Shown here: piece after piece, positions 1 through 45,879 of the stretch
Layout of the letters: each line of letters starts with the position of its first letter
How positions within the stretch are numbered: the first letter of the stretch is position 1
Source of the DNA: a virus
Length of the DNA stretch: 45,879 bases
Reading direction: 5' to 3' (one strand)
Virus genome (UHGV): UHGV-0132371
Program-made: the position numbers and the translations under genes
The notes under the pieces: generated by a model
Database searches by the model: none
Told to the model about the DNA's origin: nothing
The model's input: only the letters and a program-made list of their open reading frames with translations

Positions 1-49
1 GCATCAGAATGAGATATAATGAGATTTTTAGTGTTCCGCTTGAGAGTCT

Positions 50-586
50 ATGATGCTTACCCTAGACGAGATAGGTCAATCTGTACGTAACAATATCCAG
101 TTGATTATTGATCATGTCGGCTTACCTCTTGCTGTTGGTCCGCTCAGTGATGATGATTACAAGATTCTGTGTGGTGGCTATGGTGAGCTTGAATGGGACT
201 ATGCGTTAAGCACCTATGGCAACTCCAGAGAAAAGTATGAGTTCTGCATAAAACTTGTTCAGCAAGGTCGGGTTCAGGGAATACCATCAGGAGCAGCAAT
301 TTGTGTTTATGGGGTTGAAGAAAACATCTTTCGTATCCATATGATCGAAAGGTTTTCTAGAGAAGATGAATCTCACCCATTGAAAGGGCGCATGGTTTTA
401 CTCACTCTTATGAGTGCTTTTATATTTTGTAAAGCTGTTGAATGTAAAGTTGTCCACATTGTAGAGCCAGTACCAGAACTGGTGCAGTATTACGAGTCTT
501 TTGGTTTCCGCATGGAACAGTGCGGTTATGTGATGTCTGCAGTCATTGATGAGCTGCAGGATATCTTTCTTAAATTTGCTCAGTAG
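50..586 (+). CDS. Hypothetical protein, possibly GNAT-like (weak); AT-rich cargo gene
   Basis: 178 aa ORF in AT-rich context; C-terminal YYESFGF resembles the GNAT acetyl-CoA fold motif only loosely. Confidence 0.45.
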   Translation: MMLTLDEIGQSVRNNIQLIIDHVGLPLAVGPLSDDDYKILCGGYGELEWDYALSTYGNSREKYEFCIKLVQQGRVQGIPSGAAICVYGVEENIFRIHMIERFSREDESHPLKGRMVLLTLMSAFIFCKAVECKVVHIVEPVPELVQYYESFGFRMEQCGYVMSAVIDELQDIFLKFAQ

Positions 587-782
587 GTATAGACGAGAAG
601 GGTCTACAAATTGTAGGATACCCGTCCAGATTACCTTAAAGGTACATCTATGGCAGTCGTTTTGTGCTTAAACTACTAAGAAACGATGTCACCAATCGAC
701 ATGATCGATTGGCATAAGTTAGCTAAACAAGCTAGCTTTAAAGAGAGGGTTAGAGACGCCTTTACTGTCTCGGGAGTTTTCT

Positions 783-956
783 ATGAAAGATCAAAAAGCA
801 ACCAAGCCACAGGTTAAGTTCGACACAATGAAAGCATTCGCAGGTATGGGTGCTGCTGTTGAAGTTCTGATGAAGGCTGCTCCTAATGCGTTCACTCACG
901 CTACTGTCTCTGGTAAAGAGCAGCAGGGTAAGCTTCGTCGTCGCAAAGCAGCATGA
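783..956 (+). CDS. Small hypothetical protein (57 aa)
   Basis: ATG preceded by GGGAG about 9 nt upstream; ORF ends just before a strong hairpin terminator. Not in the supplied ORF track (below its length cutoff). Confidence 0.4.
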   Translation: MKDQKATKPQVKFDTMKAFAGMGAAVEVLMKAAPNAFTHATVSGKEQQGKLRRRKAA

Positions 957-975
957 TCATAGCTGGTGCTTTTTG

Positions 976-1003
976 AAAACCCGCCTTTAGGCGGGTTTTT
1001 TCT
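976..1003 (+). terminator. Rho-independent terminator, probably bidirectional
   Basis: AAAACCCGCC-TTTA-GGCGGG hairpin followed by TTTTTTCTTT; lies between convergent genes. Confidence 0.6.
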
Positions 1004-1285
1004 TTAGTGATGTTCTTTGCCCTTCTGTTTGCCTGTTCTGACCTGTTCCCACTCGATACGTCCTTCTTCTCGTCTTTTGTCTATGTATTCCGCAAGATCC
1101 TGAATATTGATGCAACGTTTTGCTTTTTGTGATGTGCCGATGCGATATGTTGGAACGGGCAACTTACAAGCGTTTGCTTTTGCTTCTGCCGTGGCTGGAC
1201 TCATGCCAAAGTACTTTTGGCTAACTGCTGAGAGTTCAATGTTAGGGGTATTGAATTCAGCCATCAGTAAAAACAAGGTGTTCAT
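1004..1285 (-). CDS. Excisionase-like / PrtN-AlpA-type small DNA-binding protein
   Basis: About 93 aa, last gene of the leftward early operon; start chosen at MNTLF, which has GGAG 8 nt upstream (track ORF extends to 1312). Family assignment from memory. Confidence 0.5.
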   Translation of the reverse strand: MNTLFLLMAEFNTPNIELSAVSQKYFGMSPATAEAKANACKLPVPTYRIGTSQKAKRCINIQDLAEYIDKRREEGRIEWEQVRTGKQKGKEHH

Positions 1286-1321
1286 AATTTTCTCCATCAA
1301 AACCGGCTGCACCCGGGAAAA

Positions 1322-1894
1322 TCATAATTCTGTGCTGGTGGCAGGAATTAATTTCTGCCAGATAGCGGAAACATATTTTGCCTGATGACGAGCATCAGCC
1401 AGGGCGTTGTGCCGTTCGCCATCGAAAGGCATGTCCATTTTGGGGTCGAATCCGATGAAACGCCCAAGCGTAACGATCGTGCGTACATCGTGGTCATTCC
1501 AGTACGCCCACGGGCAGATTTGTCCTGCTCGCTCGTAAGCTCCACGTAAAATTACGTTGTCGAAGGTGGCCCCGTTACCCCAGACTTTTAAATATTTTGT
1601 ATTGTCTGCATGCTGATTAATGAAATGGCTCAGTTCAGATAGGGCAGATGATATCGGCATCGCATCATCAACACAGATTGCTGATCGTGCTTCTGAGCTT
1701 TGTCTTAACCACCACAGAATAGTGTCACCATCCGGCACCGCTCCCTGCTCCATAGCGCTTTCAAGATTAACAGCGGTGTAAAACTCCTGACCCAGTTCAC
1801 CGCTTTGCGGATCGAAGAATACGGCACCAATGGAGACAATAGGGGCATTCGGTTTTTTGCCCATGGACTCAAGGTCGATCATTAAGTTGTTCAC
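1322..1894 (-). CDS. 3'-5' exonuclease (DnaQ-like fold)
   Basis: 190 aa; N-terminal MNNLMIDLESMG...IVSIGAV and a later H-x4-D are typical of the DEDDh exonuclease fold common in enterobacterial prophages. Confidence 0.7.
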   Translation of the reverse strand: MNNLMIDLESMGKKPNAPIVSIGAVFFDPQSGELGQEFYTAVNLESAMEQGAVPDGDTILWWLRQSSEARSAICVDDAMPISSALSELSHFINQHADNTKYLKVWGNGATFDNVILRGAYERAGQICPWAYWNDHDVRTIVTLGRFIGFDPKMDMPFDGERHNALADARHQAKYVSAIWQKLIPATSTEL

Positions 1895-1915
1895 GTTAAA
1901 TATTCTCCTGTTTGG

Positions 1916-2170
1916 CTATTCAGTAATCTTGCCGCGACGCATCGCACGTAGGTTTTTCAGGTTTGTTTCCTGCTCTATTTCGGCACATATTTTGCGATAC
2001 TCATCATGCTCCACTCGTTCAAAATCTTCGTTAAAGCGTTTGATGCTAATCGTTCTCAGCTCGCCATCATTGCGTTTAATTCGGACCGAGTGATCACTAC
2101 AGCTATGGATAATTACGGGCCAGTTGCTACTGTCCGTGTAGATTTGACCGCGCCGAATCAGGCTAAACAT
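1916..2170 (-). CDS. Hypothetical phage protein
   Basis: 84 aa ORF, operon context, AGGAG upstream. Confidence 0.45.
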   Translation of the reverse strand: MFSLIRRGQIYTDSSNWPVIIHSCSDHSVRIKRNDGELRTISIKRFNEDFERVEHDEYRKICAEIEQETNLKNLRAMRRGKITE

Positions 2171-2172
2171 TC

Positions 2173-2640
2173 TTATTTTTTCTCCTGCTCTGACTGTTCT
2201 TTGATATGCAATCGAGGTTCCCCGTCTTTCGGCTCAGGCCATTGGCGAACCTTATTTATAGCCAGCTTTTTTATCATTGCCTGGGTAATCTGCTCATCAC
2301 TGATACCGGCACGACGTTGCGCATCCCATAACAGGAATTGCATGTCAGCCCATTCGCTAAGGTCGCCTGGTTCAGCAGCAGCCTCGAGCGCTTCTTTGGA
2401 AAGGTGCTTCAGCGGACCAACTGGACCGACATCGCCGAAAGTAGCCTGTGACCACGCTGCATGCTCACGGCGTACCAGCTCGCGGGCAATAGCCCCATCA
2501 ATCACCTTCAATACATCAGCGAGAATGTAGGCTCTGTTCCCGCCGTTTGAGTATTGGGTATCATGCAGCAGGTGTTCGCGTATCTGGTGCAGGCGATCGA
2601 GTGATACAGGACCGTGCGCCGGGTGGTTGTTAGTTGTCAT
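2173..2640 (-). CDS. DUF550-type putative dATP/dGTP pyrophosphohydrolase (MazG-like)
   Basis: 155 aa; strong AAGGAGG RBS; resembles the DUF550 prophage family from memory. Confidence 0.55.
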   Translation of the reverse strand: MTTNNHPAHGPVSLDRLHQIREHLLHDTQYSNGGNRAYILADVLKVIDGAIARELVRREHAAWSQATFGDVGPVGPLKHLSKEALEAAAEPGDLSEWADMQFLLWDAQRRAGISDEQITQAMIKKLAINKVRQWPEPKDGEPRLHIKEQSEQEKK

Positions 2641-2653
2641 GGGTTAGTCCTCC

Positions 2654-2962
2654 TTAATCCCATTGCAAAACTGATGCGAAATATGCACCGCGACACGGCG
2701 AATCACGAGGATGATGCCAGCCTGAATAGCCATCCTGACCACCTATTGGGCTAACTTTGTACCAGCACTGATAATAGCGGGCGCTACTTGCAAAATCAGC
2801 CGCACCATCCGAGTCGATTACATCTTGGGACACAGAAGCCTGAATTATTTCCGCTTCCGTATAATCGCCGCGCATAACGATGAATCGCGCATCTTCCGAG
2901 CAAAGATAATCACATGAACCGTCATATTTACCTTTGGCGGTAGGTTTGATTAATTTATCCAT
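2654..2962 (-). CDS. Hypothetical phage protein
   Basis: 102 aa ORF with GGGGGAG RBS; packed in operon. Confidence 0.45.
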   Translation of the reverse strand: MDKLIKPTAKGKYDGSCDYLCSEDARFIVMRGDYTEAEIIQASVSQDVIDSDGAADFASSARYYQCWYKVSPIGGQDGYSGWHHPRDSPCRGAYFASVLQWD

Positions 2963-2963
2963 C

Positions 2964-3311
2964 TCACTCCCCCTTCACGCCAATGCCAGCGGCTACAAGT
3001 TCTGCGGTGTTGGCATCCTGCTGTCGGCAGTCGCATTCAATCTCAATCGGCTCGCCCCATGGCTGCGTGCCGCCACTATCAGTCATTCCTGTGTCGTTGC
3101 ATTTCGGGCATGGTTTTTCCTCAAGCGCATTCAGCAACATACGGATCTCATGTTGTTGTGCTGCTATCGTTGAGTCTTTGGCTTCCAACTCATCCAGCAG
3201 CGCCTCCGCCTCGATGTAAATCACCTGCCGATCGTGGTCTGCCGGGTCGCTATAGTTGTCCTGCATGAACTGGAATTCTTCACGCAGCGCCTGTTTGTTG
3301 AGTGCTGTCAT
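2964..3311 (-). CDS. Ead/Ea22-like protein
   Basis: 115 aa; coiled-coil N-terminus and C-terminal CPKC...ECDC cysteine cluster typical of Ead/Ea22-like proteins. Confidence 0.5.
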   Translation of the reverse strand: MTALNKQALREEFQFMQDNYSDPADHDRQVIYIEAEALLDELEAKDSTIAAQQHEIRMLLNALEEKPCPKCNDTGMTDSGGTQPWGEPIEIECDCRQQDANTAELVAAGIGVKGE

Positions 3312-3562
3312 TGGGCTGCTCCTTGTCTGGCTCTGCTCAAGAGCTGGTTAAACATCATGGTTAGGCTGTTACTGCAACCAAACGGCATATCGTTAATGCG
3401 GTATGTTGGAATACCCTTGCGAACACCAGACTTCACGATCCGACCGGTGCCATAGAGCTGAGATAATGCTCCGGCGACCGCTGGGGTCTTTTTGTTCATA
3501 CCTTTGGCGATTTCACCGCTGGTGGTATTCGGATGAGCCTGGAGATATTCAAATACGGTCAT
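3308..3562 (-). CDS. Small winged-helix DNA-binding protein (putative)
   Basis: 84 aa; start overlaps the upstream stop (ATGA); predicted HTH-like segment. Confidence 0.45.
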   Translation of the reverse strand: MTVFEYLQAHPNTTSGEIAKGMNKKTPAVAGALSQLYGTGRIVKSGVRKGIPTYRINDMPFGCSNSLTMMFNQLLSRARQGAAQ

Positions 3563-3726
3563 GGCGTTTTATCTTTACGTTCCTGTTCCAGTTGCACCAG
3601 AGACTCTTTTAATGCTGCGAACGTAGCGTCCAGTCTGGTGGCGACTTCGCGCATAAGCGGCGCATGCTTTGGTGGCAATTCAGCAACGGAGGCAAACGCC
3701 TCCGCTACGAGTTCTTTTACCTTCAT
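3559..3726 (-). CDS. Small hypothetical protein (55 aa)
   Basis: ORF below track cutoff; ATGA overlap with stop of the upstream gene and TGA/ATG overlap with the downstream start suggest translational coupling. Confidence 0.35.
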   Translation of the reverse strand: MKVKELVAEAFASVAELPPKHAPLMREVATRLDATFAALKESLVQLEQERKDKTP

Positions 3727-4262
3727 GCGGCGCATTGGCGCTGCTCCATCAACTCGTTAAAGCGATTGATGAACATGCCGTATGACTGGCCAGGACGAAC
3801 TGGGTTGATAATGAATAAATCCGTTGGGACAACTCCCTCGAGGCATGGCCAAATGGAACCTTCGTCAATCTCAAAATCGCGGCGTTCGCTGGCGAGCATC
3901 ACCAGGTCGGCATATTTCACGGTTGGGTGTTGCTCAGTTGGTAGACCGAACTTCTGCCGAATGGCTGCGTCCACACGAGCTTCGATTGCCTGGTAATCCG
4001 GAAGCAGGCGCTTAAGTGGGGAGGGGATGTCCTGCAGGTAGGCTTCAGCAGCATCATGAAGCAGTGCTTCTAATGCAAACTCCTGCGGAACGAGGTGGCT
4101 GGTTAAAACGCTATGCTGGCCGACACTGTAAAACTCAGGAAGATGCCCTGCAAAGCGGCAGATATGAGACAACGCGGTAGCAATATCCTCGATCACGATA
4201 TCGTCCTGTTGGATATCGAGGTAATTAAAATGTTTGCCGGATAATGTCTGAATGTAGCTCAT
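3723..4262 (-). CDS. HD-domain phosphohydrolase (putative)
   Basis: LLHDAAEAY motif with upstream histidines; start chosen at MSYIQ, which has GGAG upstream (track ORF extends to 4289). Confidence 0.55.
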   Translation of the reverse strand: MSYIQTLSGKHFNYLDIQQDDIVIEDIATALSHICRFAGHLPEFYSVGQHSVLTSHLVPQEFALEALLHDAAEAYLQDIPSPLKRLLPDYQAIEARVDAAIRQKFGLPTEQHPTVKYADLVMLASERRDFEIDEGSIWPCLEGVVPTDLFIINPVRPGQSYGMFINRFNELMEQRQCAA

Positions 4263-4370
4263 GGTTTTCTCCATATTGGCGCGCTGCACCGCGCCATTAA
4301 ATTAATGAATTGCTGAATTTAGCGTGCAGCAACCCAACCCATGCTTATGGGGGTAATTGTTGCCTGGTGT

Positions 4371-5288
4371 TTATCGCTTGGCTTCGCCGCCGAGAGAGGT
4401 TGTTAATCCGTTAATGAGAGAGATAAGCTCGCCGGTCATCAGAACAAAGTCAGCGTCGAACCGCTGAGCCGCATCCTCACGGTCGATATCGTCGTTTTGT
4501 TCTGTAATCTCATTAGAGAACTTAAGGCGTTTGATGCTGCCGTCATCGCAAAGAACGAACTGAATGCGCTGTTGCCAGTCGATAGACAGCTTTGTAACTA
4601 CTTTGCCAGCTTCCAGATGCACATGAATTTCGTCACTGACCAGAGTCTGTTTTTTAAAGCGTCCAATACCGCCATCTTCAAGAATAGCTTTCAGTTCGGC
4701 TTCATCACCCAGGCCAAAGCCAGCAGGCGCACTACCGGAACGAACCCATTCGGTCATAGTTAGTTCGATCGGCGTTTCCATAGTCAGCGGTACCACCGGG
4801 AGAGAACCGAGAGTTTTACGAAGCAGGGCCAGTGAGTCTTCGGCACGTTTAGCGCTGGCTGCATCAACCATGATCAGACCGTCGGTGACGTTGATCCACA
4901 AACTAACAGTCGAGTTTTTGGAGAACGCCCGAGGAAGCAGGGAGTGCAACACTTCATCACGCAGCGAATCTTTCTCAGTTTTTTTGAGGCGACGCCCCTG
5001 ATCGGATTCCAGACGCGACACACGCTTGCGCAGTTCTTCAGCAATGACAGGAGATGGCAGTATTTTTTCTTCCCGGCGAATAACCAACAACACTTGATTA
5101 TTGACAGTGTGATGCAAGCGATCTGACAGCTGACCAAGTGGTGATACCCAACCGGTTTTTGCCATATCCTGGCTACCGCATGGAGTGAAGCGAAATAGTT
5201 CAAGCTGCTGTTCCAGCTCTTCCTGGTTGATGGTGAAATCGCGACTAATGCGATACACCAACATATTTTTGAAAAACGGATTGTTCAT
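4371..5288 (-). CDS. rdgC: Recombination-associated protein RdgC homolog
   Basis: 305 aa, alignable by eye along its whole length with E. coli RdgC ([11 protein letters not shown]..., [37 protein letters not shown]). Confidence 0.85.
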
Positions 5289-5340
5289 TCTCGGTTCCTC
5301 AACGCCTCTGCACCGGCGCTAAAAAGTTAGTTTCTCCATA

Positions 5341-5452
5341 CACAACAGAGAAGGGCACCTGCATTGGTCGGCGGCTTGCAGAGACCGCTTTCTTTTTGCC
5401 CGGGTGGATTGGGTTATGAGCCCGTCGCCCGGTGATGCCCTTTTCTGTTGTG
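5341..5452 (-). other. Long imperfect hairpin (16 of 18 bp stem, about 76 nt enclosed) in the leader between the first early-left gene and rdgC
   Basis: CACAACAGAGAAGGGCAC at 5341-5358 pairs with ATGCCCTTTTCTGTTGTG at 5435-5452; GC-rich interior with further self-complementarity. Confidence 0.4.
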
Positions 5453-5600
5453 CCCTGAAAAAGGCTGGCGGTTACCGGAAATACACGGGAAAACACCGGG
5501 CCGCCAGAACAGGGAGTTACTTGTTATTGCTTTAGCCTGCTTTTAACCACATCAGGCGCGGTGGTATCTTGGTGTTCTCACACAACCAAGAGGGATGTTT

Positions 5601-5798
5601 ATGGGCGCTTTTGATAACCAGGAAATTACGTTACCCGCATGCCCTAAGTGCGGCACTAAGACGAAGAAGAAAATCGCTTGGCTCAAGTCGAACAAAAGTT
5701 TCACTTGTCGATGTGGAGCTACTATCAATGTCAACAGCAGCCAGCTTACTTCCGAAATCAGGATGGTTGAGGACAAGCTGAAGAAGCTCTTTAAATAG
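5601..5798 (+). CDS. Small zinc-ribbon protein (CPKCG...CRCG), antisense to the early-left gene
   Basis: AGAGGGA RBS, possible TGnTATCTT promoter upstream, hairpin plus T-run downstream; but it overlaps the minus-strand ORF 5631..5996, so it may be a shadow frame. Confidence 0.35.
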   Translation: MGAFDNQEITLPACPKCGTKTKKKIAWLKSNKSFTCRCGATINVNSSQLTSEIRMVEDKLKKLFK

Positions 5799-5996
5799 TT
5801 TTTTATCGACTGATATTATTTCGTTATCAGAGGTTGGTTTTTCAGCCTCTGATTTTTTAGTCAGGATCATTTTTTCTACACATGTGACTACGCATTCCGA
5901 ACAGATGGCAGGTTCGTCCTTACCACCTTTTGCGACGATCTTTATCGCTCCCAGTTCGGTTGCTCCGCAAAATGAGCATGTGAATAAATGATTCAT
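5631..5996 (-). CDS. ClpX-type zinc-finger protein, first gene of the leftward early operon
   Basis: N-terminus LFTCSFCG...(x19)...ICSECV..C closely matches the ClpX N-terminal zinc-binding domain; GAGG RBS before the ATG at 5996. Confidence 0.5.
   Translation of the reverse strand: MNHLFTCSFCGATELGAIKIVAKGGKDEPAICSECVVTCVEKMILTKKSEAEKPTSDNEIISVDKKLFKELLQLVLNHPDFGSKLAAVDIDSSSTSTSETFVRLEPSDFLLRLSAALRACG
5826..5859 (+). terminator. Possible hairpin terminator after the plus-strand small ORF
   Basis: ATCAGAGG...CCTCTGAT inverted repeat followed by TTTTTT; large loop, so weak. Confidence 0.3.
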
Positions 5997-6014
5997 GTAA
6001 ACCTCTACCCCCAA

Positions 6015-6252
6015 CCTAAGTTTTCTGTCAGCGAATCATCCGGTTATTCATATGCCACCGGCGGCTACTTCGTGGGCGTCCTGCCTGTTCGCTGTTGATG
6101 AATACATAATTAACCAATGGCTAATATTTGTAAACAACCAATAGTTAATTTTTGAGTGTTTAGGAATTAACTCAATGATTTTTAATAAAATATATTTTGT
6201 TGTTAAGTGATGACGTGCTTAAAAAAAACACCATCTACAAAAGAGGAGTGTT
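6015..6252. promoter_or_regulatory. AT-rich intergenic region; candidate early-left promoter/operator and promoter of the plus-strand small gene
   Basis: Very AT-rich with repeated GTTAAT/ATTAAC half-site-like motifs also present in the cI-cro intergenic region. Confidence 0.3.
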
Positions 6253-6459
6253 ATGGAACGTGATGATCTGGAAGAAGACCGCGCAGCGTTCATTGCTGGC
6301 GAGATAGGCGGAGTGGTGATTCAGTTAATCATCGAAGGGATCGAAATCAACCGTGATAATATCGTTGAGTATCTGGAGGCAAAGCGTCGCGCGGTTGGTA
6401 ACGTGATCCACAAAGGCTTGCTGAGAGATGCTGCGGAATTTGTGAGGAAAGGGCAATAA
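6253..6459 (+). CDS. Small acidic hypothetical protein (68 aa), moron-like
   Basis: Strong AAGAGGAG RBS; AT-rich upstream region; opposite orientation to neighbours. Confidence 0.5.
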   Translation: MERDDLEEDRAAFIAGEIGGVVIQLIIEGIEINRDNIVEYLEAKRRAVGNVIHKGLLRDAAEFVRKGQ

Positions 6460-6481
6460 AAACCCGACGCGGTGGTCGGGT
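6456..6481 (-). terminator. Rho-independent terminator ending the cI-cargo operon
   Basis: CCCGAC-CACCGC-GTCGGG hairpin followed by a U-tract on the minus strand, immediately after the stop at 6481. Confidence 0.55.
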
Positions 6482-6672
6482 TAGAACAGGAGTTTAACTG
6501 CGGCTAGGGTCAGACCTGTGATTGTAAAGATCGCACCAACTATCGACCAAGTCTGAATCCTGAGTTCCTTTTGTAGGTCTTCTCGTGTCGCGTAATTAGA
6601 CTTGATAACAGCAACATCAGTCTTAATGGACGCGATATCTACCTCAAGCTGCCTAACTCTTGCTTCAAGCAT
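6481..6672 (-). CDS. Small coiled-coil protein with C-terminal transmembrane helix (XhlA-like architecture)
   Basis: Start chosen at MLEARV, which has GGAGGTGA 6 nt upstream (track ORF extends to 6795 and would overlap the upstream gene); hydrophobic C-terminus [22 protein letters not shown]. Confidence 0.5.
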
Positions 6673-6739
6673 ATCATCACCTCCGCCATCTCCGCCTCGT
6701 CGTGTTATTGCAGGTAGTTCACTATTAAATGGTACTACA

Positions 6740-7087
6740 TTATTTTGCGGCGTCGGCATTTTTTTCATCTTCCGTTTTTGCCGGGAATTTTTCATTTACC
6801 CAGTTAAGAACTGAAAACGCATTTATATGTGTTTCATTTCCACAATTGTTGCATATTAGTGAAAAGTAATACTGGTTAGCAGTATCGGAATAAATGCTTT
6901 TTTCAGTAAAAACATTTACATAACTACCAAGCGCCATAGTGCATGGCATTCCAACACTCGCACTGACTTGAGGCACCGTTAACCTGTCATGCCCACATAG
7001 CGTGCATTTTAGATATATATTCTTTTCTGAGAAGTAAGAGACTAACATGTCCATGTTGATCCTTTCGAACCCCTGTTCACTCGCCAT
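6740..7087 (-). CDS. Zinc-ribbon protein (CTLCG...CNNCG), gene directly downstream of cI
   Basis: 115 aa, GAGGA RBS, starts 16 nt after the cI stop, so probably co-transcribed with the repressor. Confidence 0.55.
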
Positions 7088-7103
7088 TCACATATCCTCA
7101 GAG

Positions 7104-7838
7104 TTAAAGTCGATTATATTTAATTGACTCATGAATCAATGCCTTACCCATGACATAAAGCTGATCCTGATTCGCCTCATTGATGTACCACTTTTCATAT
7201 GCAGAGTTATCAGACAGAACAGCGAGCTTGTCACCTTGCATCTGTAGGCGCTTAACATGAAACGTCTTACCGTATACGAAAGAGTAAACACCGTCGGTCT
7301 GGAAGTGACGAACTGAGATGTCGACGAATAGTCGATCACCAGAAACGAGGGTTGGTGACATACTGTCGCCGTTAACAGTCATGACCTTCACATCTTCTGG
7401 ATCGCGATTTCCAAAAAGCACTCGGGCATGTTCAGTCGTGAACTCAATGGCGTACAAGACTTCAACATAGTCAGAAAGCATGTAGGTGCCAGGTCCAGCA
7501 CTGACAGATAAATCCAGAACTTCAACGCGATAAACATCCTGCTCTGGCTTATTAACCATGCGTTTCACTTCCCCTGTATCTGTTGGCTCACCAACACCGT
7601 ATTCCAGCCATTCGGCACGTACACCAAGTACTTTACTGAGAGCCACTATTTTCTGACTGTCCGGTATGGCCTGGGCGTTGAACCACTTCCAAACTCCAGG
7701 TGTAGTGATCTCCACCCCGGCTTTATTAAGCAGGTCTGCAAGGTTTTTGTTTCGTCCCCGACCAGTTAATCCAGCAAGTTGACAAACTTGCAGCAGCCTA
7801 GTCGTGAAACCTTCTTTCGTTTCGTCTCTCTTAACCAT
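7104..7838 (-). CDS. cI: CI-like prophage repressor (N-terminal HTH, C-terminal S24 LexA-type peptidase domain)
   Basis: VNGDSMSPTL serine motif and downstream HVKRL lysine; divergent from a Cro-like gene. Confidence 0.85.
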   Translation of the reverse strand: MVKRDETKEGFTTRLLQVCQLAGLTGRGRNKNLADLLNKAGVEITTPGVWKWFNAQAIPDSQKIVALSKVLGVRAEWLEYGVGEPTDTGEVKRMVNKPEQDVYRVEVLDLSVSAGPGTYMLSDYVEVLYAIEFTTEHARVLFGNRDPEDVKVMTVNGDSMSPTLVSGDRLFVDISVRHFQTDGVYSFVYGKTFHVKRLQMQGDKLAVLSDNSAYEKWYINEANQDQLYVMGKALIHESIKYNRL

Positions 7839-7921
7839 TAGTTAAATATCCGGGAACTTGACTTTGCTGTCAGTTAATATTTATTATTAACTTGTGGTTA
7901 ATTTTGTAATCAGGAGAGTCA
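7839..7921. promoter_or_regulatory. Divergent immunity promoter/operator region (PRM/PR-like)
   Basis: 83 bp AT-rich spacer between divergent cI and cro-like genes containing GTTAATATTTATTATTAAC and TTAACTTGTGGTTAAT dyads. Confidence 0.5.
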
Positions 7922-8170
7922 ATGAACGCTGTAGAAATTGCAGTAGAAGCTGTCGGTGGACAAACAGCAGCCGCAAAAATTTGTGGTTTATCCCCGGTAG
8001 CTGTTCACCGCTGGGTTAAAAACGCCTGTCTTCCTCGTACCGAATACACAAAAAAAACGGAATACGCGGAGTTACTTGCTTCTAAATCAGCAGGTCAGTT
8101 CACTGCTGACTGGTTGCTGGAAAATGCTAATCCTGATCGTCCAGGAAAGGTTAACGATCCATCAGCTTAA
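7922..8170 (+). CDS. cro: Cro-like / YdaS-type HTH regulator
   Basis: 82 aa, AGGAGAG RBS, first gene of the rightward operon; HTH signature GQTAAAKICGLSPVAVHRW. Confidence 0.7.
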   Translation: MNAVEIAVEAVGGQTAAAKICGLSPVAVHRWVKNACLPRTEYTKKTEYAELLASKSAGQFTADWLLENANPDRPGKVNDPSA

Positions 8171-8198
8171 ACGTAACCACAGAAATTAGGGGATAACC

Positions 8199-8762
8199 GT
8201 GGATAAACAACACTGGAAAGTAGAGCGCCAACCTGCATGGCTGGTGGCTGCAATCAAAAGAACTATTGCCGAAATGCCAGGCGGTTATACAGAAGCTGCT
8301 GAATGGCTTGGCCTGTATCGCGCTGGAAAACTCTCAACGGATGCGCTCTACAACAGACTGCGTAACGAAGGAGATCAAATTTTCCCGCTTGAGTGGGCGA
8401 TGGTGCTTCAGGATGCAAGTGGTACTAAGTATGTCACCGATGCGATAGCCCGCCGTAGTGGTGGCGTCTTCGTTCCGCTGGTGGAGGTTGATGATCTTGA
8501 TAACGGCGATATCAACCAGCGCCTGATGGAGTCCATCGAATGGATTGGTAAACACTCGCAGTACCTGCGTAAGGCAACCGCTGACGGGGTTATTGATCCG
8601 GCAGAACGTGAGCAGATTGAAGAGAACAGCTATCAGGTGATGGCTAAGTGGCAGGAACATTTGACGCTGCTTTTCCGTGTGTTTTGTGCGCCGGAAAAAG
8701 GTGACGCCCGCGAGTGTGCAGCTCCGGGCGTCGTGGCAGACAAATCTTGTATGGAGAAGTAA
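8199..8762 (+). CDS. CII-like / YdaT-YmfL-like putative regulatory protein
   Basis: 187 aa directly after the cro-like gene; GTG start with AGGGGA RBS. Family from memory, uncertain. Confidence 0.45.
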   Translation: MDKQHWKVERQPAWLVAAIKRTIAEMPGGYTEAAEWLGLYRAGKLSTDALYNRLRNEGDQIFPLEWAMVLQDASGTKYVTDAIARRSGGVFVPLVEVDDLDNGDINQRLMESIEWIGKHSQYLRKATADGVIDPAEREQIEENSYQVMAKWQEHLTLLFRVFCAPEKGDARECAAPGVVADKSCMEK

Positions 8763-8934
8763 TCCGCATGACCAGTTTAACGGCTTTTAACCGTTTACCG
8801 CAACTCAGGATGATCCCGGTACCGGGCGCTCCGTTGTTTCGGTATGAACGCAGAATAGCAAACCGCTGGGTGCCATGTAACCACAGTCGGGCGGTCGCAA
8901 TTGTGGGGGTTTACTACAGGAAGGCGAAACGCTT

Positions 8935-9108
8935 ATGCGCGAAGTTAACCGAAGGTTCAAAGACCACAGAGGGATCCCCGTTCGGGTTATCCGGTGGGAG
9001 CCTGAAACGCGGCGTGTTATCTACCTGCGAGCAGGGTATGAGCACGAATGCTTCAGCCCACTTGAGCATTTCAGGCAAAAGTTCAGGGAGATAGAGGATG
9101 AGAGCTAA
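8935..9108 (+). CDS. Small hypothetical protein (57 aa)
   Basis: AGGAAGG RBS before the ATG; the alternative frame starting at 8768 is also open but ends in low-complexity sequence. Confidence 0.3.
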   Translation: MREVNRRFKDHRGIPVRVIRWEPETRRVIYLRAGYEHECFSPLEHFRQKFREIEDES

Positions 9109-9136
9109 CCCAATGAAAAAAAACTTAACTGAGAAT

Positions 9137-9538
9137 TTATCCTGCCAGGGCATTAATCCTCAATTTGATAGCCTTTTCTTCAACTTTGAACCTCTTTTTC
9201 AGGTCTTCGAGTTCTTTGGCGAGAGCAATGTATTGATCCGCAACTCCATATTGAGCAATCAGTCCGGTTGCCAGTTTAGCATCGGCGTTTTCTGGATCAT
9301 CAACATCGATGATTTTTCCATATTTTCCGGTAATAACGGCAATACGGTGCTTGCACATCGTGCCCATTTCACCAGCAATGCAAGTGCATTCTATTTCGAG
9401 GTTACCGCTCTGATCGCTGATGGTTACATCGTAAAAACCATCACCGCTGCTGCTGTTAGCCAAAAGTTGGTAGATCACGTTGTATCTCCTTATTTTTTTG
9501 TAGCGGTTAACGCTCATCCCAACCTCATTATTGATCAT
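9137..9538 (-). CDS. SWIM-type zinc-finger protein, opposite strand within the rightward early region
   Basis: C-x-C-x7-C-x-H (ECTCIAGEMGTMCKH) SWIM signature; AT-rich. The start may instead be the internal Met at 9517, which has GAGG upstream. Confidence 0.5.
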   Translation of the reverse strand: MINNEVGMSVNRYKKIRRYNVIYQLLANSSSGDGFYDVTISDQSGNLEIECTCIAGEMGTMCKHRIAVITGKYGKIIDVDDPENADAKLATGLIAQYGVADQYIALAKELEDLKKRFKVEEKAIKLRINALAG

Positions 9539-9620
9539 GCTTTATTCCAGGTATACACTGTCTCGGCAGCGGCAAAATCCGTTGCCGGGATTGGCGTCCT
9601 GGAATTGATTAAAGAGCACA

Positions 9621-9642
9621 ACCGCGCTCTGGCGGTTTTTTT
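9621..9642 (+). terminator. Possible weak intrinsic terminator (tR1-like)
   Basis: Short ACCGC...GCGGT stem followed by TTTTTTT. Confidence 0.3.
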
Positions 9643-9807
9643 GTGCGAAATGCATTGCTACACCCTGATTATGGTGGGGCGTGCAGGGGCATCGAAAGAT
9701 GCGCCGGCTTCTTTAGTCACCGGTTACGCCAACCCTGCACGTCTCACCACCAATGAGATTGGCGTCTCTTGTGGTGAGTTGTTAAAACTGACTAAAGAGG
9801 CAGCCAT

Positions 9808-10354
9808 CATGGCTACGATCCCAACCCTCGTTCAACCTGAAATTTCCGTAATTAACGGTCAGGCCGTTACCTCCTCTCTGGCTATTGCCGACTTCTTCAC
9901 TAAGCGTCACGATGACGTACTGAAAAAAATCCGCGCTCTGGAGTGTTCGCTAGAATTCACTGCCCGCAATTTTGCGGTGAGTGAATACACCGACGCTACA
10001 GGCCGCAAACTTCCCTGCTATCAAATCACCCGCGATGGCTTCGCGTTCCTCGCTATGGGCTTCACTGGTAAGCGAGCAGCACAGTTCAAAGAGGCATACA
10101 TCACAGCCTTCAACAGGATGGAAAATGCGCTTCACGGGGCAAGTGATAATTTCTGCGCAGCGCACAATGCCCACGTTGTTTACCTCTACATGTCTGAAAT
10201 TCACCGCGTCTGGTTAGAACAACTTTATCCGATGTTGGTTTCTGTTCAGTCTCCGCTAGCTTCATCACTCTACGACTACATCAACGATGGTGTATTCGTT
10301 GCTGGGTTGGTGGACTCGGAACTGAACAAAAAGCACAAGGAGGTGCGAAAGTGA
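9808..10354 (+). CDS. Rha-family phage regulatory protein
   Basis: Start at the ATG with AAAGAGG RBS (track ORF artificially extends upstream to 9098); ING..VTSSL.IADFF.KRHDDVLKKI and YQITRDGF.FLAMGFTG.RAA.FK motifs. Confidence 0.6.
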
Positions 10355-11217
10355 GCACTAAATTAACCGGCTACGTATGGGATGGTTGCGCGGCGTCGGG
10401 CATGAAGTTGTCTAGTGTCGCGATCATGGCTCGCCTCGCTGATTTCAGCAGCGATGAGGGCGTGTGCTGGCCGTCCATTGAAACTATTGCTCGCCAGCTT
10501 GGCGCAGGGCCTAGCACGATCAGAACGGCAATCGCAAAGCTTGAAAAAGATGGCTGGCTCACGCGTACACAGCGCCGTAATGGTAACCGTAATGCGTCGA
10601 ACGTGTACCGCCTGAATGTAGCGAAACTTCAGGCTGCCGCATTTTCTCAACTGTCAGATTCTGACACGTCAAAATCTGACGCATCAAAATTTGACGCCTC
10701 AAAAACTGACCCGTCGAAATCCGTCAAAAACGGCGGTTTTGACCCGTCAGAATCTGGCGGGGATCCGTCAGTAAAATCAAAACAAGATCCACAAGTAACT
10801 TCAAAACCCTCTTGTCCGGTTGCTGCGCAACCAGACCCTGAGGTTGTGATTACTGATCAGGCCAGACAGGTCTTGTCTTACCTGAACCAGACAACTGGCT
10901 CACGCTACCAGGTATGCAGTACGTCGCTGGAGAATATTCGCGCCCGTCTTCGGGAACAATTCACGGTTGATGACCTGTGCCTGGTAGTGGATTACAAAAA
11001 TGCCGATTGGCGTGATAGCGAGCAGGCGCAATACCTCCGCCCGGCAACTCTGTTCATTCCAAAAAACTTCCCTGGTTACCTGCAAAGCGCGACCAAATGG
11101 TCCAGTGCTGGCCGGCCTGAACGCGTTAACGGCAAATGGGAGACTAACTCAGCCAGCCGCGCAAACTTCCAGAGTGTTGATTACTCACTGCCAGAAAATT
11201 CGGGGTTCCGTTCATGA
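10351..11217 (+). CDS. Replication initiation protein (N-terminal wHTH, conserved phage C-terminal domain)
   Basis: GTG start with AAGGAGG RBS; O-like position in the operon; iteron array inside the gene. Confidence 0.6.
   Translation: MSTKLTGYVWDGCAASGMKLSSVAIMARLADFSSDEGVCWPSIETIARQLGAGPSTIRTAIAKLEKDGWLTRTQRRNGNRNASNVYRLNVAKLQAAAFSQLSDSDTSKSDASKFDASKTDPSKSVKNGGFDPSESGGDPSVKSKQDPQVTSKPSCPVAAQPDPEVVITDQARQVLSYLNQTTGSRYQVCSTSLENIRARLREQFTVDDLCLVVDYKNADWRDSEQAQYLRPATLFIPKNFPGYLQSATKWSSAGRPERVNGKWETNSASRANFQSVDYSLPENSGFRS
10655..10785. repeat. Iteron array (putative origin of replication) inside the replication gene
   Basis: Six or seven tandem copies of a roughly 14-15 bp unit TGAC(R)CGTCAAAA, encoding the DSDTSKSDASKFDASKTD segment. 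Confidence 0.55.
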
Positions 11218-11441
11218 TGACCAATAAATATTGCCAGGCGCTGGCGGCACTGCGTAGCAAACCAGCTCACGAATTGAAAGAAGTTGGCGATCAGTGGCGG
11301 ACACCGGATCTGCTTTTTTGGGGGATCAACGCGCTATTTGGTCCATTAGTTCTGAACTTGTTCGCAATATGCGGGGAGAGGCCGCGTGAAACTGGTCCTG
11401 CCTTTTCCTCCGAGCGTGAACACTTACTGGCGCGCCCCTAA
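11214..11441 (+). pseudogene. Possible remnant of a phage N6-adenine methyltransferase (Dam-type N-terminus only)
   Basis: 75 aa ORF whose WRTPD.LF...L...FGP segment resembles the start of phage Dam-type methyltransferases, then degenerates and overlaps the rusA start by 56 nt. Confidence 0.3.
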
Positions 11442-11772
11442 CAAGGGGCCGCTGGCCGGTCGTCACCTCATTAGCGCTGATGGTCGTAAATACCAGAGCG
11501 CTGCCTGCGTGGCGATCATTGAGCAATTACGACGTCTCCCGAAGCCATCGACTGAACTGGCAGCGGTAGAAATCACTCTGTACCCGCCGGATGCGCGCCA
11601 TCGGGATATCGATAATTACAACAAAGCCCTGTTTGACGCGCTGACGCATGCGGGTGTCTGGGAAGACGACAGCCAGATTAAGCGCATGCTGGTGGAATGG
11701 GGGCCAGTGGTGCCGAAAGGAAAGGTTGAAATAACGATCAGCATTTACGAACCGGCGGGTGCAGCCGCCTGA
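11386..11772 (+). CDS. rusA: Holliday junction resolvase RusA
   Basis: GTG start with GGGGAGAGG RBS; LPFPPSVNTYW, DIDNYNKALFDALT and EIT. motifs typical of RusA. Confidence 0.8.
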   Translation: MKLVLPFPPSVNTYWRAPNKGPLAGRHLISADGRKYQSAACVAIIEQLRRLPKPSTELAAVEITLYPPDARHRDIDNYNKALFDALTHAGVWEDDSQIKRMLVEWGPVVPKGKVEITISIYEPAGAAA

Positions 11773-11786
11773 TATGGAGAAATAGC

Positions 11787-12479
11787 ATGAATCAGTTAAC
11801 CGCAAAGGGTGTTGTGACAATGTCCAGCCGTGAAATTGCCAGGCTGGTGCAGAGCAAACATGGTGATGTGAAGCGCTCAGCTGAGCGCCTTGAATCTGCT
11901 GGTATTTTAACCGCGCCGTTGGCGCACACCCCCTACGAACACCCGCAAAATGGGCAAACATACGAGGAGTATTGGTTCAACAAACGTGATTCTCTGGTGA
12001 TCGTTGCCAGGATGTCGCCAGAATTTACCGCCGCCGTTGTCGATCGCTGGCAGGAGCTGGAGAACAGTCAGGCCGTCAGTGTGCCACAAACATTGCCGGA
12101 GGCATTACGCCTCGCGGCTGATCTGGCCGAGCAGAAAGAACAACTCAGCCAGCAGTTAGCCGCTGCTGCACCGAAAGTTGAATTTGTCGATCGGTACTGT
12201 ACTGCCAAAGGCTCAATGTCATTCCGCCAGGTAGCAAAGCTATTGCAGGCTAAAGAAACAGATTTCCGCTTGTTCCTCATTGAGAGCGACATCTTGTACC
12301 GGCTAGGCGGAGTGCTGACACCGCGGCACCAGCATATTGCGGCCGGGCGGTTTGAAGTGAAAACCGGCACTACGAGTGAAACAAACTACGCATTCAGCCA
12401 GGCGCGTTTTACGCCCAAAGGCATCGAGTGGATCGGCGGCCTGTGGACGGCACACATCGCTAAGGGGCATGCCGCGTGA
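11787..12479 (+). CDS. Phage antirepressor (Rha-like N-terminus, KilAC/Ant-type C-terminus)
   Basis: 230 aa, TGGAGAAA RBS; domain pattern from memory. Confidence 0.6.
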   Translation: MNQLTAKGVVTMSSREIARLVQSKHGDVKRSAERLESAGILTAPLAHTPYEHPQNGQTYEEYWFNKRDSLVIVARMSPEFTAAVVDRWQELENSQAVSVPQTLPEALRLAADLAEQKEQLSQQLAAAAPKVEFVDRYCTAKGSMSFRQVAKLLQAKETDFRLFLIESDILYRLGGVLTPRHQHIAAGRFEVKTGTTSETNYAFSQARFTPKGIEWIGGLWTAHIAKGHAA

Positions 12480-13537
12480 GAGGACTGTTTACAGCCGAGA
12501 CTGTTCCGCGCCTGGGGCTTGTGCTGTTAAAGCCAGGTAGCGATCTGATGTCTCTGTTCCAGCAGGGGCGTGTGCTGGTGGAGCCTCAGCCAAAAAGTAT
12601 GGCTGGGCTTCCGTCGGGGCTGGTCCCTGATGCGAGGCAGCCGCTGGCAGAAGATAAATCCCTCGAGGAATTCTTCACCGACGAGAGGGTTATCCGCGCC
12701 GCAGGCGGTTTATCCGCGTTGGACTCATGGTTAGAGCGCAACGTTAAGGAATGCCAGTACCCGCACGCTGACTACCACCATCGCGAGCTGGTAACAATGC
12801 GCCACCCCCCAGGGTCAATGCTGCTCTGCTGGCATTGCGATAACCAGCTGCGCGAGCAGACCACCGCGGCGCTGGCAGAACTGGCCCGGCGAAATCTCAT
12901 CAACTGGCTGATCAATTCGATCCTGTCTGCGCTTGGCTACAACACCGAGCGCGAACTATCCCTCGGTGAATTGTGCTGGTGGGCCGTTTATTCAGGCATT
13001 GCTGATGCAATCACGGAAAGGATGGCCCAGCATGCGCTTCGCTTACCGGATGAGCCGTTTTTATCCGTATATCGAGAAAGTGACATTGTGCCGATGCCCC
13101 CTGCAAAAAGCATTTTGCAGAAGAAGGCCACCCCTGCGGTCACGGCTGCGAAATTAAAGCATGGAGCAAATCAGGAAGTGGCCTATGACCAGCCAAAGGT
13201 TCTGGCTCTGCATGCGGATCCTGAATCCCCTGAATCATTCATGTTGCGTCCAAAACACCGCAGGTGGGTGAATGAGGACTATACCCGGTGGGTTAAAACC
13301 CAGCCCTGTGAAGGTTGCCGGCGGCCAGCGGATGATCCACACCATGTCATTGGTCACGGCATGGGCGGTACCGCCACTAAAGCCCACGATTTGTTCGTGA
13401 TCCCTCTGTGCAGAGAGTGTCACGACAAATTACATGCTGATGTTGCAGCGTTCGAGAAAAAACACGGTACCCAGCTGGAGCTGCTATTCCGGTTTATGAA
13501 TCGAGCGGTGGCGATCGGCGTAATAACAAAAGCGTAA
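12476..13537 (+). CDS. DUF968-type protein with C-terminal HNH-like zinc finger
   Basis: 353 aa; CEGC...HHVIGHG...CRECHDKLH motif. Start uncertain (GTG at 12476 or ATG at 12548). Confidence 0.55.
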   Translation: MRGLFTAETVPRLGLVLLKPGSDLMSLFQQGRVLVEPQPKSMAGLPSGLVPDARQPLAEDKSLEEFFTDERVIRAAGGLSALDSWLERNVKECQYPHADYHHRELVTMRHPPGSMLLCWHCDNQLREQTTAALAELARRNLINWLINSILSALGYNTERELSLGELCWWAVYSGIADAITERMAQHALRLPDEPFLSVYRESDIVPMPPAKSILQKKATPAVTAAKLKHGANQEVAYDQPKVLALHADPESPESFMLRPKHRRWVNEDYTRWVKTQPCEGCRRPADDPHHVIGHGMGGTATKAHDLFVIPLCRECHDKLHADVAAFEKKHGTQLELLFRFMNRAVAIGVITKA

Positions 13538-13558
13538 TTGTATGGAGCGCTGAGCATA

Positions 13559-14251
13559 ATGAATTTACAAGAACTGGAATTTACGCGGATTGAACTGCGC
13601 CGCGCGCTGGCGGATTTATCAGGCTCGACAAAAGGACAGCTGCAGGCGTTCAGTGAGCATCCACCAGCAGATAAGAACAAATACCCCCGGCACCATCCTG
13701 AAATCGTCATGGAGGGTGGGGAAGGTTGTGGATCCAAGGTTGTAAAAACGATGGCCACTCCACTTTATGTTCTTGAGACAAGGAGCCGTCGCCGACCTTT
13801 ACCGCCTATTAAGGATGCGGAGTTCGCTTGTTCAGCATGGCGTCGTTCGGTCAATGGTCTTGGGGAGCATTTGCAGGCATGGGTGCGGTACTGCTATGGG
13901 CATGACCTTGCTTTCCGGTACCAGAGGTTAATGTGCCAGCACGTATGGGAAGAGTTTCAGCGTCAGCATAGCGGCAAAAAAATCCAGGACCGTGTCACTA
14001 AAAAACTGGTAGGGCTTGTCTGGCTGGCGGCGCAAGAAGTTGCTGCCTCGCGTAATAACGATACCTATCAGGAGTATGCTGGTGCAGCTCTGGCGCGCAT
14101 GGTCAGCGTTGAGCGTTCCACCTGGCTCAGAGTGTATTCATGCCACTGGGCGGCTTTCAAAGCGTCGTTTACTGAGATGGACAGCCAGGCACTAAGCGAA
14201 ATTTTGTCACGGTACGAAGAGTACCAAGAACTGAAAGTGGCGGAAATGTGA
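13559..14251 (+). CDS. Q: Late-gene antiterminator Q-like protein
   Basis: Position before the lysis genes; the only ATG start is at 13559 (track begins at a TTG at 13538); family from memory. Confidence 0.55.
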   Translation: MNLQELEFTRIELRRALADLSGSTKGQLQAFSEHPPADKNKYPRHHPEIVMEGGEGCGSKVVKTMATPLYVLETRSRRRPLPPIKDAEFACSAWRRSVNGLGEHLQAWVRYCYGHDLAFRYQRLMCQHVWEEFQRQHSGKKIQDRVTKKLVGLVWLAAQEVAASRNNDTYQEYAGAALARMVSVERSTWLRVYSCHWAAFKASFTEMDSQALSEILSRYEEYQELKVAEM

Positions 14252-14281
14252 GGTAACTTTCACTAACTCCCTCAAATGGGC

Positions 14282-14345
14282 TTGCAAAATGCAACAAAAT
14301 AAGCGATATTTAAAGCTAATTTGATATGTTGCCATGAGTATATAA
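14282..14345 (+). promoter_or_regulatory. Candidate late promoter (PR'-like) and qut region
   Basis: TTGCAA then about 17 nt then GATATT downstream of Q, followed about 50 nt later by a terminator, as in lambda PR'/6S RNA. Confidence 0.35.
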
Positions 14346-14368
14346 ACCCGCCAGCGAGCGGGTTTTTC
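14346..14368 (+). terminator. Rho-independent terminator (tR'-like)
   Basis: ACCCGC-CAGCGA-GCGGGT hairpin followed by TTTTT. Confidence 0.55.
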
Positions 14369-14576
14369 ATTTTCACGTACTAAGTGGATGGGATTACCCG
14401 GCGACCATAACAACATAAAAAGATACTGTTTATACATTCATAGGAATTTGTTGTTAAGCTGCACTTACAACAAAAAAAGTCAAGAAATCTCCGAGAAACA
14501 CCACTAATCTGTGCAAAAAAGATTGCATATAACGTATGTTCAGACCATATTTAGCGCATAACTAAAGCAATCTTGA

Positions 14577-14597
14577 CCTCCACTTGGGAGGTTTTTT
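14577..14597 (+). terminator. Rho-independent terminator
   Basis: CCTCC-ACTTG-GGAGG hairpin followed by TTTTTT. Confidence 0.55.
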
Positions 14598-14679
14598 CGT
14601 ATCTATCCCTTAGTGAAATCTACATGTTGTGTGCCGAAGTTGTTTTTTTACTACATGTAGTTTGTTGGAGAGCGCAGCC

Positions 14680-14889
14680 ATGAACATAAACCAGCTTTAT
14701 GACGATTTTGGTATCACCCCCGCAGAATTTTTGCCAAACGAAACAGCAACTGATTTTGGTCGCAGAGTAATGAGTACCTCATCAGTTGGTTCTGGGCAAA
14801 AAGGTGTGATTTATTCGACAGGTTCTCACCTGGAAAATGTTGATTACAATCAACAAGGAAATGCATCGTACCAACTGTATTCATACTAA
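14680..14889 (+). CDS. Small hypothetical protein (69 aa), first gene of the cargo cassette
   Basis: GGAGAG RBS before the ATG (track ORF begins earlier at 14629); AT-rich. Confidence 0.4.
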   Translation: MNINQLYDDFGITPAEFLPNETATDFGRRVMSTSSVGSGQKGVIYSTGSHLENVDYNQQGNASYQLYSY

Positions 14890-14903
14890 CAATAAGATGA
14901 ACA

Positions 14904-15803
14904 ATGCCTAATTGGAATCATGTTATGGGCGAGGTTGCAGTCCTCGCCCAAAAAAGCCCCCTAGACACAGTAAGAAGCAAATATATCAAAGAGATGTCGC
15001 AGATGACCGGACGTAACGTCATTGCGTACTACTCGGGGTTCCTTCAGAATAGCTCGCATTTATGTACTATGTCTGATGATGATAAAAATGGATTCATGAC
15101 AGCGGTTCATGGGCTCGATGCCACGAAGGGGCTTGATCTCATTTTGCATACACCTGGTGGGGATATCGCCGCCTTAGAATCGATAGGTTATTACTTGAGA
15201 GCTAAGTTCGGTAACGATATCCGTGCTTTTGTCCCCATGATATCTATGTCAGCAGGGACTATGTTGGCTTGTTGTGCAAAAGAAATCATCATGGGGAAAC
15301 AATCAAATATCGGTCCTTTCGATCCCCAAATAGGTGGCGTGCCAGCACATGGCGTGATTGAAGAAGCGCAGAAGGCTATGCAAGATATTATTAAAAACCC
15401 TGCGACTGCTGCGTATTGGCAATTTACACTGTCTAAACTCAATCCGACGTTCATTGGTGAGTGTGAAAAGGCAATCCAATGGGCAACAACAATTGTCAGT
15501 GAATGGCTAATTACTGGTATGTTTGATGGGGATCCAGATGCCCAGCAAAAGGCTGAAGCTATTTGTTCAAGCCTGAATAACCACAGTTCAACTTTTGCTC
15601 ATGCACGTCATATTCACAGTGATAAAGCTAGCCAAATTGGTTTGAAAATCATACCGATGGAAGCAGATCAGGCATTACAAGATATTGTGTTAACGATACA
15701 TCATAGCTATATGCACACTTTTGGTGGCAGTACAGCAGCCAAGATTATCGAGAACCATGAGGATGGCCGAAGAGTCTGGCATGTCCCTCCTGGAAACGCG
15801 TAA
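14904..15803 (+). CDS. S49/SDH-family ClpP-fold serine peptidase (second copy besides gpC)
   Basis: 299 aa with LILHTPGGDI and MISMSAGTMLACCA motifs typical of ClpP/SppA-fold peptidases; AT-rich; bracketed by terminators. Confidence 0.6.
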   Translation: MPNWNHVMGEVAVLAQKSPLDTVRSKYIKEMSQMTGRNVIAYYSGFLQNSSHLCTMSDDDKNGFMTAVHGLDATKGLDLILHTPGGDIAALESIGYYLRAKFGNDIRAFVPMISMSAGTMLACCAKEIIMGKQSNIGPFDPQIGGVPAHGVIEEAQKAMQDIIKNPATAAYWQFTLSKLNPTFIGECEKAIQWATTIVSEWLITGMFDGDPDAQQKAEAICSSLNNHSSTFAHARHIHSDKASQIGLKIIPMEADQALQDIVLTIHHSYMHTFGGSTAAKIIENHEDGRRVWHVPPGNA

Positions 15804-15824
15804 ATTTCAGATTTTATTAAAAAT

Positions 15825-15852
15825 GCCCTGACCTGAAAATCAGGGCTTTTTT
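15825..15852 (+). terminator. Rho-independent terminator
   Basis: GCCCTGA...TCAGGGC hairpin followed by TTTTTT. Confidence 0.6.
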
Positions 15853-16021
15853 ACGCCTTCGTTCCTTCAATATGGAGGAGTTTTGCTGTGGAATGGGCGG
15901 CTGGTGGGTGTTGTAGCACCCGACCAACCATCAGCTCATGCTTACAGGTCACAAGCTAACCAAGGCCCATTGCTTTAGCGCAAAAGCAAAGAGAGCCTAT
16001 CAGAGTTACGCTTATTGATCT

Positions 16022-17074
16022 ATGAAAAATACTGTAAATATAAACAGTGTTGAGTTAGTCAACGCTGATAGCCTGCAATACATCGCCACTCTCCCTGATA
16101 ACTCCATTGACCTGATAGTCACGGATCCGCCGTACTTCAAAGTGAAACCAAACGGCTGGGACAACCAATGGAAAGGGGATGATGATTATCTTCGATGGCT
16201 TGATATGTACCTCGCACAATTCTGGCGAGTGCTTAAACCTGCCGGCAGTCTTTATCTTTTCTCCGGTCACCGCCTGTCGGCAGACATTGAGATCATGATG
16301 CGTGAGCGGTTCAACGTCCTGAACCACATCATCTGGGCTAAACCGTCTGGCCGCTGGAATGGCTGTAATAAAGAGAGCCTTCGCTCTTACTTCCCTGCAA
16401 CAGAGCGCATCCTGTTCGCTGAGCATTACCAGGGGCCGTATAAACCAAAGAGCGACGGGTACGCTGAGAAGGGAAGCGAGCTGAAGCAGCATGTAATGAC
16501 TCCCCTAATTTCTTATTTCCGGGATGCACGTGAAGCGCTTGGCATATCCTCAAAACAAATAGCCGATGCGACTGGAAAGAAGAACATGGTGTCTCACTGG
16601 TTCAGCGGTAGCCAGTGGCAATTACCGAATGAATCCGACTACCGGAAACTTCAATCCCTTTTCACGCAGGTAGCCATCGAAAAGCACCAGAACGGCGAAC
16701 TGGCAACACCACACCACCAGCTGGTGGCCCTGTGGCATTCGTTAAATCGCAAGTATTCAGAGCTGCTCGAAGAGTACAAATCGCTTCGGCGGCATTTCTC
16801 TGTTTCCGTATCCGTTCCTTATACCGACGTCTGGACACATAAACCCGTTCAGTTTTACCCAGGTAAACACCCATGCGAAAAACCCGCTGACATGTTGCGG
16901 CAGATCATCAACGCCAGCAGTAAGCCTGGTGATGTGGTGGCTGATTTCTTTATGGGGTCCGGTTCGACCGTGAAAATCGCGCTGGAACTTGGCCGCCAGG
17001 CTATCGGCGTTGAACTCGAGGAAGACAGGTTTAGCCAGACGGTGGAGGAAATAAGGGCGTTAACAGGGGAGTAA
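16022..17074 (+). CDS. Orphan DNA methyltransferase (beta-class N6-adenine/N4-cytosine; DPPY before FxGxG)
   Basis: 350 aa with TDPPY near the N-terminus and DFFMGSGST near the C-terminus; no adjacent restriction endonuclease. Confidence 0.8.
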   Translation: MKNTVNINSVELVNADSLQYIATLPDNSIDLIVTDPPYFKVKPNGWDNQWKGDDDYLRWLDMYLAQFWRVLKPAGSLYLFSGHRLSADIEIMMRERFNVLNHIIWAKPSGRWNGCNKESLRSYFPATERILFAEHYQGPYKPKSDGYAEKGSELKQHVMTPLISYFRDAREALGISSKQIADATGKKNMVSHWFSGSQWQLPNESDYRKLQSLFTQVAIEKHQNGELATPHHQLVALWHSLNRKYSELLEEYKSLRRHFSVSVSVPYTDVWTHKPVQFYPGKHPCEKPADMLRQIINASSKPGDVVADFFMGSGSTVKIALELGRQAIGVELEEDRFSQTVEEIRALTGE

Positions 17075-17142
17075 ACGTGAGGTCGCTCAAGCGGCCTTTT
17101 TTATTACCTCAATAACACCCGCACACAGCGAGGTGAGAGACC

Positions 17143-17445
17143 ATGAAAATGAATGATTCAGGGAACATTTTCACGCAGTTCTTCGCGTGGGTAGCAGCTC
17201 TGGCGTCAGCCATTGGTTTTACCACTCAGGATATGGTGTTCATGTTCTTTGGCGCCGCTGGTCTGCTTATCTCGTTTGCCTCCTATGTCAATGGTCGCGT
17301 GGATGCCCACCGCAGGCGTAGAGAGGACGAAAAGCGAACAAAAATGGTTAATGACTACCTGAAAGGCGTTGGTGATAAACCCCTTCACGAACGTCCTGCG
17401 GCTGCAAGCGTGGTCGTTGAGGCATTACAAAAGGAAGGTGAGTGA
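17143..17445 (+). CDS. Holin (two-TMD, pinholin-like)
   Basis: 100 aa, two hydrophobic helices and a charged C-terminus; immediately upstream of a SAR endolysin; GAGGTGAGAG RBS. Confidence 0.6.
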   Translation: MKMNDSGNIFTQFFAWVAALASAIGFTTQDMVFMFFGAAGLLISFASYVNGRVDAHRRRREDEKRTKMVNDYLKGVGDKPLHERPAAASVVVEALQKEGE

Positions 17446-17981
17446 TGGGATCCAGAGCAAAATTAAGCGCTGCTGTTCTGGGGCTGGTACTTGCTGGTGC
17501 GCCAGCATCCGTCATTCTCGATCAGTTTCTGAATGAGAAAGAGGGAAACAGCCTTACAGCGTACAAAGATGGCAGCGGCATCTGGACGATTTGCCGGGGA
17601 GCTACCACGGTTGACGGCAAGCCTGTTAACCCAGGTATGAGGCTATCGCCAGAGAAATGTAATCAGGTGAACGCCAGCGAGCTGAACAAGGCGCTGGCTT
17701 GGGTCGACCGCAATATCCAGGTACCACTGACCGAACCTCAGAAAGCGGGGATTGCCTCATTCTGCCCGTACAACATTGGTCCTGGTAAATGCTTTCCTTC
17801 GACCTTTTATAAACGCATCAACGCCGGTGATCGTAAAGGGGCGTGTGAAGCAATCCGCTGGTGGATCAAAGATGGTGGCCGTGATTGTCGATTAACCAAA
17901 GGCCAGAAGAACGGCTGCTATGGTCAGGTCGAGCGACGGGACCAGGAAAGCGCGCTGGTGTGCTGGGGGATAGAACAGTGA
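17445..17981 (+). CDS. SAR endolysin (T4-lysozyme-like muramidase with N-terminal signal-anchor-release domain)
   Basis: N-terminal hydrophobic LSAAVLGLVLAGAPASVIL followed by the E-x8-D-x5-T catalytic triad. Confidence 0.8.
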   Translation: MGSRAKLSAAVLGLVLAGAPASVILDQFLNEKEGNSLTAYKDGSGIWTICRGATTVDGKPVNPGMRLSPEKCNQVNASELNKALAWVDRNIQVPLTEPQKAGIASFCPYNIGPGKCFPSTFYKRINAGDRKGACEAIRWWIKDGGRDCRLTKGQKNGCYGQVERRDQESALVCWGIEQ

Positions 17982-18493
17982 AATTTAATCTCTTCGCGGT
18001 CCTGGTTGTAGTCATTGCAGGTCTGTCAGTCGCCCTCGTCAAAAGTTGCTCAAACGCCAGTAGCCTACAGAGCGATAACGACGTTCTGCGAAGTGACAAC
18101 TCTATGCAGGGGCAGGTGATCGCCACCCAGGCATTCAACTTCAATCGATTCAATCAGGTTGCAGAACATGCCAACAGGCTTAACTCCCTGATCGACACCA
18201 GCACCGAAGAAACCGTAATCGAATACCGGGAGATTCTCCGCCGTGAAAAAACCTGTGATCTGCCTGTTCCTGCTGACATTGCTGGTGGGCTGCTCGAATA
18301 CGCGTACCGTTTACGTTCCAGCGCAATGCACGCCGATACCGACGGAATTAACGCAGCCGATGATAGTACCGCTGCCGCCGGCTCAATAACGTACTGCCAG
18401 GCTGTGCTCTGGATTAAGCCGCTGCTGGCCGTGATTGAAAAGGGCAATAACAATTTCGCTGGAATTCGTCAAATAGAGAGCGAGCGTCAATAG
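17978..18493 (+). CDS. Rz-like inner-membrane spanin
   Basis: GTG start overlapping the endolysin stop; N-terminal TMD then coiled coil; contains an embedded lipoprotein ORF. Confidence 0.6.
   Translation: MKFNLFAVLVVVIAGLSVALVKSCSNASSLQSDNDVLRSDNSMQGQVIATQAFNFNRFNQVAEHANRLNSLIDTSTEETVIEYREILRREKTCDLPVPADIAGGLLEYAYRLRSSAMHADTDGINAADDSTAAAGSITYCQAVLWIKPLLAVIEKGNNNFAGIRQIESERQ
18243..18389 (+). CDS. Rz1-like outer-membrane spanin lipoprotein, embedded in Rz in the +1 frame
   Basis: 48 aa with lipobox LLVGC and proline-rich C-terminus PLPPAQ; GTG start; not in the ORF track. Confidence 0.55.
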   Translation: MKKPVICLFLLTLLVGCSNTRTVYVPAQCTPIPTELTQPMIVPLPPAQ

Positions 18494-18494
18494 T

Positions 18495-18545
18495 CTTTAT
18501 CCCTAGCAAGGGATAAAGCAACCATTATCCCCGCTAAGGGATAGG
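18495..18545. repeat. Two tandem palindromes (TATCCC...GGGATA class)
   Basis: CTTTATCCCT-AGCA-AGGGATAAAG (perfect 10 bp arms) then TTATCCCCGCTAAGGGATA, right after the Rz stop. Confidence 0.5.
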
Positions 18546-18600
18546 CGTTACAGCAGACACTCACCTAATGCCTGTTGCCATTCAGCCAAGGAGCCAGCCT

Positions 18601-18846
18601 ATGAAAAAAGTTAAAGTTACAATTGCTCACCTTGAAGAGCACTACGAGGGTATTGTTCGAGCCGCAAACGTCACATTCCAGGTTATTCAGAATGAAAGTG
18701 TGATAGTGAAGGATTCTTTATCCGGTAAAGCTTCCCATCCCTTCACTAAAATTTACGCTGTCGATGTTGATGAATCAGCTGTACATGTGATGCATGATCG
18801 GCCTGATTTGAGCTGGTTAACAATTACAGCAGAGCTTGTTGAATAG
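18601..18846 (+). CDS. Hypothetical protein (81 aa)
   Basis: AAGGAG RBS before the ATG (track ORF starts at 18568). Confidence 0.45.
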   Translation: MKKVKVTIAHLEEHYEGIVRAANVTFQVIQNESVIVKDSLSGKASHPFTKIYAVDVDESAVHVMHDRPDLSWLTITAELVE

Positions 18847-18905
18847 TATTTATTTTGCAGCTTCAATTGCTTAGCATTATCTCCGGGTACCCAAAGGAGA
18901 TAAAT

Positions 18906-19127
18906 ATGTTTGTTGCAGAAGGCTTGAAGCCTGACCTTGATAATATAGGTTGGGTTATGGGGTGGGGGGTTGTAAGGAATGCCCCGTGGCATTTAGTCGG
19001 TGTTTACGCCACCAAAGATGTGGCCGAAACTAAGGCAGCCTCACTAGGTGAGGGCTATGAAGCCCATTATGGCTCACATCGGTTAGGCTCTGACGACTTC
19101 ATCCACCACAACTTCACGCGCAGTTAA
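18906..19127 (+). CDS. Hypothetical protein (73 aa)
   Basis: AAAGGAGA RBS before the ATG (track ORF starts at 18855). Confidence 0.45.
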   Translation: MFVAEGLKPDLDNIGWVMGWGVVRNAPWHLVGVYATKDVAETKAASLGEGYEAHYGSHRLGSDDFIHHNFTRS

Positions 19128-19150
19128 CAAAAGAAGTTGTTCGATATTTA

Positions 19151-19174
19151 GCCTCGCTTATGCGGGGCTTTTTT
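19151..19174 (+). terminator. Rho-independent terminator
   Basis: GCCTCGC-TTAT-GCGGGGC hairpin followed by TTTTTT. Confidence 0.5.
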
Positions 19175-19287
19175 ATGCGCATCGCACGCGCACACCGTAG
19201 AAAGTCTTTCAGTTGTGAGCCTGGGCAAACCGTTAACTTTCGGCGGCTTTGCCGTGCGACAGGCTCACGCCTAAAAGGAAATAAATC

Positions 19288-19755
19288 ATGGGTCATAAAA
19301 TTATCACGTTGTCCGGCGCGGCGACGGATGTTCTGTATGCGCTGTTTTTCCGTGGCGCGCTTCAGTCTGGTGATCTGCCAGCCAAATCTGGTGCTGCTGA
19401 GCTTCTAGAGCTGGGATTCGCTGAAACACGCCATACCGCGACGGAGTATCAAAAGGAAAATTATTACACCTTCCTGACCGCTGAAGGGCAGGAGTTCGCC
19501 ATTAAGCACCTGGTGAATACGCGCTTTGGTGTTCCTGCTGGTGGTTATATTGGTGGCTCTGTAAATATTCAGTTTGGCCGGATAGAGAACGACCCACGAA
19601 AAGGCTATGCCATCAATGTTGGCATCTGTCCCGAAATTAAGACCGGCGTGAAGCTATCCCCTGAAATGGTAAAAGCGATCTCAGATGTTGTGTCCGAGGA
19701 ACTGAAGAAGAGTCTTCGGCCAGGTGGCACGATATGGTCAGCGCTGTCGCGATGA
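19288..19755 (+). CDS. Hypothetical protein (155 aa) immediately upstream of cos
   Basis: AAAAGGAAAT RBS; function unknown. Confidence 0.5.
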   Translation: MGHKIITLSGAATDVLYALFFRGALQSGDLPAKSGAAELLELGFAETRHTATEYQKENYYTFLTAEGQEFAIKHLVNTRFGVPAGGYIGGSVNIQFGRIENDPRKGYAINVGICPEIKTGVKLSPEMVKAISDVVSEELKKSLRPGGTIWSALSR

Positions 19756-19839
19756 ATGGACGTTTAGACGTCCAAATGGGTGCGAATCAAGTCGCATTCC
19801 CGCAAATGATAATCATTATCATTTGCGGGTCCTTTCCGG

Positions 19840-20040
19840 CGATCCGCCTTGTTACGGGGCGGCGTCCGCGCAGATTCTCGCTATTTATGAAAATTTTCAG
19901 GCATTTGCCGTTTCCGTTCTTCTTCTCGCTAATTCATTGTTTTAACTGTAAACACCCCTGAAAAGAAAGGAAATGATAAGCCTTAAAAACGGCTAAATAG
20001 CCAGAGGGCGTTTCCTTTCTCTGTTTTTGTGTATGGAGTG
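19840..20040. other. cos region (cosQ-cosN-cosB) of a lambda-type packaging system
   Basis: TTACGGGGCGGCGTCCGCG...CTATTTATGAAAATTTTC closely parallels the lambda cos junction (lambda cosN is GGGCGGCGACCT) and lies just upstream of Nu1. Confidence 0.65.
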
Positions 20041-20044
20041 AGCT

Positions 20045-20590
20045 ATGGAGGTCAACAAAAAGCGTCTTTCTGAAATATTTGGGGTCAGCGTGCGAACCAT
20101 TCAGAACTGGCAGGATCAGGGAATGCCTGTAGCACGTGGCGGTGGAAAAGGTAATGAGGTCCTCTATGAATCTTCCGCGGCTATCGAATGGTATTCCGCA
20201 CGCGACGCGGCGATTGAGAATGAGAAATTACGGAAGGAGGTGGAAGACCTTCGTCTTGCATCGGAATCCGACCTTCAGCCTGGTACGATTGACTATGAGC
20301 GTCACCGCCTCACCCGAGCGCAGGCAGATGCCCAGGAACTAAAAAATGCAAAAGATTCCGCTGAGGTGGTGGAAACCGCATTCTGCACGTTCGTGCTGTC
20401 GCGGATGGCCGGAGAAGTAGCCAGCATTCTTGATGGAGTTCCTCTGTCGGTTCAGCGGCGCTTCCCGGAGCTGGAAAACCGACATATTGATTTCCTCAAG
20501 AAGGACATCATTAAAGCCATGAACAAAGCAGCTGCGCTGGATGAAATAATACCGGGGTTGCTGAGTGAATATATCGAACAGTCAGGTTAA
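20045..20590 (+). CDS. nu1: Terminase small subunit Nu1
   Basis: Near-identical to lambda Nu1 over its whole length (MEVNKK...IQNWQ.QGMPV.RGGGKGNEVLY...LSEYIEQSG). Confidence 0.9.
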   Translation: MEVNKKRLSEIFGVSVRTIQNWQDQGMPVARGGGKGNEVLYESSAAIEWYSARDAAIENEKLRKEVEDLRLASESDLQPGTIDYERHRLTRAQADAQELKNAKDSAEVVETAFCTFVLSRMAGEVASILDGVPLSVQRRFPELENRHIDFLKKDIIKAMNKAAALDEIIPGLLSEYIEQSG

Positions 20591-22487
20591 GGGGCTGCAG
20601 CACTCTGCGCGCGCGGGTCTACTTTCGCTGTACCGACCTGAGCCGCAAACGGCGGTTGAATGGGCAGACGATAATTACTATCTCCCCAAAGAGTCGGCCT
20701 ACCAGGAAGGGCGCTGGGAAACGTTGCCGTTTCAACGCGCGATCATGAATGCGATGGGTAACGATTACATACGTGAGGTCAACGTTGTTAAGTCTGCCCG
20801 TGTTGGCTATTCAAAAATGTTGCTGGGTGTTTATGCGTATTTTATTCAGCACAAGCAGCGAAATTCCCTTATCTGGCTGCCTACTGATGGTGACGCCGAA
20901 AACTTTATGAAGTCGCATGTTGAGCCGACGATTCGCGATATTCCGTCACTTCTGGCGCTGGCCCCCTGGTATGGAAAAAAGCACCGGGACAATACGCTCA
21001 GTATGAAACGCTTCTCCAACGGTCGCGGGTTCTGGTGTCTGGGTGGTAAAGCGGCGAAAAACTATCGTGAGAAATCGGTCGATGTCGCCGGTTACGATGA
21101 ACTGGCGGCATTCGATGAAGATATTGAGAAAGAGGGATCCCCGACGTTCCTGGGTGATAAACGTATTGAGGGGTCTGTCTGGCCCAAATCTATTCGCGGC
21201 TCAACGCCAAAAACAAAGGGGACCTGCCAGATTGAGCGTGCTGCCAGCGAGTCCGGGCATTTCATGCGTTTTCATGTTGCCTGTCCGCACTGTGGTGAAG
21301 AGCAGTACCTTAAATTCGGCGACAAAGAGACCCCGTTCGGGCTGAAATGGACACCGGGCGAACCCTCCAGCGTCTTTTACCTGTGTGAACATAATGCCTG
21401 CGTCATTAAGCAGCAGGAGCTGGATTTCACTGAAGCTCGTTACATCTGCGACACCACCGGGATCTGGACACGCGACGGTTTATCCTGGTTTTCATCAACA
21501 GGCACCGAAATCGACCCGCCAGACAGCGTGACGTTTCACATCTGGACGGCATACAGCCCGTTTACCACCTGGGTTCAGATCGTTAAAGACTGGCTAAAAA
21601 CGAAAGGGGATACAGGAAAGCGTAAAACCTTCGTGAACACCACTCTGGGCGAAACATGGGAGCCTAAAATTGGTGAACGGCCTGACGCGGAGCTCATGGC
21701 CGAACGCAAAGAGTTCTTCGGGGCATCCGTACCGGAGCGTGTTGCTTATCTGACAGCCGGGATCGACTCCCAACTGGATCGATATGAAATGCGCGTCTGG
21801 GGATGGGGGCCCGGTGAGGAAAGCTGGCTGATTGACCGGCAGATCATTATGGGCCGTCATGATGATGAAGCGACCCTCGTCAGGGTGGACGAGGCGATTA
21901 ACAAAACCTATCTCCGAAAGAATGGCGTGGAAATGTCGGTATCCCGTATCTGCTGGGATATCGGCGGTATTGACCCCACCATTGTCTACAATCGCTCAAA
22001 AAAGCATGGTTTGTTTCGCGTGATCCCGATTAAAGGGGCTTCCGTTTACGGTAAGCCTGTCGCGAATATGCCGCGTAAACGCAACAAGAACGGCGTTTAT
22101 CTGACGGAAGTGGGGACTGATACCGCAAAGGAGCAGATTTATAACCGCTTCACACTTCAGCCGGAAGGGAGTGAACCTCTTGCCGGTGCCGTGCATTTTC
22201 CCAATAACCCCGAAATTTATGATCTGGCTGAGGCGCAGCAGCTTACTGCTGAGGAGCAGGTTGAAAAATGGGTGGACGGGCGTAAGAAAATCGTCTGGGA
22301 CAGCAAAAAGCGACGAAATGAGGCGCTGGACTGCTTCGTGTACGCGCTGGCTGCCCTGCGGATCAGTATTTCGCGATGGCAACTGAATCTTGATTCACTG
22401 CTCGCGAGCCTACTGGAGGAAGAGGGGAACCGGACCAATAACAAAACCCTGGCTGATTATGCCAGGGCATTATCTGGAGATGAATAA
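20565..22487 (+). CDS. A: Terminase large subunit gpA
   Basis: 640 aa, high similarity to lambda A throughout. Confidence 0.9.
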
Positions 22488-22693
22488 TGGCGACACAGAC
22501 TGATCTGGATGCCGCCCGCGCTGCGTTGCACGATCTCATGATGGGAAAGCGGGTGGCAACGGTGCAAAAAGACGGCCGGCGGGTTGAGTTTACCGCGACC
22601 TCCGTCAGTGACCTGAAAAAATACATTGCCGAACTTGAGTCACAGGTTGGCACCACTCCACGACGCCGGGGACCGGCAGGATTTTACGCATGA
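22487..22693 (+). CDS. W: Head-tail joining protein gpW
   Basis: 68 aa, close to lambda W ([42 protein letters not shown]). Confidence 0.85.
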
Positions 22694-24282
22694 AAACACC
22701 TGCTTTGTTAGGACCGGACGGTAAAACCGCTCTGCGGGATTATGCCGGATACCATGGCGGTGCTGGTGGCTTTGGCGGTCAGCTCCGCGCCTGGAATCCA
22801 CCGAGTGAAAGCGCAGATGCTGCGTTATTGCCTAATTTTTCCCGTGGTAACGCGCGCGCTGACGATCTGGTCCGCAATAACGGCTATGCGGCAAACGCGG
22901 TACAGCTCCATCAGGACCACATTGTAGGGTCGTTTTTCCGGCTCAGTTATCGGCCCAGCTGGCGTTTTCTTGGCATTGGAGAGGAAGAGGCCCGGGCGTT
23001 CTCCCGTGAAGTTGAGGCGGCCTGGAAAGAATTTGCGGAGGATGATTGCTGCTGCATTGATGCGGAACGTAAGCGTACATTCACCATGATGATCCGTGAA
23101 GGTGTATCCATGCATGCGTTTAACGGTGAGTTATGTGCACAGGCCACCTGGGACAGTGATTCCACGCGTCTTTTCCGCACACAGTTCAAAATGGTGAGCC
23201 CGAAACGCATCAGCAACCCCAATAACGCCGGAGACACGCGAAACTGTCGGGCGGGGGTCAGAACAAATGACAGTGGCGCCGCGCTGGGATATTACGTCAG
23301 CGAAGATGGCTATCCGGGGTGGATGGCGCAGAAGTGGACCTACATCCCGCGTGAGCTGCCAGGCGGGCGGCCTTCCTTTATCCACGTATTTGAACCCCTG
23401 GAAGATGGGCAGACACGCGGTGCTAACGTGTTTTACAGCGTCATGGAGCAAATGAAAATGCTCGATACACTGCAGAATACGCAGCTCCAGAGCGCGATTG
23501 TCAAGGCGATGTATGCCGCCACGATTGAAAGTGAGCTGGATACGCAAACCGCGATGGACTTTATTCTCGGCTCAGACAGTAAAGAGCAGCAAAGCAAGAT
23601 GACCGGCTGGCTGGGGGAGATGGCCTCGTACTATACCGCTGCGCCGGTTCGTCTCGGCGGCGCGAAGGTGCCGCATCTGATGCCGGGCGACTCCCTGAAT
23701 CTTCAGTCAGCGCAGGATACTGATAACGGCTATTCGACGTTTGAACAATCTCTGCTGCGCTACATTGCCGCAGGGCTGGGTGTGTCGTATGAGCAACTCT
23801 CTCGCAACTATTCGCAGATGAGTTATTCCACCGCCCGCGCCAGTGCTAACGAGTCCTGGGCGTACTTTATGGGGCGCCGCAAATTTGTTGCCTCCCGCCA
23901 GGCCTGTCAGATGTTTTTATGCTGGCTGGAAGAGGCCATTGTTCGCCGGGTGGTGACACTACCGTCTAAAGCCCGATTCAGTTTTCAGGAGGCGAGAAGC
24001 GCCTGGGGAAATGCAGACTGGATCGGCTCCGGGAGAATGGCCATTGACGGTCTGAAGGAGGTGCAGGAGGCTGTCATGCTCATTGAGGCTGGGCTGAGCA
24101 CCTATGAGAAGGAATGCGCCAAACGGGGGGAAGATTATCAGGAAATCTTTGCCCAGCAGGTTCGCGAAACGATGGAGCGTCGCGCAGCGGGACTTAAACC
24201 GCCAGCGTGGGCGGCTTCGGCCTTTGAGTCTGGAGTGAAAAAATCGAATGAGGAGGGGACCGATGACGCCAGAGCTGCGTAA
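22690..24282 (+). CDS. B: Portal protein gpB
   Basis: 530 aa, high similarity to lambda B. Confidence 0.9.
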
Positions 24283-25600
24283 TCTCCCGCACATTGCCAG
24301 TATGGCCTTCAATGAGCCGCTTTTACTTGAACCCGCCTATGCGCGGGTTTTCTTTTGTGCTCTCGCTGGTCAGTTAGGTATCACCCGTCTGACCGACACC
24401 GTGTCGGGCGTGACGCTAGGTGCAGAGCAGATGGCTGAACCGCTGGCTCTCTTTGGTGATGATGAGGACATGGGCCCAAAACCAGCGCGAAGCTACCAGG
24501 TTACTGATGGTATCGCGGTGCTGCCTGTTTCCGGGACGCTGGTCAGTAAAACCCGCTCACTCCAGCCGTATTCGGGGATGACGGGGTACAACGGCATCAT
24601 CGCCCGCCTCCAGCAGGCAATCAGCGATCCGGGTGTAGACGGCATTCTTCTGGATATGGATACGCCAGGTGGAATGGTGGCGGGTGCCTTTGACTGTGCG
24701 GACATCATCGCCCGCATGCGGGATATCAAACCCATCTGGGCGTTAGCCAACGATATGAACTGCAGCGCTGGCCAGCTGATTGCCAGTGCGGCATCACGTC
24801 GGCTTGTGACCCAGACGGCCAGAACGGGATCCATCGGGGTCATGATGGCCCACAGCAATTACGGCGCCGCCCTTAAAACCAGCGGCGTTGAGGTCACGCT
24901 GATTTACAGCGGCGATCACAAGGTGGACGGGAACCCCTACGAGAAATTACCCAAAGAGGTACGCGCAGATTTTCAGGCGCGTATCGACGCTACCCGGCAG
25001 ATGTTCGCTGAAAAGGTGGCGGGTTATACCGGCATGTCGGTTCAGGCCGTTCTTGATACTGAAGCAGCTGTGTTTTCAGGCCAGGAATCAGTTGACAACG
25101 GCCTGGCGGAGCAGCTGGTCAACAACATGGATGCGCTGAACGTTATGCGCGATGCAATTAACAAACGAACGATGATTTCCCGAGGAGGAAGCATGAAAGG
25201 TACTACTGCATCCGCAGATACCACTCAACCAGCAGCATCTGCTGACCAGACCGTGACCACCGTTGACGTGCCTGTTGCGGTCGTTACTGACCCTGCAGCG
25301 GGCGCAACTGTTGATATCAGCAGCCAGGTGGCAGCGGCGGTCGCAGCCGAAAACGGTCGCATTATGGGGATCCTGAACTGTGAAGAGGCGAAAGGGCGTG
25401 AATCACAGGCGCGCGCGCTGGCGGAAACGCCCGGGATGACGGTGGAAAGTGCCCAGCGCATCCTTGCCGCGGCTCCTCTGAGTGCTCAGGCGCGTACGGA
25501 TACCGCGCTGGATCGTCTGATGGAAACCGCACCCGGCACCATAACGGCAGGTAGCGCTTCTGCCGAAGCGGGTGACGATTTGTTAAATACGCCTGTTTAA
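24263..25600 (+). CDS. C: Prohead protease/scaffold gpC (S49 family); a Nu3-like scaffold is probably encoded in-frame in its 3' part
   Basis: Close to lambda C; start at the ATG with GAGGAGGGG RBS. Confidence 0.85.
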   Translation: MTPELRNLPHIASMAFNEPLLLEPAYARVFFCALAGQLGITRLTDTVSGVTLGAEQMAEPLALFGDDEDMGPKPARSYQVTDGIAVLPVSGTLVSKTRSLQPYSGMTGYNGIIARLQQAISDPGVDGILLDMDTPGGMVAGAFDCADIIARMRDIKPIWALANDMNCSAGQLIASAASRRLVTQTARTGSIGVMMAHSNYGAALKTSGVEVTLIYSGDHKVDGNPYEKLPKEVRADFQARIDATRQMFAEKVAGYTGMSVQAVLDTEAAVFSGQESVDNGLAEQLVNNMDALNVMRDAINKRTMISRGGSMKGTTASADTTQPAASADQTVTTVDVPVAVVTDPAAGATVDISSQVAAAVAAENGRIMGILNCEEAKGRESQARALAETPGMTVESAQRILAAAPLSAQARTDTALDRLMETAPGTITAGSASAEAGDDLLNTPV

Positions 25601-25609
25601 GAGGTCAAC

Positions 25610-25942
25610 ATGTCTAACACTGAACAATTTACGCACAATCAGCCCCTCGGGAACAGTGATCCGGCGCATACCGGTTTTGCACCTGGTGAACTGACGAAAG
25701 CAGTACCGGCGATGACGCCCCTGATGCTGGATGCCACTTCCGGCAAGCTGACCGTCTGGGATGGTGCTCATGCTGGCGCGGCAATGGGCATCCTGGCTGT
25801 AACCGCAGACCAGAACAGCGCGGAACTGGCATATTACAAATCTGGCTCTTTCCGTATTGAAGATGTCCTCTGGCCATCTGCCGTCACCGACGACAACATT
25901 AAACGTAACGCGTTCGCCGGTACTGCAATCAGCATCGTTTAA
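25610..25942 (+). CDS. D: Head decoration protein gpD
   Basis: 110 aa, similar to lambda D (GNSDPAHT...AMTPLMLD...[10 protein letters not shown]). Confidence 0.85.
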
Positions 25943-26009
25943 TCCGCATTTCTACAACCATCATCATTCATAAAAGCCGCTTGCGCGGCTTTTTTTACGG
26001 GAAAAATCT

Positions 26010-27035
26010 ATGTCCGTTTACACCACTGCCCAACTGCTGGCGGTCAATGAGAAGAAATTCAAATTCGATCCGCTTTTCCTGCGTATCTTTTTCCGCGAAA
26101 CCTATCCCTTCAGTACAGAGAAGGTTTACCTGTCGCAAATTCCTGGCCTGGTCAATATGGCGCTTTACGTCTCGCCGATTGTCTCCGGCAAAGTGATCCG
26201 CTCCCGTGGCGGCAGCACGTCTGAATTCACGCCGGGTTATGTGAAGCCGAAACACGAAGTTAACCCACTGATGACTCTCCGCCGCCTGCCGGATGAGGAT
26301 CCGCAGAATCTCGCTGACCCGGTCTATCGCCGTCGCCGCATTATCCTTCAGAACATGAAGGATGAAGAGCTGGCGATTGCTCAGGTCGAAGAGAAACAGG
26401 CTGTTTCGGCGGTGCTCAGCGGTAAATACACCATGACCGGGGAAGCGTTCGAGCCTGTTGAAGTCGATATGGGCCGCAGCGCTGGTAACAACATTGTCCA
26501 GGCCGGTGCGGCTGCATGGTCAACCCGCGACAAAGAAACGTATGACCCGACCGATGACATTGAAGCCTACGCGCTCAACGCCAGCGGTGTGGTCAACATC
26601 ATTGTGTTCGATCCGAAAGGCTGGGCGCTGTTCCGTTCCTTCAAGGCTGTTGAGAAGAAGCTGGATACGCGTCGTGGTTCTAACTCTGAGCTGGAAACTG
26701 CCGTGAAAGACCTGGGTATGGCTGTTTCATACAAGGGGATGTTTGGCGATGTGGCCATCGTGGTGTACTCCGGCCAGTACGTCGAAAACGACGTCAAAAA
26801 GAATTATCTGCCGGACCTGACAATGGTGCTGGGGAATACCCAGGCTCGTGGCCTGCGTACCTATGGCTGCATTCTTGATGCTGATGCCCAGCGCGAAGGT
26901 ATCAATGCCTCGACACGCTACCCGAAAAACTGGGTGCAGTCGGGGGATCCGGCGCGCGAATTCACCATGATTCAGTCAGCTCCGCTGATGCTGCTGCCAG
27001 ACCCTGACGCATTCGTCTCCGTCAAACTGGCATAA
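26010..27035 (+). CDS. E: Major capsid protein gpE
   Basis: 341 aa, near-identical to lambda E. Confidence 0.9.
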   Translation: MSVYTTAQLLAVNEKKFKFDPLFLRIFFRETYPFSTEKVYLSQIPGLVNMALYVSPIVSGKVIRSRGGSTSEFTPGYVKPKHEVNPLMTLRRLPDEDPQNLADPVYRRRRIILQNMKDEELAIAQVEEKQAVSAVLSGKYTMTGEAFEPVEVDMGRSAGNNIVQAGAAAWSTRDKETYDPTDDIEAYALNASGVVNIIVFDPKGWALFRSFKAVEKKLDTRRGSNSELETAVKDLGMAVSYKGMFGDVAIVVYSGQYVENDVKKNYLPDLTMVLGNTQARGLRTYGCILDADAQREGINASTRYPKNWVQSGDPAREFTMIQSAPLMLLPDPDAFVSVKLA

Positions 27036-27080
27036 CTTCCCCCAGTGGCCCTGTCGGGCCACCTTTCTGGAGTATTTCCC

Positions 27081-27524
27081 ATGACAGAAAAAGAAAAGCT
27101 GGTCGCCCGCCTGAATGAACTTGGGACCCAGCTTAACCGCGAGGTCAGTACCAGCGGCACCATTCAGGAACTGACGATGCGTATTGCTGAGCTTGAAGAG
27201 GAACTGGATGGCAATGCCGGGTCAGTTGACGGTGAAAACGGCGTGCAGAATGCTTCCGACAGCACCGACAGCACCGACAGCACCGACAGCACCGACAGCA
27301 CCGACAGCACCGACAACAATGTTGCTAACGTGGCAAAAGTAAAAACGGAATCGGCCACAACGGGTGACCTGGTATCAGTAGAAACGCTGGCCACCCTGCA
27401 TATTGACGCTCTGCATGCCACGCGTAACGAGCCGGTATCTATCGTAGAGCCTGGTGTGATTATCCGCGTATCTGAACAGGATGCCGACGACTTGATCGCA
27501 AAGGGGCTGGCTTTCGAAGTCTGA
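27081..27524 (+). CDS. FI: DNA-packaging protein FI-like, carrying an internal (DST)n repeat
   Basis: Resembles lambda FI (ARL.ELG.QLNR...LHIDALHATR.EPV); start at the ATG with GGAG upstream. Confidence 0.7.
   Translation: MTEKEKLVARLNELGTQLNREVSTSGTIQELTMRIAELEEELDGNAGSVDGENGVQNASDSTDSTDSTDSTDSTDSTDNNVANVAKVKTESATTGDLVSVETLATLHIDALHATRNEPVSIVEPGVIIRVSEQDADDLIAKGLAFEV
27258..27311. repeat. Six perfect tandem copies of the 9-bp unit GACAGCACC inside FI
   Basis: Read directly from the sequence; encodes (DST)6. Confidence 0.9.
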
Positions 27525-27534
27525 AGGGGGCCAC

Positions 27535-27888
27535 ATGGCTGATTTCGATAATCTCTTTGACGAGGCCATGTCGCGAGCTGATAGCGCTATCCGTGGTGTG
27601 ATGGGCACAGAGGCAAAGGTGATGTCAGGCGCTTTGTCAGGTGCCACCCTGGTCGGTGTATTCGATGATCCAGAAAATATCGGATATGCCGGTGCCGGGA
27701 TTCGTGTTGAAGGAACCAGCCCGACCCTGTTTGTGGAAACCGCCACTGTCAGGCAGCTGCAGCGTATGGACACGCTGACGATTAACGGTCGGCAATTCTG
27801 GGTTGAACGTATTGGTCCGGATGACTGTGGCTCCTGTCATATCTGTCTGGGTAACGGCTCTCCACCTGCATCTTCGCGTCGCCGTTAA
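27535..27888 (+). CDS. FII: Head completion protein FII
   Basis: 117 aa, close to lambda FII. Confidence 0.85.
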   Translation: MADFDNLFDEAMSRADSAIRGVMGTEAKVMSGALSGATLVGVFDDPENIGYAGAGIRVEGTSPTLFVETATVRQLQRMDTLTINGRQFWVERIGPDDCGSCHICLGNGSPPASSRRR

Positions 27889-27897
27889 GGAGCGCAT

Positions 27898-28452
27898 ATG
27901 TCCATAAAAGGCCTTGAACAGGCCATAGAAAACCTTAACAGCATCAGCAAAACGGCTGTTCCGCGGGCATCGGCGCAGGCCGTTAACCGCGTGGCAAACC
28001 GGGCCGTCAGCCGCAGCGTGGCAGTCGTATCAAAAGATACGCGCGTACCGCGAAAACTGGTAAAGCAACGCGCCAGGGTGAAGCGTGCGACGGTCAATAG
28101 ACCTCGTGCACTTATCCGGGTAAACCGGGGAAATTTACCGGCCATTAAACTCGGTACCGCAAGCGTGCGACTTTCCCGCAGAAAACGGGACAAGAAAGGG
28201 GCCAACAGCGTTCTGCGCATAGGGCCATTTCGTTTTCCGGGCGGCTTTATCCAGCAACTTAAAAATGGTCGCTGGCATGTCATGAGGCGGACTTCAAAAC
28301 CTCGTTACCCCATTGAAGTGGTCAGCATCCCGCTGGCAGCTCCATTAACTACGGCATTTAAAGAAGAACTGCCGAAGCTCATGGAGTCAGATATGCCCAA
28401 AGAGCTCCGGGCATCCCTTACCAACCAACTCAGGTTAATTCTGACACGATGA
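27898..28452 (+). CDS. Z: Tail completion protein gpZ
   Basis: Close to lambda Z. Confidence 0.8.
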   Translation: MSIKGLEQAIENLNSISKTAVPRASAQAVNRVANRAVSRSVAVVSKDTRVPRKLVKQRARVKRATVNRPRALIRVNRGNLPAIKLGTASVRLSRRKRDKKGANSVLRIGPFRFPGGFIQQLKNGRWHVMRRTSKPRYPIEVVSIPLAAPLTTAFKEELPKLMESDMPKELRASLTNQLRLILTR

Positions 28453-28847
28453 AACACAGCGATATTCGCAAGGTGATTATTGACGCGCTGGAAAGCGCGA
28501 TTGGTACTGATGTCATTTATTTTGACGGCAGACCTGCAGTGCTCGAAGAGGGTGATTTTCCCGCTGTTGCCGTCTACCTGACAGATGCGGAATACACAGG
28601 GGAAGAACTGGACGCCGATAGCTGGCAGGCCATTCTGCATATCGAAGTCTTTCTTGAGGCTCAGGTACCTGATTCTGATCTGGATGACTGGATGGAGACG
28701 AGAGTGTATCCGGTTCTCGCAGAGGTTCCGGGTCTTGAATCCCTTATCACCACAATGGTTCAGCAGGGTTATGACTACCAGCGCGATGACGATATGGCGC
28801 TGTGGAGTTCTGCCGACCTGAAATATTCCATTACTTACGACATGTGA
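28449..28847 (+). CDS. U: Tail terminator gpU
   Basis: Close to lambda U. Confidence 0.85.
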
Positions 28848-28854
28848 GGACCCT

Positions 28855-29592
28855 ATGGCCACACCAAACCCGCTGGCACCAACAAAAGGTGCTGGTACCA
28901 CCCTATGGGTTTACACCGGAACCGGTGACCCCTATGCCAACCCGCTTTCAGACGTTGACTGGCTGCGCCTGGCAAAGATTAAAGACCTGCAGCCCGGTGA
29001 ACTGACGGCTGAATCTGAAGATGACACCTACATCGATGATGAAAATGCTGACTGGACATCAACGATGCAGGGGCAGAAATCAGCCGGTGAAACCAATCTG
29101 ACGCTCGCGTGGATGCCGGGAGATTCCGGTCAGCAGGACCTGGTGAACTGGTTCGATGAGGGCACCGTGAGGGGATATAAAATCAAATACCCAAATGGTG
29201 TTGTCGATGTGTTTAATGGCTGGGTGAGCAGCCTCGGTAAAACCATTACTTCCAAAGAGGTCATGACCCGCACGGCCAAAATCACAAACAACGGCAAACC
29301 GTCGCTGGCAGAGGACGGCGGTACCGCGCCGATTGCTGTCACGGGGATCAGTCTGGATAAATCTACTGCAGCTGTCGCGGTCGCAGCCACAACGCAACTG
29401 GTGGTTTATGTCCTGCCGGCCAGTGCGTCAGATAAATCCTTCCGCGTAGCCAGCTCTGATCCTTCAAAAGCAACGGTCACCGTTAACGGCAATACCCTGA
29501 CTGTCACCGGTGTGGCGGCGGGCACCGTCGAAATCATCGTCATGAGCAATGACGGTAACTTTGTGGCGATCTGCAAAGTCACTGTTTCCTGA
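28855..29592 (+). CDS. V: Major tail protein gpV
   Basis: Close to lambda V, including the C-terminal Ig-like region. Confidence 0.85.
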
Positions 29593-29628
29593 TAACCGGG
29601 GCGAAAGCCCCGTTCCCCCGGAGTAATT

Positions 29629-30051
29629 ATGTTTCTAAAGAGCGAGCTGCTTGAAAGTAACGGCAGCAGCGTCACATTGTTCCAGCTGTCGGCGCTGCAG
29701 CGTATTGAATACCTCGAATACCTGAAACAACTTGAGGCGGTTGAAGCTGGTGATTTTCAGGCTGCCATTACCCTTACCGTGAAGAGTGGAGCATATCTGG
29801 TGGCAATGTCACTCTGGCATGGCCACGCGCTTAAAGGATCGCAGGGAGAAAACGCGGCGGCGGAAGTGGAGCAGATTCAGGATGAGGTCATGCAGACATG
29901 GCCGACCGAACTTGTTGCCGAAGCCGAATATAAGGTGAAACTCCTGTCCGGGATGATTGCGCCGGTCACTGATGACCAGGCTGAGCCCGGTGAAGAACGT
30001 AATGAACCCGCTGAACCTGTTACTGCGGAAAAGCCCTCGCCAGTGAGCTGA
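29629..30051 (+). CDS. G: Tail assembly chaperone gpG
   Basis: Close to lambda G; ends just after a candidate -1 slippery site. Confidence 0.8.
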   Translation: MFLKSELLESNGSSVTLFQLSALQRIEYLEYLKQLEAVEAGDFQAAITLTVKSGAYLVAMSLWHGHALKGSQGENAAAEVEQIQDEVMQTWPTELVAEAEYKVKLLSGMIAPVTDDQAEPGEERNEPAEPVTAEKPSPVS

Positions 30052-30059
30052 AGTTTGCC

Positions 30060-30380
30060 ATGAAACTGGCGCGTGAGTTCGGTCGCCCGGACTGGCGTGC
30101 CATGCTTGCTGGCATGTCCTCAACGGAATACGGCGACTGGAAAATCTTCTACCAGGACAATTACTTTCATGATGCGCAGCTGGACGCACATTTCTCCGGC
30201 TTGCTCTACACCATCTCAACCCTGTTTTTTGCCGATCCGGAGTTAACCCCGGACAGTTTCAGCATTCTTTCCTCTGCACCGGAAGACATCGACATCGATG
30301 ATCCGGATGACGATACGCTGATGGCGAAGGCTGCAGGTATTTCAGGAGGCGTGCGCTATGGCCCAGACGGCAGTCGGTGA
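30060..30380 (+). CDS. T: Tail assembly protein gpT, probably made as a G-T fusion by -1 frameshift
   Basis: Resembles lambda T; its frame is open upstream from about 30015 and is the -1 frame relative to G. Confidence 0.7.
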   Translation: MKLAREFGRPDWRAMLAGMSSTEYGDWKIFYQDNYFHDAQLDAHFSGLLYTISTLFFADPELTPDSFSILSSAPEDIDIDDPDDDTLMAKAAGISGGVRYGPDGSR

Positions 30381-32874
30381 TCTGGTCGTTAACCTTGACG
30401 TTAACTCGACAAAATTCAACGAGCAGCTCAGCTACGTCAAAAAAGAATTAAAACAGACCGGCAATACGGCAAACGATGAAGCGTTACGTATCCAGCAGTC
30501 CTTCAGCCGCCAGGAGAACGCCGCGCGTAAGGCCGGTATTTCAGTGGGTCAGTATAACGCAGCGATGCGTATGCTCCCGGCGCAGTTTACTGACGTGGCC
30601 ACGCAGCTGGCGGGTGGGCAGAACCCCTGGCTGATTCTGCTTCAGCAGGGCGGTCAGGTTAAGGACTCCTTTGGCGGGATCATTCCGACATTCCGGGCGT
30701 TACTGGGGACGATTTCCCCGTTGATGGTCGGCATTGGTGCATTGTCCGTTGCAACGGGCGCGTTGTTCTATGCCTGGTACCATGGCTCTTCCACTCTGTC
30801 TGATTTCAACAAAACGCTGGTACTGTCGGGGAACACAGCCGGACTGACAGCTGACCGCATGCTGGCACTGGCGCGGAACGGACAGGCAGCGGGGCTAACG
30901 TTCAACCAGACCAGTGAAGCCCTGACCGAGCTTATCAATGCAGGTGTGCGTACTGGCTCGCGCTTTGATGAAATGAGCCAGGCGGTGGCGCGGTTTACTG
31001 ATGCCTCCGGCGTGCCGGTGGAGAAAGTCGCTGCAGCCTACGGCAAGCTCGCAACTGACCCGACATCGGGCCTGATCGCGATGGCCCAGCAGTTCCATAA
31101 CGTTACCGCAGAACAGATTGCCCATGTGGCGCAGCTGCAGCGTGCCGGTGATGAGGCTGGCGCACTGCAGGCGGCTAACGAGGCGGCTACAGCCGGATTC
31201 AACGATCAGACCAAAGCCATCCGCGACAATATGGGGACGATAGAGTCTTCAGCGGACTCCCTGAAGCGCGCCTTCAAGTCGATGTGGGATGCAGCCCTCG
31301 ATATTGGCCGACCTGACACCGCGCAGGAGATGGTGGCAAAAGCCGAAGCCGCGTTCAAAAAAGCTGATGAAATCTGGAACCTGCGTAAAGGTGACCGATA
31401 TGTCAATGATGAGGCTCGCGCCCGATTCTGGAATGACCGCGAAACGGCCAGGCTTGCGCTGGATATGGCGCAGCAGCAGGCGGGAATTGCCAGGGCGAAC
31501 GAAGAGAATGTATCGCGCGAAGCGGCTGCGGAATCGGATCGCCAGAAGTATGCTGCGCAGGCACAGGCAAACTATGCCAAAACGCAGACGGCACTGGAGA
31601 AATACACGGCCAGGCAGAGCGAGCTCAACAAGGCGCTGAAAGAGGGGCGGATCCTCCAGGCTGACTACAACATCAACCTGGCTGCCGCGAAAAAAGAGTA
31701 CGAAGACACCCTTAAAAAGCCGAAGAAGACCCCGGCAATCAGAACCCCCGCAGGTGCCCGTGCCACCGATACGGCCAGTGCCCAGACGCTGGAGCTACAG
31801 ACACAGCTGCGCACCCTGCAGGAGCATAAGAGCATCAATGACACCATCAGCCAGCAGCGTCAGGAGCTGTGGCGTCAGCAGTCCCGCTTTACGGTTCTGG
31901 AAGAGGCCGCGAAGACCCGAACGCTTTCTGCTGAGGAAAAATCCCTGCTGGCCAGTAAAAGTGAGGTGCTTTCCCGTGCGGAGCTGAATGCGAAGCTCGG
32001 CGATCAGATAGTGGCGCAGGAGCGGCTTAATCGCCTGCAGGATACGTCCCAAAAATACGTCACGCAGATCGGCGAGAAAACCCGAGCCCTTGCGGAAAGT
32101 GCTGGTATGAGCAGTCGTGCAGCACAACGTCGCAATGAAGAGGCCCAGCTTCTTCAGGGCTGGAAAAATGGTGGTGGTTCGAAGAACGATGCTGGTTATC
32201 AGAATGAGCTGCAGGCGCTGCAGGCGTATTACGCCGAGCAGAATAAGCTGCGGGACGACTGGCAGTCCGGAGCCAAATCCGCATGGGCAGATTATGTTGA
32301 TTCTGCTTCAGATGCTTTTGGCCAGATGAAGTCGGCTGCCACCAGTGCGTTTGATGGCATCGGGCAAAATATGGCTGACATGCTGACGCGCGGAAAGGCT
32401 GACTGGGCTGACTTCACCCGCTCCACGCTCTCCATGCTGACACAGATCCTGCTGAAACAGGCGATGGTAGGCCTGGTGGATTCAGCGACAACCGCGCTGG
32501 GATTTGCAGGTGGCGGTTATACCGGTTCAGGCGGGAAATATGAACCTGCAGGTGTCGTTCACCGTGGTGAATTTGTTTTCACCAAAGAGGCTACCAGCCG
32601 GATCGGCGTCGGCAATCTTTACCGGATGATGAAAGGGTATGCCACGGGTGGGTATGTCGGGGGCGGTGGTACAGGCCCGGCTGCAGCACCTTTCGGTGTC
32701 AGTGTATATGCCCCGGTGACGGTCGAGAATGCTTCCGGTAACGCACAGCAGCAAAACGACGGAGACAGGCTGGGTAAGGCGTATCAGCAGGTGATTAACA
32801 AATCTGTCAACGATGGTATCGCCAGGGCAATCCAGCCCGGTGGGCTTATCTGGAATGCGACCAATCGCAGGTAA
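30358..32874 (+). CDS. H: Tail tape measure protein gpH
   Basis: 838 aa, similar to lambda H across its length. Confidence 0.9.
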   Translation: MAQTAVGDLVVNLDVNSTKFNEQLSYVKKELKQTGNTANDEALRIQQSFSRQENAARKAGISVGQYNAAMRMLPAQFTDVATQLAGGQNPWLILLQQGGQVKDSFGGIIPTFRALLGTISPLMVGIGALSVATGALFYAWYHGSSTLSDFNKTLVLSGNTAGLTADRMLALARNGQAAGLTFNQTSEALTELINAGVRTGSRFDEMSQAVARFTDASGVPVEKVAAAYGKLATDPTSGLIAMAQQFHNVTAEQIAHVAQLQRAGDEAGALQAANEAATAGFNDQTKAIRDNMGTIESSADSLKRAFKSMWDAALDIGRPDTAQEMVAKAEAAFKKADEIWNLRKGDRYVNDEARARFWNDRETARLALDMAQQQAGIARANEENVSREAAAESDRQKYAAQAQANYAKTQTALEKYTARQSELNKALKEGRILQADYNINLAAAKKEYEDTLKKPKKTPAIRTPAGARATDTASAQTLELQTQLRTLQEHKSINDTISQQRQELWRQQSRFTVLEEAAKTRTLSAEEKSLLASKSEVLSRAELNAKLGDQIVAQERLNRLQDTSQKYVTQIGEKTRALAESAGMSSRAAQRRNEEAQLLQGWKNGGGSKNDAGYQNELQALQAYYAEQNKLRDDWQSGAKSAWADYVDSASDAFGQMKSAATSAFDGIGQNMADMLTRGKADWADFTRSTLSMLTQILLKQAMVGLVDSATTALGFAGGGYTGSGGKYEPAGVVHRGEFVFTKEATSRIGVGNLYRMMKGYATGGYVGGGGTGPAAAPFGVSVYAPVTVENASGNAQQQNDGDRLGKAYQQVINKSVNDGIARAIQPGGLIWNATNRR

Positions 32875-32879
32875 CAGTT

Positions 32880-33227
32880 ATGACGATAGAAACATTCCCC
32901 TGGGGCATTAAGGTTTCCAGCCAGCCCACCGAGGGAAGCAAAGACACAGTCAGGAAGGTCCAGTTCGGCGACGGGTACGCACAGGTGAGCGGCTCCGGCC
33001 TGAATGATGAGATTCGTACCTATGAATATTCCTTTTCAGGGGATCCGACTACAGCGAATGAAATTCACGCTTTCCTTCGGCGGCATAAAGTGAAGTCGTT
33101 TATTTTCACACCGCCTTTCGGCGATACCGCGCTGTGGCGTGTCGAGGCTGACACGCTCAAAAAGGTGGTTAAAAACGTAAAAGTGATAACCGTAACCGCA
33201 ACGTTTGAACAGGCATTTGCACCATGA
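32880..33227 (+). CDS. M: Minor tail protein gpM
   Basis: Lambda M-like in size, position and motifs. Confidence 0.8.
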   Translation: MTIETFPWGIKVSSQPTEGSKDTVRKVQFGDGYAQVSGSGLNDEIRTYEYSFSGDPTTANEIHAFLRRHKVKSFIFTPPFGDTALWRVEADTLKKVVKNVKVITVTATFEQAFAP

Positions 33228-33979
33228 GTCTTAATGCTGATTATCAAAAACTCGAGCCGGGCAATGAAGTCCGGCTTTTTTCTGTCGATGGCACAGCGTT
33301 CGGTATGTCAGATGTACTCCGCTTCCACGCACATAACATCGCGCATACCCCGGAAGAGATTGAGGCTGCTGGCGGTGATGAAAATAAACTGCCAGCAAAA
33401 TCTATCTGGTGGCAGGGTGAGGAGTATAAAGCGTGGCCATGCCAGATTGATGGGATCGAAGCTTCAACCTCGGGAAGTAGTGCCCAGCCAAAACTTTCGG
33501 TTGCTAACCTCGACAGTTCGATCACCGCGCTTTGCCTGGCTTACGACGATATGCTGCAGGCGAAGGTGACGATACATGACACCCTTGGTAAGTATCTTGA
33601 TGCGAGAAACTTCACCGGAGGCAATCCGACAGCCGATCCGACCCAGGAGAAGCTGAAGGTTTTCTACATCGATGCAAAGAGCAGTGAAACCAATGAAGTT
33701 GTTGAGTTCACACTATCCAGCCCGATGGACCTGCAGGGGCAAATGATCCCGACGCGACAGCTTCATTCCCTGTGTACCTGGTGCATCCGGAATAAATATC
33801 GTACCGGCGACGGCTGCGACTATGCCGGCACCCGCTATTTCGATAAAAACAACAACCCGGTAAGCGATCCGTCGCTGGATGAATGCAACGGAACGCTGAC
33901 GGCCTGCAAACTTCGGTTCGGTGAAAACAACGAACTCTCGTTTGGTGGGTTCCCGGGTACGTCGCTGATCAGGAGTTGA
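33224..33979 (+). CDS. L: Minor tail protein gpL
   Basis: Lambda L-like, including the C-terminal cysteine cluster. Confidence 0.8.
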   Translation: MSLNADYQKLEPGNEVRLFSVDGTAFGMSDVLRFHAHNIAHTPEEIEAAGGDENKLPAKSIWWQGEEYKAWPCQIDGIEASTSGSSAQPKLSVANLDSSITALCLAYDDMLQAKVTIHDTLGKYLDARNFTGGNPTADPTQEKLKVFYIDAKSSETNEVVEFTLSSPMDLQGQMIPTRQLHSLCTWCIRNKYRTGDGCDYAGTRYFDKNNNPVSDPSLDECNGTLTACKLRFGENNELSFGGFPGTSLIRS

Positions 33980-33980
33980 T

Positions 33981-34691
33981 ATGCGTCAGAAAACCATCGA
34001 TGCGATTATGGCGCATGCTGCAGCTGAATATCCTCGTGAGTGTTGCGGCGTGGTGGCGCAAAAGAGCCGGGTAGAGAAATATTTTCCATGTAGTAACCTC
34101 GCTACCGAGCCGACAGAACATTTTCACCTGTCGCCAGAAGACTATGCAGCTGCTGAGGACTGGGGTACGGTGATCGCCATCGTTCACAGTCACCCTGACG
34201 CCACTACGCAGCCGAGCGAACTGGATAAAGCGCAATGCGACGCAATGCTTTTACCCTGGCATATTGTGAGCTGGCCGGAGGGGGATTTACGCACCATCCA
34301 GCCGCGCGGGGAACTGCCGCTGCTGGAGCGCCCGTTCGTGCTTGGCCACTTCGATTGCTGGGGGCTGGTAATGAGCTATTTCCGGCAGACCCACGGCATC
34401 GAACTCCATGATTACCGCGTCGATTATCCCTGGTGGGAGAACAGCTATCCGGACAACTTCTATCAGGACTGCTGGTACGAGTGCGGATTCAGGGAGTTTG
34501 ACGGCCCGCCTCAGGAAGGTGATCTGGTCATCATGCAGGTGCAGGCCGATAAGTGGAATCATGCCGGGATATTGCTGGAGGGTAACATGCTGCTGCACCA
34601 TCTTTACGGGCATCTGAGTCAGCGTGTGCCCTATGGCGGATACTGGCAGGAAAGAACTATGAAGGTTCTTCGCCATAAATCTCTGTGCTAA
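33981..34691 (+). CDS. K: Tail assembly protein gpK (JAB/MPN plus NlpC/P60-like)
   Basis: Lambda K-like N-terminus (MRQ.TID.I.AHA..E.P.ECCG...HSHP). Confidence 0.8.
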   Translation: MRQKTIDAIMAHAAAEYPRECCGVVAQKSRVEKYFPCSNLATEPTEHFHLSPEDYAAAEDWGTVIAIVHSHPDATTQPSELDKAQCDAMLLPWHIVSWPEGDLRTIQPRGELPLLERPFVLGHFDCWGLVMSYFRQTHGIELHDYRVDYPWWENSYPDNFYQDCWYECGFREFDGPPQEGDLVIMQVQADKWNHAGILLEGNMLLHHLYGHLSQRVPYGGYWQERTMKVLRHKSLC

Positions 34692-34723
34692 TCTCTCATA
34701 AACATGAATGAGAGGATAAAGCA

Positions 34724-35239
34724 ATGAAATATTTAATTTTAATACTTGGTGTTTTATTTTTGAATGGTTGTATTCCAAGGGGGATGGTTGACGGTGAAAA
34801 ATACACAACTGAATACCGAGCAAGAGAAAAGTGTGCATTAGATTTTGAGGTGAGAAATAAATTTCATCAATTTGCTTCTGCCTCTAATTTTAAAGTGGTT
34901 AGGGTTGAGGGTGGTAATTATAAATGTATACAGGTTTTCGGCGATGAGTTAAAAAGGCAACAGATGGACTCAAATGATGAATATGAGGCCGACAGAAGTG
35001 GATTAACACTTAGCCAATATAGAGATAAAAAAGAAAGTGATTATGAATCATTGAAGAAAGCATACATCAACTACTATCAGGATAAAGAAAGAGTTTACGA
35101 AGAATATCGTAAAGACGGGAAACTACACACTGATATTTCTTCAGGTCCAGATGGTGTCATTAGAGCAACGTCAATACAGGGGAATGCTCGTTGCGATACT
35201 GTTATAGGGAATACTGGAGGAACATCATCATGTGAATAA
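34724..35239 (+). CDS. Lipoprotein cargo gene (moron) inserted between tail genes K and I
   Basis: Signal peptide with lipobox LNGC; highly charged mature domain; markedly AT-rich; no lambda counterpart at this position. Confidence 0.6.
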   Translation: MKYLILILGVLFLNGCIPRGMVDGEKYTTEYRAREKCALDFEVRNKFHQFASASNFKVVRVEGGNYKCIQVFGDELKRQQMDSNDEYEADRSGLTLSQYRDKKESDYESLKKAYINYYQDKERVYEEYRKDGKLHTDISSGPDGVIRATSIQGNARCDTVIGNTGGTSSCE

Positions 35240-35268
35240 TTGATTAATTCTATGAGAGTGATAAGAGT

Positions 35269-35859
35269 ATGGCCGAAAGAATGACCCGTATTGAGCTTGG
35301 TGGCGTGCTTGGGAAAACATTCGGTAAAGTTCACCACCGCCTGATTTCCCGTGTGAACGAGGCGAGTGTTGCGCTGGCAAAGACGGTTCCGGGATTTGAG
35401 CAGTTTATGATCTCCAGCCAGCGCCGTGGGCTCACTTATTCCGTATTCAAAGGGAAAAAGAATATTGGTGTTGATGACCTTGGCTTCCCGGTCACCGGCG
35501 ATGTTATCCGCATTGTCCCGGTCATTATCGGGAGTAAAAAAGCGGGTGTACTACAGACTATTTTAGGTGCGGTTCTGGTTGCTGTCGGTGTGGTTCTTAA
35601 TTTCACGCCCTGGGCTGCGGCTTCACCATTCTTCTACAAACTTGGTGCCGCAGTCATGCTGGGCGGCGTTGTCCAGATGCTTTCCCCTCAACCAGCAGGT
35701 CTGGCCAGCAAACAAAGCTCTGATAACCGCGCCTCCTACGCGTTTGGCGGGGTCACAAACACCGCTGCGCAGGGCTACCCGGTACCACTTCTTTATGGTC
35801 GCCGGCGAATCGGCGGTGCGATTATTTCTGCCGGGATATATGTCGAAGATCAGCAGTAA
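35269..35859 (+). CDS. I: Tail assembly protein gpI
   Basis: Lambda I-like. Confidence 0.8.
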   Translation: MAERMTRIELGGVLGKTFGKVHHRLISRVNEASVALAKTVPGFEQFMISSQRRGLTYSVFKGKKNIGVDDLGFPVTGDVIRIVPVIIGSKKAGVLQTILGAVLVAVGVVLNFTPWAAASPFFYKLGAAVMLGGVVQMLSPQPAGLASKQSSDNRASYAFGGVTNTAAQGYPVPLLYGRRRIGGAIISAGIYVEDQQ

Positions 35860-35879
35860 GCTAAGTTAAGGAGATGTGT

Positions 35880-36029
35880 ATGTCTTTTGAGTCACGAGTA
35901 GAAAAAACTGAAAATGAAACATCTGAAGTTAATGAAACGGTCCCGCATGAGACCGTAGAGTACGATGCTTCAATGACATTAGGCGTCAATAAGCTTCATA
36001 TTTTTGACGATGTCTTGAATTTGTGGTGA
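35880..36029 (+). CDS. Small acidic hypothetical protein (49 aa)
   Basis: Strong AAGGAGA RBS; AT-rich; 3' end overlaps the convergent minus-strand ORF by 51 nt. Not in the ORF track. Confidence 0.3.
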   Translation: MSFESRVEKTENETSEVNETVPHETVEYDASMTLGVNKLHIFDDVLNLW

Positions 36030-36194
36030 GTTTGTCTTTGATAGGATTTCAATAACTTGTTGCCTTGTATCTACTGGCAATGCTGCTGTTAATACCATTG
36101 TAACTTGTCTTAGAGCCACAATTTCTAAAGCGATTTCTCTAGGAATATTTTCGTCAAGAGTAAATCTAAAATCCACGAACTTTTCTTCGATCAT
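35979..36194 (-). CDS. Small hypothetical protein (71 aa), opposite strand inside the tail gene cluster
   Basis: AT-rich ORF with GGAG RBS; convergent with the 49 aa ORF. Confidence 0.4.
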   Translation of the reverse strand: MIEEKFVDFRFTLDENIPREIALEIVALRQVTMVLTAALPVDTRQQVIEILSKTNSPQIQDIVKNMKLIDA

Positions 36195-36325
36195 CTTATT
36201 ACTCCATTTTAACCGGGTACTTCAGCCATCCCTCGGTCAGTTAACGCCAGAGGCCTACCACTGGCGGGCTGAGCTTACACATTAACCAGGGATTCCTGTT
36301 ACCAACAGCCTGATATTTAAACAGT

Positions 36326-36349
36326 AGCCGCCTTCGGGTGGCTTTTTTT
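36326..36349 (+). terminator. Strong rho-independent terminator immediately upstream of J
   Basis: AGCCGCC-TTCG-GGTGGCT hairpin (TTCG tetraloop) followed by TTTTTTT, 12 nt before the J start. Confidence 0.55.
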
Positions 36350-36360
36350 ATGGACGCGAT

Positions 36361-39300
36361 ATGGCTACAGAGAAAGTATTAAAGGGGCGCAAAGGCGGCA
36401 AATCCAGTTCACGAACTCCTACCGAACAGCCTGATGATCTGCAATCTGTAGCGAAGGCAAAAATCCTCGTTGCGCTTGGCGAAGGGGAGTTCGCAGGGCA
36501 GCTAACCGGCAAAGATATCTACCTGGACGGAACGGCGCTGGAGAATGCCGACGGTTCCCAAAACTTCAGCGGCGTGACGTGGGAGTTTCGCGCGGGGACG
36601 CAGGCTCAAAAATATATTCAGGGTATTCCCGGTACCGAAAACGAAATCAGCGTGGGAACTGAGGTATCAAGCGCTACAGCCTGGACGCGCACGTTTACCA
36701 ATACGCAGCTTTCAGCAGTTCGTCTGCGTCTGAAATGGCCCTCGCTTTTCAAACAGGAAGACGACGGAGATCTGGTGGGTTACTCGGTCAATTATGCGAT
36801 TGACCTGCAGACGGACGGCGGCACATGGCAGACGGTACTCAATACCAGCGTGACCGGCAAAACGACGTCTGGTTATGAGCGCAGCCACCGTATCGATTTA
36901 CCGCAAGCTGGCAGCACCTGGACAATACGTCTGCGTAAGATTACCTCTGATGCCAACAGCGCGAAGATCGGCGACACGATGACGCTGCAGAGCTTCACCG
37001 AGGTGATTGACGCCAAGTTACGATATCCAAACACAGCGCTACTCTACATCGAATTCGATTCAAGTCAGTTTAACGGCTCTATCCCGCAGATCTCCTGCGA
37101 GCCCCGCGGCCGTGTTATCCGCGTTCCAGATACCTACGACCCTGAAACCCGCACTTATAGCGGTACATGGACCGGTGCGTTTAAGTGGGCATGGACGGAT
37201 AACCCTGCGTGGATTTTTTACGATCTGGTTGTTTCTGACCGGTTCGGCCTCGGGCACCGTTTGACCGCTGCGAATATTGATAAATGGACGCTTTATCAGG
37301 TTGCCCAGTATTGTGATCAGATGGTACCAGACGGCAAAGGGGGCAACGGTACCGAACCACGTTATACCTGCAACGTGTACATCCAGGACCGAAACGACGC
37401 TTATACAGTCCTGCGTGATTTTGCGGCCATATTCCGTGGCATGACGTACTGGGGAGGCGATCAGATCGTTGCTCTGGCCGATATGCCCCGAGATGTTGAT
37501 TACAGCTACACGCGCGCCAACGTTGTTGGCGGTCGCTTCACCTATTCAAGCAGCACCACGAAAACCCGCTACACCACAGCGCTGGTTTCATGGTCAGACC
37601 CGGGTAACGCTTATGCCGACGCGATGGAGCCGGTATTTGAGCAGGCGCTGGTAGCGCGATACGGCTTCAATCAGCTGGAAATGACAGCCATCGGCTGCAC
37701 CAGGCAGTCAGAAGCGAACCGAAAGGGGCGCTGGGGCATTCTCACCAACAACAAGGATCGCGTTGTTTCGTTTGATGTCGGGCTGGACGGAAACATTCCG
37801 CAGCCGGGCTACATCATCGCCGTGGCAGACGAGCTGCTTTCCGGAAAGGTTATGGGCGGCCGCATCAGCGCCGTTAACGGTCGCGTTATCAAACTTGACC
37901 GCGTAGCTGATGCAGCACCAGGTGATCGCCTTATTCTCAACCTGCCTTCCGGAGCGTCGCAGAGCAGGACCATTCAGGCCGTGAACGGGGAATCAGTCAC
38001 AGTCACCACGGCATACAGTGAGACGCCACAGGCCGAAGCTGTTTGGGTGGTTGAATCTGACGAGCTTTACGCGCAGCAGTATCGTGTTGTCAGCGTCTCC
38101 GACAACGGTGATGGCACTTTCTCAATCACCGGCGCATGGCACGACCCGGATAAATATGCCCGCATCGATACCGGAGCCATCATTGACCAGCGGCCGGTGA
38201 GCGTGATCCCGCCTGGTAACCAGTCGCCGCCTGCGAACATCGTGATCAGCTCGTTTTCCGTGGTGCAGCAAAATATCAGCGTCGAAACGATGCGCGTGAG
38301 CTGGGACCAGGCGCAGAACGCTATCGCCTATGAAGCGCAATGGCGCCGCAACGACGGGAACTGGGTTAACGTGCCGCGCAGCTCCACAACGTCATTCGAC
38401 GTACCGGGAATATATGCCGGGCGCTACCTGGTGCGCGTGCGCGCAATCAATGCCGCAGAAATCTCGTCCGGATGGGGCTATTCAGAAGAGAAAACGCTGA
38501 CGGGTAAAGTGGGCAATCTACCGAAGCCGGCTGGCTTCATCGCTTCTGAAAATGTGGTTTTCGGCATCGAGCTGAACTGGGGATTCCCGGCGAATACCGA
38601 CGACACGCTGAAGACGGAAATTCAGTACAGCCTGACCGGTACTGATGGTGATGCGATATTGCTGGCCGATGTGCCATACCCACAGCGTAAATATCAGCAG
38701 ATGGGATTAAAGGCGGGGCAGATATTCTGGTACCGCGCGCAGCTGGTTGACCGAACCGGTAACGAGTCCGGTTATACCGGCTGGGTTCGTGGTCAGGCCA
38801 GTATCGATGTTTCTGATATCACCGATGTGATCCTGGAGGACATCAAAGGGTCTGAGACGTTCAAGGACCTGATCGAGAATGCCGTTGATGCCAACGAAAA
38901 AATTGCTGGCATGGCTGACGACATCAAACAGGCCAACGATGAACTTGAGCTCCAGGCGCAGGAAATCGCAAAAAACGCGCAGGACATTGGGCAGGTTCAG
39001 ACCAGTGTTAATGAGCTTTCGAGCACTGTCGGTGATGTGTCGTCTTCTCTCTCAGAGCTTGAGCAGACCGTCGCAACGGCTGATACCGCGCTGGGCCAGC
39101 GAATCGACAGCATCAGCGTGTCTATGGACGGCATGACGGGCGGGGTTAAGAACTCAGCCATTGCCATTATCCAGAACGGGCTGGCGCAGGTGGCCGCGCG
39201 TAAAACGTTGTCTGCATCGGTCGCCGGCAACAGCGCGAATCTGGACCGTATTGATGAGGTGATTGTCAACGACAGGGAGGCAACGGCGCGCTCGCTGCTG

Positions 39301-39912
39301 AGCCTGCAGACGGACGTCAACGGCAACAAGGCATCCATCAACAGCCTGAATCAGACGTTCTCCGACTATCAGCAGGCCACCGCCACGCAGATAGACAGCA
39401 TCACGGCGACCGTGAACGGGCATACCTCCGCCATCACCACTAACGCTCAGGCTATAGCCAACGTTAATGGCGAACTCAGCGCGATGTACAACATCAAGGT
39501 TGGTGTCTCCAGCAACGGGCAGTATTACGCCGCGGGGATGGGTATCGGCGTGGAGAATACGCCATCCGGCATGCAGTCGCAGGTTATCTTCCTGGCTGAC
39601 CGCTTCGCCGTCACCACGGCAGCCGGAAATAGCGTAGCTTTGCCGTTCGTGATCCAGAACGGGCAGACATTCATCCGGGCCAGCTTCATCCAGGACGGCA
39701 CCATTGAGAACGCCAAAATCGGCAACTATATCCAGTCCAACAACTATGCAGCTGGTTCTGCTGGCTGGAAGCTTGATAAAGGGGGGACGTTTGAGAACTA
39801 CGGTTCGACTGCTGGTGAGGGAGCCATGAAACTGACAAATCAGACGATCAGCGTCAAAGATGGCAGTAATGTTCTTAGGGTGCAGGTTGGCCGATTAACG
39901 GGAGTATTCTGA
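36361..39912 (+). CDS. J: Tail tip / host-specificity protein gpJ
   Basis: 1183 aa, lambda J-like across the N-terminal two thirds; C-terminal receptor-binding part diverged. Confidence 0.9.
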   Translation: MATEKVLKGRKGGKSSSRTPTEQPDDLQSVAKAKILVALGEGEFAGQLTGKDIYLDGTALENADGSQNFSGVTWEFRAGTQAQKYIQGIPGTENEISVGTEVSSATAWTRTFTNTQLSAVRLRLKWPSLFKQEDDGDLVGYSVNYAIDLQTDGGTWQTVLNTSVTGKTTSGYERSHRIDLPQAGSTWTIRLRKITSDANSAKIGDTMTLQSFTEVIDAKLRYPNTALLYIEFDSSQFNGSIPQISCEPRGRVIRVPDTYDPETRTYSGTWTGAFKWAWTDNPAWIFYDLVVSDRFGLGHRLTAANIDKWTLYQVAQYCDQMVPDGKGGNGTEPRYTCNVYIQDRNDAYTVLRDFAAIFRGMTYWGGDQIVALADMPRDVDYSYTRANVVGGRFTYSSSTTKTRYTTALVSWSDPGNAYADAMEPVFEQALVARYGFNQLEMTAIGCTRQSEANRKGRWGILTNNKDRVVSFDVGLDGNIPQPGYIIAVADELLSGKVMGGRISAVNGRVIKLDRVADAAPGDRLILNLPSGASQSRTIQAVNGESVTVTTAYSETPQAEAVWVVESDELYAQQYRVVSVSDNGDGTFSITGAWHDPDKYARIDTGAIIDQRPVSVIPPGNQSPPANIVISSFSVVQQNISVETMRVSWDQAQNAIAYEAQWRRNDGNWVNVPRSSTTSFDVPGIYAGRYLVRVRAINAAEISSGWGYSEEKTLTGKVGNLPKPAGFIASENVVFGIELNWGFPANTDDTLKTEIQYSLTGTDGDAILLADVPYPQRKYQQMGLKAGQIFWYRAQLVDRTGNESGYTGWVRGQASIDVSDITDVILEDIKGSETFKDLIENAVDANEKIAGMADDIKQANDELELQAQEIAKNAQDIGQVQTSVNELSSTVGDVSSSLSELEQTVATADTALGQRIDSISVSMDGMTGGVKNSAIAIIQNGLAQVAARKTLSASVAGNSANLDRIDEVIVNDREATARSLLSLQTDVNGNKASINSLNQTFSDYQQATATQIDSITATVNGHTSAITTNAQAIANVNGELSAMYNIKVGVSSNGQYYAAGMGIGVENTPSGMQSQVIFLADRFAVTTAAGNSVALPFVIQNGQTFIRASFIQDGTIENAKIGNYIQSNNYAAGSAGWKLDKGGTFENYGSTAGEGAMKLTNQTISVKDGSNVLRVQVGRLTGVF

Positions 39913-39913
39913 A

Positions 39914-40216
39914 ATGGCTTATGGAATACAGACCTGGGATGCTTCAGGAAAACCCAACAACTATGGCATCAAACCCGTTTCCGTCGTTGGGCGAATACAG
40001 CTGGCTGCCGGGCAAACCTCCGGCAGCTGGTCTTTTACGGTGCCCTCAGGAATGAAAGTTGGTTTTGTTCTTTCACTTGATGAAGGAGGTAACAGCGTAG
40101 GGCGGCGCATTGTCGCGTCAGGGAGCACAATAACCGTAAGCGCTGCATCTTCTGTAGGTCTGGGTAATTATCCGGCCTCAAAGTGTGAAGTGGTCGTTTT
40201 CATGGAGAAAGCATAA
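39914..40216 (+). CDS. Hypothetical protein downstream of J
   Basis: 100 aa ORF, GGGAG RBS, tightly coupled to the next gene. Confidence 0.5.
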   Translation: MAYGIQTWDASGKPNNYGIKPVSVVGRIQLAAGQTSGSWSFTVPSGMKVGFVLSLDEGGNSVGRRIVASGSTITVSAASSVGLGNYPASKCEVVVFMEKA

Positions 40217-40890
40217 TGGCCGAATTTGGCGCGATGATATTAATGGACAACGGGAACCCATTTGTAACGCCCCAGTCAACGCCTTTTTGTCTTTACGGCA
40301 AGTACACTTTCAACTCCTCTGCTAATGGCAGTTCGCAGCAGGTTGCTCAGAATATTGCATTAAATGCTGACTACCCTGTGATGGTATTTATCAGGACCAC
40401 AAATACCGCCCAGCCCACGCCAGTAATATCTTACCGGAACGGAGGAAATGTATATGTCGCGGGGGTTAATCCCTATAACAAGAGCTTCACGTTAACCGCA
40501 TATATATTTGCCATATTTCCCCAGACGTTACCGAAATGGGGGATGGCCATCTGGGATGCGGCAGGAAAGCTGGTGCTCACTAATGAGTCCCGGGTGTTGT
40601 CCGACCTACAGACAATTGGAACGCCTGGCGCAAACGGAGGGATAAATATCGATCAGACACTTAGCGGGCCATGGGCTGTTGCACCTGCACAGCTTGGCCA
40701 AAGCATCGTTGTGAATAACTCAACCCAGCCTCCGACAATCTACACCATTAATGCTTATTCGGCGTGCAGGTTTGACGGGGCCAATACGAGGATAAACGCA
40801 GGGGGGACCTCCACTGGCACAGGCTCTCCGGTAGGGGTAACGAATACTGGAATTTCCTTAACCGCGATAAATACAGCGGCCTATGACTGA
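40216..40890 (+). CDS. Hypothetical protein downstream of J
   Basis: 224 aa ORF, GGAGAAAG RBS. Confidence 0.5.
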   Translation: MAEFGAMILMDNGNPFVTPQSTPFCLYGKYTFNSSANGSSQQVAQNIALNADYPVMVFIRTTNTAQPTPVISYRNGGNVYVAGVNPYNKSFTLTAYIFAIFPQTLPKWGMAIWDAAGKLVLTNESRVLSDLQTIGTPGANGGINIDQTLSGPWAVAPAQLGQSIVVNNSTQPPTIYTINAYSACRFDGANTRINAGGTSTGTGSPVGVTNTGISLTAINTAAYD

Positions 40891-41001
40891 TTGATCGTTT
40901 TGGGCGATCAATAACTGATAATTGATCTATCAAATCAATTATACCCACCTCTTTCATGTTGGTATTGTCTAAGTTCATGAATACCTCTGGATATCATCAA
41001 A

Positions 41002-41235
41002 ATGATTAAGCTTCTTATCGGTATGGCTTGCGCTGCCATGCTTTCAGGTTGCGCTGGTGTACTTGAGAAACAGGAACCGATTTGCAGCGGCACGGCATAT
41101 ATGGGTGGCCATGAGAATACCGTTATGATTTACGCCGTTCGAAAGCAAAACAACCAGACGCAATACCGGGCCGGATATCCCTTTAACTGGCGCTGGGTAA
41201 GTGCGAACACATTCACAAGCACGACATGTAAATAA
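41002..41235 (+). CDS. Cor-like outer-membrane lipoprotein (putative superinfection exclusion)
   Basis: 77 aa, signal peptide with lipobox LSGC; position downstream of J as for cor in phi80/N15-type phages. Family from memory. Confidence 0.5.
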   Translation: MIKLLIGMACAAMLSGCAGVLEKQEPICSGTAYMGGHENTVMIYAVRKQNNQTQYRAGYPFNWRWVSANTFTSTTCK

Positions 41236-41255
41236 CTCATGACTTTCAATGCAAA

Positions 41256-41277
41256 CCTCGCCTCGGCGGGGTTTTTT
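41256..41277 (+). terminator. Rho-independent terminator
   Basis: CCTCGCC-TC-GGCGGGG hairpin followed by TTTTTTATT. Confidence 0.55.
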
Positions 41278-41293
41278 ATTGCCTGGAGAAAAT

Positions 41294-42301
41294 ATGCTTT
41301 ATAACACAGGAACTATCTCTATTAACGGAAATACCGCAACCGGATCCGGTACAAACTGGACTGCACCGGCCAGCCAGGTTCGCGCTGGCCAGACGATTAT
41401 TGTCATGTCTAACCCGGTTCAGATGTTCCAGATTTCATCCGTGAATAGCGCCACGTCAATGACGGTAACGCCTGCTGCATCACCGGCGCTGAGCGGCCAG
41501 AAGTACGGCATTCTGGTATCAGACAATATCTCGGTTGATGGGCTGGCGCAGGCCATGTCGCAGCTTATCAAGGAGTATGACGAGAATATTGGCGCGTGGG
41601 AGACGTTCGCCACCACCTCAGCAAACCAAAGCATCACAGTTACCATCAACGGCACCGCCGTAACCATCCCAGGCATCGGTAAACTTGCGCAGAAAGGGAG
41701 CAATGGTGCGCTTGCAATCGCTGACGGCGGGACCGGGGCAACGAAGGCAGAAGACGCTCGCAAAAACCTTGGTTTGGGAGAAGGTGCTCCAGCTATTGGC
41801 GTTCCGTTCTTCTGGCCGTCCGCCGCAATGCCAAATACTGTAATCGACAGTTGGTCCAGTATGGTGTTTTTGAAGTTCAACGGCGCGAAATTCTCTGCCA
41901 CTGATTACCCTGTGCTGGCGAAAGTGTTTCCGGCGCTAGCATTACCTGACGCACGGGGTGATTTCATTCGTATCTGGGATGATGGGCGCGGGATTGATGT
42001 CGGACGTACCCTACTTTCAGGGCAATCACACACAATTATGGATCATGCACACAATATGGAATTGTGGACGGGGGACGGGCTTGCCGCAGGAAGTGCACGG
42101 GAAGGAGTAAACCCAGGAATACTGGCTACATACGGTGACGGGGGAATAGTTAAAACGGACGAACCCGGTCTTAAGGTGCCTTCCTCACTACGAGCTCTTA
42201 GCTCTCGTAGTGTTAAACGTTATGGTGAAATTAGTGGAAATGTAGATACAGAAACCCGTCCACGAAATATTGCATTTAACTTTCTGGTGAGGGCTAAATA
42301 A
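41294..42301 (+). CDS. Side tail fibre protein (constant N-terminus plus currently expressed variable C-terminus)
   Basis: Start at the ATG with GGAGAA RBS; glycine-rich fibre-like sequence; the recombination site lies inside the gene. Confidence 0.7.
   Translation: MLYNTGTISINGNTATGSGTNWTAPASQVRAGQTIIVMSNPVQMFQISSVNSATSMTVTPAASPALSGQKYGILVSDNISVDGLAQAMSQLIKEYDENIGAWETFATTSANQSITVTINGTAVTIPGIGKLAQKGSNGALAIADGGTGATKAEDARKNLGLGEGAPAIGVPFFWPSAAMPNTVIDSWSSMVFLKFNGAKFSATDYPVLAKVFPALALPDARGDFIRIWDDGRGIDVGRTLLSGQSHTIMDHAHNMELWTGDGLAAGSAREGVNPGILATYGDGGIVKTDEPGLKVPSSLRALSSRSVKRYGEISGNVDTETRPRNIAFNFLVRAK
41757..41784. other. Left crossover site of the invertible tail-fibre segment (Hin/Gin/Pin-type)
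   Basis: CTCGCAAAAACCTTGGTTTGGGAGAAGG; its TTGGTTTGGGAGAAG core is an inverted copy of 43629..43643. Confidence 0.55.
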
Positions 42302-42894
42302 TGATACCTGTTTTTGATGAAAATGGGCTGGCTACAGTGCCGGGCGATATGCGTTGTTTTTATTATAATGCAGTAACGTATGAATATACCGGCTGGTCTG
42401 ATGAATATATTAATACTGGCGTAAGTATACCCGCCTGTTCCACTGGTATTGACCCGGGCGAAAACATCCCGGGAAAAGTGGCAGTATTTACGGGTAAGGG
42501 ATGGAGCCATGAAGAAGACCATCGCAATGAGACCGTTTACTCAACTGAAAATGGCGCAGCTGTTACAGTGGATTATATCGGTGCCATCAAAGACGGTTAT
42601 GTCACGCTTTCACCGTTAACGCCATACGATAAATGGGATGGTGAGAAATGGGTGACGGATACCGAGGCACAGCATAGCGCCGCAGTAGAAGCGGCAGAAG
42701 CACAGCGCCAGTCGCTGATTGATGCTGCAATGGCTTCCATCAGTCTGATTCAACTGAAATTACAGGCTGGGCGGAAGCTGACGCAGCCAGAAAACACCCG
42801 ACTTAACGCTGTGCTGGATTACATTGACGCGGTGACGGCAACAGATACCAGCACAGCGCCGGACGTCATCTGGCCTGAACTGCCGGAGGCGTAG
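42301..42894 (+). CDS. Tail fibre assembly protein (Tfa)
   Basis: C-terminal LNAVLDYIDAV...DTSTAPDVIWPELP motif typical of Tfa chaperones. Confidence 0.7.
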   Translation: MIPVFDENGLATVPGDMRCFYYNAVTYEYTGWSDEYINTGVSIPACSTGIDPGENIPGKVAVFTGKGWSHEEDHRNETVYSTENGAAVTVDYIGAIKDGYVTLSPLTPYDKWDGEKWVTDTEAQHSAAVEAAEAQRQSLIDAAMASISLIQLKLQAGRKLTQPENTRLNAVLDYIDAVTATDTSTAPDVIWPELPEA

Positions 42895-43309
42895 ACCATT
42901 CAATATCTGGCGCACCGGAAGTATCGACCAGTTCCAGTGCGTCCAGATAATCCAGCCACAAATTATATTGCGCCAGTTCCTCACCTTTCAGACGACCAAT
43001 TGATGCTTTACCTGGCCATTGTTTACTGTTTATGTATTCGTTGGCCTGGTTAATCAATTGCTGCTTTTTAGTTTCGGCTGATGCAATTTGTTCTTCACGT
43101 GTTGGTGGAGGAATATCTGCCCATGCAGGCAGTCCATCCTCTCCGACACATCTGTATTTTCCTTCTGGTGGTGTATCATAGAAATATTCCCTGAAAATTA
43201 CTTCGTCTATATCAACACCTTTTTCTTCAGGCCATTCACCTTTTTCAACATAAAGAGACTGAAGTTCGTAAGGATATGCCAGGTTGTTTACGTACAGATA
43301 TTTCATCAT
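42866..43309 (-). CDS. Alternative tail fibre assembly protein (Tfa')
   Basis: C-terminal NLWLDYLDALELVDTSGAPDIEW motif; opposite orientation inside the invertible segment. Confidence 0.65.
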   Translation of the reverse strand: MMKYLYVNNLAYPYELQSLYVEKGEWPEEKGVDIDEVIFREYFYDTPPEGKYRCVGEDGLPAWADIPPPTREEQIASAETKKQQLINQANEYINSKQWPGKASIGRLKGEELAQYNLWLDYLDALELVDTSGAPDIEWSTPPAVQAR

Positions 43310-43662
43310 TACCAGCCCTTAGCGAAAAACGCACCACCTTCAAGACCATAATTGCAGTGAGCTATGAAGCCGGTAGTGCTCCAGTTGGTCGCCCCCCACA
43401 TATTCCCGCCCCCGAAACCACCATCGCACACAATTACAATGCCCGGTGTCTGTGTAAATGGAATCGGGAATGAAACATTGGCGGATACAGGCCCGTGTTC
43501 ACCAGGAAAACTAATTCGTCCCCACTGTTCAATTGAACCATCTGGCATTTTTCGCCAGCCTGAACCTGATGCATATGATGACATATCAGGTATCTGATTT
43601 TCCCCTGTTCCCACATTCCGTTTTGCCGCTTCTCCCAAACCAACCTTTTTTATAACCATCAA
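43309..43662 (-). CDS. Alternative tail fibre C-terminal segment (promoterless; expressed after inversion)
   Basis: The frame stays open through the right crossover site and encodes KKVGLGE, matching KNLGLGE at the left site in the expressed gene. Confidence 0.55.
43629..43655. other. Right crossover site of the invertible tail-fibre segment
   Basis: CTTCTCCCAAACCAACCTTTTTTATAA; inverted copy of the left-site core. Confidence 0.55.
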
Positions 43663-43714
43663 AAATCTGGTGATGCTTCGCCGTTTCTCCTGTTTTCATA
43701 ACAGGAGAAATCCC

Positions 43715-44278
43715 ATGATTTACGGTTATGCCCGAGTATCAACAAACCACCAGGACACTGAATTGCAACTAACGGCGCTCAAGTCAGCGGGTTGTGAGAA
43801 AATTTTTGAAGAGCATGCCAGCGGGAGGAAATCGAATCGGCCGGTTCTAAAACGGCTCATCGCCACTATGCAGCCGGGGGATGAACTGGTGGTCTGGAAG
43901 CTGGACAGGATAGGCCGCAACGTTCTGCATGCGCTGTTGATGTTCCAGCAGTTACAGGAAAAGGGTATCAACTTCCGCAGTATTACCGATGGCGTGGATC
44001 TCAAAACAGCCAGCGGCCGCTATAACTTTCGTAACATCCTTTCCGCAGCACAATATGAATCTGATCTTAATAGCGAACGTACCTTAGCAGGGCTGGCCGT
44101 AGCCAGGGCAAAAGGGCGAGTTGGTGGGCGTAGACCGAAGTTTAGCGACGAGCAGTGGCAACAGATGGGAGCGCTCATAGCGGCAGGGAAATCACGGCGT
44201 TATGTTGCACGTATCTATAACGTTGGGCTATCAACCCTATATAAACGATTTCCTGTTACTGGCATTCAAACGAAATAA
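43715..44278 (+). CDS. Serine recombinase, DNA invertase of the Hin/Gin/Pin/Cin family
   Basis: MIYGYARVSTNHQ catalytic N-terminus; C-terminal HTH; AGGAGAAA RBS (track ORF starts upstream at 43670). Confidence 0.85.
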   Translation: MIYGYARVSTNHQDTELQLTALKSAGCEKIFEEHASGRKSNRPVLKRLIATMQPGDELVVWKLDRIGRNVLHALLMFQQLQEKGINFRSITDGVDLKTASGRYNFRNILSAAQYESDLNSERTLAGLAVARAKGRVGGRRPKFSDEQWQQMGALIAAGKSRRYVARIYNVGLSTLYKRFPVTGIQTK

Positions 44279-44421
44279 TTTAAAAGCAATTTAAAGAGTT
44301 ATTTGTCTAATGTTGGAAGCCGCAGCCACGTCGTATGCAAGAACGTGCTGCGGCTGGCTGGCGAACTTTCGATAGTGCGAGTATTGAATGATTTCCAGCC
44401 GTTACCGATTTTACGTGTTAA

Positions 44422-44670
44422 TTAGTGAACAAACCACTCGTCAGCAGATTCCCAGGTATCTTTCAGAGTCTCCTGAACAAAAGTTTTTGCAGAATCCTTA
44501 TCTGCGGTGCGTGTAACAGAAAGGCCATCGTTGCTGGTGGCTTTTACGATCACCTCTACATCGTCATAACGTTTACTGATGCGTCGGGTTAATTCTTCCT
44601 TTAACGCATCCACAGCACCGGTTGGCATTTTAGTCATTTTTTCTTTGGCTATGCAGATTTCAATACGCAT
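44422..44670 (-). CDS. dinI: DinI-like DNA-damage-inducible protein
   Basis: 82 aa resembling E. coli DinI (MRIE..IAK...GA.DAL..EL.RRI...[11 protein letters not shown]). Confidence 0.75.
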
Positions 44671-44683
44671 AAAAGTCCCTCTA

Positions 44684-44731
44684 TACTGTGTTTGTATACA
44701 GTATTGTTTTTAACTGTATTGATAAACAGTG
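44684..44731. promoter_or_regulatory. Two tandem LexA boxes (SOS operators) upstream of dinI
   Basis: TACTGTGTTTGTATACAGTA (44684..44703) and AACTGTATTGATAAACAGTG (44712..44731), both CTGT-N8-ACAG. Confidence 0.65.
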
Positions 44732-45829
44732 TCAAGAGATCTTATTTCTGCTCCTTTGGAGCTCTTCAAAACGATTATGTAAAGATTTTGGATACAGTTC
44801 GGTATATACCTGCCATAGCACGTTTAATGAACGATGCCCTGTAACCTGGGCTACTTCCTCAATACTAAAACCAGCCTCAAATAAGCGACTTGCCCCTTCT
44901 CTACGCAAATCATGGTATCGCAGATCCTTAATACCTAATTTGCTTCTTACCCTCTGAAATCCCGCAGTAACAGAAGTGCTGTTATATGGAAAAATGAATT
45001 CCGATTTTTGGGGCTGTCGTTGGACGATATCCCAGGCTTCCCCAAGCAAGGCTACTTTCATGTGGTTGCCTTCCTTTTTGCGTGGATCTTTCCTGTCTCT
45101 TACGAGTATAGATTTTTGTTCCTGGTCGAGATCTTCCCATCGTAACCGGCATACTTCTCCGATTCGCATACAGGACCACACAGAAAATTTGAGGATATCA
45201 ACGAACGGAATTTTTGAGCATTTATGAGTAGATCGTTGTTGAAGGCCTTCAATGAGCATGTCCAGTTCATCAGATGCTGGTCTACGATTACGACGGTTTG
45301 ATTTACCAATTAAACCAAGTTTAAGTAGATATGGACGAGCGGCTTTTGCTGGGTTTGATGTGTAATTAATTCCATATACAGGTTTGGCAGCATCCAGAAC
45401 ACTGCCAAGATAACTAACATCGTGGCTAACTGTAGCTGGACCTGCACCAGCGTTGTTTCTTAGCCTGCAATGTTCAATTACGTCATTTTCTGTCAGTTCA
45501 GATAGTTTGATCGCGGAGATGTCACTATCCATAAGCAGTTCCAGCACATATCTTTTAGTACGGCCTGCTTTACCTCCGGCATTTGGGTCATTTAAATATT
45601 TGTGTAGTAAGTCACGGACTGTAAGTCCGTCAACTGCATTTGATGATGGAATGCCATATAGATCTAATTCCATCACTTTCTGTGTGCCCCATGTTTTGGC
45701 ATGAGCATGTTTAGGGAATGTTTTGCTTTCCCTGTAAGTGATAACACCTTTTTCTTTGATAATCACATTACAGCGATAGCGTGGTGTGCCATCGGATTTT
45801 AGTCGTTTCTCTATGTTATAGTACGCCAT
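44732..45829 (-). CDS. int: Tyrosine site-specific integrase
   Basis: 365 aa; C-terminal catalytic motifs (HDLRREGASRL, VTGHRSL, YTELY); GAGG RBS. Confidence 0.85.
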   Translation of the reverse strand: MAYYNIEKRLKSDGTPRYRCNVIIKEKGVITYRESKTFPKHAHAKTWGTQKVMELDLYGIPSSNAVDGLTVRDLLHKYLNDPNAGGKAGRTKRYVLELLMDSDISAIKLSELTENDVIEHCRLRNNAGAGPATVSHDVSYLGSVLDAAKPVYGINYTSNPAKAARPYLLKLGLIGKSNRRNRRPASDELDMLIEGLQQRSTHKCSKIPFVDILKFSVWSCMRIGEVCRLRWEDLDQEQKSILVRDRKDPRKKEGNHMKVALLGEAWDIVQRQPQKSEFIFPYNSTSVTAGFQRVRSKLGIKDLRYHDLRREGASRLFEAGFSIEEVAQVTGHRSLNVLWQVYTELYPKSLHNRFEELQRSRNKIS

Positions 45830-45879
45830 TACACGACCTCGTTATTTCGGGTTCCCATAAAACGTGGGAACCTGTGCGG

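Follow-up and report, generated by a model that had tools for sequence, protein, structure and literature searches.

The far ends of the leftward early operons of lambdoid phages are well described in lambda and P22. The lambda exo-xis and P22 ea regions lie between recombination-type genes and xis, are transcribed from the early leftward promoter, and consist of mosaic, dispensable genes that include those for Ea22/Ead-like proteins. Published work connects the lambda exo-xis region with inhibition of host DNA replication (PMC10834534). A prophage gene that has also been tied to host replication is yfdR of cryptic prophage CPS-53 in E. coli K-12. Its product is annotated as a 5'-deoxynucleotidase and binds DnaA (domain I), and YfdR together with YfdQ and YfdS or YfdT inhibits initiation at oriC (PMC4776307). 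YfdR is reported to bind nucleotides far more weakly than YfbR does, and to have an elusive function. Among other phage enzymes of DNA and nucleotide turnover, DUF550 and MazZ proteins convert dGTP and dATP to the monophosphates (PMC12884076, PMC8342488), and the exonuclease DexA of T4 scavenges host DNA (PMC12153337).

The stretch of DNA analyzed here (the window) comprises the 45,879 nucleotides of UHGV virus genome UHGV-0132371 and is a lambda-like E. coli prophage. Relatives of DexA, MazZ and YfdR are encoded together in a dispensable segment of its leftward early operon, far from the promoter, a region like lambda exo-xis and P22 ea. The genes of this region, from upstream to downstream, are:

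4371-5288, minus strand: RdgC, a recombination-associated DNA-binding protein (PF04381, E 8e-116; NCBIfam NF001460, 513 bits, cutoff 501)
3723-4262, minus strand: HD-domain phosphohydrolase, a YfdR orthologue of 179 aa (phrog_318, E 1e-98)
3559-3735, minus strand: orf58, a small helical protein (phrog_12248, E 1e-34, function unknown)
3308-3562, minus strand: 84-aa protein, probably of winged-helix fold, variable cargo (phrog_1687 'MarR family', E 7e-25)
2964-3311, minus strand: mosaic protein with an Ead/Ea22-like N-terminus, variable cargo (phrog_19867, E 8e-65)
2654-2962, minus strand: orf102, variable cargo (phrog_28696, E 2e-72, function unknown)
2173-2640, minus strand: two-part DUF550 protein of 155 aa (PF04447, E 3.7e-44)
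1916-2170, minus strand: DUF4222 protein, variable cargo (PF13973, E 2e-10; phrog_285, E 9e-31)
1322-1894, minus strand: DEDDh 3'-5' exonuclease of the Rv2179c/T4 DexA family, 190 aa (PF16473)
1004-1312, minus strand: PrtN-family, excisionase-like protein (PF11112, E 4e-23; phrog_1300 'excisionase', E 8e-40)

The original prediction had recognized three hydrolase folds by motif and placed them beside RdgC, where recombination genes normally sit. Domain and profile searches bear this out: the three intact genes occupy 1322-4262 on the minus strand within the limits given earlier, all three folds are confirmed beyond chance (PF16473, PF04447, phrog_318 and 64% identity to YfdR), RdgC adjoins them, and the interval from the repressor gene to RdgC yielded no recombinase of the Red-beta, Erf or RecT type. 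Neighbouring genes overlap or lie 1-21 nt apart, except for a gap of 108 nt between RdgC and the HD gene, and the PrtN-family gene closes the operon. Each gene is preceded by a Shine-Dalgarno site, among them AAGGAGG ahead of the DUF550 ATG and GGAG ahead of the HD ATG at 4262 (an alternative GTG start lies at 4289); the start of orf58 overlaps the HD stop codon. Within 1300-5300 the search detected no sigma-70-like promoter, and a single terminator-like match on the minus strand, a weak one, falls inside rdgC. As for the smaller genes, the 84-aa protein has no Pfam match, and Pfam, NCBIfam and PADLOC scans of orf102 gave none either. The mosaic protein ends in a Cys-rich segment (CPKC...CDC) and is present in at most 6 of 80 related loci; its gene has DNA similarity to the eaD/eaF region of phage P22.

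Identical copies of all three proteins have already been deposited in public databases, under the names '3'-5' exonuclease', 'DUF550 domain-containing protein' and 'HD family hydrolase'. In E. coli Nissle 1917 the genes are arranged in the same way, with a DNA identity of 97.6%. Just 26 of 5426 complete E. coli genomes contain 80% or more of window positions 1000-5400, and 808 contain parts of it.

The exonuclease matches PF16473 (Rv2179c-like) from end to end (profile positions 1-177 of 177, E 8.8e-74, 247.5 bits, cutoff 27), as well as phrog_255 'exonuclease' (E 2e-90) and the T4 DexA entries PDB 8KEN/8KEL (E 1e-7). Its active site is intact: the DEDDh residues D7, E9, D112 and H162-x4-D167 are all there, and the five are invariant in 14 homologues of 64-79% identity. 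An AlphaFold2 model (mean pLDDT 86.6) adopts an RNase H-like fold whose top PDB match in Foldseek is again T4 DexA (8KEL/8KEN, E 2e-11, TM 0.78), with RNase T and Orn ranking next. The two proteins have the DEDDh fold and catalytic residues in common, and DexA W152 has a conserved equivalent in W132. However, they are only 23-28% identical, the window protein is 37 residues shorter, the DexA insertion containing D169 is missing, and the tetramer contacts S87 and D90 of DexA are replaced by P80 and S82/S83; unlike dexA, the window gene belongs to the early operon of a temperate phage. The founding member of PF16473, M. tuberculosis Rv2179c, is a cellular RNase, a 3'-5' exoribonuclease, whereas the window enzyme is a phage protein that may act on RNA or DNA, RNA being a possible substrate because of that founder. 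It is expected to shorten 3' ends or oligonucleotides, releasing mononucleotides. Several phage records label this exonuclease 'exodeoxyribonuclease VIII', which is misleading.

The DUF550 protein consists of two parts. Residues 57-151 are an all-alpha DUF550/MazZ-type (d)NTP pyrophosphohydrolase domain, whole by its match to PF04447 (profile positions 2-96 of 97, 149.4 bits, cutoff 23) and similar to MazZ (PDB 7ODY, E 8e-4). Residues 1-55 are a shared N-terminal module that other loci pair with different C-terminal domains. A HMMER alignment to 7ODY, read with the residue list in PMC8342488, equates E83, E86, E96 and D99 with the MazZ metal ligands E35, E38, E50 and D53, and D106, K125, N129, R132 and W134 with MazZ D60, K76, N80, R83 and W85. 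Four of the five metal ligands are thus kept, the fifth position being variable among MazZ homologues too, and the nucleotide-contacting residues are also conserved. The enzyme should, if its relatives are a guide, convert purine (d)NTPs to (d)NMP and pyrophosphate. PGAP calls the gene a partial pseudogene in AH04 and Nissle 1917; with the domain complete, that label is misleading.

MazZ of cyanophage S-2L (7ODY) and the DUF550 enzyme of Acinetobacter phage SH-Ab 15497 share PF04447 and the MazG-HisE fold with the window protein, which differs from both in its extra, swappable 55-residue N-terminal module. Those two enzymes feed PurZ in a Z-genome cluster that also holds DatZ. Pfam scans of 40 window proteins detected no PurZ (adenylosuccinate synthetase), DatZ or DpoZ, and no polymerase gene. 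We rejected a Z-genome cluster (PurZ, DatZ and MazZ/DUF550) for this locus, as PurZ and DatZ were not found among the 40 scanned proteins and the HD protein is of the YfdR type.

The HD protein aligns with E. coli K-12 YfdR over its full length without gaps (114 of 178 residues identical, 64%, E 1e-90). Atu1052 (PDB 2GZ4, E 4e-13) and YfbR are more distant relatives, with which the metal-binding residues H50, H69-D70, D78 and D119 align. The score against the Pfam YfbR-like family (PF12917) is 21.7 bits, under the gathering cutoff of 25.9; this profile covers the YfdR clade only marginally, and we do not take the score as an argument against membership of the YfdR family. By homology, the HD enzyme should dephosphorylate dNMPs. 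The same reaction, dNMP to deoxynucleoside, is carried out by T5 Dmp (deoxynucleoside-5'-monophosphatase), but the likeness is functional only: the two are not homologous (BLASTP E 3.6), and T5 Dmp appears from its motifs to be a HAD-type enzyme. The T5 Dmp-style PHROG name of the HD family is misleading given this non-homology.

The window HD gene and yfdR of CPS-53 encode the same HD residues, and both lie upstream of an excisionase gene in a lambdoid early operon. They differ in their neighbours, since RdgC occupies the place of K-12 yfdQ in the window, and the exonuclease that K-12 has lost is present. No cluster protein has a Pfam match to DUF2303 (YfdQ) or DUF551 (YfdS), and none except the HD protein aligns in the comparison with yfdQ, yfdS and yfdT. 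Of the 26 species-level loci with an HD gene, 15 have a YfdQ-like gene ahead of it. A YfdQRST-type inhibitor of replication initiation was considered for the window and rejected, its YfdQ, YfdS and YfdT partners being missing.

Across related loci, the three hydrolases together are not a conserved module, contrary to the original prediction's view of a cluster of three; what recurs is just the pair of HD gene and exonuclease. The full trio is found in 14 of 58, 12 of 80 and 3 of 61 related loci in three sets, and a true DUF550 domain is equally scarce (from 3 of 61 to 14 of 58). The HD gene lies 0.6-3.1 kb upstream of the exonuclease in 77 of 80 exonuclease-anchored viral contigs, which include 49 HD-exonuclease spacings and three HD allele classes. 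Among DUF550-anchored loci, 12 have both genes, 1 has HD only, 13 have the exonuclease only and 31 have neither (odds ratio 29, p 7e-5), and the pair is present in 26 of the 61 loci of a one-genome-per-species set. The two genes directly abut in two loci (L269, L278), stand in inverted order in an Erwinia locus (L298), and have one ORF between them in a locus (L305) from Pedobacter, a member of the Bacteroidota. The commonest companion of the HD gene is orf58 (72 of 80 HD-anchored loci). RdgC, found in 19 of 80 HD-anchored, 15 of 80 exonuclease-anchored and 2 of 61 species-level loci, stands upstream of the cluster here and is not linked to the cluster genes elsewhere.

Much of the structure in the HD-exonuclease association follows lineage. 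HD accompanies most exonucleases that are about 66-92% identical to that of the window and is mostly missing in a clade of 53-65% identity, in which no substitute nucleotidase is evident. In diverse environmental phages the association is gone, with HD in 3 of 37 exonuclease loci, and it is likewise absent from three distant HD-carrying phages. Distant phages have the HD gene in replication modules, beside DNA polymerase and ligase and without an exonuclease or DUF550 gene. HD and exonuclease form a recurrent frame of this segment in one enterobacterial prophage lineage, with cargo genes, DUF550 among them, swapped in and out between the two. We found no paper describing this frame.

The three hydrolases are most likely accessory genes of an ordinary lambda exo-xis-type region, and their most probable substrates are DNA ends and deoxynucleotides; they plausibly act on the deoxynucleotide pool or on host replication. 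The best explanation, in which we place middling confidence, is that the trio turns over oligonucleotides and deoxynucleotides and restrains host replication. Upon induction or infection the three genes would be co-transcribed, the enzymes would together turn over host-derived oligonucleotides and deoxynucleotides, and their joint action may help to hold back host replication, to the phage's advantage. Against it stand the reportedly low nucleotide affinity of YfdR, the missing YfdQ, YfdS and YfdT, and an association that follows lineage and is lost in distant phages. Draining purine dNTPs would also bring no obvious benefit to a phage that relies on host replication, and no polymerase gene was found here. 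The main competitor, possible though clearly less probable, is that the enzymes are unrelated cargo of a mosaic region with no joint function, the HD-exonuclease link reflecting common descent and linkage. The rarity of both the trio and the near-whole segment fits such cargo, as do the exonuclease clade's ability to predict HD presence and the fate of HD in environmental and distant phages. It is harder to reconcile with a pair kept over so many spacings and three HD allele classes, found also abutting, inverted and in Bacteroidota, and with predicted reactions that form a chain from DNA or dNTP through dNMP to deoxynucleoside. On a bolder reading, the YfdR-type HD nucleotidase and the DexA-like exonuclease, frequently separated by a small ORF, would be a genuine two-enzyme module degrading DNA to deoxynucleosides. 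We consider this improbable. If true, lambdoid prophages would turn the module against superinfecting phages with modified DNA, or use it to shut off host DNA metabolism, and DUF550 would add an optional third step on the triphosphate pool.

All-alpha NTP pyrophosphatases are best known as house-cleaning enzymes. During SOS or oxidative induction DUF550 might remove damaged purine dNTPs, HD might dephosphorylate the resulting dNMPs and so prevent their reuse, and the exonuclease might remove aberrant 3' termini. Prophage induction typically follows DNA damage, and deletion of yfdQ and yfdS, beside yfdR in CPS-53, alters sensitivity to H2O2 and MMS, but only a minority of HD-exonuclease loci carry DUF550, and we regard such sanitation as rather unlikely. 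We think equally little of a role in excluding phages with modified DNA, by which the exonuclease would attack incoming 5hmC-type DNA and HD and DUF550 would clear the modified nucleotides, whether released or precursors. The model is EcD ('HREX'), an E. coli DexA homologue that, supplied on a plasmid, is reported to degrade T4 DNA and protect against T4 (PMC12153337). The window exonuclease is of the same fold family and keeps W132, with the S87 and D90 positions replaced. However, EcD is another allele, starting with MIDTET... and ending in ...TIPETY according to its primers, D169, the proposed 5-hydroxymethyl reader of DexA, falls within the missing insertion, and the gene sits deep in a repressed early operon with no promoter of its own found. 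PADLOC, run on ten cluster proteins, returned only a weak generic match of the exonuclease to 'DEDDh, CRISPR-associated' (E 9e-5). The HD and MazG superfamilies include enzymes of signalling nucleotides, and the exonuclease model resembles pGG-bound oligoribonuclease Orn and Cap18 (TM about 0.62-0.70). These likenesses speak for the counter-defence role originally proposed, in which the enzymes would cleave immune signals (CBASS, Pycsar, Thoeris, type III CRISPR) or (p)ppGpp, or relieve dNTP depletion. The three folds are not known to match any anti-CBASS, anti-Pycsar or anti-Thoeris protein such as Acb1 or Apyc1 (2H phosphoesterase, MBL fold, sponge proteins). The closest characterized relatives work on DNA, dATP/dGTP or dNMPs or bind DnaA, none of the characterized homologues has a cyclic or signalling nucleotide as substrate, and the guanine 2-amino reader D60 of MazZ is conserved as D106. 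Hydrolysis of dNTPs to dNMPs and on to deoxynucleosides would aggravate dNTP-depletion defences instead of rescuing the phage from them. Mutations by which T5-like phages escape the Clover dGTPase map to the phages' own dNMP phosphatase and ribonucleotide reductase (PMC12265719), which suggests that an enzyme remodelling the pool can leave its phage open to defence. The counter-defence idea lacks support, and we judge it the least probable of these readings. An effect on dNTP and dNMP pools is consistent with the DUF550/MazZ and YfdR homologues, whereas neither degradation of signalling nucleotides nor rescue from dNTP-depletion defences found support. The sole published phenotype of an E. coli DexA homologue, defence against T4, has the opposite direction (PMC12153337).

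Since each gene belongs to a described family and the exact proteins are deposited, the finding as such matters little, and pointing out the misleading database labels on the exonuclease, the HD family and the DUF550 gene is of modest value. The cluster nevertheless joins three recent strands of work, on YfdR and DnaA, on DexA and HREX, and on DUF550 and MazZ, and the Nissle 1917 prophage is an easy model in which to take them up together. Set beside the lambda exo-xis and P22 ea regions, the window segment has the same position between recombination-type genes and xis, the same early leftward transcription, and the same mosaic, dispensable content with Ea22/Ead-like proteins. None of the lambda genes orf60a, orf61, orf63 and orf73 was identified in the window, where enzymes fill much of the segment and the DNA resembles P22 eaD/eaF and the SEN22 EaA gene.

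The window is a complete lambda-like prophage. It carries lambda-type morphogenesis genes (Nu1 and gpA terminase, a lambda-family portal, an S49 protease and capsid protein E), and its early right region encodes CII-like, Rha/Ash and O-like (Phg_2220_C) proteins, RusA, an antirepressor, DUF968, Q and a DNA methylase. E. coli AH04, AH02 and CT01 match bases 1000-5400 at 100% identity, and a prophage of E. coli Nissle 1917 matches bases 1289-5400 at 97.6%. Part of the 1000-5400 stretch occurs in 808 of 5426 complete E. coli genomes; only 26 contain at least 80% of it. The genes discussed below are as follows.

1004-1312, minus strand: PrtN/excisionase-like protein
1322-1894, minus strand: exonuclease
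1916-2170, minus strand: DUF4222 protein
2173-2640, minus strand: DUF550 protein
2654-2962, minus strand: orf102
2964-3311, minus strand: Ead/Ea22-like mosaic protein
3308-3562, minus strand: probable winged-helix protein (84 aa)
3559-3735, minus strand: orf58
3723-4262, minus strand: HD protein
4371-5288, minus strand: RdgC
7104-7838, minus strand: S24/LexA-type repressor
44732-45829, minus strand: tyrosine integrase

With the integrase gene at the right end of the window and the excisionase-like gene at the left, attP is expected between the two once the genome is circular. The left flank in AH04 holds a truncated tRNA-dihydrouridine synthase gene fragment (3303-3407 of the AH04 locus), which suggests integration into dusA. 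Beside the chromosomal copy, the AH02 and CT01 assemblies contain extra records of ~43.7 kb (NZ_CP081704.1 and NZ_CP081794.1) that match 1000-5400 at 100%; each is probably the phage genome, excised and circularised. The stretch that separates the excisionase-like gene from the prophage end is AT-rich (43% G+C). It holds plus-strand ORFs at 50-586 and 783-956, followed by a strong terminator-like hairpin (975-1000, plus strand); the 178-aa protein of this pair has no Pfam or PADLOC match, and its gene could be expressed in the lysogen. Immediately downstream of the repressor gene are two small genes (104 and 115 aa; 6481-7087, minus strand), one with a faint CpXC zinc-ribbon match, which run up to a terminator-like hairpin (6482-6461, minus strand); since this is the position of lambda rexAB, they are candidates for co-expression with the repressor. 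A gene for a ClpP-like SDH-type serine protease (14904-15803, plus strand) is placed within AT-rich DNA (about 43-45% G+C), in an unusual position between the Q antiterminator and DNA methylase genes, and may have been inserted. Tail-fibre assembly genes stand face to face at 42301-42894 (plus strand) and 42866-43309 (minus strand) and are adjoined by a Hin/Gin-type serine invertase gene (43670-44278), so that the region 42301-44278 looks like an invertible host-range switch.

The limits set for the hydrolase cluster in the original prediction, 1322-4262, equal RefSeq gene boundaries, and domain searches confirmed its three hydrolase folds (PF16473, PF04447 and a YfdR-type HD protein). Neighbouring genes in the cluster overlap or are separated by 1-21 nt, and the gap between RdgC and the HD gene is 108 nt. 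Each gene is preceded by a Shine-Dalgarno sequence, with AAGGAGG ahead of the DUF550 gene. No Red-beta, Erf or RecT-type recombinase was found between the repressor gene and RdgC. A scan of 1300-5300 revealed no sigma-70-like promoter, and on the minus strand its only terminator-like match is a weak one within rdgC. Given the tight packing and no internal promoter, the cluster is most simply the promoter-distal part of the leftward early operon. Judged from this layout, it would stay repressed in a lysogen, with expression following induction or infection.

The exonuclease matches PF16473 (E 9e-74) and, in the PDB, T4 DexA (E 1e-7), a scavenger of host DNA (PMC12153337). D7, E9, D112 and H162-x4-D167 are present, and all five residues are invariant in 14 homologues. 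Its AlphaFold2 model (mean pLDDT 86.6) is best matched by T4 DexA (TM 0.78), followed by RNase T, Orn and Cap18. The one PADLOC match in the cluster is to this enzyme and is weak and generic for DEDDh proteins; the other nine proteins scanned have none. A recombination enzyme of the RecE or lambda-Exo type was rejected, the fold being DEDDh and not PD-(D/E)XK. The GenBank phages ON470603, OR670062, PV340565 and KY653119 label this DEDDh exonuclease 'exodeoxyribonuclease VIII' (RecE), probably a propagated misannotation because RecE has a different fold and the opposite polarity.

The DUF550 protein matches the whole PF04447 domain (E 4e-44) and, at E 8e-4, MazZ (7ODY). Its E83, E86, E96 and D99 correspond to the MazZ metal ligands E35, E38, E50 and D53, and its D106, K125, N129, R132 and W134 to MazZ D60, K76, N80, R83 and W85; only at the MazZ E34 position does it differ, with K82, and MazZ homologues vary there too. 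DUF550/MazZ enzymes convert dGTP (in one phage also dATP) to the monophosphate, which feeds PurZ in Z-genome phages (PMC12884076, PMC8342488). Scans of 40 window proteins revealed neither PurZ nor DatZ nor a polymerase; we therefore rejected the idea that the HD and DUF550 genes are a cut-down DatZ/MazZ/PurZ Z-genome cluster. In AH04 and Nissle 1917, PGAP flags the DUF550 gene as an incomplete or partial pseudogene ('missing C-terminus'); the flagged feature spans 2194-2526 of the window, 5695-6027 of the AH04 locus (L001) and 5405-5737 of the related locus L002. The gene has a strong ribosome-binding site. Yet the ORF is uninterrupted and at least 1000 contigs encode the identical 155-aa protein; the flag probably arose because the gene was compared with longer reference proteins. 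Residues 1-55 (window 2476-2640) form a separate N-terminal module that elsewhere carries other C-terminal domains, as in a 243-aa protein of the related locus L245 (about 5792-6520), and the DUF550 domain is missing from 19 of 31 exonuclease-anchored loci with the module. Such domain-swapping recalls the mosaic Ea22 proteins (PMC10834534).

The HD protein belongs to phrog_318 (E 1e-98), matches PDB 2GZ4 (E 4e-13) and is 64% identical over its full length (E 1e-90) to K-12 YfdR, which RefSeq names '5'-deoxynucleotidase'. The metal-binding residues H50, H69-D70, D78 and D119 are present. The nucleotide affinity of YfdR is reported to be much below that of YfbR (PMC4776307). YfdR binds DnaA domain I (Phe46), and its overexpression alongside YfdQ and one of YfdS and YfdT inhibits oriC initiation (PMC4776307). 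Unlike in K-12, these partner genes are absent from the cluster, and in the window RdgC occupies the position of the YfdQ-like gene. Of the 26 species-level HD loci, 15 have a gene for a YfdQ-like protein of ~275 aa ahead of the HD gene, as in the K-12 cryptic prophage CPS-53; the YfdQ/DUF2303 call, made by eye in loci L244-L311, concerns a position some 2.4 kb upstream of the exonuclease gene. Homology to Dmp, the deoxynucleoside-5'-monophosphatase of T5, was rejected (BLASTP E 3.6 against dmp, 124-858 of L349). The phrog_318 family bears the name of Dmp, 'deoxyribonucleoside 5' monophosphate phosphatase', although Dmp has no sequence similarity to the HD protein.

Co-occurrence searches were anchored on each gene in turn. 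An HD gene lies 0.6-3.1 kb upstream in 77 of the 80 viral contigs whose exonucleases are closest to the window's (87-99% identity), and across these contigs the spacing takes 49 different values and the HD alleles fall into three classes (about 64%, 70% and 97-100% identity). The exonuclease is found in 36 of the 58 HD-anchored contigs with enough downstream sequence. DUF550-anchored loci contain both HD and exonuclease genes in 12 cases, HD only in 1, exonuclease only in 13 and neither in 31, for which the odds ratio is 29 (p 7e-5), falling to 14 (p 0.008) once the window's close relatives are removed; these p-values are only indicative because the loci are not phylogenetically independent. 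With one genome per species, 26 of 61 exonuclease loci have a same-strand HD gene within about 6 kb, upstream in all species-level pairs except one. The paired genes are directly adjacent in Serratia L269 and Erwinia L278; in the exception, Erwinia L298, they abut in inverted order (exonuclease 10001-10567, HD 10567-11091), and in Pedobacter L305 one ORF separates them. Pfam confirmed both families in L298 and L305. The L305 arrangement lies far outside Enterobacterales: 9027-10540, on the chromosome of Pedobacter sp. PAMC26386 (Bacteroidota), holds HD, a small ORF and exonuclease, with 41% and 44% identity to the window proteins.

The HD-exonuclease association follows lineage. Most exonucleases with about 66-92% identity to that of the window have an HD partner, as a rule with a YfdQ-like gene as well. 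HD is mostly missing from a clade at 53-65%, in which we looked for a substitute non-homologous nucleotidase and none was evident. Of 37 diverse environmental exonuclease loci, 34 lack the association and 3 show it, and three distant HD phages of Ralstonia, Burkholderia and Enterobacter have no exonuclease or DUF550 gene in 24.6-38.6 kb of their 42-47 kb genomes; in one, the HD gene adjoins DNA polymerase and ligase. The pairing is therefore not universal. Excluding matches to the N-terminal module (first 55 residues) alone, a true DUF550 domain occurs in 16/58 HD-anchored, 13/80 exonuclease-anchored and 3/61 species-level loci (in the HD-exonuclease slot), and the full trio in 14/58, 12/80 and 3/61, respectively. 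RdgC is found in 19/80 HD-anchored, 15/80 exonuclease-anchored and 2/61 species-level loci. Neither DUF550 nor RdgC is linked to the pair. In our reading, the HD and exonuclease genes frame a cargo slot, with DUF550, DUF4222, Ead-like, orf102 and winged-helix genes as the exchangeable cargo.

The best-supported reading, to which we give about an even chance of being right, is that the three hydrolases are accessory early enzymes for deoxynucleotide turnover and restraint of host replication. The sequences themselves establish that the genes are there, which families they belong to, that their active sites are intact, how tightly the operon is packed and how the genes co-occur. We infer their substrates, any joint action and their physiological role: the predicted substrates are DNA 3' ends or oligonucleotides, purine dNTPs and dNMPs, and the reactions could be chained from DNA or dNTP to dNMP and then to deoxynucleoside, while the YfdR-type protein may also interfere with DnaA. 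As a net effect, host-derived deoxynucleotides would be turned over and host replication restrained after induction. The lambda exo-xis region has long been linked to inhibited host DNA replication (PMC10834534). The main rival, that the enzymes are unrelated cargo and the HD-exonuclease pairing only a lineage effect, is possible, if somewhat doubtful; the lineage-bound distribution and the unlinked DUF550 gene speak for it, the many spacings at which the pair recurs against it. A true HD-exonuclease module that takes DNA to deoxynucleosides for exclusion or host shut-off we regard as unlikely.

Slightly less probable still is an exclusion function like that of EcD ('HREX'), an E. coli DexA homologue that reportedly digests 5hmC-containing T4 DNA and, expressed from a plasmid, protects cells from T4 (PMC12153337). 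EcD and the window exonuclease are different alleles; the published EcD primer sequences have no match in 349 loci, and their lone match in the viral collection is spurious. Sanitation of nucleotide pools during the inducing stress seems no more plausible. Very improbable is the counter-defence role first proposed, in which the cluster degrades signalling nucleotides: nothing was found in support of it, and the chemistry argues against rescue from dNTP-depletion defences. Escape mutations against the Clover dGTPase defence have been mapped in T5-like phages to dmp and nrdAB (PMC12265719), suggesting that enzymes which remodel nucleotide pools can make a phage vulnerable to defence.

The cluster is real but ordinary. 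Public collections already contain each of the three proteins in identical form and sensibly named, their families have been described, and the well-studied strain Nissle 1917 has the same arrangement. The one mildly new point is the recurrent frame of HD and exonuclease genes.

Follow-up and report, generated by a model that had tools for sequence, protein, structure and literature searches.

What does a large, GC-rich hairpin do in a stretch of viral DNA that appears to code for nothing? The question is raised by positions 5289-5600 of the virus genome UHGV-0132371, whose whole stretch of 45,879 nucleotides is referred to here as the window. A first-pass annotation, made from the sequence letters, placed this hairpin in the early-left leader upstream of rdgC and offered for it a processing or attenuation site, a nut-like element, a small RNA, or an unrecognized recombination site. 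The rdgC gene (4371-5288, minus strand) is confirmed by its Pfam RdgC match (E = 8e-116), and in an E. coli O68:H12 prophage with 100% identity RefSeq leaves the gap without annotation. Upstream of the gap lie a ClpX-zinc-finger-like ORF (5631-5996, minus strand), a second conserved RNA close to PL (6030-6095), and the PL region itself (~6100-6200); the ORF and the PL region make the gap intergenic within the leftward operon. The hairpin does stand on the rdgC side of the leftward transcript, as proposed, but not in its first bases.

Fold of the Element in the Window

The large imperfect hairpin itself is borne out. Its inverted-repeat arms (5341-5357 and 5436-5452) are 17 nt long, 94% complementary, and separated by a spacer of 78 nt, and the minus-strand segment 5322-5470 has a minimum free energy (MFE) of -57 kcal/mol (z = -3.95), a value equaled by none of 200 shuffled sequences. 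Folding of the full gap gives z values of -3.4 for the minus strand and -3.6 for the plus strand. As minus-strand RNA, the basal stem (P1) comprises 19 bp with one mismatch and one G·U pair, and it encloses a GC-rich branched core. On these folding models the element is a three-way junction RNA of the window minus strand, consisting of the basal helix P1, an arm P2, and a variable arm P3 (Table 1), and it therefore has the same sense as the leftward operon. Both folds and alignment indicate that pairing of the upstream terminator U-tract with the GGAGA of GGAGAAAC can lengthen P1 to ~26 bp.

Table 1. Parts of the element and its neighbors on the window minus strand, with copies of the short form in other phages
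Feature	Position	Strand	Description and basis
Hairpin B	5465..5507	-	Stem CUGGCGG...CCGCCAG, then CC and a U-run; intrinsic-terminator-like, directly 5′ of the element; read from sequence
Terminator U-tract	5458..5462	-	Can pair with GGAGA(AA) at 5331-5337 after read-through, extending P1; MFE folds
P1 5′ arm	5434..5452	-	CACAACAGAAAAGGGCAUC; fold, inverted repeat
P2 arm	5400..5432	-	CCGGG / CGAC / GGG[CUCAUAA]CCC / AAUCCA / CCCGG; folds
Anticodon-stem-loop-like tip	5411..5423	-	GGGCUCAUAACCC; three G-C pairs and loop CUCAUAA; single site in the window
P3 variable arm	5361..5399	-	39 nt here; 14-17 nt in SfV-type relatives
P1 3′ arm	5341..5359	-	GGUGCCCUUCUCUGUUGUG; fold, inverted repeat, alignment A1
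GGAGAAAC	5330..5337	-	Directly 3′ of P1; nearly invariant in alignment A1
Hairpin D	5302..5319	-	GCGCC GGUGCAGA GGCGU; UGCA/GGCA-type loop, just before the rdgC Shine-Dalgarno sequence
rdgC Shine-Dalgarno sequence	5296-5300	-	GAGGA, ahead of the start codon at 5286-5288
Short-form copies	L101 12006-12060; L004 2476-2543; L007 104-187		After tR′/isrJ-like terminators or phage tRNA-Asn/Arg, before holin

Conservation and Covariation

A 55-nt core of the element (5398-5452) is ~91% conserved by BLAST in SfV, SfII, SfIV, mEp460, cdtI, ST64B, and Stx2a/Stx2c phages, and it is present in 2831 of 5426 complete E. coli genomes. We scanned IMG/VR with this core, which yielded more than 90 distinct copies among the matches listed; with an anchor made of the P1 3′ arm and GGAGAAAC, which is independent of the loop; and with a two-G-C variant of the loop stem, the three scans together giving well over 100 distinct copies among the matches listed. 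A wider scan of genome contigs with a loose pattern gave 119 chance matches among the 120 listed. If the assignment holds, the element represents an unrecognized RNA family in more than half of sequenced E. coli genomes, which extends to phages of Shigella, Salmonella, Citrobacter, and Klebsiella, including Stx2-converting phages, a range measured within phage and E. coli collections.

The copies share a common order, which runs from 5′ to 3′ through a GC hairpin with a U-run, P1, P2, P3, the P1 3′ arm, GGAGAAAC, a hairpin with a UGCA/GGCA loop, a Shine-Dalgarno sequence, and the first gene. P2 has the general form CCGGR / internal loop / GGG[CUCAUAA]CCC / AAUCCA / YCCGG, and P3 is variable in both sequence and length. 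At the place of hairpin D the folds of relatives also contain a hairpin, with differing stems and a recurring GCAG.

We aligned 77 distinct relatives (alignment A1; 35 pairs, 2693 cells), for which RNAalifold returns P1 and P2 together with the P3 base. Bases are paired in 98.1% of the cells, and sliding the 3′ partners by 1-3 columns lowers this to 44-56%, although the members are closely related enterobacterial phages and such cell counts overstate the number of independent events. Compensatory change is found in 11 of the 35 pairs, spread over several helices and several lineages, and none of 500 shuffles reaches the observed values. Among these pairs, 24/135 is A-U in 37 sequences and C-G in 34, 29/130 is G-C in 55 and C-G in 21, 46/70 in P2 is A-U in 35 and G-C in 32, and 79/114, which closes P3, is G-C in 58, A-U in 12, and U-A in three. 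Helix 2 of the alignment, corresponding to P1, is 99.3% paired with compensatory change in 5 of its 17 pairs, and columns 13-18 pair with columns 138-144, the U-tract/GGAGA pairing, in 97% of cases, mostly as U·G and U-A.

The strand on which the structure acts can be read from its wobble pairs. In the alignment, G·U cells number 309 and A·C cells 17, so that 98% of cells pair when read as the minus strand and 87% when read as the other strand; a G·U pair also occurs in the loop stem of the Klebsiella phages. This excess means that the element pairs as minus-strand RNA, and it excludes a DNA cruciform and an opposite-strand transcript, removing the recombination site from the list of proposed roles. 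Folding and covariance analysis across relatives, the check that the first-pass annotation had suggested, thus found the pairing kept through compensatory changes rather than lost, in agreement with its description of a structured element in the leftward transcript. We consider the element very probably a selected RNA structure of that transcript.

Coding explanations fail on the same comparison. The minus-strand ORF 5299..5496 (65 codons), already suspected of being spurious, is broken by indels between relatives, whose core lengths fall at 61-66 or 84-88 nt and differ by amounts that are not multiples of three; these breaks also dispose of a degraded ORF. A plus-strand ORF starting from the ATG opposite the CAU of the loop changes frame between the GGG and GG loop-stem subfamilies. 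A mini-ORF reading GUG/AUG-GAG-AAA after P1 is inconsistent in length and stop codon, and has no Shine-Dalgarno sequence.

Position at the Head of the Early-Left Operon

By script, 71 of the 77 relatives have a hairpin and a run of at least four U residues immediately 5′ of the element, a number that rises to ~75 of 77 once four others had been reread; the terminator stem sequences differ between relatives. Attenuation or termination does not fit the large hairpin, after which there is no U-run on either strand, the adjoining sequence being UAUGGAGAAAC in the minus-strand reading and CCCTGAAAAAGG in the plus-strand reading; hairpin B, the separate structure directly 5′, does qualify as a terminator. 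The element is found 10-150 nt ahead of the first early-left gene, and in SfV, mEp460, and the Stx2a phage the core lies just upstream of this gene in the leftward sense. The gene itself varies, being Sb37/SfV-orf32-like, one of several diverged RdgC, a YfbR-like nucleotidase, or others, and the element thus belongs to the operon and not to one gene.

L091 (2081-2227, minus strand) is an exception: an operator/promoter-like sequence (TTGCGTTTATCGCAA...), and not a terminator, abuts P1, which would place the element at the very start of that transcript. ST64B (L126) has at 3270-3375 (minus strand), upstream of its true element, an extra terminator and a long P1-like hairpin (CAACAGAUAAGAGUU...AACUCUUAUCGUUG) that carries no tRNA-like arm, and a similar P1-like hairpin is present in SfV. 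These hairpins of ST64B and SfV suggest that P1 can exist as a module apart from the P2/P3 insert.

A Short Form in Late Operons

We further find a short form of the element, ~55-70 nt in size, in which P1 is reduced to 6-7 bp and P3 is small, and which has the same P2 tip and internal loop. The matches listed include ~25 real distinct short forms (31 script matches, of which ~6 are artifacts). The short-form P1 is 100% paired, with three compensatory pairs; long and short forms placed in one alignment are not structurally consistent. Both forms occur in L101, where the late region reads Q-like gene, PR′, terminator, isrJ-like RNA (Rfam, 29 bits), terminator, element, and holin, and in L007 the short form precedes holin, lysozyme, and Rz. 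If these assignments are correct, the element marks the entry to both lytic operons.

In Klebsiella phages, the short form follows tRNA-Asn/Arg genes at tRNA-like spacing and ends in RCCA, a tail that is not conserved outside the Klebsiella group. The "tRNA-Arg/Asn" label found over a Klebsiella match belongs to the neighboring true tRNAs and not to the element. As a separate observation, holins behind the short form (in L296, L375, L101 at ~12170, and L327) have a dual-start motif, UAUGAAAAUG or UAUGAAGAUG, whose UAUGA is complementary to the UCAUA of the loop.

The Tip Loop and Initiator tRNA

All 13 bases of the P2 tip, GGGCUCAUAACCC, agree with the anticodon stem-loop of E. coli tRNA-fMet, the A38-C39 step among them; this tRNA sequence was confirmed in each of 5426 E. 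coli genomes. The conservation of the loop was measured on 51 distinct elements picked by P1 and GGAGAAAC only, 50 of which are real, and all 50 keep the 7-nt loop and its CAU. Position 32 varies among C, U, and G, whereas 33 is U in all but one element, which has C; 37 takes either A or U, and 38 either A or C. Many copies, most of them short forms, close the loop with two G-C pairs instead of three. In view of this two-G-C subfamily and of the varying loop neighbors, the strongest constraint is on the CAU in an anticodon-type loop and on the flanking GAC...AAUC internal loop, not on every initiator feature. The likeness to tRNA-fMet spans 11-13 nt and could be a convergence on a stable U-turn loop; we regard the chances for and against a specific role of the loop as evenly balanced.

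Comparison with Known RNA Classes

A gathering-score scan of the whole window with Rfam 15 retrieved only isrK and C4, so that the Rfam search proposed with the hairpin returned no family at the element. Relaxing the threshold to E values up to 10 gave only chance-level matches in the region 5100-5900 and no tRNA-model match at the element in five short-form loci, and ARAGORN called no tRNA in the window, nor any at the element in L001-L005. A full-text search retrieved no paper containing an 18-nt core string. As far as tested, with no Rfam family and no paper carrying the core string, the element has not been described previously.

The resemblance to tRNA is local. The element and tRNA-fMet share a 7-nt loop with U33-type geometry, the CAU, and three closing G-C pairs (features all present in GGGCUCAUAACCC, the subfamily having two of the pairs), but in the element an internal loop, not a tRNA stem, lies below those pairs. 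The cloverleaf is rejected, since there is no D or T arm and no form is recognized by ARAGORN or by the Rfam tRNA model. An acceptor stem with CCA is likewise rejected for the window copy, in which the 19-bp P1 is followed by UAUGGAGAAAC; RCCA together with a 6-7-bp stem occurs only in the short forms of Klebsiella phages. The short form is the more tRNA-like in its size of ~55-70 nt, its tRNA-like spacing after tRNA genes, and the RCCA of the Klebsiella-phage group, whereas the long form, with a basal helix of 19-26 bp and no CCA, is unlike a tRNA. Other tRNA-like RNAs include the thrS operator and the C4 RNAs of P1/P7 and CI RNA of P4, which are processed by RNase P.

A closer structural parallel is the leader of lambda N, where a hairpin between nutL and N serves as an RNase III processing site. 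Folded for comparison, this leader comprises nutL, a three-way hairpin of ~120 nt with a long CA/GU basal stem, GGAGAA, and N. Both leaders thus have in the PL transcript, downstream of the antitermination site and close ahead of the first gene, a hairpin of ~110-120 nt in which a long CA-rich/GU-rich basal stem surrounds two smaller hairpins and is followed by GGAGAA. They have no sequence similarity, however, and the inner arms of lambda carry no anticodon-like loop; GGAGAA is the Shine-Dalgarno sequence of N in lambda, whereas no start codon follows it at the element; and a terminator directly before the hairpin and a late version with a short stem are features of the element and not of the lambda leader. 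The geometry of an RNase III-type site, a large hairpin whose basal double-stranded RNA spans some two turns or more, is also present, with a P1 of 19 bp that can be extended to ~26 bp and a location between the PL-proximal RNA and the first gene. By this analogy, the element probably works most like the lambda N-leader RNase III hairpin.

The small RNAs of enterobacterial prophages (IsrK, IsrJ, C4, AgvB/AsxR, and the Pas sRNAs) are, like the element, prophage-borne, conserved, and located near PL or PR′ control regions, and an isrJ-like RNA lies directly upstream of the short form. They are short primary transcripts with their own terminators, in contrast to the element, which starts after a terminator and has none. 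AgvB/AsxR are convergent sRNAs of 51-60 nt located 3′ of PR′ morons, and the AgvB/AsxR anti-sRNAs and Pas sRNAs differ from the element in size, place, and orientation. Pairing of the tip loop with the hairpin loop of the PL leader is inconsistent across phages.

Proposed Mechanism and Alternatives

We view the element, a conserved module that lambdoid phages transcribe in cis, as a leader RNA or processing structure of phages that carries an unusual arm resembling tRNA; among the roles originally listed for the hairpin, a processing site and a small RNA appear the most plausible. Our best reading combines the two in a processed leader module that releases or presents the tRNA-like arm, and we put it forward tentatively, as a composite that falls just short of an even chance. 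The position of the element behind a terminator implies that it would be made only in lytic read-through, that is, on antiterminated transcripts. In the long form, RNase III would cut the 19-26-bp P1 as it does in the lambda N leader, with which the layout is shared. Such cleavage would part the coding mRNA from a leader laden with terminators, would free GGAGAAAC from its pairing with the terminator U-tract, and would release an RNA of ~70-95 nt comprising P2 and P3. The short form, which adjoins tRNA genes and often has an RCCA-like tail, would instead be released by tRNA-processing enzymes. Its P1 of 6-7 bp is not an RNase III substrate, and processing by one enzyme thus cannot be the function that the two forms share. 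The released or exposed P2 arm would then engage a reader of the CAU loop, candidates being the start codon/30S P site, MetRS, and an anticodon nuclease. Processing of the element, taken by itself, is a real possibility to which we give somewhat less than even weight. If the reading is correct, the element offers a testable handle on how N-less lambdoid phages organize long, terminator-laden leaders, and a partner for the tRNA-fMet-like arm would represent a new type of tRNA mimicry in phage-host conflict or translation control.

The simplest alternative is a plain processing or insulating hairpin, which would provide an RNase III site, keep the leader off the first ribosome-binding site, or shield it from Rho. 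Its architecture matches that of the lambda N-leader hairpin, P1 is long and well paired, and the sequences are closely related. On this view the loop would have no specific partner and would be conserved through a stable U-turn and recent common ancestry. This fits poorly with the late form, whose P1 is down to 6 bp but whose P2 tip and internal loop are almost unchanged, and with a CAU that is invariant while positions 32, 33, 37, and 38, P1, P2a, and P3 vary. We consider the plain hairpin unlikely, although still a serious competitor, and give the same weight to its account of the loop.

At the other extreme, the arm could act in trans. VapC toxins that cleave tRNA-fMet are common on enterobacterial plasmids. 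A minimal mimic of the initiator-tRNA anticodon arm, carried on lytic transcripts and excised by RNase III or tRNA-processing enzymes early in lytic growth, could serve as a decoy or competitor against a VapC-type anticodon nuclease, MetRS, or the 30S P site. The 13/13 identity of the tip favors such a decoy, enteric VapC toxins cleave tRNA-fMet within this same anticodon stem-loop (review, PMC7180214), and phage tRNAs are argued to counter tRNA-targeting defenses (PMC10264068). In addition, the hosts are Shigella, Salmonella, E. coli, and Klebsiella, and the short form is roughly tRNA-sized, lies in tRNA clusters, and has an RCCA end. Many copies, however, have two G-C pairs or altered positions 37/38, D and T arms are absent, and a decoy would need tRNA-like abundance; both the decoy and its excision in this manner seem improbable to us. 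If true, they would amount to an RNA-based counter-defense or translation-control device in about half of E. coli genomes.

Alternatively, the loop could act in cis as a translational operator, pairing with the start region of the first gene (UCAU/AUGA, often UCAUA/UAUGA), including that of dual-start holins, and thereby timing or tuning initiation. YUNR U-turns are typical of antisense recognition loops, and the loop carries one (CUCA); the distance from the element to the first start codon downstream is always 10-150 nt, and the holins after the short form begin UAUGAAAAUG or UAUGAAGAUG. Yet AUG alone is universally complementary to the loop, first genes starting AUGAA, AUGAG, AUGGC, AUGCA, or AUGUU, and TTATGAG, considered also as a target of the loop in trans, is as frequent in the window as expected by chance and does not coincide with gene starts. 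An operator of this kind is, in our judgment, quite improbable.

A role in processive antitermination of the leftward operon, through a nut- or put-like site, is very improbable. A nut site consists of boxA (CGCUCUUA) and a boxB hairpin with a GNRA-like pentaloop, upstream of terminators, in a phage that has an N protein. The element does belong to the early-left leader of phages without a recognizable N. It has neither boxA nor boxB: GCUCAUAAC resembles boxA, but only the CAU is invariant, and the P3 loops are not conserved. Its place downstream of one or more terminators, and the occurrence of a version in Q-dependent late operons, further contradict the nut-like element first suggested. The put RNA of HK022 is a cis-acting antiterminator made of two adjacent stem-loops (PMC9378689), and the element, also a leader RNA of N-less lambdoid phages, offers P2 and P3 as two adjacent stem-loops. 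But put, a double stem-loop of ~70 nt, directly follows its promoter, upstream of the terminators that it overrides, whereas the element comes after terminators; no likeness to HK022 putL is seen by eye, and the nutL/putL position is filled by the separate RNA described below.

Finally, a coding remnant or small ORF on either strand, or a DNA site such as a cruciform, recombination site, or origin, is scarcely credible: reading frames are open on either strand, a hypothetical protein is annotated here in some phage records, and the invariant CAU is an ATG on the other strand, but the core length differences and the plus-strand frame shift break these frames, the compensatory changes span arms of which one lies outside any such ORF, and the excess of G·U over A·C is incompatible with a cruciform or the other strand.

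A Second Conserved RNA Near PL and Other Features of the Window

The second conserved RNA of the leftward transcript, GCGAACAGGCAGGACGCCCACGAAGUAGCCGCCGGUGGCAUAUGAAUAACCGGAUGAUUCGC (6030-6095, minus strand), is present as a single copy in the window. It starts ~10-15 nt after the -10 box of PL, behind several visibly unrelated operator sets, and lies 318-1481 nt upstream of the element. Among 54 distinct sequences its 5′ half is near-invariant; the hairpin pair 42/68 is U-A in 16, G-C in 27, and C-G in 10, and the closing stem switches between A-U and G-C. Because it occupies the nutL/putL position, this RNA is the better positional analogue of put, and we regard it as a candidate cis antiterminator, a better candidate read-through determinant than the element, and a candidate for the missing antitermination site of these phages.

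The rightward early region contains the two RNAs that exceed the Rfam gathering score, isrK (9566-9642, plus strand, 74.6 bits) and the adjoining C4 antisense RNA (9667-9754, plus strand, 81.2 bits). Between the gap and the PL-proximal RNA, ORFs on opposite strands overlap at 5595-6014 and can hardly both be real as drawn. The ClpX-C4-zinc-finger-like ORF at 5631-5996 (minus strand) has a Pfam match (E = 8e-6) and is annotated by RefSeq in the identical prophage; on the plus strand, a Lar-like zinc-ribbon ORF (5601-5798) is followed by a strong terminator at 5826-5853. A conserved box at 5535-5590 with the hairpin ACCAC-N10-GUGGU (minus-strand sequence GAUACCACCGCGCCUGAUGUGGU) recurs in SfV (L001, ~2795-2830), Cronobacter phage phiES15, and K-12-like genomes, and could be a promoter/operator for the plus-strand ORF or another leader structure. 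Operator-like palindromes of the form AGTTAAT...ATTAACT lie at 6144-6172, left of the repressor block, and at 7872-7895, between the repressor and cro-like genes; judged by sequence, they are consistent with OL/PL at ~6100-6200 and OR at ~7860-7900.

Follow-up and report, generated by a model that had tools for sequence, protein, structure and literature searches.

From comparison of sequences, each strand of a 168-bp stretch of an Escherichia coli prophage appears to encode part of a different, real protein. The window analyzed here is the whole 45,879-nt virus genome UHGV-0132371, whose positions are used throughout, and ORFs were present on both of its strands where they had been predicted to lie. 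The reading considered probable is that the locus is a convergent dual-coding cassette. Its plus strand would carry an old, widespread small zinc-ribbon gene with its own promoter/5' UTR and terminator, opposing the early-left operon. Its minus strand would be read antisense to this gene and to the terminator of this gene, yielding a C-terminal module of ~68 residues that is fused to a ClpX-type finger in this prophage and is found elsewhere fused to other domains or nearly alone. If both proteins are real, the locus would be one of the rare bacterial cases of an antisense gene overlap conserved in evolution. The locus was found in 42 of 5426 complete E. coli genomes, including that of the probiotic strain Nissle 1917.

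The minus-strand gene (5631-5996) encodes a 121-aa protein consisting of a ClpX-type zinc finger, a linker and the C-terminal module; an ORF identical to it is called by PGAP. The plus-strand gene (5601-5798) encodes a 65-aa basic zinc-ribbon protein with a CPKCG...CRCG motif and a C-terminal helix. The two genes are convergent, their promoters face each other, and they share a putative dual-coding overlap of 168 nt (5631-5798, both strands). The codon register, determined from the coordinates, is exactly antisense, with position 2 opposite position 2 and plus position 3 opposite minus position 1, and the two transcripts would be complementary over ~200 nt, the whole plus gene included. On the minus strand the overlap takes up the last 56 codons of the ORF, and the zinc finger itself lies outside it. 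The original prediction of a free-standing ClpX-type finger was not sustained, as the finger is fused here to the ~68-residue module, and it is the module, not the finger, that overlaps the plus gene.

Relatives of the locus were gathered by two independent routes, one starting from the minus protein and the other from the plus protein (pattern scan and tblastn), which together gave 21 distinct sequences from several genera of Enterobacterales. One further locus carried a 1-nt deletion that breaks both frames. No additional lineages were obtained from metagenome or extra viral scans; the search with P0014 returned nothing and that with P0013 one unrelated locus. A tblastn search of the phage collection returned a single near-identical record for either protein. 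Comparison of relatives had been proposed to distinguish a conserved frame from one disrupted by stops, and across the 21 distinct sequences neither frame was broken by stops.

The plus ORF is listed as 5595-5798, and the start conserved in relatives is its second ATG, at 5601. The sequence AAGAGGG, a ribosome-binding (SD) site, occupies 5588-5594, 6 nt before this ATG, and the stop codon is TAG at 5796-5798. The ORF was intact in 21 of 21 distinct sequences, each with 65 codons, an identical ATG and stop, and an SD-like motif, at plus-protein identities of ~60 to 100%. Its four cysteines were near-invariant in these sequences, the sole exception being a Cys-to-Tyr change in locus L037. Conservation continued past the minus stop, through ten plus codons, the SD and an upstream block of ~50 nt; codons 2-10 of the plus gene, which lie outside the overlap, varied in a coding-like pattern, with parsimony steps per site of 0.67 (position 1), 0.44 (position 2) and 2.0 (position 3). 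When 1.84 billion representative proteins were scanned in full with HMMER, 293 homologues were returned at E ≤ 1e-3, nearly all of them 62-76 aa long and matched end to end. In the homologue loci that were fetched these were stand-alone genes, often single genes of phage early regions oriented toward the genes beside them. The AF2 model of the plus protein is a zinc ribbon with a C-terminal helix (pLDDT 81), for which a Foldseek search against the PDB returned only generic zinc ribbons, e.g. Kti11 and ribosomal proteins. No curated family in Pfam, PHROGs, NCBIfam or PADLOC matched the plus protein at threshold, PHROGs being without a family for it. In RefSeq (PGAP) the plus gene is unannotated in all 42 E. 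coli genomes with the locus, in which only the minus ORF is annotated, and a single GenBank record annotates the plus ORF, as a hypothetical protein. On comparative grounds, the plus ORF is certainly a real gene that RefSeq has missed. Its product, a basic zinc ribbon, is possibly a nucleic acid-binding protein.

The ribosome-binding site (5588-5594), candidate promoter (5562-5570), downstream hairpin (5826-5859) and CPKCG...CRCG motif originally attributed to the plus ORF were all recovered. The candidate promoter is an extended -10 motif, TGG-TATCTT, inside a near-invariant block (5540-5594, plus strand) that is interpreted as a portable promoter/5' UTR element. An inverted repeat within it (CTTGGT/ACCAAG, 5568-5590) overlaps the SD of the plus gene. 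The block is better conserved than the plus coding sequence and remains near-invariant across lineages in which the coding sequence has diverged. In other E. coli prophages the same block was found at the same site, the interval between rdgC and the repressor, without the zinc-ribbon gene and with other cargo behind it, either a 77-aa helical protein or a ~105-aa membrane protein. Because it recurs at one site before different genes, the block would mark a slot for cargo genes whose transcription opposes that of the early-left operon. Beyond the plus gene, a terminator scan identified an intrinsic terminator (5826-5859, plus strand) consisting of a 12-pair hairpin followed by TTTTT. A hairpin lies ~30 nt past the plus stop in every lineage; it forms a canonical terminator, with compensatory changes, in three of them (the window, L004 and L014) and elsewhere is found without a clear U run. 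Read on the minus strand the hairpin is not followed by a U run, and the predicted terminator of the plus gene is one-directional. The linker of the minus protein, KKSEAEKPTSD, is encoded by the strand complementary to this terminator.

The minus ORF is listed as 5631-6014 from a TTG; its likely start is the ATG at 5996, which has a GAGG SD and gives a protein of 121 aa. In E. coli Nissle 1917 the identical 121-aa ORF is annotated by PGAP as WP_016240143.1, "ClpX C4-type zinc finger protein", and phrog_20296 matches the protein over its full length (2.5e-68). The N-terminus had been described as closely matching the ClpX zinc-binding domain, and profile searches gave a borderline match: residues 4-42 (CSFCG...CSEC; 5871-5987, minus strand) match Pfam zf-C4_ClpX (PF06689) at E 7.6e-6 with 26.2 bits, just below the gathering score of 27. 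The CxxC...CxxC arrangement of the ClpX cysteines is matched in the alignment by C7, C10, C32 and C35. Six PDB sequence matches were obtained, weak (E 0.17-0.8) and all to ClpX N-domains, and the relatives P0002, P0010 and P0011 carry a precomputed PF06689 match. Related prophages encode the same finger as a 66-73 aa protein in which the module is absent and the tail is short and unrelated; the plus-strand ORF beside one such finger-only relative (L003) is unrelated to the zinc ribbon.

The placement of the minus gene at the head of the early-left operon, also part of the original prediction, agrees with a promoter-like site and with synteny. In the leftward direction the terminator of the repressor operon (6482-6461, minus strand) is followed by the promoter-like site TTTACA-17-AATTAT (6106-6134, minus strand), a candidate early-left promoter, then by a conserved leader (6031-6096, minus strand) directly downstream of that site, and then by the finger gene, which is the first gene after the promoter-like site. 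In Nissle and in Kluyvera, Serratia and Ewingella prophages the homologous gene likewise comes directly after a CI/LexA-type repressor gene and precedes rdgC or yfdP-type early genes. No tRNA was found between rdgC and the cassette in the window. The leader lies outside the overlap and is predicted to be a structured RNA of the leftward transcript, with a consensus fold of 16 pairs, 4 of them with compensatory changes; the single-sequence fold was no better than those of shuffles. Its location immediately downstream of the candidate early promoter fits the position of an HK022-type put RNA. In sequence the leader showed no similarity to HK022 putL or putR, blastn against the HK022 nun-cI region having given chance matches only, and a search of Rfam at permissive thresholds over 4000-9000 gave only a chance snoRNA match.

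The C-terminal module of the minus protein (residues 54-121, PTSDNEIISVDKKLFKELLQLV...LLRLSAALRACG; 5634-5837, minus strand) is common to proteins with unrelated N-termini, being fused in frame to at least five of these in relatives. Its N-terminal partners include the ClpX-type finger, an AlpA-type HTH, P22_Y8K6, a coiled-coil, and regions of 232, 143 and 139 aa. In one group of relatives (L013/L044-L051) the minus protein is 91-99 aa long, the module being preceded by ~30 residues, and the gene has an SD and an ATG of its own; judged from this gene structure, the module is the body of the gene in that group. The stand-alone module gene occurs in three upstream contexts, one of them a late operon beside lysis and terminase genes. 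Homology between lineages reaches ~14 residues upstream of the overlap, over the motif P-T/S-x-D/E-x-x-I-T/S-I/V-D-K. The module was found in six clusters among 5.8 billion proteins, all from Enterobacterales.

The rival explanation that survives best, although it is considered unlikely, is that only the plus gene is functional here, the minus gene being real in its N-terminal part and its 68-residue tail being a tolerated, functionless read-through. The finger-only relatives of 66-73 aa, which show that the finger works without the module, are in keeping with such a tail, as is the poor AF2 model of the module (the 121-aa protein was modeled at low confidence, pLDDT 52, from a 9-sequence alignment). 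Retention of the frame across at least five independent N-terminal junctions argues the other way, and so does the existence of the module as a stand-alone gene of 91-99 aa.

The minus frame was without a stop in the 54 overlapped codons in 21 of 21 sequences and always ended at the same codon. In every case the plus-strand codon facing this stop is that for Leu11, which was only TTA or CTA, and the fixed place of the stop also speaks against a functionless tail. The other Leu and Ser codons of the plus gene vary freely yet were never TTA, CTA or TCA. Since most of the sequences were found through the plus protein, the openness of the minus frame is no ascertainment effect. When selection on the plus frame only was simulated on the tree, the probability that all 21 sequences keep the minus frame open was ~0.01, and under selection on the minus frame only, the probability of an open plus frame was <0.002. 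Events silent in the plus frame and creating a stop were expected 3.7 times and observed 0 times.

The same register was also examined in distant homologues of the plus protein. In nine of nine stand-alone homologues (GC 0.43-0.71, 34-50% identity), at which no minus gene is called, the antisense frame was open across the gene. These frames run 93-885 nt past the gene stop (93-201 nt in eight of the nine) and contain 95-379 open codons, at a joint probability of ~1e-4 given each protein and local codon usage. This antisense register is intrinsically stop-poor and the outgroups are open too, so the openness of the minus frame is by itself weak evidence and was downgraded; the nine homologues count in favour of a functionless tail. 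The outgroup antisense translations resemble the module because the plus proteins are homologous. On a wider reading, considered unlikely, antisense dual coding would be an ancient property of the whole zinc-ribbon family. If so, the basic zinc ribbon and an acidic, Leu-rich antisense protein would be a conserved two-protein unit, and the products may interact.

Substitution patterns bear on the amino acid sequence of the minus frame as well as on its openness. In the eight minus-frame codons adjoining the overlap, 3.62 steps per site were counted at position 3 versus 1.0 and 1.38 at the other positions, and 20 synonymous events on 5.2 sites (3.83) versus 18 nonsynonymous events on 18.0 sites (1.0), an omega of ~0.26 that is at odds with a functionless tail. 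Within the overlap, each substitution was assigned to a class according to what it changes in either frame, an approach modeled on that of Wei and Zhang (PMC4316641), and the classes were counted by tree parsimony. Changes synonymous in both frames (SS) occurred at 6.46 per site (14 events on ~2.2 sites), those synonymous in plus only (SN) at 1.93 per site (66 events), those synonymous in minus only (NS) at 0.71 per site (27 events) and those nonsynonymous in both (NN) at 0.41 per site (32 events); stop-creating changes in either frame occurred at 0 per site (0 events on 9.7 sites). Selection on the plus frame only predicts SS = SN. The observed SS/SN ratio of 3.3 was reached in 0 of 6000 plus-only simulations run under several mutation rates and transition biases (null mean 1.0, maximum 3.2), and this excess of doubly synonymous change is the second pattern of substitution that a functionless tail leaves unexplained. 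The SS class is small, with 5 of its 14 events at codon 60, and the ratio without codon 60 is still ~2.7; with phylogenetically independent pairs the SS versus SN contrast gave p = 0.02-0.07. Selection on the minus frame only, which predicts SN = NN, was rejected (SN versus NN, p = 8e-14).

For the plus frame, omega was 0.11-0.21 by tree parsimony (NS/SS and NN/SN) and 0.17-0.4 with independent pairs. For the minus frame, tree counts gave 0.30 (SN/SS) and 0.58 (NN/NS), and independent pairs gave 0.4-0.5 (SN/SS); because the NN/NS contrast is unreliable, a working omega of ~0.3-0.5 was adopted. The NS versus NN contrast was dropped because simulation showed it to be biased under the null. Two further observations side with a functionless tail: conservation of the plus protein accounts for most of the amino acid similarity that the module shows from lineage to lineage, and the plus-synonymous rate in the overlap (1.93) is no lower than that in the nine plus-only codons (2.2). 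On balance, purifying selection appears measurable on both frames in the overlap, the plus frame being the more strongly constrained, and by these counts the minus frame is no plain shadow. The original prediction had left the choice between two real genes and one gene with a shadow frame. The first option is now favoured, with the plus ORF certainly a gene and the minus frame always open and under measurable purifying selection.

A second rival, less probable again and in our estimate very unlikely, grants that the minus frame is kept open but only for the passage of ribosomes, which would shield the leftward transcript against polarity caused by Rho or against duplex formation with the plus mRNA, the amino acid sequence being irrelevant. 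The avoidance of stops and the in-frame fusions would be accounted for without a folded domain, and the complementarity of the transcripts over the whole plus gene suits this explanation. It fails, however, to predict the omega of ~0.26 in the flank and the SN/SS of ~0.3-0.5 in the overlap, nor does it predict the conserved I-(T/S)-(I/V)-D-K motif, and the leader, if it is an antiterminator, would already suppress polarity. The remaining explanation, in which the minus ORF is the sole real gene and the zinc ribbon its shadow, could appeal to the annotation of the minus ORF alone by RefSeq/PGAP in all 42 genomes and to the lack of a plus-protein family in PHROGs, and is effectively refuted by the 293 homologues that unrelated genomes carry as called stand-alone genes, by conservation of the ATG, SD, promoter element and ten codons past the minus stop, by the near-invariant cysteines (one change, in L037), by the SN versus NN contrast and the low simulated probability of an open plus frame under minus-only selection, and by the confident AF2 model (pLDDT 81).

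In a convergent dual-coding cassette, the complementarity of the transcripts and the facing promoters suggest that expression of one product probably excludes that of the other. During lysogeny the early-left promoter would be repressed and the plus promoter free, so that the zinc ribbon would be made. Upon induction, strong leftward transcription would overrun the plus promoter and its RNA would pair with the plus mRNA, and the finger-module protein would be made instead. The plus family is broad and the module is restricted to Enterobacterales, from which we infer that the plus gene is the older and the module the younger of the two; this fits origin of the module by overprinting.

Several antisense overlaps have been described in bacteria, among them laoB, a non-trivial overlapping gene on the strand opposite a CadC-like regulator in EHEC (PMC5810103), three antisense genes in E. 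coli O157:H7 (PMC9927249) and two long antisense overlapping pairs in Pseudomonas aeruginosa (PMC8850804). The present locus resembles these in having two coding frames on opposite strands, in pairing an old, widespread gene with a restricted partner, which suggests overprinting, and in having only one partner annotated by pipelines. It differs in that its support is comparative, from 21 diverged sequences, and not expression-based; in that pipelines keep the younger partner and leave the old gene unannotated; and in being a mobile cassette in which the younger frame is a C-terminal module on varied N-terminal domains. Long antisense coding overlaps in bacteria have mostly been claimed from single-strain expression data and are disputed. 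To this debate the locus adds evolutionary evidence, namely frame boundaries and purifying selection across diverged lineages of several genera, and a conserved overlap in a tractable E. coli strain, if real, would provide a clean test case. It also illustrates that annotation pipelines can lose an old, widespread gene to a longer frame on the opposite strand.

On sequence features, the locus combines properties of antisense overlaps with those of convergent-promoter switches and of morons. In phages P2 and 186, face-to-face promoters, one lytic and one opposing, share DNA and interfere with each other, and the overlap is short and untranslated or 5'. The promoters of the present locus are opposed in the same way; unlike in P2 and 186, ~56 codons would be read both ways, and the proposed interference is derived from geometry alone. 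As in prophage morons, the plus gene has its own portable promoter/5' UTR and terminator and is situated between the repressor and the early-left genes, and the site carries different cargo behind the same element in other prophages. Morons are normally intergenic, whereas the plus gene lies inside the coding sequence of its neighbour, on the opposite strand. A portable promoter and cargo slot would thus oppose the early-left operon in a large group of lambdoid prophages, and may point to an unnoticed layer of control over lysogeny and lytic growth at the position held by N in lambda.

No description of this gene pair was found in the literature, nor of a phage ClpX-finger protein acting on ClpXP. 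The minus protein shares with the ClpX N-domain (PF06689) the C4 motif and its spacing (CSFCG...ICSECV..C); unlike ClpX, it is without an AAA+ module and carries an unrelated module at its C-terminus. Binding of ClpX partners by the finger is possible, and the proposal that it engages ClpXP or its adaptors is speculation. The curated families nearest to the plus protein are two of small prophage zinc ribbons, the YnfU proteins (NF038384), known from the Qin prophage of E. coli K-12, and the Lar restriction-alleviation proteins (PF14354). The plus protein is like them in its small size (55-70 aa) and its two CxxC knuckles, but falls below both thresholds, scoring 17 bits where YnfU requires 36 and 17.3 bits where Lar requires 28.6, and is a member of neither family. 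Weak YnfU matches were obtained for 16 of 29 members of the plus-protein family.

Other E. coli prophages also carry the promoter/5'UTR block of the plus-strand zinc-ribbon gene (window 5540-5594): at coordinates 1501-1547 of each of two relative loci (L088 and L089), it occupies the same site and lies upstream of unrelated plus-strand genes. In one case the gene behind the block encodes a 77-aa helical protein (WP_001058060.1), and in the other a membrane protein of ~105 aa, at which the RefSeq annotation places a 184-aa ORF. Because the block recurs there ahead of unrelated plus-strand genes, these sequence comparisons indicate that the site is a cargo slot whose transcription would oppose that of the early-left operon. 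The cassette, that is, the zinc-ribbon gene and the minus-strand ClpX-type finger gene that overlaps it in antisense, is separated from rdgC by a non-coding block of ~150 nt (5329-5480). Phages Flotzy, LLS and phiNP share this block at ~86% identity, and it is almost unchanged in E. coli Nissle 1917 and E. coli MB06232, the latter carrying a different cargo gene. A weak terminator-like site lies inside this block on the plus strand (5423-5437). The phage-borne rdgC itself (recombination-associated protein; 4371-5288, minus strand) is the next early-left gene past the cassette, an order found in several related prophages.

The early-left promoter-like site (6106-6134, minus strand) is followed immediately on its 3' side by a leader of ~65 nt (6031-6096, minus strand), with the core sequence GCGAACAGGCAGGACGCCCACGAAGTAGCCGCCGGTGGCRTATGAATRACCGGATGATTCGC. 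At 85-97% conservation, this leader was found in 1387 of 5426 E. coli genomes (~1390 records) and also in 51 records from phages, among them ST64B, SfV, SfII, SfIV, ZF40, mEp237, mEp460 and SPN3UB; it is conserved regardless of which promoter lies upstream and which gene lies downstream, and it is unannotated in every record that carries it. Its consensus fold comprises two hairpins plus a closing stem, and four of the pairs show compensatory changes. Searches of Rfam returned no matches to the leader, and no similarity to HK022 put was found. The leader is a candidate put-like antitermination RNA. A further ORF of 68 aa (6253-6459, plus strand) lies in the stretch that separates the repressor-operon terminator from the early-left promoter-like site; it has a good SD as well as a promoter-like site (6167-6196), and is not present in the corresponding region of Nissle.

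Across the zinc-ribbon gene, the antisense frame in the same register is open in all nine distant stand-alone homologues (L053-L056, L062 and L090-L093), over stretches of 95-379 codons and often with a Met 27-40 codons upstream of the plus-strand stop; the joint null probability of an open frame in all nine is about 1e-4. For L091, the stop codon of the minus-strand gene upstream immediately precedes the open stretch. Two relative loci, L041 and L059, have in common the loss of one nucleotide near codon 12, which disrupts both frames and may represent decay or sequencing error. In one relative (L037), the third zinc-binding Cys of the plus-strand ORF is replaced by Tyr at codon 36, a substitution that reads as Thr to Ile in the minus frame.

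Follow-up and report, generated by a model that had tools for sequence, protein, structure and literature searches.

A modular two-gene accessory operon in the rexAB slot of a lambda-like prophage: a zinc-ribbon-like protein and a predicted tail-anchored coiled coil

What is encoded by the two small genes that directly follow the cI-like repressor in the virus genome UHGV-0132371, and could they serve to keep other phages out of the lysogen? The stretch of DNA analysed here, referred to as the window, is 45,879 nucleotides long and is overall a lambda-like prophage, with head and tail genes that are about 89% identical to those of mEp237, HK225 and N15. The site downstream of cI is a mosaic hotspot for abortive-infection genes, including rexAB in lambda and bstA in BTP1, both of them presumably served by the same strong promoter as the repressor (PMC8585504). 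A position behind cI is also compatible with regulatory or addiction functions. An earlier note on this DNA had nominated the pair as an undescribed exclusion module, and we therefore set out its gene structure, its distribution, the architecture of its products and the functions that these would allow.

The operon behind the repressor

The features of the region, in window coordinates, are:

6110..6124, no strand assigned: putative OL operator, TTAACCAATGGCTAA, with 1 mismatch, at the left edge of the immunity region
6253-6459, plus strand: convergent gene of 68 aa, with the same hairpin (6461-6482) at its 3' end
6461..6482, both strands: bidirectional intrinsic terminator hairpin with an 8-bp stem, 5 GC pairs and a T-run on the minus strand
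6481..6759, minus strand: ORF2, about 92 aa, predicted tail-anchored membrane protein (phrog_6324, E=2e-17, a family of unknown function)
6740..7087, minus strand: ORF1, the 'type A' partner, 115 aa, predicted cytoplasmic and zinc-ribbon-like (phrog_4293, E=6e-30, a family of unknown function)
7104..7838, minus strand: cI-like prophage repressor, 244 aa (Pfam PF00717, Peptidase_S24, E=8.5e-17; phrog_4, E=5e-47)
7831..7901, no strand assigned: putative OR region with two perfect TTAAC-N5-GTTAA palindromes (7831-7845 and 7887-7901) and divergent promoter-like hexamers
7922-8170, plus strand: cro-like gene, divergent from the repressor

The gene order on the minus strand is thus repressor, ORF1, ORF2 and terminator. 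The repressor, the first gene of the operon, carries its Peptidase_S24 domain at the C-terminus, and its N-terminus gives a weak match to HTH_3 (E=0.013; 16 bits, under the cut-off of 23). ORF1 starts 16 nt past the repressor stop codon, with a ribosome-binding site (GAGGA) 8 nt before its ATG, and the terminator hairpin lies directly 3' of the ORF2 stop codon, closing the cI-ORF1-ORF2 unit. The cassette shares the repressor's strand, and there is no space between them for a separate strong promoter; from this position we infer that it is co-transcribed with the repressor and expressed in the lysogen.

Within the putative OR region, promoter-like hexamers are found on the plus strand (TTGACT-18-TATTAT at 7858-7887), together with two candidates on the minus strand (7873-7845 and 7910-7883). 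The TTAAC-N5-GTTAA palindrome has 6 matches in the whole window, where 1.05 would be expected. Since operator-like palindromes flank the cassette on both sides (6110 on the left, 7831 and 7887 on the right), its place is within the immunity region, at the site of rexAB in lambda. With the S24 repressor at 7104-7838 and the hairpin at 6461-6482, this bears out the earlier note in placing the pair in the rexAB position, behind cI, on the same strand and ahead of a terminator. Two plus-strand ORFs that overlap the cassette (6602-6814 and 6729-6869) were discounted, because conservation sits in the minus-strand frames.

The 115-aa protein with two C-x2-C pairs that had been described after cI is present as stated (6740-7087, minus strand). 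Across 42 homologues the only invariant columns are its four cysteines (C28, C31, C79 and C82), which make up two CxxC knuckles, and the protein has no hydrophobic segment. When compared with the homologue from E. coli GB089, ORF1 shows 23 synonymous-only and 4 non-synonymous codon differences; because these are mostly synonymous, we take ORF1 to be a real gene under purifying selection.

The gene model for ORF2 had to be changed. The protein had been described as a 63-aa coiled coil ending in a transmembrane helix; the coiled coil and the C-terminal helix both stand, but the length does not, as the protein comprises about 92 aa from position 6759. The start of the 63-aa model is an internal methionine (Met42 of the open frame), a choice that omitted a conserved N-terminal peptide and a Gly-rich 'GGGDDML' segment. 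The frame is open from 6795, and alternative starts are available at 6768 (95 aa) and at 6795 itself (104 aa). Homologues begin at 'MPTP' (6759) or at 'MKKMPTP' (6768), a GGAAG lies 9 nt before the start at 6759, and from that start ORF2 overlaps the 3' end of ORF1 by 20 nt. Both the 92-aa and the 95-aa forms are on record at NCBI as exact sequences, and the exact ORF1 and ORF2 proteins have been recorded from E. coli. At the protein level, the 29 residues ahead of the start of the 63-aa model are conserved in E. coli and Serratia as well as in more distant relatives, and the part of the stretch before Met42 that does not overlap ORF1 has 6 synonymous and 3 non-synonymous codon differences from E. 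coli GB089.

The cassette is accessory. In an E. coli FAM21845 prophage, the left-operon DNA is 99% identical to that of the window (including RdgC and a ClpX-type zinc-finger protein), and the repressor, which directly adjoins the operator region, lies 245 nt from this left operon, with neither the cassette nor the 68-aa gene between them. The existence of this prophage implies that the cassette is dispensable for the phage life cycle.

Pairing, distribution and partner exchange

To see how far the two genes belong together, we drew a sample of loci from IMG/VR, 80 by an ORF2 profile and 80 by an ORF1 profile, and classed the ORFs with iterated HMMs. An ORF2-family gene follows 49 of the 50 distinct type A genes retrieved independently in this way, the one exception being a fragment. 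In the other direction, 81 of 97 distinct ORF2-family genes have a recognised partner immediately upstream, which is of type A in 52 cases and, in 29, is a protein of a second kind, here called type B. The remaining ORF2-family genes are mostly accounted for by truncated contigs, ORF-calling artefacts and zinc-ribbon variants that fall under the threshold. Type B proteins are unrelated to ORF1, beta-rich and 136-158 aa long; they belong to phrog_5893, with gp45 of phage epsilon34 as the prototype. Their own pairing with ORF2 (30/30) is circular, since type B genes were found only via ORF2. The earlier note had suggested looking at whether the pair co-occurs behind repressors in other prophages, and it is indeed conserved as a unit, often in that setting: an S24-profile repressor lies directly upstream in 13 of the 52 type A cases and in 21 of the 29 type B cases, figures that come from a home-made S24 profile and are an undercount, since the repressor of at least one locus is not of the S24 kind.

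The order repressor, ORF1-type gene, ORF2-type gene recurs in E. coli GB089, in Serratia, in Edwardsiella, in Enterobacter phage ENT1 and in a PrimPol-bearing element. Other type A cassettes are found in SPN3UB-like siphophages, within a non-structural cluster that separates the tail-tube/chaperone genes from the tape-measure gene, where their neighbours include antirepressor-type genes (Ant/KilA-N/Bro-N) and at least one lipoprotein gene. Short ORF2-like genes also exist without a partner, as chromosomal tandem pairs.

An exhaustive HMMER scan for type A proteins returned 186 clusters at 50% identity. Judging from these sequence surveys, hundreds of enterobacterial prophages appear to carry the two genes as a pair. 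Word-indexed searches for homologues reached less far (4 and 16 matches), and a profile built from distant members gave 42. Among sequenced phage isolates the cassette is rare: a megablast search of positions 6300-8200 against isolated phages gave no match, tblastn found type A proteins in 13 sequenced isolates and the ORF2 type in 5 records, and nothing was found with one divergent protein of type B and one of the ORF2 family as queries.

The closest described relative is in epsilon34. Its gp44 is an ORF2 homologue, with 62% identity over the coiled coil, the same kind of Gly-rich segment ('GGGNGGGDDML') and a C-terminal transmembrane helix, and the gene order is the same, with the repressor followed by the partner, the ORF2-type gene and then OL/PL; g341c and NM-3 are related. 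The partner differs: gp45 (156 aa, phrog_5893) is beta-rich, has no cysteine pairs and is unrelated to ORF1, and the N-terminal peptide of gp44 differs accordingly. In the 2008 genome paper, genes 44 and 45, which had no database matches, were remarked on as lying, 'like rexA and rexB', downstream of the repressor (PMC2629481). The description of the pair as undescribed is therefore right in part. A literature search by protein accessions and by XhlA together with defence terms turned up no characterisation of the pair, and the proteins match no known defence family, but genes 44 and 45, the former encoding an ORF2 homologue, had already been flagged as rexAB-like in 2008 (PMC2629481). That neither protein is a characterised defence gene agrees with our profile scans (PADLOC, Pfam, PHROGs and NCBIfam), which returned no known defence family. 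The scan of PADLOC-DB v2 gave no significant match, with PDC-S64 as the best hit for ORF1 (E=0.0057, 13.7 bits), none for ORF2, and coiled-coil noise only for a longer homologue. This null result is neutral with respect to novelty and lends no positive support to exclusion.

The exchange of partners leaves a trace in ORF2 itself. In 38 of 47 ORF2 proteins linked to type A, the Gly-rich segment is preceded, within 22 residues, by an aromatic-Pro motif (VVPF, VDFP, GRFPP or DYPK), but this is so in only 4 of 26 linked to type B, which tend to have 'PHxxxxYG' instead; the N-terminal peptide of ORF2 thus co-varies with the type of partner. At least five kinds of coiled-coil/transmembrane module are, by contrast, shuffled freely over both partner types. 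[quoted passage not shown] Because the ORF2 peptide tracks the partner and the GB089 mosaic agrees with this, we infer that ORF1 docks on the N-terminal peptide of ORF2; the two would then form a split head-stalk-anchor complex on the cytoplasmic side of the inner membrane.

Protein architecture and likeness to known families

Neither ORF1 nor ORF2 has a significant family match in Pfam or the PDB. The likeness of ORF1 to zinc ribbons is limited to a generic feature, the two CxxC knuckles, and it scores below threshold against the zinc-ribbon family HMMs (CpXC, 17.4 bits against 25.4; Lar TIGR03655, 13.6 against 39.6). PDB sequence-profile matches to FurB (E=0.011) and to an adenylate kinase lid are marginal and limited to zinc sites, and we treated them as generic. 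In the AF2 model, ORF1 has a helix at either terminus and, between them, a three-stranded sheet that bears the second knuckle; a loop at residues 42-54 is poorly predicted. As the model is only moderate (pLDDT 67), the missing fold match is weak evidence.

ORF2 reads, from the N-terminus, as a peptide (NNVVPF), a Gly-rich segment, a coiled coil with the motif SNYATRED and a C-terminal transmembrane segment. In the AF2 model, residues 1-29 are disordered and residues 30-94 form a single continuous helix, and the hydrophobic helix spans residues 73-91 of the 92-aa form (Kyte-Doolittle mean 2.03), so that ORF2 is predicted to be a single-helix tail-anchored protein. The most conserved stretch of the family, which carries the motif 'NYATK(E/A)D', aligns in a family profile with MATKDD of PDB entries 5apz and 5apx, although the match is weak (domain i-Evalue 0.2-0.3). 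It is from these structures that the beta-layer of trimeric alpha/beta coiled coils is defined; its consensus, [aliphatic]-A-T-K-[polar]-[DE], has been reported for DUF3782 and DUF1640 and is also prominent in the stalk-anchor membrane proteins of DUF1640 (PMC4786415). The motif in the window ORF2 is Y-A-T-R-E-D, in which the first position is aromatic (Tyr) and not aliphatic; of 96 ORF2-family ORFs, 41 contain a strict pattern, [ILVMFY]-A-T-[KR]-x-[DE], and 63 a relaxed one. Despite the weak statistics, this match at the level of the motif suggests that the ORF2 coiled coil is a parallel trimer.

Proteins of the DUF1640/CCDC90-like kind are similar in that they too have a C-terminal transmembrane helix at the end of a coiled-coil stalk, and the Y-A-T-[KR]-x-[DE] motif of the ORF2 family resembles their beta-layer consensus. 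They differ in that the 'head' of the cassette would be a separate polypeptide and not an N-terminal domain, and the Pfam model PF07798 (CCDC90-like) does not match the window ORF2, its only hit being a 64-aa chromosomal homologue at E=0.2.

A second family is invoked by database names, as the exact window ORF2 and its relatives are called 'hemolysin XhlA' in NCBI and UniRef. In architecture ORF2 does resemble XhlA, as both are short and have a coiled coil in the N-terminal, cytoplasmic part and one transmembrane helix at the C-terminus, but by score and by the absence of a lysis-cassette context it falls outside the family. The window ORF2 has no match in a scan with Pfam PF10779 (XhlA) even at E<=10; among its relatives, SPN3UB gp25 scores best (26.4 bits, E=7.7e-6) against a cut-off of 34.7, and sub-threshold matches occur in 6 of 17 ORF2-family members. 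A short ORF2 homologue matches phrog_1193 'hemolysin' at E=6e-6. These similarities, like those to the beta-layer, are weak, and coiled coils draw spurious matches. To our knowledge, XhlA lacks both a Gly-rich N-terminal peptide and a dedicated partner encoded upstream. XhlA sits in the lysis cassette xhlA-xhlB-xlyA (PMC5589764), whereas ORF2 has the repressor, ORF1 and the terminator as its neighbours. In PBSX of B. subtilis, the membrane protein XhlA is needed, with the holin XhlB and the endolysin XlyA, for the effect of holin and endolysin that was assayed, release of membrane vesicles together with lysis of the cell, which agrees with an earlier report on lysis (PMC5589764).

The comparison with lambda RexAB is one of position and composition. 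Both cassettes occupy the same slot, on the repressor strand, between cI and the leftward operator/promoter region and closed by a terminator, and both consist of two accessory genes, one for a cytoplasmic and one for a membrane protein. Scans of Pfam, PHROGs, NCBIfam and PADLOC gave no RexA or RexB homology for either ORF1 or ORF2. RexB is a polytopic protein with four transmembrane segments and RexA a DNA-binding protein of 279 aa, whereas the cassette encodes a zinc-ribbon-like partner of 115 aa and a membrane protein, about 92 aa long, that is predicted to be a single-pass, tail-anchored coiled coil. In architecture, the cassette is a further form of the repressor-linked two-gene exclusion kind. 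Two other described arrangements were considered as models and set aside. TF-smORF induction modules (Silpe et al. 2023, PMC10432266) bear no resemblance to the cassette; in them, a small antirepressor gene, in opposite orientation in the example given, accompanies the gene for a DNA-binding transcription factor, and they lie near the rep/par loci of linear plasmid-phages (PMC10432266). The overlapping exclusion genes of Pseudomonas Fc02 (PMC9936078) are unrelated, as they lie upstream of the repressor and differ in sequence.

Possible functions of the cassette

The two genes form a real, conserved and modular accessory operon in the rexAB slot, which is not yet a defence system. By analogy with RexA/RexB, we tentatively favour phage exclusion in the lysogen, by an abortive mechanism that acts at the membrane, as a possible function. 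Several features make it plausible: the position and accessory status of the cassette, the swappable heads, the shuffling of modules, the presence of an XhlA-like candidate for action at the membrane, and the lipoprotein and antirepressor-type neighbours found elsewhere. In such a scheme, an accessory two-gene module co-transcribed with the repressor would encode a split membrane complex, consisting of a head and a stalk-anchor. ORF2 would be tail-anchored in the inner membrane, with its cytoplasmic part forming a parallel, probably trimeric, alpha/beta coiled coil, and its flexible N-terminal peptide and Gly-rich hinge would dock the zinc-ribbon-like ORF1. ORF1, or elsewhere the unrelated type B head, might act as the specificity or sensor subunit, and the XhlA-like ORF2 as the membrane effector, which upon sensing would impair the membrane or act together with the holin of the invader, thereby aborting the infection. 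A constitutively made membrane-permeabilising protein would need tight control, and the proposal assumes such control.

If exclusion were the function, the cassette would be a compact (about 0.6 kb), widespread and uncatalogued addition to the defence genes carried on the most highly expressed prophage promoter, and one conserved stalk-anchor with swappable heads could help to identify the signal sensed by each head. Such a finding would also provide a first functional handle on the enterobacterial 'hemolysin XhlA' labels, which are currently uninformative, and on genes 44 and 45 of epsilon34, unexplained since 2008. A broader version is a modular anti-phage platform, of which the cassette would be the first example, and in which a trimeric, tail-anchored XhlA-like stalk would display interchangeable heads (a zinc ribbon, a beta-rich gp45-type protein or fused domains) on its short N-terminal docking peptide at the cytoplasmic side of the membrane and, once a head recognises an invader, turn into or seed a holin-like lesion; as a whole we consider this somewhat unlikely. 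If true, it would amount to RexAB-type logic built from entirely different parts and spread over Enterobacterales prophages in the repressor slot.

The same architecture would also serve for superinfection exclusion by blocked genome entry, in which the stalk would hold the head at the inner membrane, where it binds ejection or tape-measure proteins or a host channel, so that the DNA is kept out and the cell survives. Interchangeable heads fit target-specific binding, and the pair in SPN3UB-like phages lies just upstream of the tape-measure gene and near small lipoprotein genes, tape-measure-adjacent positions of the kind in which entry-blocking morons sit (HK97 gp15, Cor, Llp). Known blockers such as SieA, Imm, HK97 gp15 and Sie2009 are, however, single membrane proteins or lipoproteins that lack a cytoplasmic partner, and scans of Pfam, PHROGs and PADLOC gave no homology of either protein to them. 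The XhlA-like relationship, moreover, favours permeabilisation of the membrane over a block to entry, and we regard the latter as unlikely. The cassette might instead act on its own prophage, either by tuning the stability of the repressor or its induction, or as a pre-made XhlA-type holin accessory that sets the timing or efficiency of lysis. The linkage to immunity genes is tight and recurrent, directly behind several kinds of repressor; the SPN3UB-like copies adjoin Ant/KilA-N/Bro-N antirepressor-type genes; and the repressor's C-terminal domain, ORF1 and the ORF2 N-terminus have been inherited as one block. XhlA, in turn, is a lysis-cassette protein (PMC5589764), and RexA itself affects the lambda switch (PMC11077077). 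Against such a role, the closely related FAM21845 prophage does without the cassette, which is thus unneeded for switch or lysis; Pfam finds no DNA-binding or protease-related domain in ORF1 or ORF2; no holin or endolysin gene borders the cassette; and one ORF2 stalk pairs with two unrelated heads and many different repressors. Taken together, we judge modulation of switch or lysis to be improbable, although, were it correct, the cassette would provide a membrane-tethered input into lambdoid immunity regions.

A toxin-antitoxin-like addiction module that keeps the prophage stable, with ORF2 as a small membrane toxin and the translationally coupled upstream ORF1 (or type B) protein as its antitoxin, would account for obligate pairing and for an upstream partner followed by an overlapping membrane-protein gene, and the mixing of two antitoxin-like partner classes with one toxin-like family is in keeping with it, as are the transmembrane helices, which by inspection are rich in small residues and compatible with oligomeric pores. 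The partner has no DNA-binding autoregulatory domain, however, and the existence of partner-less chromosomal ORF2-like genes argues that the stalk-anchor is not intrinsically toxic, and we consider an addiction role very improbable. Toxin-antitoxin and abortive-infection functions are not mutually exclusive, and the addiction reading overlaps to that extent with the exclusion proposal.

Recombination joints and a gene convergent with the cassette

The block of the window that resembles the E. coli GB089 prophage, which carries a homologous cassette, is bounded by joints at 7520 and 6650. The first falls midway through the repressor gene, at the boundary between its N-terminal part and the S24 domain, and the second within ORF2, where the coiled coil begins, so that the recombination joints lie inside genes, at domain boundaries. 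Facing ORF2 is a convergent gene that shares its bidirectional terminator:

6253-6459, +, uncharacterised 68-aa gene (phrog_3975, E=7e-35)

Because E. coli FAM21845 carries a closely related prophage that lacks both this gene and the cassette, the two may have arrived as one insertion.

Candidate operators and flanking zinc-finger genes

Palindromes of the form TTAAC-N5-GTTAA, the candidate operators for this immunity type, cluster in two control regions on either side of the repressor operon, and the window holds 6 matches where shuffling leads one to expect 1.05. The features of these regions and of the genes beyond them are as follows:

6110-6124, 7831-7845 and 7887-7901, TTAAC-N5-GTTAA palindromes
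5631-6014, -, ClpX C4-type zinc-finger protein, 127 aa (Pfam score 26.0 bits, narrowly short of the 27-bit cut-off)
5595-5798, +, 'zinc ribbon' ORF, 67 aa, overlapping the preceding gene
9137-9538, -, SWIM zinc-finger ORF, 133 aa (25.9 bits for Pfam PF04434, above its cut-off of 19.6)

The ClpX-type gene, whose product is annotated likewise in E. coli, is the first to the left of the putative left operator region (OL), a position at which lambda leads one to expect an N-like antiterminator; the ORF overlapping it is probably not a gene. The SWIM ORF sits inside the rightward early operon, on the antisense strand, and may be another inserted accessory gene; it overlaps the N-terminal extension of the 9098-10354 ORF, an extension that looks spurious.

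ORF2-like genes in IMG/VR contigs

ORF2-like modules also occur in other settings:

L035 478-1024, L045 1113-1560, L048 1-466 and L079 1022-1761, short ORF2-like genes
L066 2455-3351, 298-aa protein, N-terminal domain fused directly to an ORF2-type 'DDEGML' coiled-coil and TM module

The short genes encode 64-110 aa, with an NYATK-motif coiled coil followed by a C-terminal TM helix, and lack both the Gly-rich N-terminal peptide and the partner gene. They are arranged as tandem pairs at contig ends, adjoin AraC-type regulators (called by eye from the sequence), and are probably host chromosomal genes. The L066 protein, whose long N-terminal domain is probably helical, is possibly a natural fusion of head and stalk; the 129-aa protein encoded upstream of it looks secreted, since its N-terminus is hydrophobic.

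Follow-up and report, generated by a model that had tools for sequence, protein, structure and literature searches.

A counter-oriented SWIM zinc-finger cassette of lambdoid prophages, the ligA-linked relatives of its protein and the open frame on its opposite strand

What does a small gene encode that faces the early operon of a lambdoid prophage, and how can it be tolerated inside an operon that feeds essential replication genes? This question is raised by the virus genome UHGV-0132371, the whole 45,879-nt stretch of which is referred to here as the window. The initial annotation described an ORF encoding 133 aa from its ATG, AT-rich and with a SWIM zinc-finger motif, on the strand opposite to a CII-like gene and a Rha gene and between the two, and regarded it as cargo expressed in the lysogen. 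The description of the sequence holds: the ORF (9137..9538, minus strand) is present in the ORF list, its GC content is 0.42-0.43 as compared with 0.50-0.55 in the flanks, and it lies between the CII-like gene at 8199..8762 and the Rha domain at 9809..10354, opposite in strand to both. How much of the cargo reading remains is considered below.

The SWIM gene and its product

The gene is set in a classical lambdoid immunity and early region.

7104..7838, minus strand: CI-like repressor gene
7922..8170, plus strand: Cro-like gene
8199..8762, plus strand: CII-like YmfL/CP76 gene
8935..9108, plus strand: DUF4222 gene (PF13973, E = 1.3e-15), convergent with the SWIM gene
9137..9478, minus strand: SWIM zinc-finger gene, 113 aa, GTG start at 9478 and TAA stop at 9137-9139
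9486..9491, minus strand: Shine-Dalgarno sequence AAGGAG, 7 nt upstream of GTG 9478
9566..9642, plus strand: isrK sRNA gene (74.6 bits against a gathering score of 50)
9667..9754, plus strand: C4-type antisense RNA (81.2 bits against a gathering score of 45)
9809..10354, plus strand: Rha-domain (antirepressor-like) gene

The immediate neighbours of the SWIM gene are the DUF4222 gene and, on the other side, isrK and C4 ahead of Rha; replication-type genes are found downstream of Rha. The isrK gene ends in an intrinsic terminator (stem at 9620-9637, followed by a T-run), and the loop of C4 (9707-9719) is complementary to 9789-9801, a region covering the Shine-Dalgarno sequence of the Rha ATG at 9809. 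The isrK-orf45-anrP locus of Salmonella Gifsy-1 is a known antirepressor control module (PMC4825925). The right neighbour of the SWIM gene resembles this locus and the C4 of P1 type in consisting of isrK, a C4-like RNA over orf45 and a Rha/AnrP-like gene, whereas the SWIM cassette is also found in prophages that have neither isrK, C4 nor Rha. The structural genes of the window are lambda-like, approximately 88% identical to those of mEp237, HK225 and N15. Phages with structural genes of the lambda type are cos-packaged and depend on the host ligase to seal the cos ends.

Although the ORF exists as described, its ATG at 9538 is not favoured as the start of the gene. The SWIM gene almost certainly starts at GTG 9478, likely giving a protein of 113 aa, because AAGGAG lies 7 nt upstream and both the start and the Shine-Dalgarno sequence are kept in the homologous loci. 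At the position of GTG 9478, every homologous locus has a start codon (GTG, replaced by TTG in two loci and by ATG in L033) and, at the site of the Shine-Dalgarno sequence, AAGGAG, GAGGAG or AAGGAA; in the alignment of these loci, the sequence farther upstream diverges with the context. Seven of the 11 homologues found are 113-114 aa in length, and the alignment to phrog_13130 begins at residue 23 of the long, 133-aa form. ATG 9538 has no counterpart in the loci L003, L010 and L011.

A homology search, which the initial annotation had called for, finds the gene conserved, with eleven close homologues. A profile made from this close family matches the representatives of 461 clusters (50% identity) at E <= 1e-3, and the best 150 of the 461 matches are mostly 105-125 aa in length and mostly aligned over positions ~1-105, that is, at full length. 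Among eight distinct homologous genes, substitutions at the first, second and third positions of the SWIM codons number 569, 463 and 1480, respectively, and the identity of the SWIM protein (53-89%) is always higher than that of the antisense translation (30-79%). The gene is real and under clear purifying selection; the bias of substitutions to the third position and the 461 clusters of the family make it more than a chance ORF.

The SWIM domain (PF04434) is known from MuDR transposases, bacterial SWI2/SNF2 ATPases and MEKK1. The window protein matches PF04434 with 25.9-26.3 bits, above the gathering score of 19.6, as the domain is also matched by 47 of 55 family members, and it has the motif CxCxnCxH of the known domain together with a predicted strand-strand-strand-helix zinc knuckle. 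The predicted zinc ligands are C31, C33, C42 and H44 in the numbering of the 113-aa form (C31-T-C33-x8-C42-K-H44), so that the C-x-C-x8-C-x-H motif is made up of the only three cysteines and the only histidine of the protein. All four ligands are invariant across the close family, and in the 55 diverse members C31, C42 and H44 are invariant while C33 is more than 90% conserved. An AlphaFold model, for which an alignment of 55 sequences was the input, has a pLDDT of 95.2 and a pTM of 0.79. Strands are predicted at residues 2-8, 15-23 and 26-31 and helices at 34-37 and 43-50, so that the three strands are followed by a zinc knuckle containing short helices, a linker and, at residues 79-112, a long C-terminal helix. 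The best match to this model in BFVD, the viral fold collection, is a 'SWIM zinc finger protein' (E = 8e-4). None of the solved structures matches the predicted fold, a profile search of PDB sequences with the SWIM family found nothing, and NCBIfam has no curated family for the protein. In PADLOC, the sole match is the candidate PDC-S62 (E = 2e-6, residues 7-68 against profile positions 26-86 of 566), and none of the partner genes of this system accompanies the SWIM gene. Judging from the model, the protein is a genuine stand-alone SWIM zinc-finger protein with an amphipathic helix predicted at its C-terminus. It belongs to an uncharacterised stand-alone subfamily of the SWIM domain family.

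Small eukaryotic SWIM proteins, Sws1/ZSWIM7 and Shu2 of the Shu complex, are accessory factors of recombination. As small adaptors, mainly SWIM, in DNA repair, they offer a parallel to the association with ligA and BRCT described below, whereas their partners are Rad51 paralogues and that of the present family is presumed to be LigA, and no sequence or structural match between the two was obtained.

Extent, distribution and signals of the cassette

The SWIM gene lies on an inserted cassette at ~9098..9540, delimited by comparison with the prophages of E. coli KE40, without it, and RM8082, with it. The cassette is ~435 bp in length and AT-rich, and it is missing from the otherwise collinear KE40 prophage, where DUF4222 directly adjoins the isrK promoter region; RM8082 carries it with a different left flank and no DUF4222. 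GC skew switches sign over the SWIM gene. Homologous cassettes are found in at least six distinct flanking contexts (L numbers denote loci).

DUF4222 / SWIM / isrK-C4-Rha: the window, L005-L008
YmfL / SWIM / isrK-C4-Rha: L001, L009
DUF4222 / SWIM / Phg_2220_C replication gene: L003, L010, L011, L017, L018
DEAD helicase / SWIM / primase: L012
DEAD helicase / SWIM / Rha: L015, L016
Cro / SWIM: L019
CII / SWIM: L033

In every context found, the SWIM gene runs against the early-right operon and in the direction of cI. Close homologues (58-100% identity) were found only in lambdoid prophages of enterobacteria and in IMG/VR contigs; restricting the queries on viral contigs gave one further locus and then none, tblastn against 50,697 phage records gave no SWIM match, and only two of 5,426 complete E. 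coli genomes carry the gene. From these comparisons, the cassette appears as a mobile, rare and counter-oriented unit of enterobacterial lambdoid prophages.

Morons, a concept from HK97 and HK022, are autonomous transcription units between phage genes that are expressed in the prophage. Two marks of a moron, presence or absence between collinear genomes and a base composition differing from that of the flanks, are found in the SWIM cassette, which is discrete and has promoter-like and terminator-like flanks. On the other hand, it lies antisense within a translated stretch of an essential operon, and an open, coupled opposite strand is not part of the moron concept.

The putative signals for its transcription are as follows.

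9527..9555, minus strand: candidate promoter-like element (-35 TATACC at 9550-9555, 17-nt spacer, -10 AATAAT at 9527-9532)
9116..9164, minus strand: terminator-like AU-rich hairpin (arms 9155-9164 and 9128-9137) with U8 at 9116-9123, straddling the SWIM stop

The promoter-like element ends 48 nt upstream of GTG 9478, and its -35 is weak by our own scoring. The motif TGATCAATAAT recurs 48-54 nt upstream of the start codon in L001, L012, L015 and L033, and in the remaining contexts another weak promoter-like pair is found at the same distance from the SWIM start. This candidate, which may serve as the SWIM promoter, overlaps the -10 and -35 that were assigned by eye to the divergent isrK promoter; a consensus scan for a canonical sigma-70 promoter of the SWIM gene found none. 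The hairpin at the stop, the z-score of which is not significant, is retained in L003, L012 and L015, and its U-tract is present solely in DUF4222 contexts and absent in helicase contexts. A search near the SWIM promoter for a CI operator of the TTAAC...GTTAA type present at cI-cro gave no convincing copy, and no lambda-type CII box (TTGC-N6-TTGC) was seen by eye upstream of the gene. A half-site-like chance match to the cI-cro operator (repeat I11) is located at 9117-9132, downstream of the SWIM stop. Expression of SWIM in lysogens is plausible from this arrangement. The cargo reading is thus borne out in part, by the discrete cassette, its low GC content, the candidate promoter and hairpin-U8 and the direction shared with cI, but it lacks a canonical promoter and a defence family beyond a match at the level of the domain.

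The open frame on the opposite strand

The strand opposite to the SWIM gene contains a stop-free frame in the sense of the operon.

9098..10354, plus strand: stop-free operon-sense frame ('bridge ORF'), ATG at 9098

This frame is codon-aligned antisense to the SWIM gene and then continues in frame through isrK, orf45/C4 and Rha. TTA, CTA and TCA codons, each of which would be a stop on the other strand in this alignment, are absent from nine distinct prophage SWIM genes that share 53-89% pairwise amino-acid identity, so the operon-sense frame is without stops in all nine copies. The expected probability of finding none of these codons is 0.0002-0.01 per gene. A general avoidance of A at third positions is not seen in the same genes, in which 64-87% of AAR/GAR/CAR codons and 19-36% of four-fold codons are A-ending, and the ratio of TTA to TTG is 0:1 to 0:4 per gene and CTA accounts for 0 of 3-10 CTN codons. 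Third positions differ at 33-58% of sites between deeper lineages, and the absences are therefore largely independent trials; since the lineages are not fully independent, the joint probability of the absence is approximate. All seven distant family members that are not embedded in such an operon carry TTA, CTA or TCA codons (1-12 each). Neighbouring phage genes have ~3-8 such codons per 113, and only 3.5-8.5% of the 113-codon windows in the phage have none.

The open frame is joined to the adjacent genes at its ends as follows.

Window: ATG 9098 overlaps the DUF4222 stop (9106-9108) upstream; in frame through isrK and orf45/C4 into Rha downstream
L012: ATGA overlap with the helicase stop upstream; ATGA overlap with the primase start downstream
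L017/L018: ATG overlaps the DUF4222 stop upstream; TGA overlaps the TTG of the replication gene, behind GGGAGG, downstream
L001 and E. coli GXU-23-25-310: ATGA overlap with ymfL upstream; in frame with Rha downstream
L019: ATG overlaps the cro stop upstream; ends past the SWIM start downstream

Start/stop overlaps are thus found at both ends of the frame in several contexts, and several of them are ATGA or TTGA. The antisense peptide (residues 1-123 of the plus ORF) matches no Pfam or PHROG family. Both frames are open, as in dual coding, yet the antisense product is poorly conserved (30-79% identity). Selection on this evidence appears to act on the openness of the antisense frame and not on the sequence of its product, and selection for the passage of ribosomes rather than for a second protein would be the simplest reading of a signature that is itself observed. 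A stretch of ~400 nt left untranslated, or a break in coupling, would be polar in an operon that feeds essential replication genes. A difficulty is that Rha would gain 237 aa from the open frame of the window, an odd arrangement if the ORF is translated.

Linkage to LigA and the reading of the cassette

Outside phages, the wider family is found next to the gene for DNA ligase LigA. In eight distinct loci, ligA is located immediately upstream of the SWIM gene on the same strand, and a ninth locus has another arrangement.

L020/L021: gene order zipA-ligA-SWIM
L022/L023/L034: ligA-adjacent SWIM locus
L027/L028: upstream ORF with ligase OB, zinc-binding (ZBD), HhH and BRCT domains
L035, L037, L038, L039 and L040: ligA-adjacent SWIM loci
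L013/L014: a Kiritimatiellae genome, SWIM convergent with ligA

In these distant members, the spacing of ligA and SWIM ranges from an 8-nt overlap to a gap of ~80 nt. The ligases at the ligA-SWIM loci are only 33-50% identical to two query ligases, and their hosts are therefore diverse. In P0043 and P0154, the entire SWIM-helix module is fused to a C-terminal BRCT domain of the LigA type. Three non-prophage contexts have no adjacent ligA: L024-L026 belong to an integrative conjugative element and L029/L030 to a mobile island, and the context of L031/L032 is uninformative. Most of the family is cellular, while the window copy and all of its close homologues are located in prophage early operons with no ligA beside them. 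E. coli LigA normally works without such a SWIM partner.

Gene neighbourhood and the BRCT fusion, taken as genomic evidence, tie the SWIM family to LigA and BRCT. The family may accordingly be assigned, by association, a putative accessory role in nick sealing or replication, in which it would bind DNA or LigA. For the prophage copy, such a role would be an extrapolation, as the phage SWIM protein shares only ~20-35% identity with the ligA-linked members and the function may have diverged over this distance. It would be coherent with the fact that the cassette, in a cos-type phage, is always located in the operon for regulation and replication. Three points escaped the initial annotation, namely the probable GTG start, the linkage of the family to ligA and BRCT and the open, coupled opposite strand, and the cassette is therefore not simply passive cargo.

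We favour, with a probability of roughly 0.55, an overall explanation in which the SWIM protein is carried on a moron-like cassette, has an activity linked to LigA and leaves a stop-free path in the sense of the operon. The ~435-bp unit of promoter-like element, Shine-Dalgarno sequence, ORF and hairpin with U-tract would have spread among enterobacterial lambdoid prophages, always against the early-right operon for regulation and replication. Its protein most likely binds DNA or LigA and would thereby modulate nick sealing or replication, since its cellular relatives are co-encoded with LigA and some are fused to BRCT; in a cos-type phage, this activity could touch the phage's own or incoming DNA. 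The orientation would permit expression while PR is repressed in the lysogen, and during lytic growth convergent transcription from PR would dampen it. To the operon, the cassette would be 'transparent': selection would remove TTA, CTA and TCA codons and so keep the operon-sense frame open, and a frame that begins at the stop of the preceding gene and either terminates at the following gene or runs in frame with it would let ribosomes cross the cassette. Their passage would avoid Rho-dependent polarity and keep translational coupling, and in the window ribosomes could carry PR transcripts through the isrK terminator (9620-9642). A more specific statement, that selection acts on both strands, for the SWIM protein on one and for a stop-free, coupled ribosome path on the other, and that the protein is a factor directed to LigA (BRCT) for the ends of phage or host DNA, is held tentatively, at slightly worse than even odds.

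Other readings account for part of these observations. The long plus-strand ORF at 9098..10354, encoding Rha with an N-terminal extension, could be supposed to be the real gene and the SWIM ORF its spurious shadow, as PGAP annotates a 499-aa 'Rha family transcriptional regulator' and no SWIM gene in E. coli GXU-23-25-310, and the plus frame is open with a coupled start. Substitutions, however, concentrate on the third position of SWIM codons, which is the first position of the plus frame; SWIM identity (53-89%) exceeds that of the antisense peptide (30-79%); the SWIM frame has 461 clusters and a fold predicted with a pLDDT of 95; and residues 1-123 of the plus ORF match neither Pfam nor PHROG. 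The long ORF as the sole gene is largely refuted by the substitution pattern in the SWIM frame, the family and the fold, and is scarcely credible. True dual coding, with a second functional protein encoded by the antisense frame alongside SWIM, would agree with a frame open in nine of nine copies and with a conserved ATG, with the peptide 'MRAN', inside the cassette, but it is highly improbable in view of an antisense identity that is always below that of SWIM, a C-terminal continuation that depends on the context (fusion to Rha, or an end at the start of the primase or replication gene) and a peptide that belongs to no matched family.

Two further readings accept the SWIM gene and differ in what it is for. 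Lambda oop is a 77-nt non-coding RNA transcribed leftward between cII and O, and, with respect to the cII-like and replication genes, the SWIM unit has the same place and direction. The cassette might accordingly be mainly regulatory, its leftward transcription restraining the PR operon by antisense or convergent action and its protein secondary or a factor of replication control; over its whole length, the transcript would be antisense to a stretch of operon mRNA that is translated, and the candidate promoter overlaps the inferred isrK promoter. Unlike oop, the unit encodes a conserved protein, the purifying selection on which means that the product matters, and it also occupies other operon positions (after cro, or between helicase and primase), which argues against a site-specific role, so that we consider a mainly regulatory cassette decidedly unlikely. 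The protein might instead be cargo of lysogenic conversion that defends against phages or excludes superinfecting ones by a mechanism independent of LigA, such as the detection or blocking of phage DNA or proteins entering the cell. Such cargo would be counter-oriented, AT-rich, patchy and rare, as morons are, the SWIM part has the weak PADLOC match to PDC-S62, and a ThsB_TIR gene is found near one distant member, in the mobile island. As the PADLOC match covers the domain only (residues 7-68 against a profile of 566 positions), no partner effector gene lies within the cassette and the family is mostly cellular, with linkage to ligA, a defence role of this kind is rather unlikely.

The finding goes beyond routine annotation, and its mechanism is one that we infer. 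If the link to ligA and BRCT is functional, the family would constitute a widespread accessory factor, so far unrecognised, of the bacterial NAD-dependent DNA ligase, and the prophage copy would give access to the ways in which temperate phages manipulate nick sealing or the joining of cos ends. The open, coupled antisense frame suggests that translation of an operon constrains how and where counter-oriented cargo inserts, and, if true, it would be a way, not described before, in which an essential phage operon accommodates a counter-oriented moron. To our knowledge, neither the linkage to ligA and BRCT nor the stop-free, coupled antisense frame has an earlier report in the literature searched, where nothing relevant was found on SWIM proteins in connection with prophages, bacteriophages, defence or ligA. 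The only related mention concerns SWIM-associated SNF2 ATPases in mobile elements. The open frame also explains an inconsistency of PGAP, by which either the SWIM gene or the 499-aa 'Rha' is annotated over the same DNA, depending on the genome.

The sRNA genes and the translated reading of the Rha region

Two small RNA genes lie between the SWIM zinc-finger gene and the gene of the antirepressor-like protein Rha, both inside the Pfam Phage_ASH match of the long operon-sense reading frame (residues 153-247, about 9554-9838, plus strand).

9566-9642, plus strand, isrK, Rfam RNA gene
9667-9754, plus strand, C4, Rfam RNA gene

The "Ash domain" of the Rha proteins annotated here may be largely a translation of conserved sRNA genes together with orf45. 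The loop of C4 RNA, GCTTCTTTAGTCA (9707-9719), has 92% complementarity to TGACTAAAGAGGC at 9789-9801 (repeat I17), which spans the Shine-Dalgarno sequence of the Rha ATG at 9809. This pairing corresponds to the classic C4-type antisense block on the ribosome-binding site of an antirepressor, and it supports ATG 9809 as the start of Rha.

The annotation of the same DNA by PGAP is inconsistent. In E. coli GXU-23-25-310 (L041), a single 499-aa "Rha family transcriptional regulator" is called at 1231-2730, spanning the entire antisense of the SWIM gene, whereas in E. coli RM8082 (L001) the SWIM gene and a 318-aa Rha are called as two overlapping genes (4341-4721 and 4614-5570).

Divergent promoter-like elements of the SWIM gene and isrK

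At 9527-9557 of the window, the promoter-like -35/-10 elements of the SWIM gene are placed back to back with the candidate -10/-35 elements of isrK, and the two sets overlap. The divergent isrK promoter (-10 TATACA and -35 TTGATC) was assigned by eye. A GATC Dam site is located within the shared TGATCAATAAT motif. Binding of RNA polymerase at the two candidate promoters could be mutually exclusive or methylation-sensitive.

Other candidate accessory genes and SWIM fusions

A pair of small ORFs directly downstream of the cI-like gene occupies a rex-like position in the window, and they are candidates for lysogen-expressed genes.

6740..7087, minus strand, 115-aa ORF with CxxC...CxxC motifs
6481..6795, minus strand, 104-aa ORF with a hydrophobic C-terminus

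Both are rich in TTA, CTA and TCA codons, in which they differ from the SWIM gene.

In another SWIM-carrying prophage (L019), where the cassette is placed after cro, a second counter-oriented 96-aa ORF (5470-5760, plus strand) without any Pfam match shares the strand of the SWIM gene and lies immediately upstream of it; the two may form a two-gene leftward unit. A further related SWIM-carrying prophage (L018) has an NA37 and RelA_SpoT gene pair at 406-2483, close to its gene for the Q antiterminator, and this pair resembles further accessory cargo. Among metagenomic members of the wider small-SWIM family, P0043 (207 aa) and P0154 (246 aa) are natural fusions, in which the complete small SWIM-plus-helix module is followed by a C-terminal LigA-like BRCT domain.

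Follow-up and report, generated by a model that had tools for sequence, protein, structure and literature searches.

In bacteriophage lambda the origin of replication lies within the gene of its own initiator, O, a protein in which a flexible linker joins a DNA-binding domain at the N-terminus to a partner-binding domain at the C-terminus. The lambda iterons, which are ~19 bp long and separated by spacers, are found at nt 349-433 in the 900-nt O gene (39-48% of its length), and the O gene is followed by P. Another arrangement is found in iteron plasmids, where winged-helix initiators, e.g., pSC101 RepA, RK2 TrfA, F RepE and P1 RepA, act on directly repeated iterons. These plasmids encode no helicase or loader and use the host DnaB/DnaC replisome, and their origins are intergenic, usually with DnaA boxes. 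Initiator-only modules have reportedly been described as well, by Weigel and Seitz in 2006.

Phages SfII, SfIV, phiNP and ST64B and the corresponding locus of Escherichia coli Nissle 1917 carry a single initiator gene followed by Dam/PerC/RusA genes, with no loader. Here we compare with these systems a region of one viral DNA, which we refer to as the window, i.e., the whole stretch of 45,879 nucleotides that was analysed. With good probability, the region belongs to a temperate lambdoid phage or prophage of the SfII/phiNP/ST64B (e14-like) type and is its replication module, with the origin in the initiator gene, rep; such modules are common in Citrobacter and E. coli. As a routine lambdoid replication module with a methyltransferase pseudogene, the region matters little as such. 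It occurs in near-identical form in many public enterobacterial assemblies, that of the probiotic strain Nissle 1917 among them, and the labels 'conserved phage C-terminal domain-containing protein' and 'GntR family regulator' mask what is probably a replication initiator whose origin is internal to its gene. The broader question is how host helicase is loaded by a large group of working temperate phages that have one replication protein.

The initiator and its internal repeats

The features of the region are collected in Table 1. The rep gene starts with a GTG that shares bases with the stop codon of Rha, the gene before it, and its product matched the Pfam families HTH_36 (8.4e-12) and Phg_2220_C (1.3e-25). 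The Phg_2220_C match reached 89.7 bits against a Pfam cut-off of 27, and TIGR02220 reached 74.3 bits against a cut-off of 66.65, both being above threshold. Matches were also obtained to the PHROG families 'replication initiation protein' and 'replication initiation O-like', and the protein was 98-99% identical to 288-aa proteins of Citrobacter and E. coli. In AF2 models, the C-terminal domain was predicted with a pLDDT of ~90 and the linker with values below 40.

Table 1 Features of the replication region (positions are those of the window)
Feature	Position	Strand	Details
Replication initiator gene (rep)	10351-11217	+	867 nt, 288 aa
Initiator, N-terminal winged-helix domain	residues ~1-90
Initiator, disordered linker	residues ~90-155		encoded by iterons
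Initiator, helical C-terminal Phg_2220_C domain	residues ~160-255
Initiator, C-terminal tail			..VDYSLPENSGFRS
pR-like promoter	7858-7887	+	TTGACT-18-TATTAT; consensus scan; upstream of cro-like gene
Four tandem 15-bp iterons	10660-10719	+	TCTGACACGTCAAAA, TCTGACGCATCAAAA, TTTGACGCCTCAAAA, ACTGACCCGTCGAAA
Iteron half-site	10721-10729		CCGTCAAAA; from sequence
Full inverted iteron copy	10737-10752		TTTTGACCCGTCAGAA; sequence and motif matches
Iteron half-site	10762-10771		GATCCGTCAG; from sequence
Modestly A+T-rich stretch	10762-10808		just 3' of iterons; composition profile, direct repeat D2
Dam-family N6-adenine methyltransferase remnant (75-aa ORF)	11214-11441	+
Deletion junction	11350-11362	+	TTCTGAACTTGTT; both BLAST pieces include it
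rusA Holliday-junction resolvase gene, intact	11386-11772	+	Pfam RusA 3.3e-15

The three-part design of the initiator is that of lambda O, but no sequence similarity to lambda O was detectable (BLASTP E 0.62), and the N-terminal domain is HTH_36, with no match in Pfam to Phage_rep_O, the type of lambda O. A tentative resemblance to DnaD-domain proteins and phage replisome organisers of Firmicutes (DnaD, SPP1 G38P/G39P) was seen. The PHROG family phrog_186 ('DnaD-like helicase loader') matched the winged-helix part only (residues 22-112), where Pfam DnaD_N also gave a sub-threshold match, and phrog_1701, which has the same label, reaches the C-terminal part of the phiNP and ST64B initiators. 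The C-terminal model superposes on the DnaD domain 2i5u and on SPP1 G39P (1no1) at 2.5-2.8 A over 60-63 residues. The upstream gene order in the window is cI-like, cro-like, cII-like; as in lambda, the initiator gene thus lies downstream of cro/cII-like genes and a pR-like promoter, and rightward transcription from this predicted promoter would cross rep and the origin, as it does in lambda. In the window, unlike in its phage relatives, rep is preceded by an additional Ash/Rha block.

Tandem Repeats Finder placed 4.1 copies of a 15-bp unit at 10660-10721 (consensus TCTGACGCGTCAAAA), and the tandem units were also recovered as direct-repeat family D1 in a repeat search. Within each of them the core, TGAC-N3-(G/T)C(A/G), is palindromic in part. 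The motif TGACNCNTCAAAA, with at most one mismatch, had 7 matches in the 45.9-kb window against 1.21 expected, and 6/7 cluster within the 91 bp at 10662-10752, the matches at 10737 (-) and 10740 (+) representing a single palindrome that is counted once per strand. The distal part of the block (10720-10772) is also supported by inverted repeats I2, I3 and I13. An earlier note on this DNA had counted six or seven iterons inside the initiator gene, which is a fair description of four tandem copies, one inverted copy and two half-sites; of the form that it gave them, the TGAC core stands and the strict TGAC(R)CGTCAAAA does not, the actual core being TGAC-N3-(G/T)CA followed by AAAA. The same note had likened their placement to that in lambda O, and the position does match that of the annotated lambda iterons. 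The block spans nt 310-421 of the 867-nt gene, so that four or more dyad-symmetric iterons stand at 36-48% of the gene length; unlike the lambda iterons, the 15-bp units run head-to-tail. In all related loci the iterons are in the same register, 312 nt into rep, and nowhere else there.

Over about 10760-10820 the GC content is 0.40-0.43 (~58-60% A+T), compared with ~0.53 for the rep gene, which is a weak enrichment. Two GATC sites (10762 and 10786) lie in this stretch within the 22-nt direct repeat D2, and the stretch at 10762-10808 is a candidate unwinding region. No DnaA box (TTWTNCACA, at most one mismatch) was present between 9650 and 13113, and with none near the iterons the iteron-plasmid route via DnaA is without support. 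The window is like the iteron plasmids in having a winged-helix initiator, direct iterons and no helicase or loader of its own, and unlike them in that its iterons lie inside a gene and lack a DnaA box in that interval; a search for a sequence relationship between the two returned none.

Among the phage relatives, the N-terminal domain and the iterons are common to the window, SfII, SfIV, phiNP and Nissle (75-91% nucleotide identity). The initiators of phiNP and Nissle also have the Phg_2220_C C-terminal domain of the window, whereas those of SfII and SfIV have a lambda-O-like domain in its place. A mosaic joint lies just 3' of the iteron block: SfII and SfIV have nt 2-486 in common with the window at ~82% identity and then a different C-terminal domain. 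The ST64B initiator differs from that of the window in both its DNA-binding domain and its repeats.

Helicase loading and the conserved tail

No helicase or loader was found by Pfam and PHROG scans of the early-region ORFs of the window. A six-frame search of the window for P-loop ORFs of loader or helicase type was likewise negative, the sole Walker-A ORF of useful length being a Hin-type invertase. The earlier statement that no P-, DnaC- or DnaB-like gene follows the initiator is therefore borne out by all three scans (Pfam, PHROG and Walker-A), and the window differs in this from lambda. Nor was such a gene present beside the initiator in Nissle 1917, MB06232 or the Citrobacter contigs, and there was no loader beside the initiator in ~160 IMG/VR loci or in the isolated phages phiNP, SfII, SfIV and ST64B. 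The order in intact relatives is rep, Dam, RusA, Ant, DUF968, Q. Since intact relatives, IMG/VR loci and isolated phages are all without a loader, its absence is the normal state of this phage family.

Two candidates for a loader among relatives were rejected. The 'AAA family ATPase' of phiNP belongs to AAA_15/AAA_21 and is defence-like, and the YdaU/YdaV pair of the Rac prophage was dropped as a loader-containing relative, YdaU being a DUF1376 protein of another family. Searches of the literature on loader-less initiator modules, Phg_2220_C and SfII/SfIV replication returned nothing on this family, and no experimental origin mapping for these initiators was found in the searchable literature. 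Phage phiNP, a loader-less relative, plaques on E. coli K-12 with titres of 1e6-1e8 PFU/ml (PMC6456863). Because the relatives are loader-less and phiNP plaques on K-12, the use of host DnaB/DnaC, which the earlier note had proposed for this DNA, is by elimination a plausible trait of the family, while a factor that escapes recognition could be encoded by the small early-left ORFs, whose function is unassigned.

The extreme C-terminus of these initiators carries a tail motif, ..[DY]S.[IV]P.GF[RK][GS], which is common to the proteins of the window, SfII, SfIV, phiNP, ST64B and Nissle. It is kept across at least three unrelated C-terminal domains (Phg_2220_C, lambda-O-like and ST64B type), even where hundreds of bases separate it from the start of the next gene. 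The window-type tail ends in ..GFRS, compared with ..NTDWIYGVDL in 79/79 initiators linked to lambda P. Where lambda-O-type C-terminal domains end in ..NTDWIYGVDL, P follows in 79/79 loci, and where they end in ..IPAGFRG (~150 loci) no P follows, a correlation that is not independent evidence because essentially two clades are compared. Initiators with a further tail type are also without a loader, and a scan for the tail ..DQRPDDERL gave 8 loci with yet another initiator type and no P-loop gene downstream. Two scans for initiators that combine this N-terminal domain with a lambda-like tail (P0129 type) gave only SfII-like loci. It is possible, though rather doubtful, that the tail is a portable docking motif for a host replication protein (DnaB, DnaC or another), replacing the lambda O tail and P. 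The conserved tail offers a concrete handle on the question of host helicase loading, for which phiNP or SfII would be suitable.

A proposed route of initiation and its alternatives

In the scheme that we favour, dimers of the initiator's winged-helix domain would bind the repeats as iterons and assemble, within the gene, an origin complex like that of lambda O at ori-lambda. The DNA would open in the adjoining, slightly A+T-rich and GATC-containing stretch, with help from transcription that runs rightward from the pR-like promoter. The C-terminal domain, the tail (..IPxGFRG) or both would then recruit host DnaB-DnaC, or another host loading route, directly, and this recruitment by the initiator would stand in for lambda P. 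The loss of the methyltransferase of the phage, described below, would be neutral for replication, since the deletion leaves both rep and the iterons whole and a Dam enzyme is supplied by enterobacterial hosts themselves.

The repeats might instead be only the coding image of a low-complexity linker, (SDxSK)n, with the origin elsewhere or with no autonomous replication at all. They are in frame and do encode a disordered, S/D/K-rich linker, the adjoining A+T-rich region is weak, and the origin is one predicted from sequence. What makes this quite improbable is the choice of synonymous codons: in the xDxSx units of 80 distinct rep genes, serine is encoded by TCA in 428/466 cases (92%), compared with 463/2381 (19%) elsewhere in the same genes, a large effect, although the p-value is inflated because the statistic is drawn from related sequences. 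The repeats are therefore constrained as DNA, which fits iterons over a mere peptide repeat. Peptide repetition also does not explain the inverted copy or the dyad-symmetric core, which in the unit matrix, TCTGA(C/T)nCnTCAAAA, is invariant at G4, A5, T10 and C11. Moreover, initiators with a different N-terminal domain (ST64B and other subfamilies) bear different repeats at the same place, so that winged-helix domain and repeats change together across subfamilies, and the layout is exactly that of lambda. If the repeats do act as an origin, an intact module could still load helicase by PriA/PriB/DnaT/DnaC restart, at an R-loop or D-loop at the origin, or replicate in a recombination-dependent manner. 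Such a route would agree with the lack of a loader, with pR-like transcription crossing the origin and with the recombination functions carried by the window (RdgC, RusA and an exonuclease), as well as with the failure of phiNP to plaque on DH5alpha (recA1) after normal adsorption (PMC6456863). However, many other markers also separate DH5alpha from the permissive strains, and the conservation of the initiator's C-terminal domain and tail suggests that it has a specific protein partner; we consider restart or recombination unlikely as the main explanation of loading.

The methyltransferase remnant

Directly between rep and rusA, the close relatives MB06232 and Nissle 1917 carry a 439-aa Dam-family gene (1320 bp), of which the window has lost 1144 bp according to the alignment and BLAST offsets. 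The gap is clean, its flanks being 96-97% identical to MB06232 on both sides, and this internal deletion distinguishes the window from its phage relatives. In the intact gene, the segment that was lost is bounded by two near-identical 13-nt copies (..TCTGGACTTGTT.. and ..TTCTGAACTTGTT..). As 1144 bp is not a multiple of 3, the frame shifts into rusA, and the resulting 75-aa ORF consists of ~47-51 native N-terminal codons and 24 out-of-frame codons that continue past the old stop into rusA. The start codon of the ORF and the stop of rep overlap as ATGA, and at the other end the ORF shares 56 nt with rusA; in the relatives the GTG of rusA overlaps the methyltransferase stop (GTGA), whereas in the window the remnant ORF crosses in another frame. 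The ORF scored below the cut-offs of both Dam models (26.6 bits against 28.1 for Pfam PF05869; 37.3 bits against 97 for TIGR01712) and covered only model positions 2-36 of ~165. The catalytic NPPY motif, present in the intact relative as GNPPYS, lies within the deleted part and is missing from it. Judged from these alignments, the 75-aa ORF is a true methyltransferase remnant, evidently formed by deletion between the 13-bp near-repeats. The alignment with MB06232 and Nissle thus upholds the earlier identification of a Dam-type remnant that overlaps rusA.

The earlier note had gone on to suggest a deletion or replacement in the replication module, a suggestion that fails: the missing 1144 bp are the body of the Dam gene, rep is intact and no loader was removed. 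That a loader gene once stood between the initiator and rusA, its loss leaving a crippled replication module, may be thought of because the deletion is real and directly downstream of rep, where lambda-type modules have P. Yet the relatives' 439-aa Dam-family gene accounts for the deleted DNA in full. The N-terminal 200 residues of its product are the methyltransferase domain, and the remaining 240, which match no Pfam family or PDB chain, have no counterpart in the Dam genes of phiNP and SfII, which are shorter (293 aa and 217 aa, respectively), with SfIV lacking any Dam gene there. Alignment with intact relatives was expected to reveal both a full methyltransferase and a helicase loader; the former is retained there and the latter is in none of them, which makes a lost loader very improbable. 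A functional small gene retained by selection is still harder to credit. The 75-aa product is found unchanged in many assemblies (129 index blocks) and in contigs whose downstream modules differ, as that of a conserved intact small gene would be. What recurs, however, is a conserved deletion allele, made up of the first Dam residues and a frame-shifted end overlapping rusA, without NPPY and below the cut-offs of both Dam models. With only 0-2.3% divergence in DNA among the copies, inheritance of one deletion allele accounts for the recurrence.

The ORF is called in many assemblies and should be annotated as a pseudogene. A 35-mer spanning the deletion junction was absent from the GTDB species-representative genomes. 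The copies of the allele, 97.7-100% identical in DNA, stand in recombinant downstream contexts, and the deletion allele is thus widespread and persistent and has diverged.

The gene downstream of the initiator

This replication module is part of the early-right operon in a lambdoid prophage; the closest protein matches are mainly from the Citrobacter freundii complex and to a lesser extent from E. coli and Salmonella. When complete E. coli genomes were searched by megablast, the match in relatives was split into two pieces lying ~1.1 kb wider apart than in the window. Between initiator and rusA, the E. coli relatives MB06232 and Nissle 1917 (96.6% and 90.8% identity to the window, respectively) carry a gene of 1320 bp whose annotation is phage N-6-adenine methyltransferase; the first 200 residues of its product form a full Dam domain (PF05869, 1e-41; TIGR01712, 202.8 bits). 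Alignment and BLAST coordinates place a clean loss of 1144 bp from this gene in the window. Window 11350-11362 (TTCTGAACTTGTT) aligns with both ends of the missing segment, which read TCTGGACTTGTT and TTCTGAACTTGTT in the intact gene, the pattern left when short direct repeats recombine to delete the DNA between them. As 1144 is not a multiple of 3, the 75-aa ORF retains ~47-51 native residues followed by 24 foreign codons; these cross the former methyltransferase stop, which overlapped the rusA GTG, and the ORF ends 56 nt into rusA. The NPPY motif falls within the deleted segment, and the ORF falls short of the threshold in both Dam models, covering only their first 34-36 positions. The methyltransferase remnant proposed in an earlier note is therefore borne out, both by the 1144-bp loss relative to MB06232 and Nissle 1917 and by the partial Dam-model match.

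Features of the replication module and its surroundings
Feature	Coordinates	Strand	Remarks
cI-like repressor	7104-7838	-	
pR-like promoter	7858-7887		
cro-like gene	7922-8170		
cII/YmfL-like gene	8199-8762		
DUF4222	8935-9108		
Ash/Rha block	end at 10354		directly before initiator
Initiator (rep)	10351-11217	+	
Four head-to-tail repeat units	10660-10719		direct reading of sequence
Half-site	10721-10729		direct reading of sequence
Complete unit, inverted orientation	10737-10752		direct reading of sequence
Half-site within GATCCGTCAG	10762-10771		direct reading of sequence
Conserved tail	11179-11214		last 12 rep codons; also in related loci L004, L006, L020-L257 and initiator proteins P0121-P0235
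75-aa ORF	11214-11441	+	
rusA	11386-11772		
Ant-type antirepressor, DUF968, antiterminator Q			downstream of rusA, in this order

The identical 75-aa product occurs in many assemblies (129 index blocks). The listed contigs carrying it are 97.7-100% identical to the window over 5.4 kb (8901-14300), and two of them diverge after 11790 into different Ant, DUF968 and Q modules, so the allele is inherited, persistent and recombined rather than a private lesion. An independent truncation of the same Dam-family gene was found in another related locus (L084, 6858-7235; 125 aa, homology stopping after ~308 nt), so the gene downstream of rep seems to have been lost repeatedly. Dam-family genes of 217, about 293 and about 439 aa occur among the relatives, and the probiotic Nissle 1917 and its engineered derivatives carry an intact module with the full 439-aa methyltransferase.

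The ~1.2-kb block between DUF4222 and rep (9098-10354) is present in all five listed Dam-deletion contigs and absent from the relatives with intact Dam. Other assemblies annotate it as a single 418-aa Ash+Rha gene, but a SWIM zinc-finger ORF on the minus strand (9137-9538) runs antisense to its first ~150 codons. Inside the block, 9620-9644 holds a terminator-like hairpin and T-run, and the true Ash/Rha gene start is probably near 9650. The initiator begins with a GTG that overlaps the Rha stop (GTGA), and initiators of relatives without the Rha block begin with ATG, which suggests that the initiator is translationally coupled to the inserted gene. Between Q and the lysis genes are two cargo-like genes (14904-15803 and 16022-17074), one for a Clp-fold serine protease of the SDH family and one for another DNA methyltransferase; both recur at this position in the Nissle 1917 prophage. 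Further downstream, window 42301-44278 holds a Hin/Gin-type DNA invertase (43598-44278; Resolvase and HTH_7 domains) beside oppositely oriented ORFs that lie downstream of a 350-aa ORF, and is probably an invertible tail-fibre (host-range) segment.

Absence of a phage helicase loader

The earlier note had suggested a deletion or replacement in the replication module to go with its lack of a recognisable helicase or loader. A deletion after the initiator did occur, and the module has no recognisable helicase or loader, but the proposed connection between the two did not hold: the lost DNA encoded a methyltransferase and no replication gene, and close relatives with the intact gene (rep, Dam, RusA, Ant, DUF968, Q) are equally without a loader. 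The ORFs of the early-left and early-right regions of the window were scanned with Pfam and PHROG. They include nucleotide hydrolases, RdgC, an exonuclease, a zinc-finger protein of the ClpX type and several unassigned proteins, with no loader or helicase, and the only sizeable ORF with a Walker-A motif in the six frames of the window was the Hin-type invertase.

The comparison was extended to 80 IMG/VR loci whose initiators are of this type (64-99% identity), in which ORFs within ~3 kb downstream were clustered and 32 cluster representatives scanned. These clusters comprised methyltransferases (Dam, D12, C5, MT-A70), RusA, PerC-like proteins, a LexA-like 108-aa protein, antirepressors, DUF968 and Q; no representative had a match to IstB/DnaC, DnaB or lambda P or contained a Walker-A motif. 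A loader was likewise not found in ~150 SfII-like loci. The isolated phages SfII, SfIV, ST64B and phiNP have one replication gene each. No helicase or loader is listed in the complete record of phiNP, which plaques on E. coli K-12 with titres of 1e6-1e8 PFU/ml (PMC6456863); its 'AAA family ATPase' was considered and rejected, being an AAA_15/AAA_21 defence-type protein. The 439-aa methyltransferase has a C-terminal extension of 240 residues (related locus L001, 6460-7179) that matches solely PHROG families named 'DNA methyltransferase', with no match in Pfam or PDB; its absence from phiNP and SfII, both working phages, rules out an essential loader role. The deletion and the loader-less state are unrelated: the deleted methyltransferase is dispensable, and for this phage family lacking a loader is the ancestral state. 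The initiator belongs to TIGR02220/Phg_2220_C and to the module group of SfII, phiNP, ST64B and the Nissle prophage. The module is an ordinary member of a well-populated and already sequenced prophage kind, and the noteworthy part is the question of how such single-gene modules would load DnaB.

Repeats inside the initiator gene

The iterons that the earlier note placed within the initiator gene were recovered by Tandem Repeats Finder (15-bp period, 4.1 copies, 10660-10721), by motif excess and by direct reading. Across the whole window, TGACNCNTCAAAA with at most one mismatch has 7 matches against 1.21 expected, 6 of the 7 falling in 10662-10752, and the dyad core is TGAC-N3-GTCA (inverted repeats I1-I6 and I13). 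The block spans nt 310-421 of the 867-nt gene, compared with nt 349-433 of the 900-nt O gene for the annotated iterons of lambda. On its 3' side, A+T enrichment is modest (GC 0.40-0.43 over 10760-10820) and two GATC sites lie within a 22-nt direct repeat. A search of 9650-13113 for DnaA boxes, allowing one mismatch, found none.

The units are in frame, encode (S/F/T)D(T/A/P)SK and form a linker predicted by AlphaFold2 to be disordered (pLDDT <40, residues 90-155), as would suit a merely repetitive peptide. Codon use, the inverted copy and co-variation with the DNA-binding domain nevertheless argue for constraint on the repeats as DNA. Among 80 different rep genes of related loci, TCA is the serine codon in 428 of 466 xDxSx units and in 463 of 2381 cases outside them, an effect that is large, with a p-value inflated by the kinship of the genes; the unit position matrix is T-C-T-G-A-(C/T)-n-C-n-T-C-A-A-A-A. 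The inverted copy has no explanation in peptide repetition and points to a DNA-level constraint. The repeats are common to initiators with the N-terminal winged-helix domain of the window (MB06232, Nissle 1917, phiNP, SfII, SfIV). In these genes they keep one register, 312 nt from the gene start, with varying copy number, and the 10-12-kb loci contain the motif at no other place. The array of the Nissle 1917 module (NZ_CP058217.1 2183497-2186077) has one additional 15-bp unit, giving an initiator of 293 aa. Other N-terminal domains come with other repeats in the same place (ST64B and several representative proteins). The similarity of SfII and SfIV to the window is confined to nt 2-486, the DNA-binding domain and iterons, so these two behave as a single unit of exchange, a pattern known from classic lambdoid phages; beyond nt 486, both phages carry a homologue of the lambda O C-terminal domain (BLASTP 7e-26). 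From this anatomy and comparison, we infer that the repeats are iterons.

Proposed recruitment of the host helicase

With no phage loader, delivery of the host helicase to the origin would have to fall to the initiator, a reading reached by elimination and from the parallels of lambda O and iteron plasmids. The module is likened in function to lambda O and ori-lambda, but without P and with no sequence homology between the window initiator and O, and it would resemble plasmid iteron replicons in using host helicase-loading proteins only. Residues 157-288 are predicted by AlphaFold2 to form a five-to-six-helix domain (pLDDT about 90-95). Searches did not identify its fold: BFVD returned family members and weak matches named replication initiator or replisome organizer, and PDB profile and sequence searches returned no match. 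The 'DnaD-like' label of some PHROG families was thus not confirmed, and the match to the window protein covers the winged-helix part only.

Nearly all of these initiators end in ..[DY]S.[IV]P.GF[RK][GS]. This tail occurs with three C-terminal domains (Phg_2220_C, lambda-O-like and ST64B type), is kept in representatives below 40% identity, and persists even with 300-550 nt before the start of the next ORF, and so is not accounted for by translational coupling. A role in docking a host replication protein is possible. Initiators upstream of lambda P homologues end instead in DLTNTDWIYGV(D/E)L (79/79 in IMG/VR), as does lambda O, and homology of their C-terminal domain to the SfII one extends as far as the ..KLR(D/E)KW.. 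helix. This contrast between two clades fits a tentative hypothesis, of fairly low probability, in which the tail sets the choice of partner between phage P and a host protein. Initiators with a fourth tail type, W..IW..GGKAA, are also without a loader.

Strain DH5alpha is recA1. Adsorption of phiNP to this strain is normal and no plaques form, while other K-12 strains give plaques, and the authors suspected a block after infection (PMC6456863). Given the loader-less module, dependence on a host replication or recombination factor is a possible cause of this failure.
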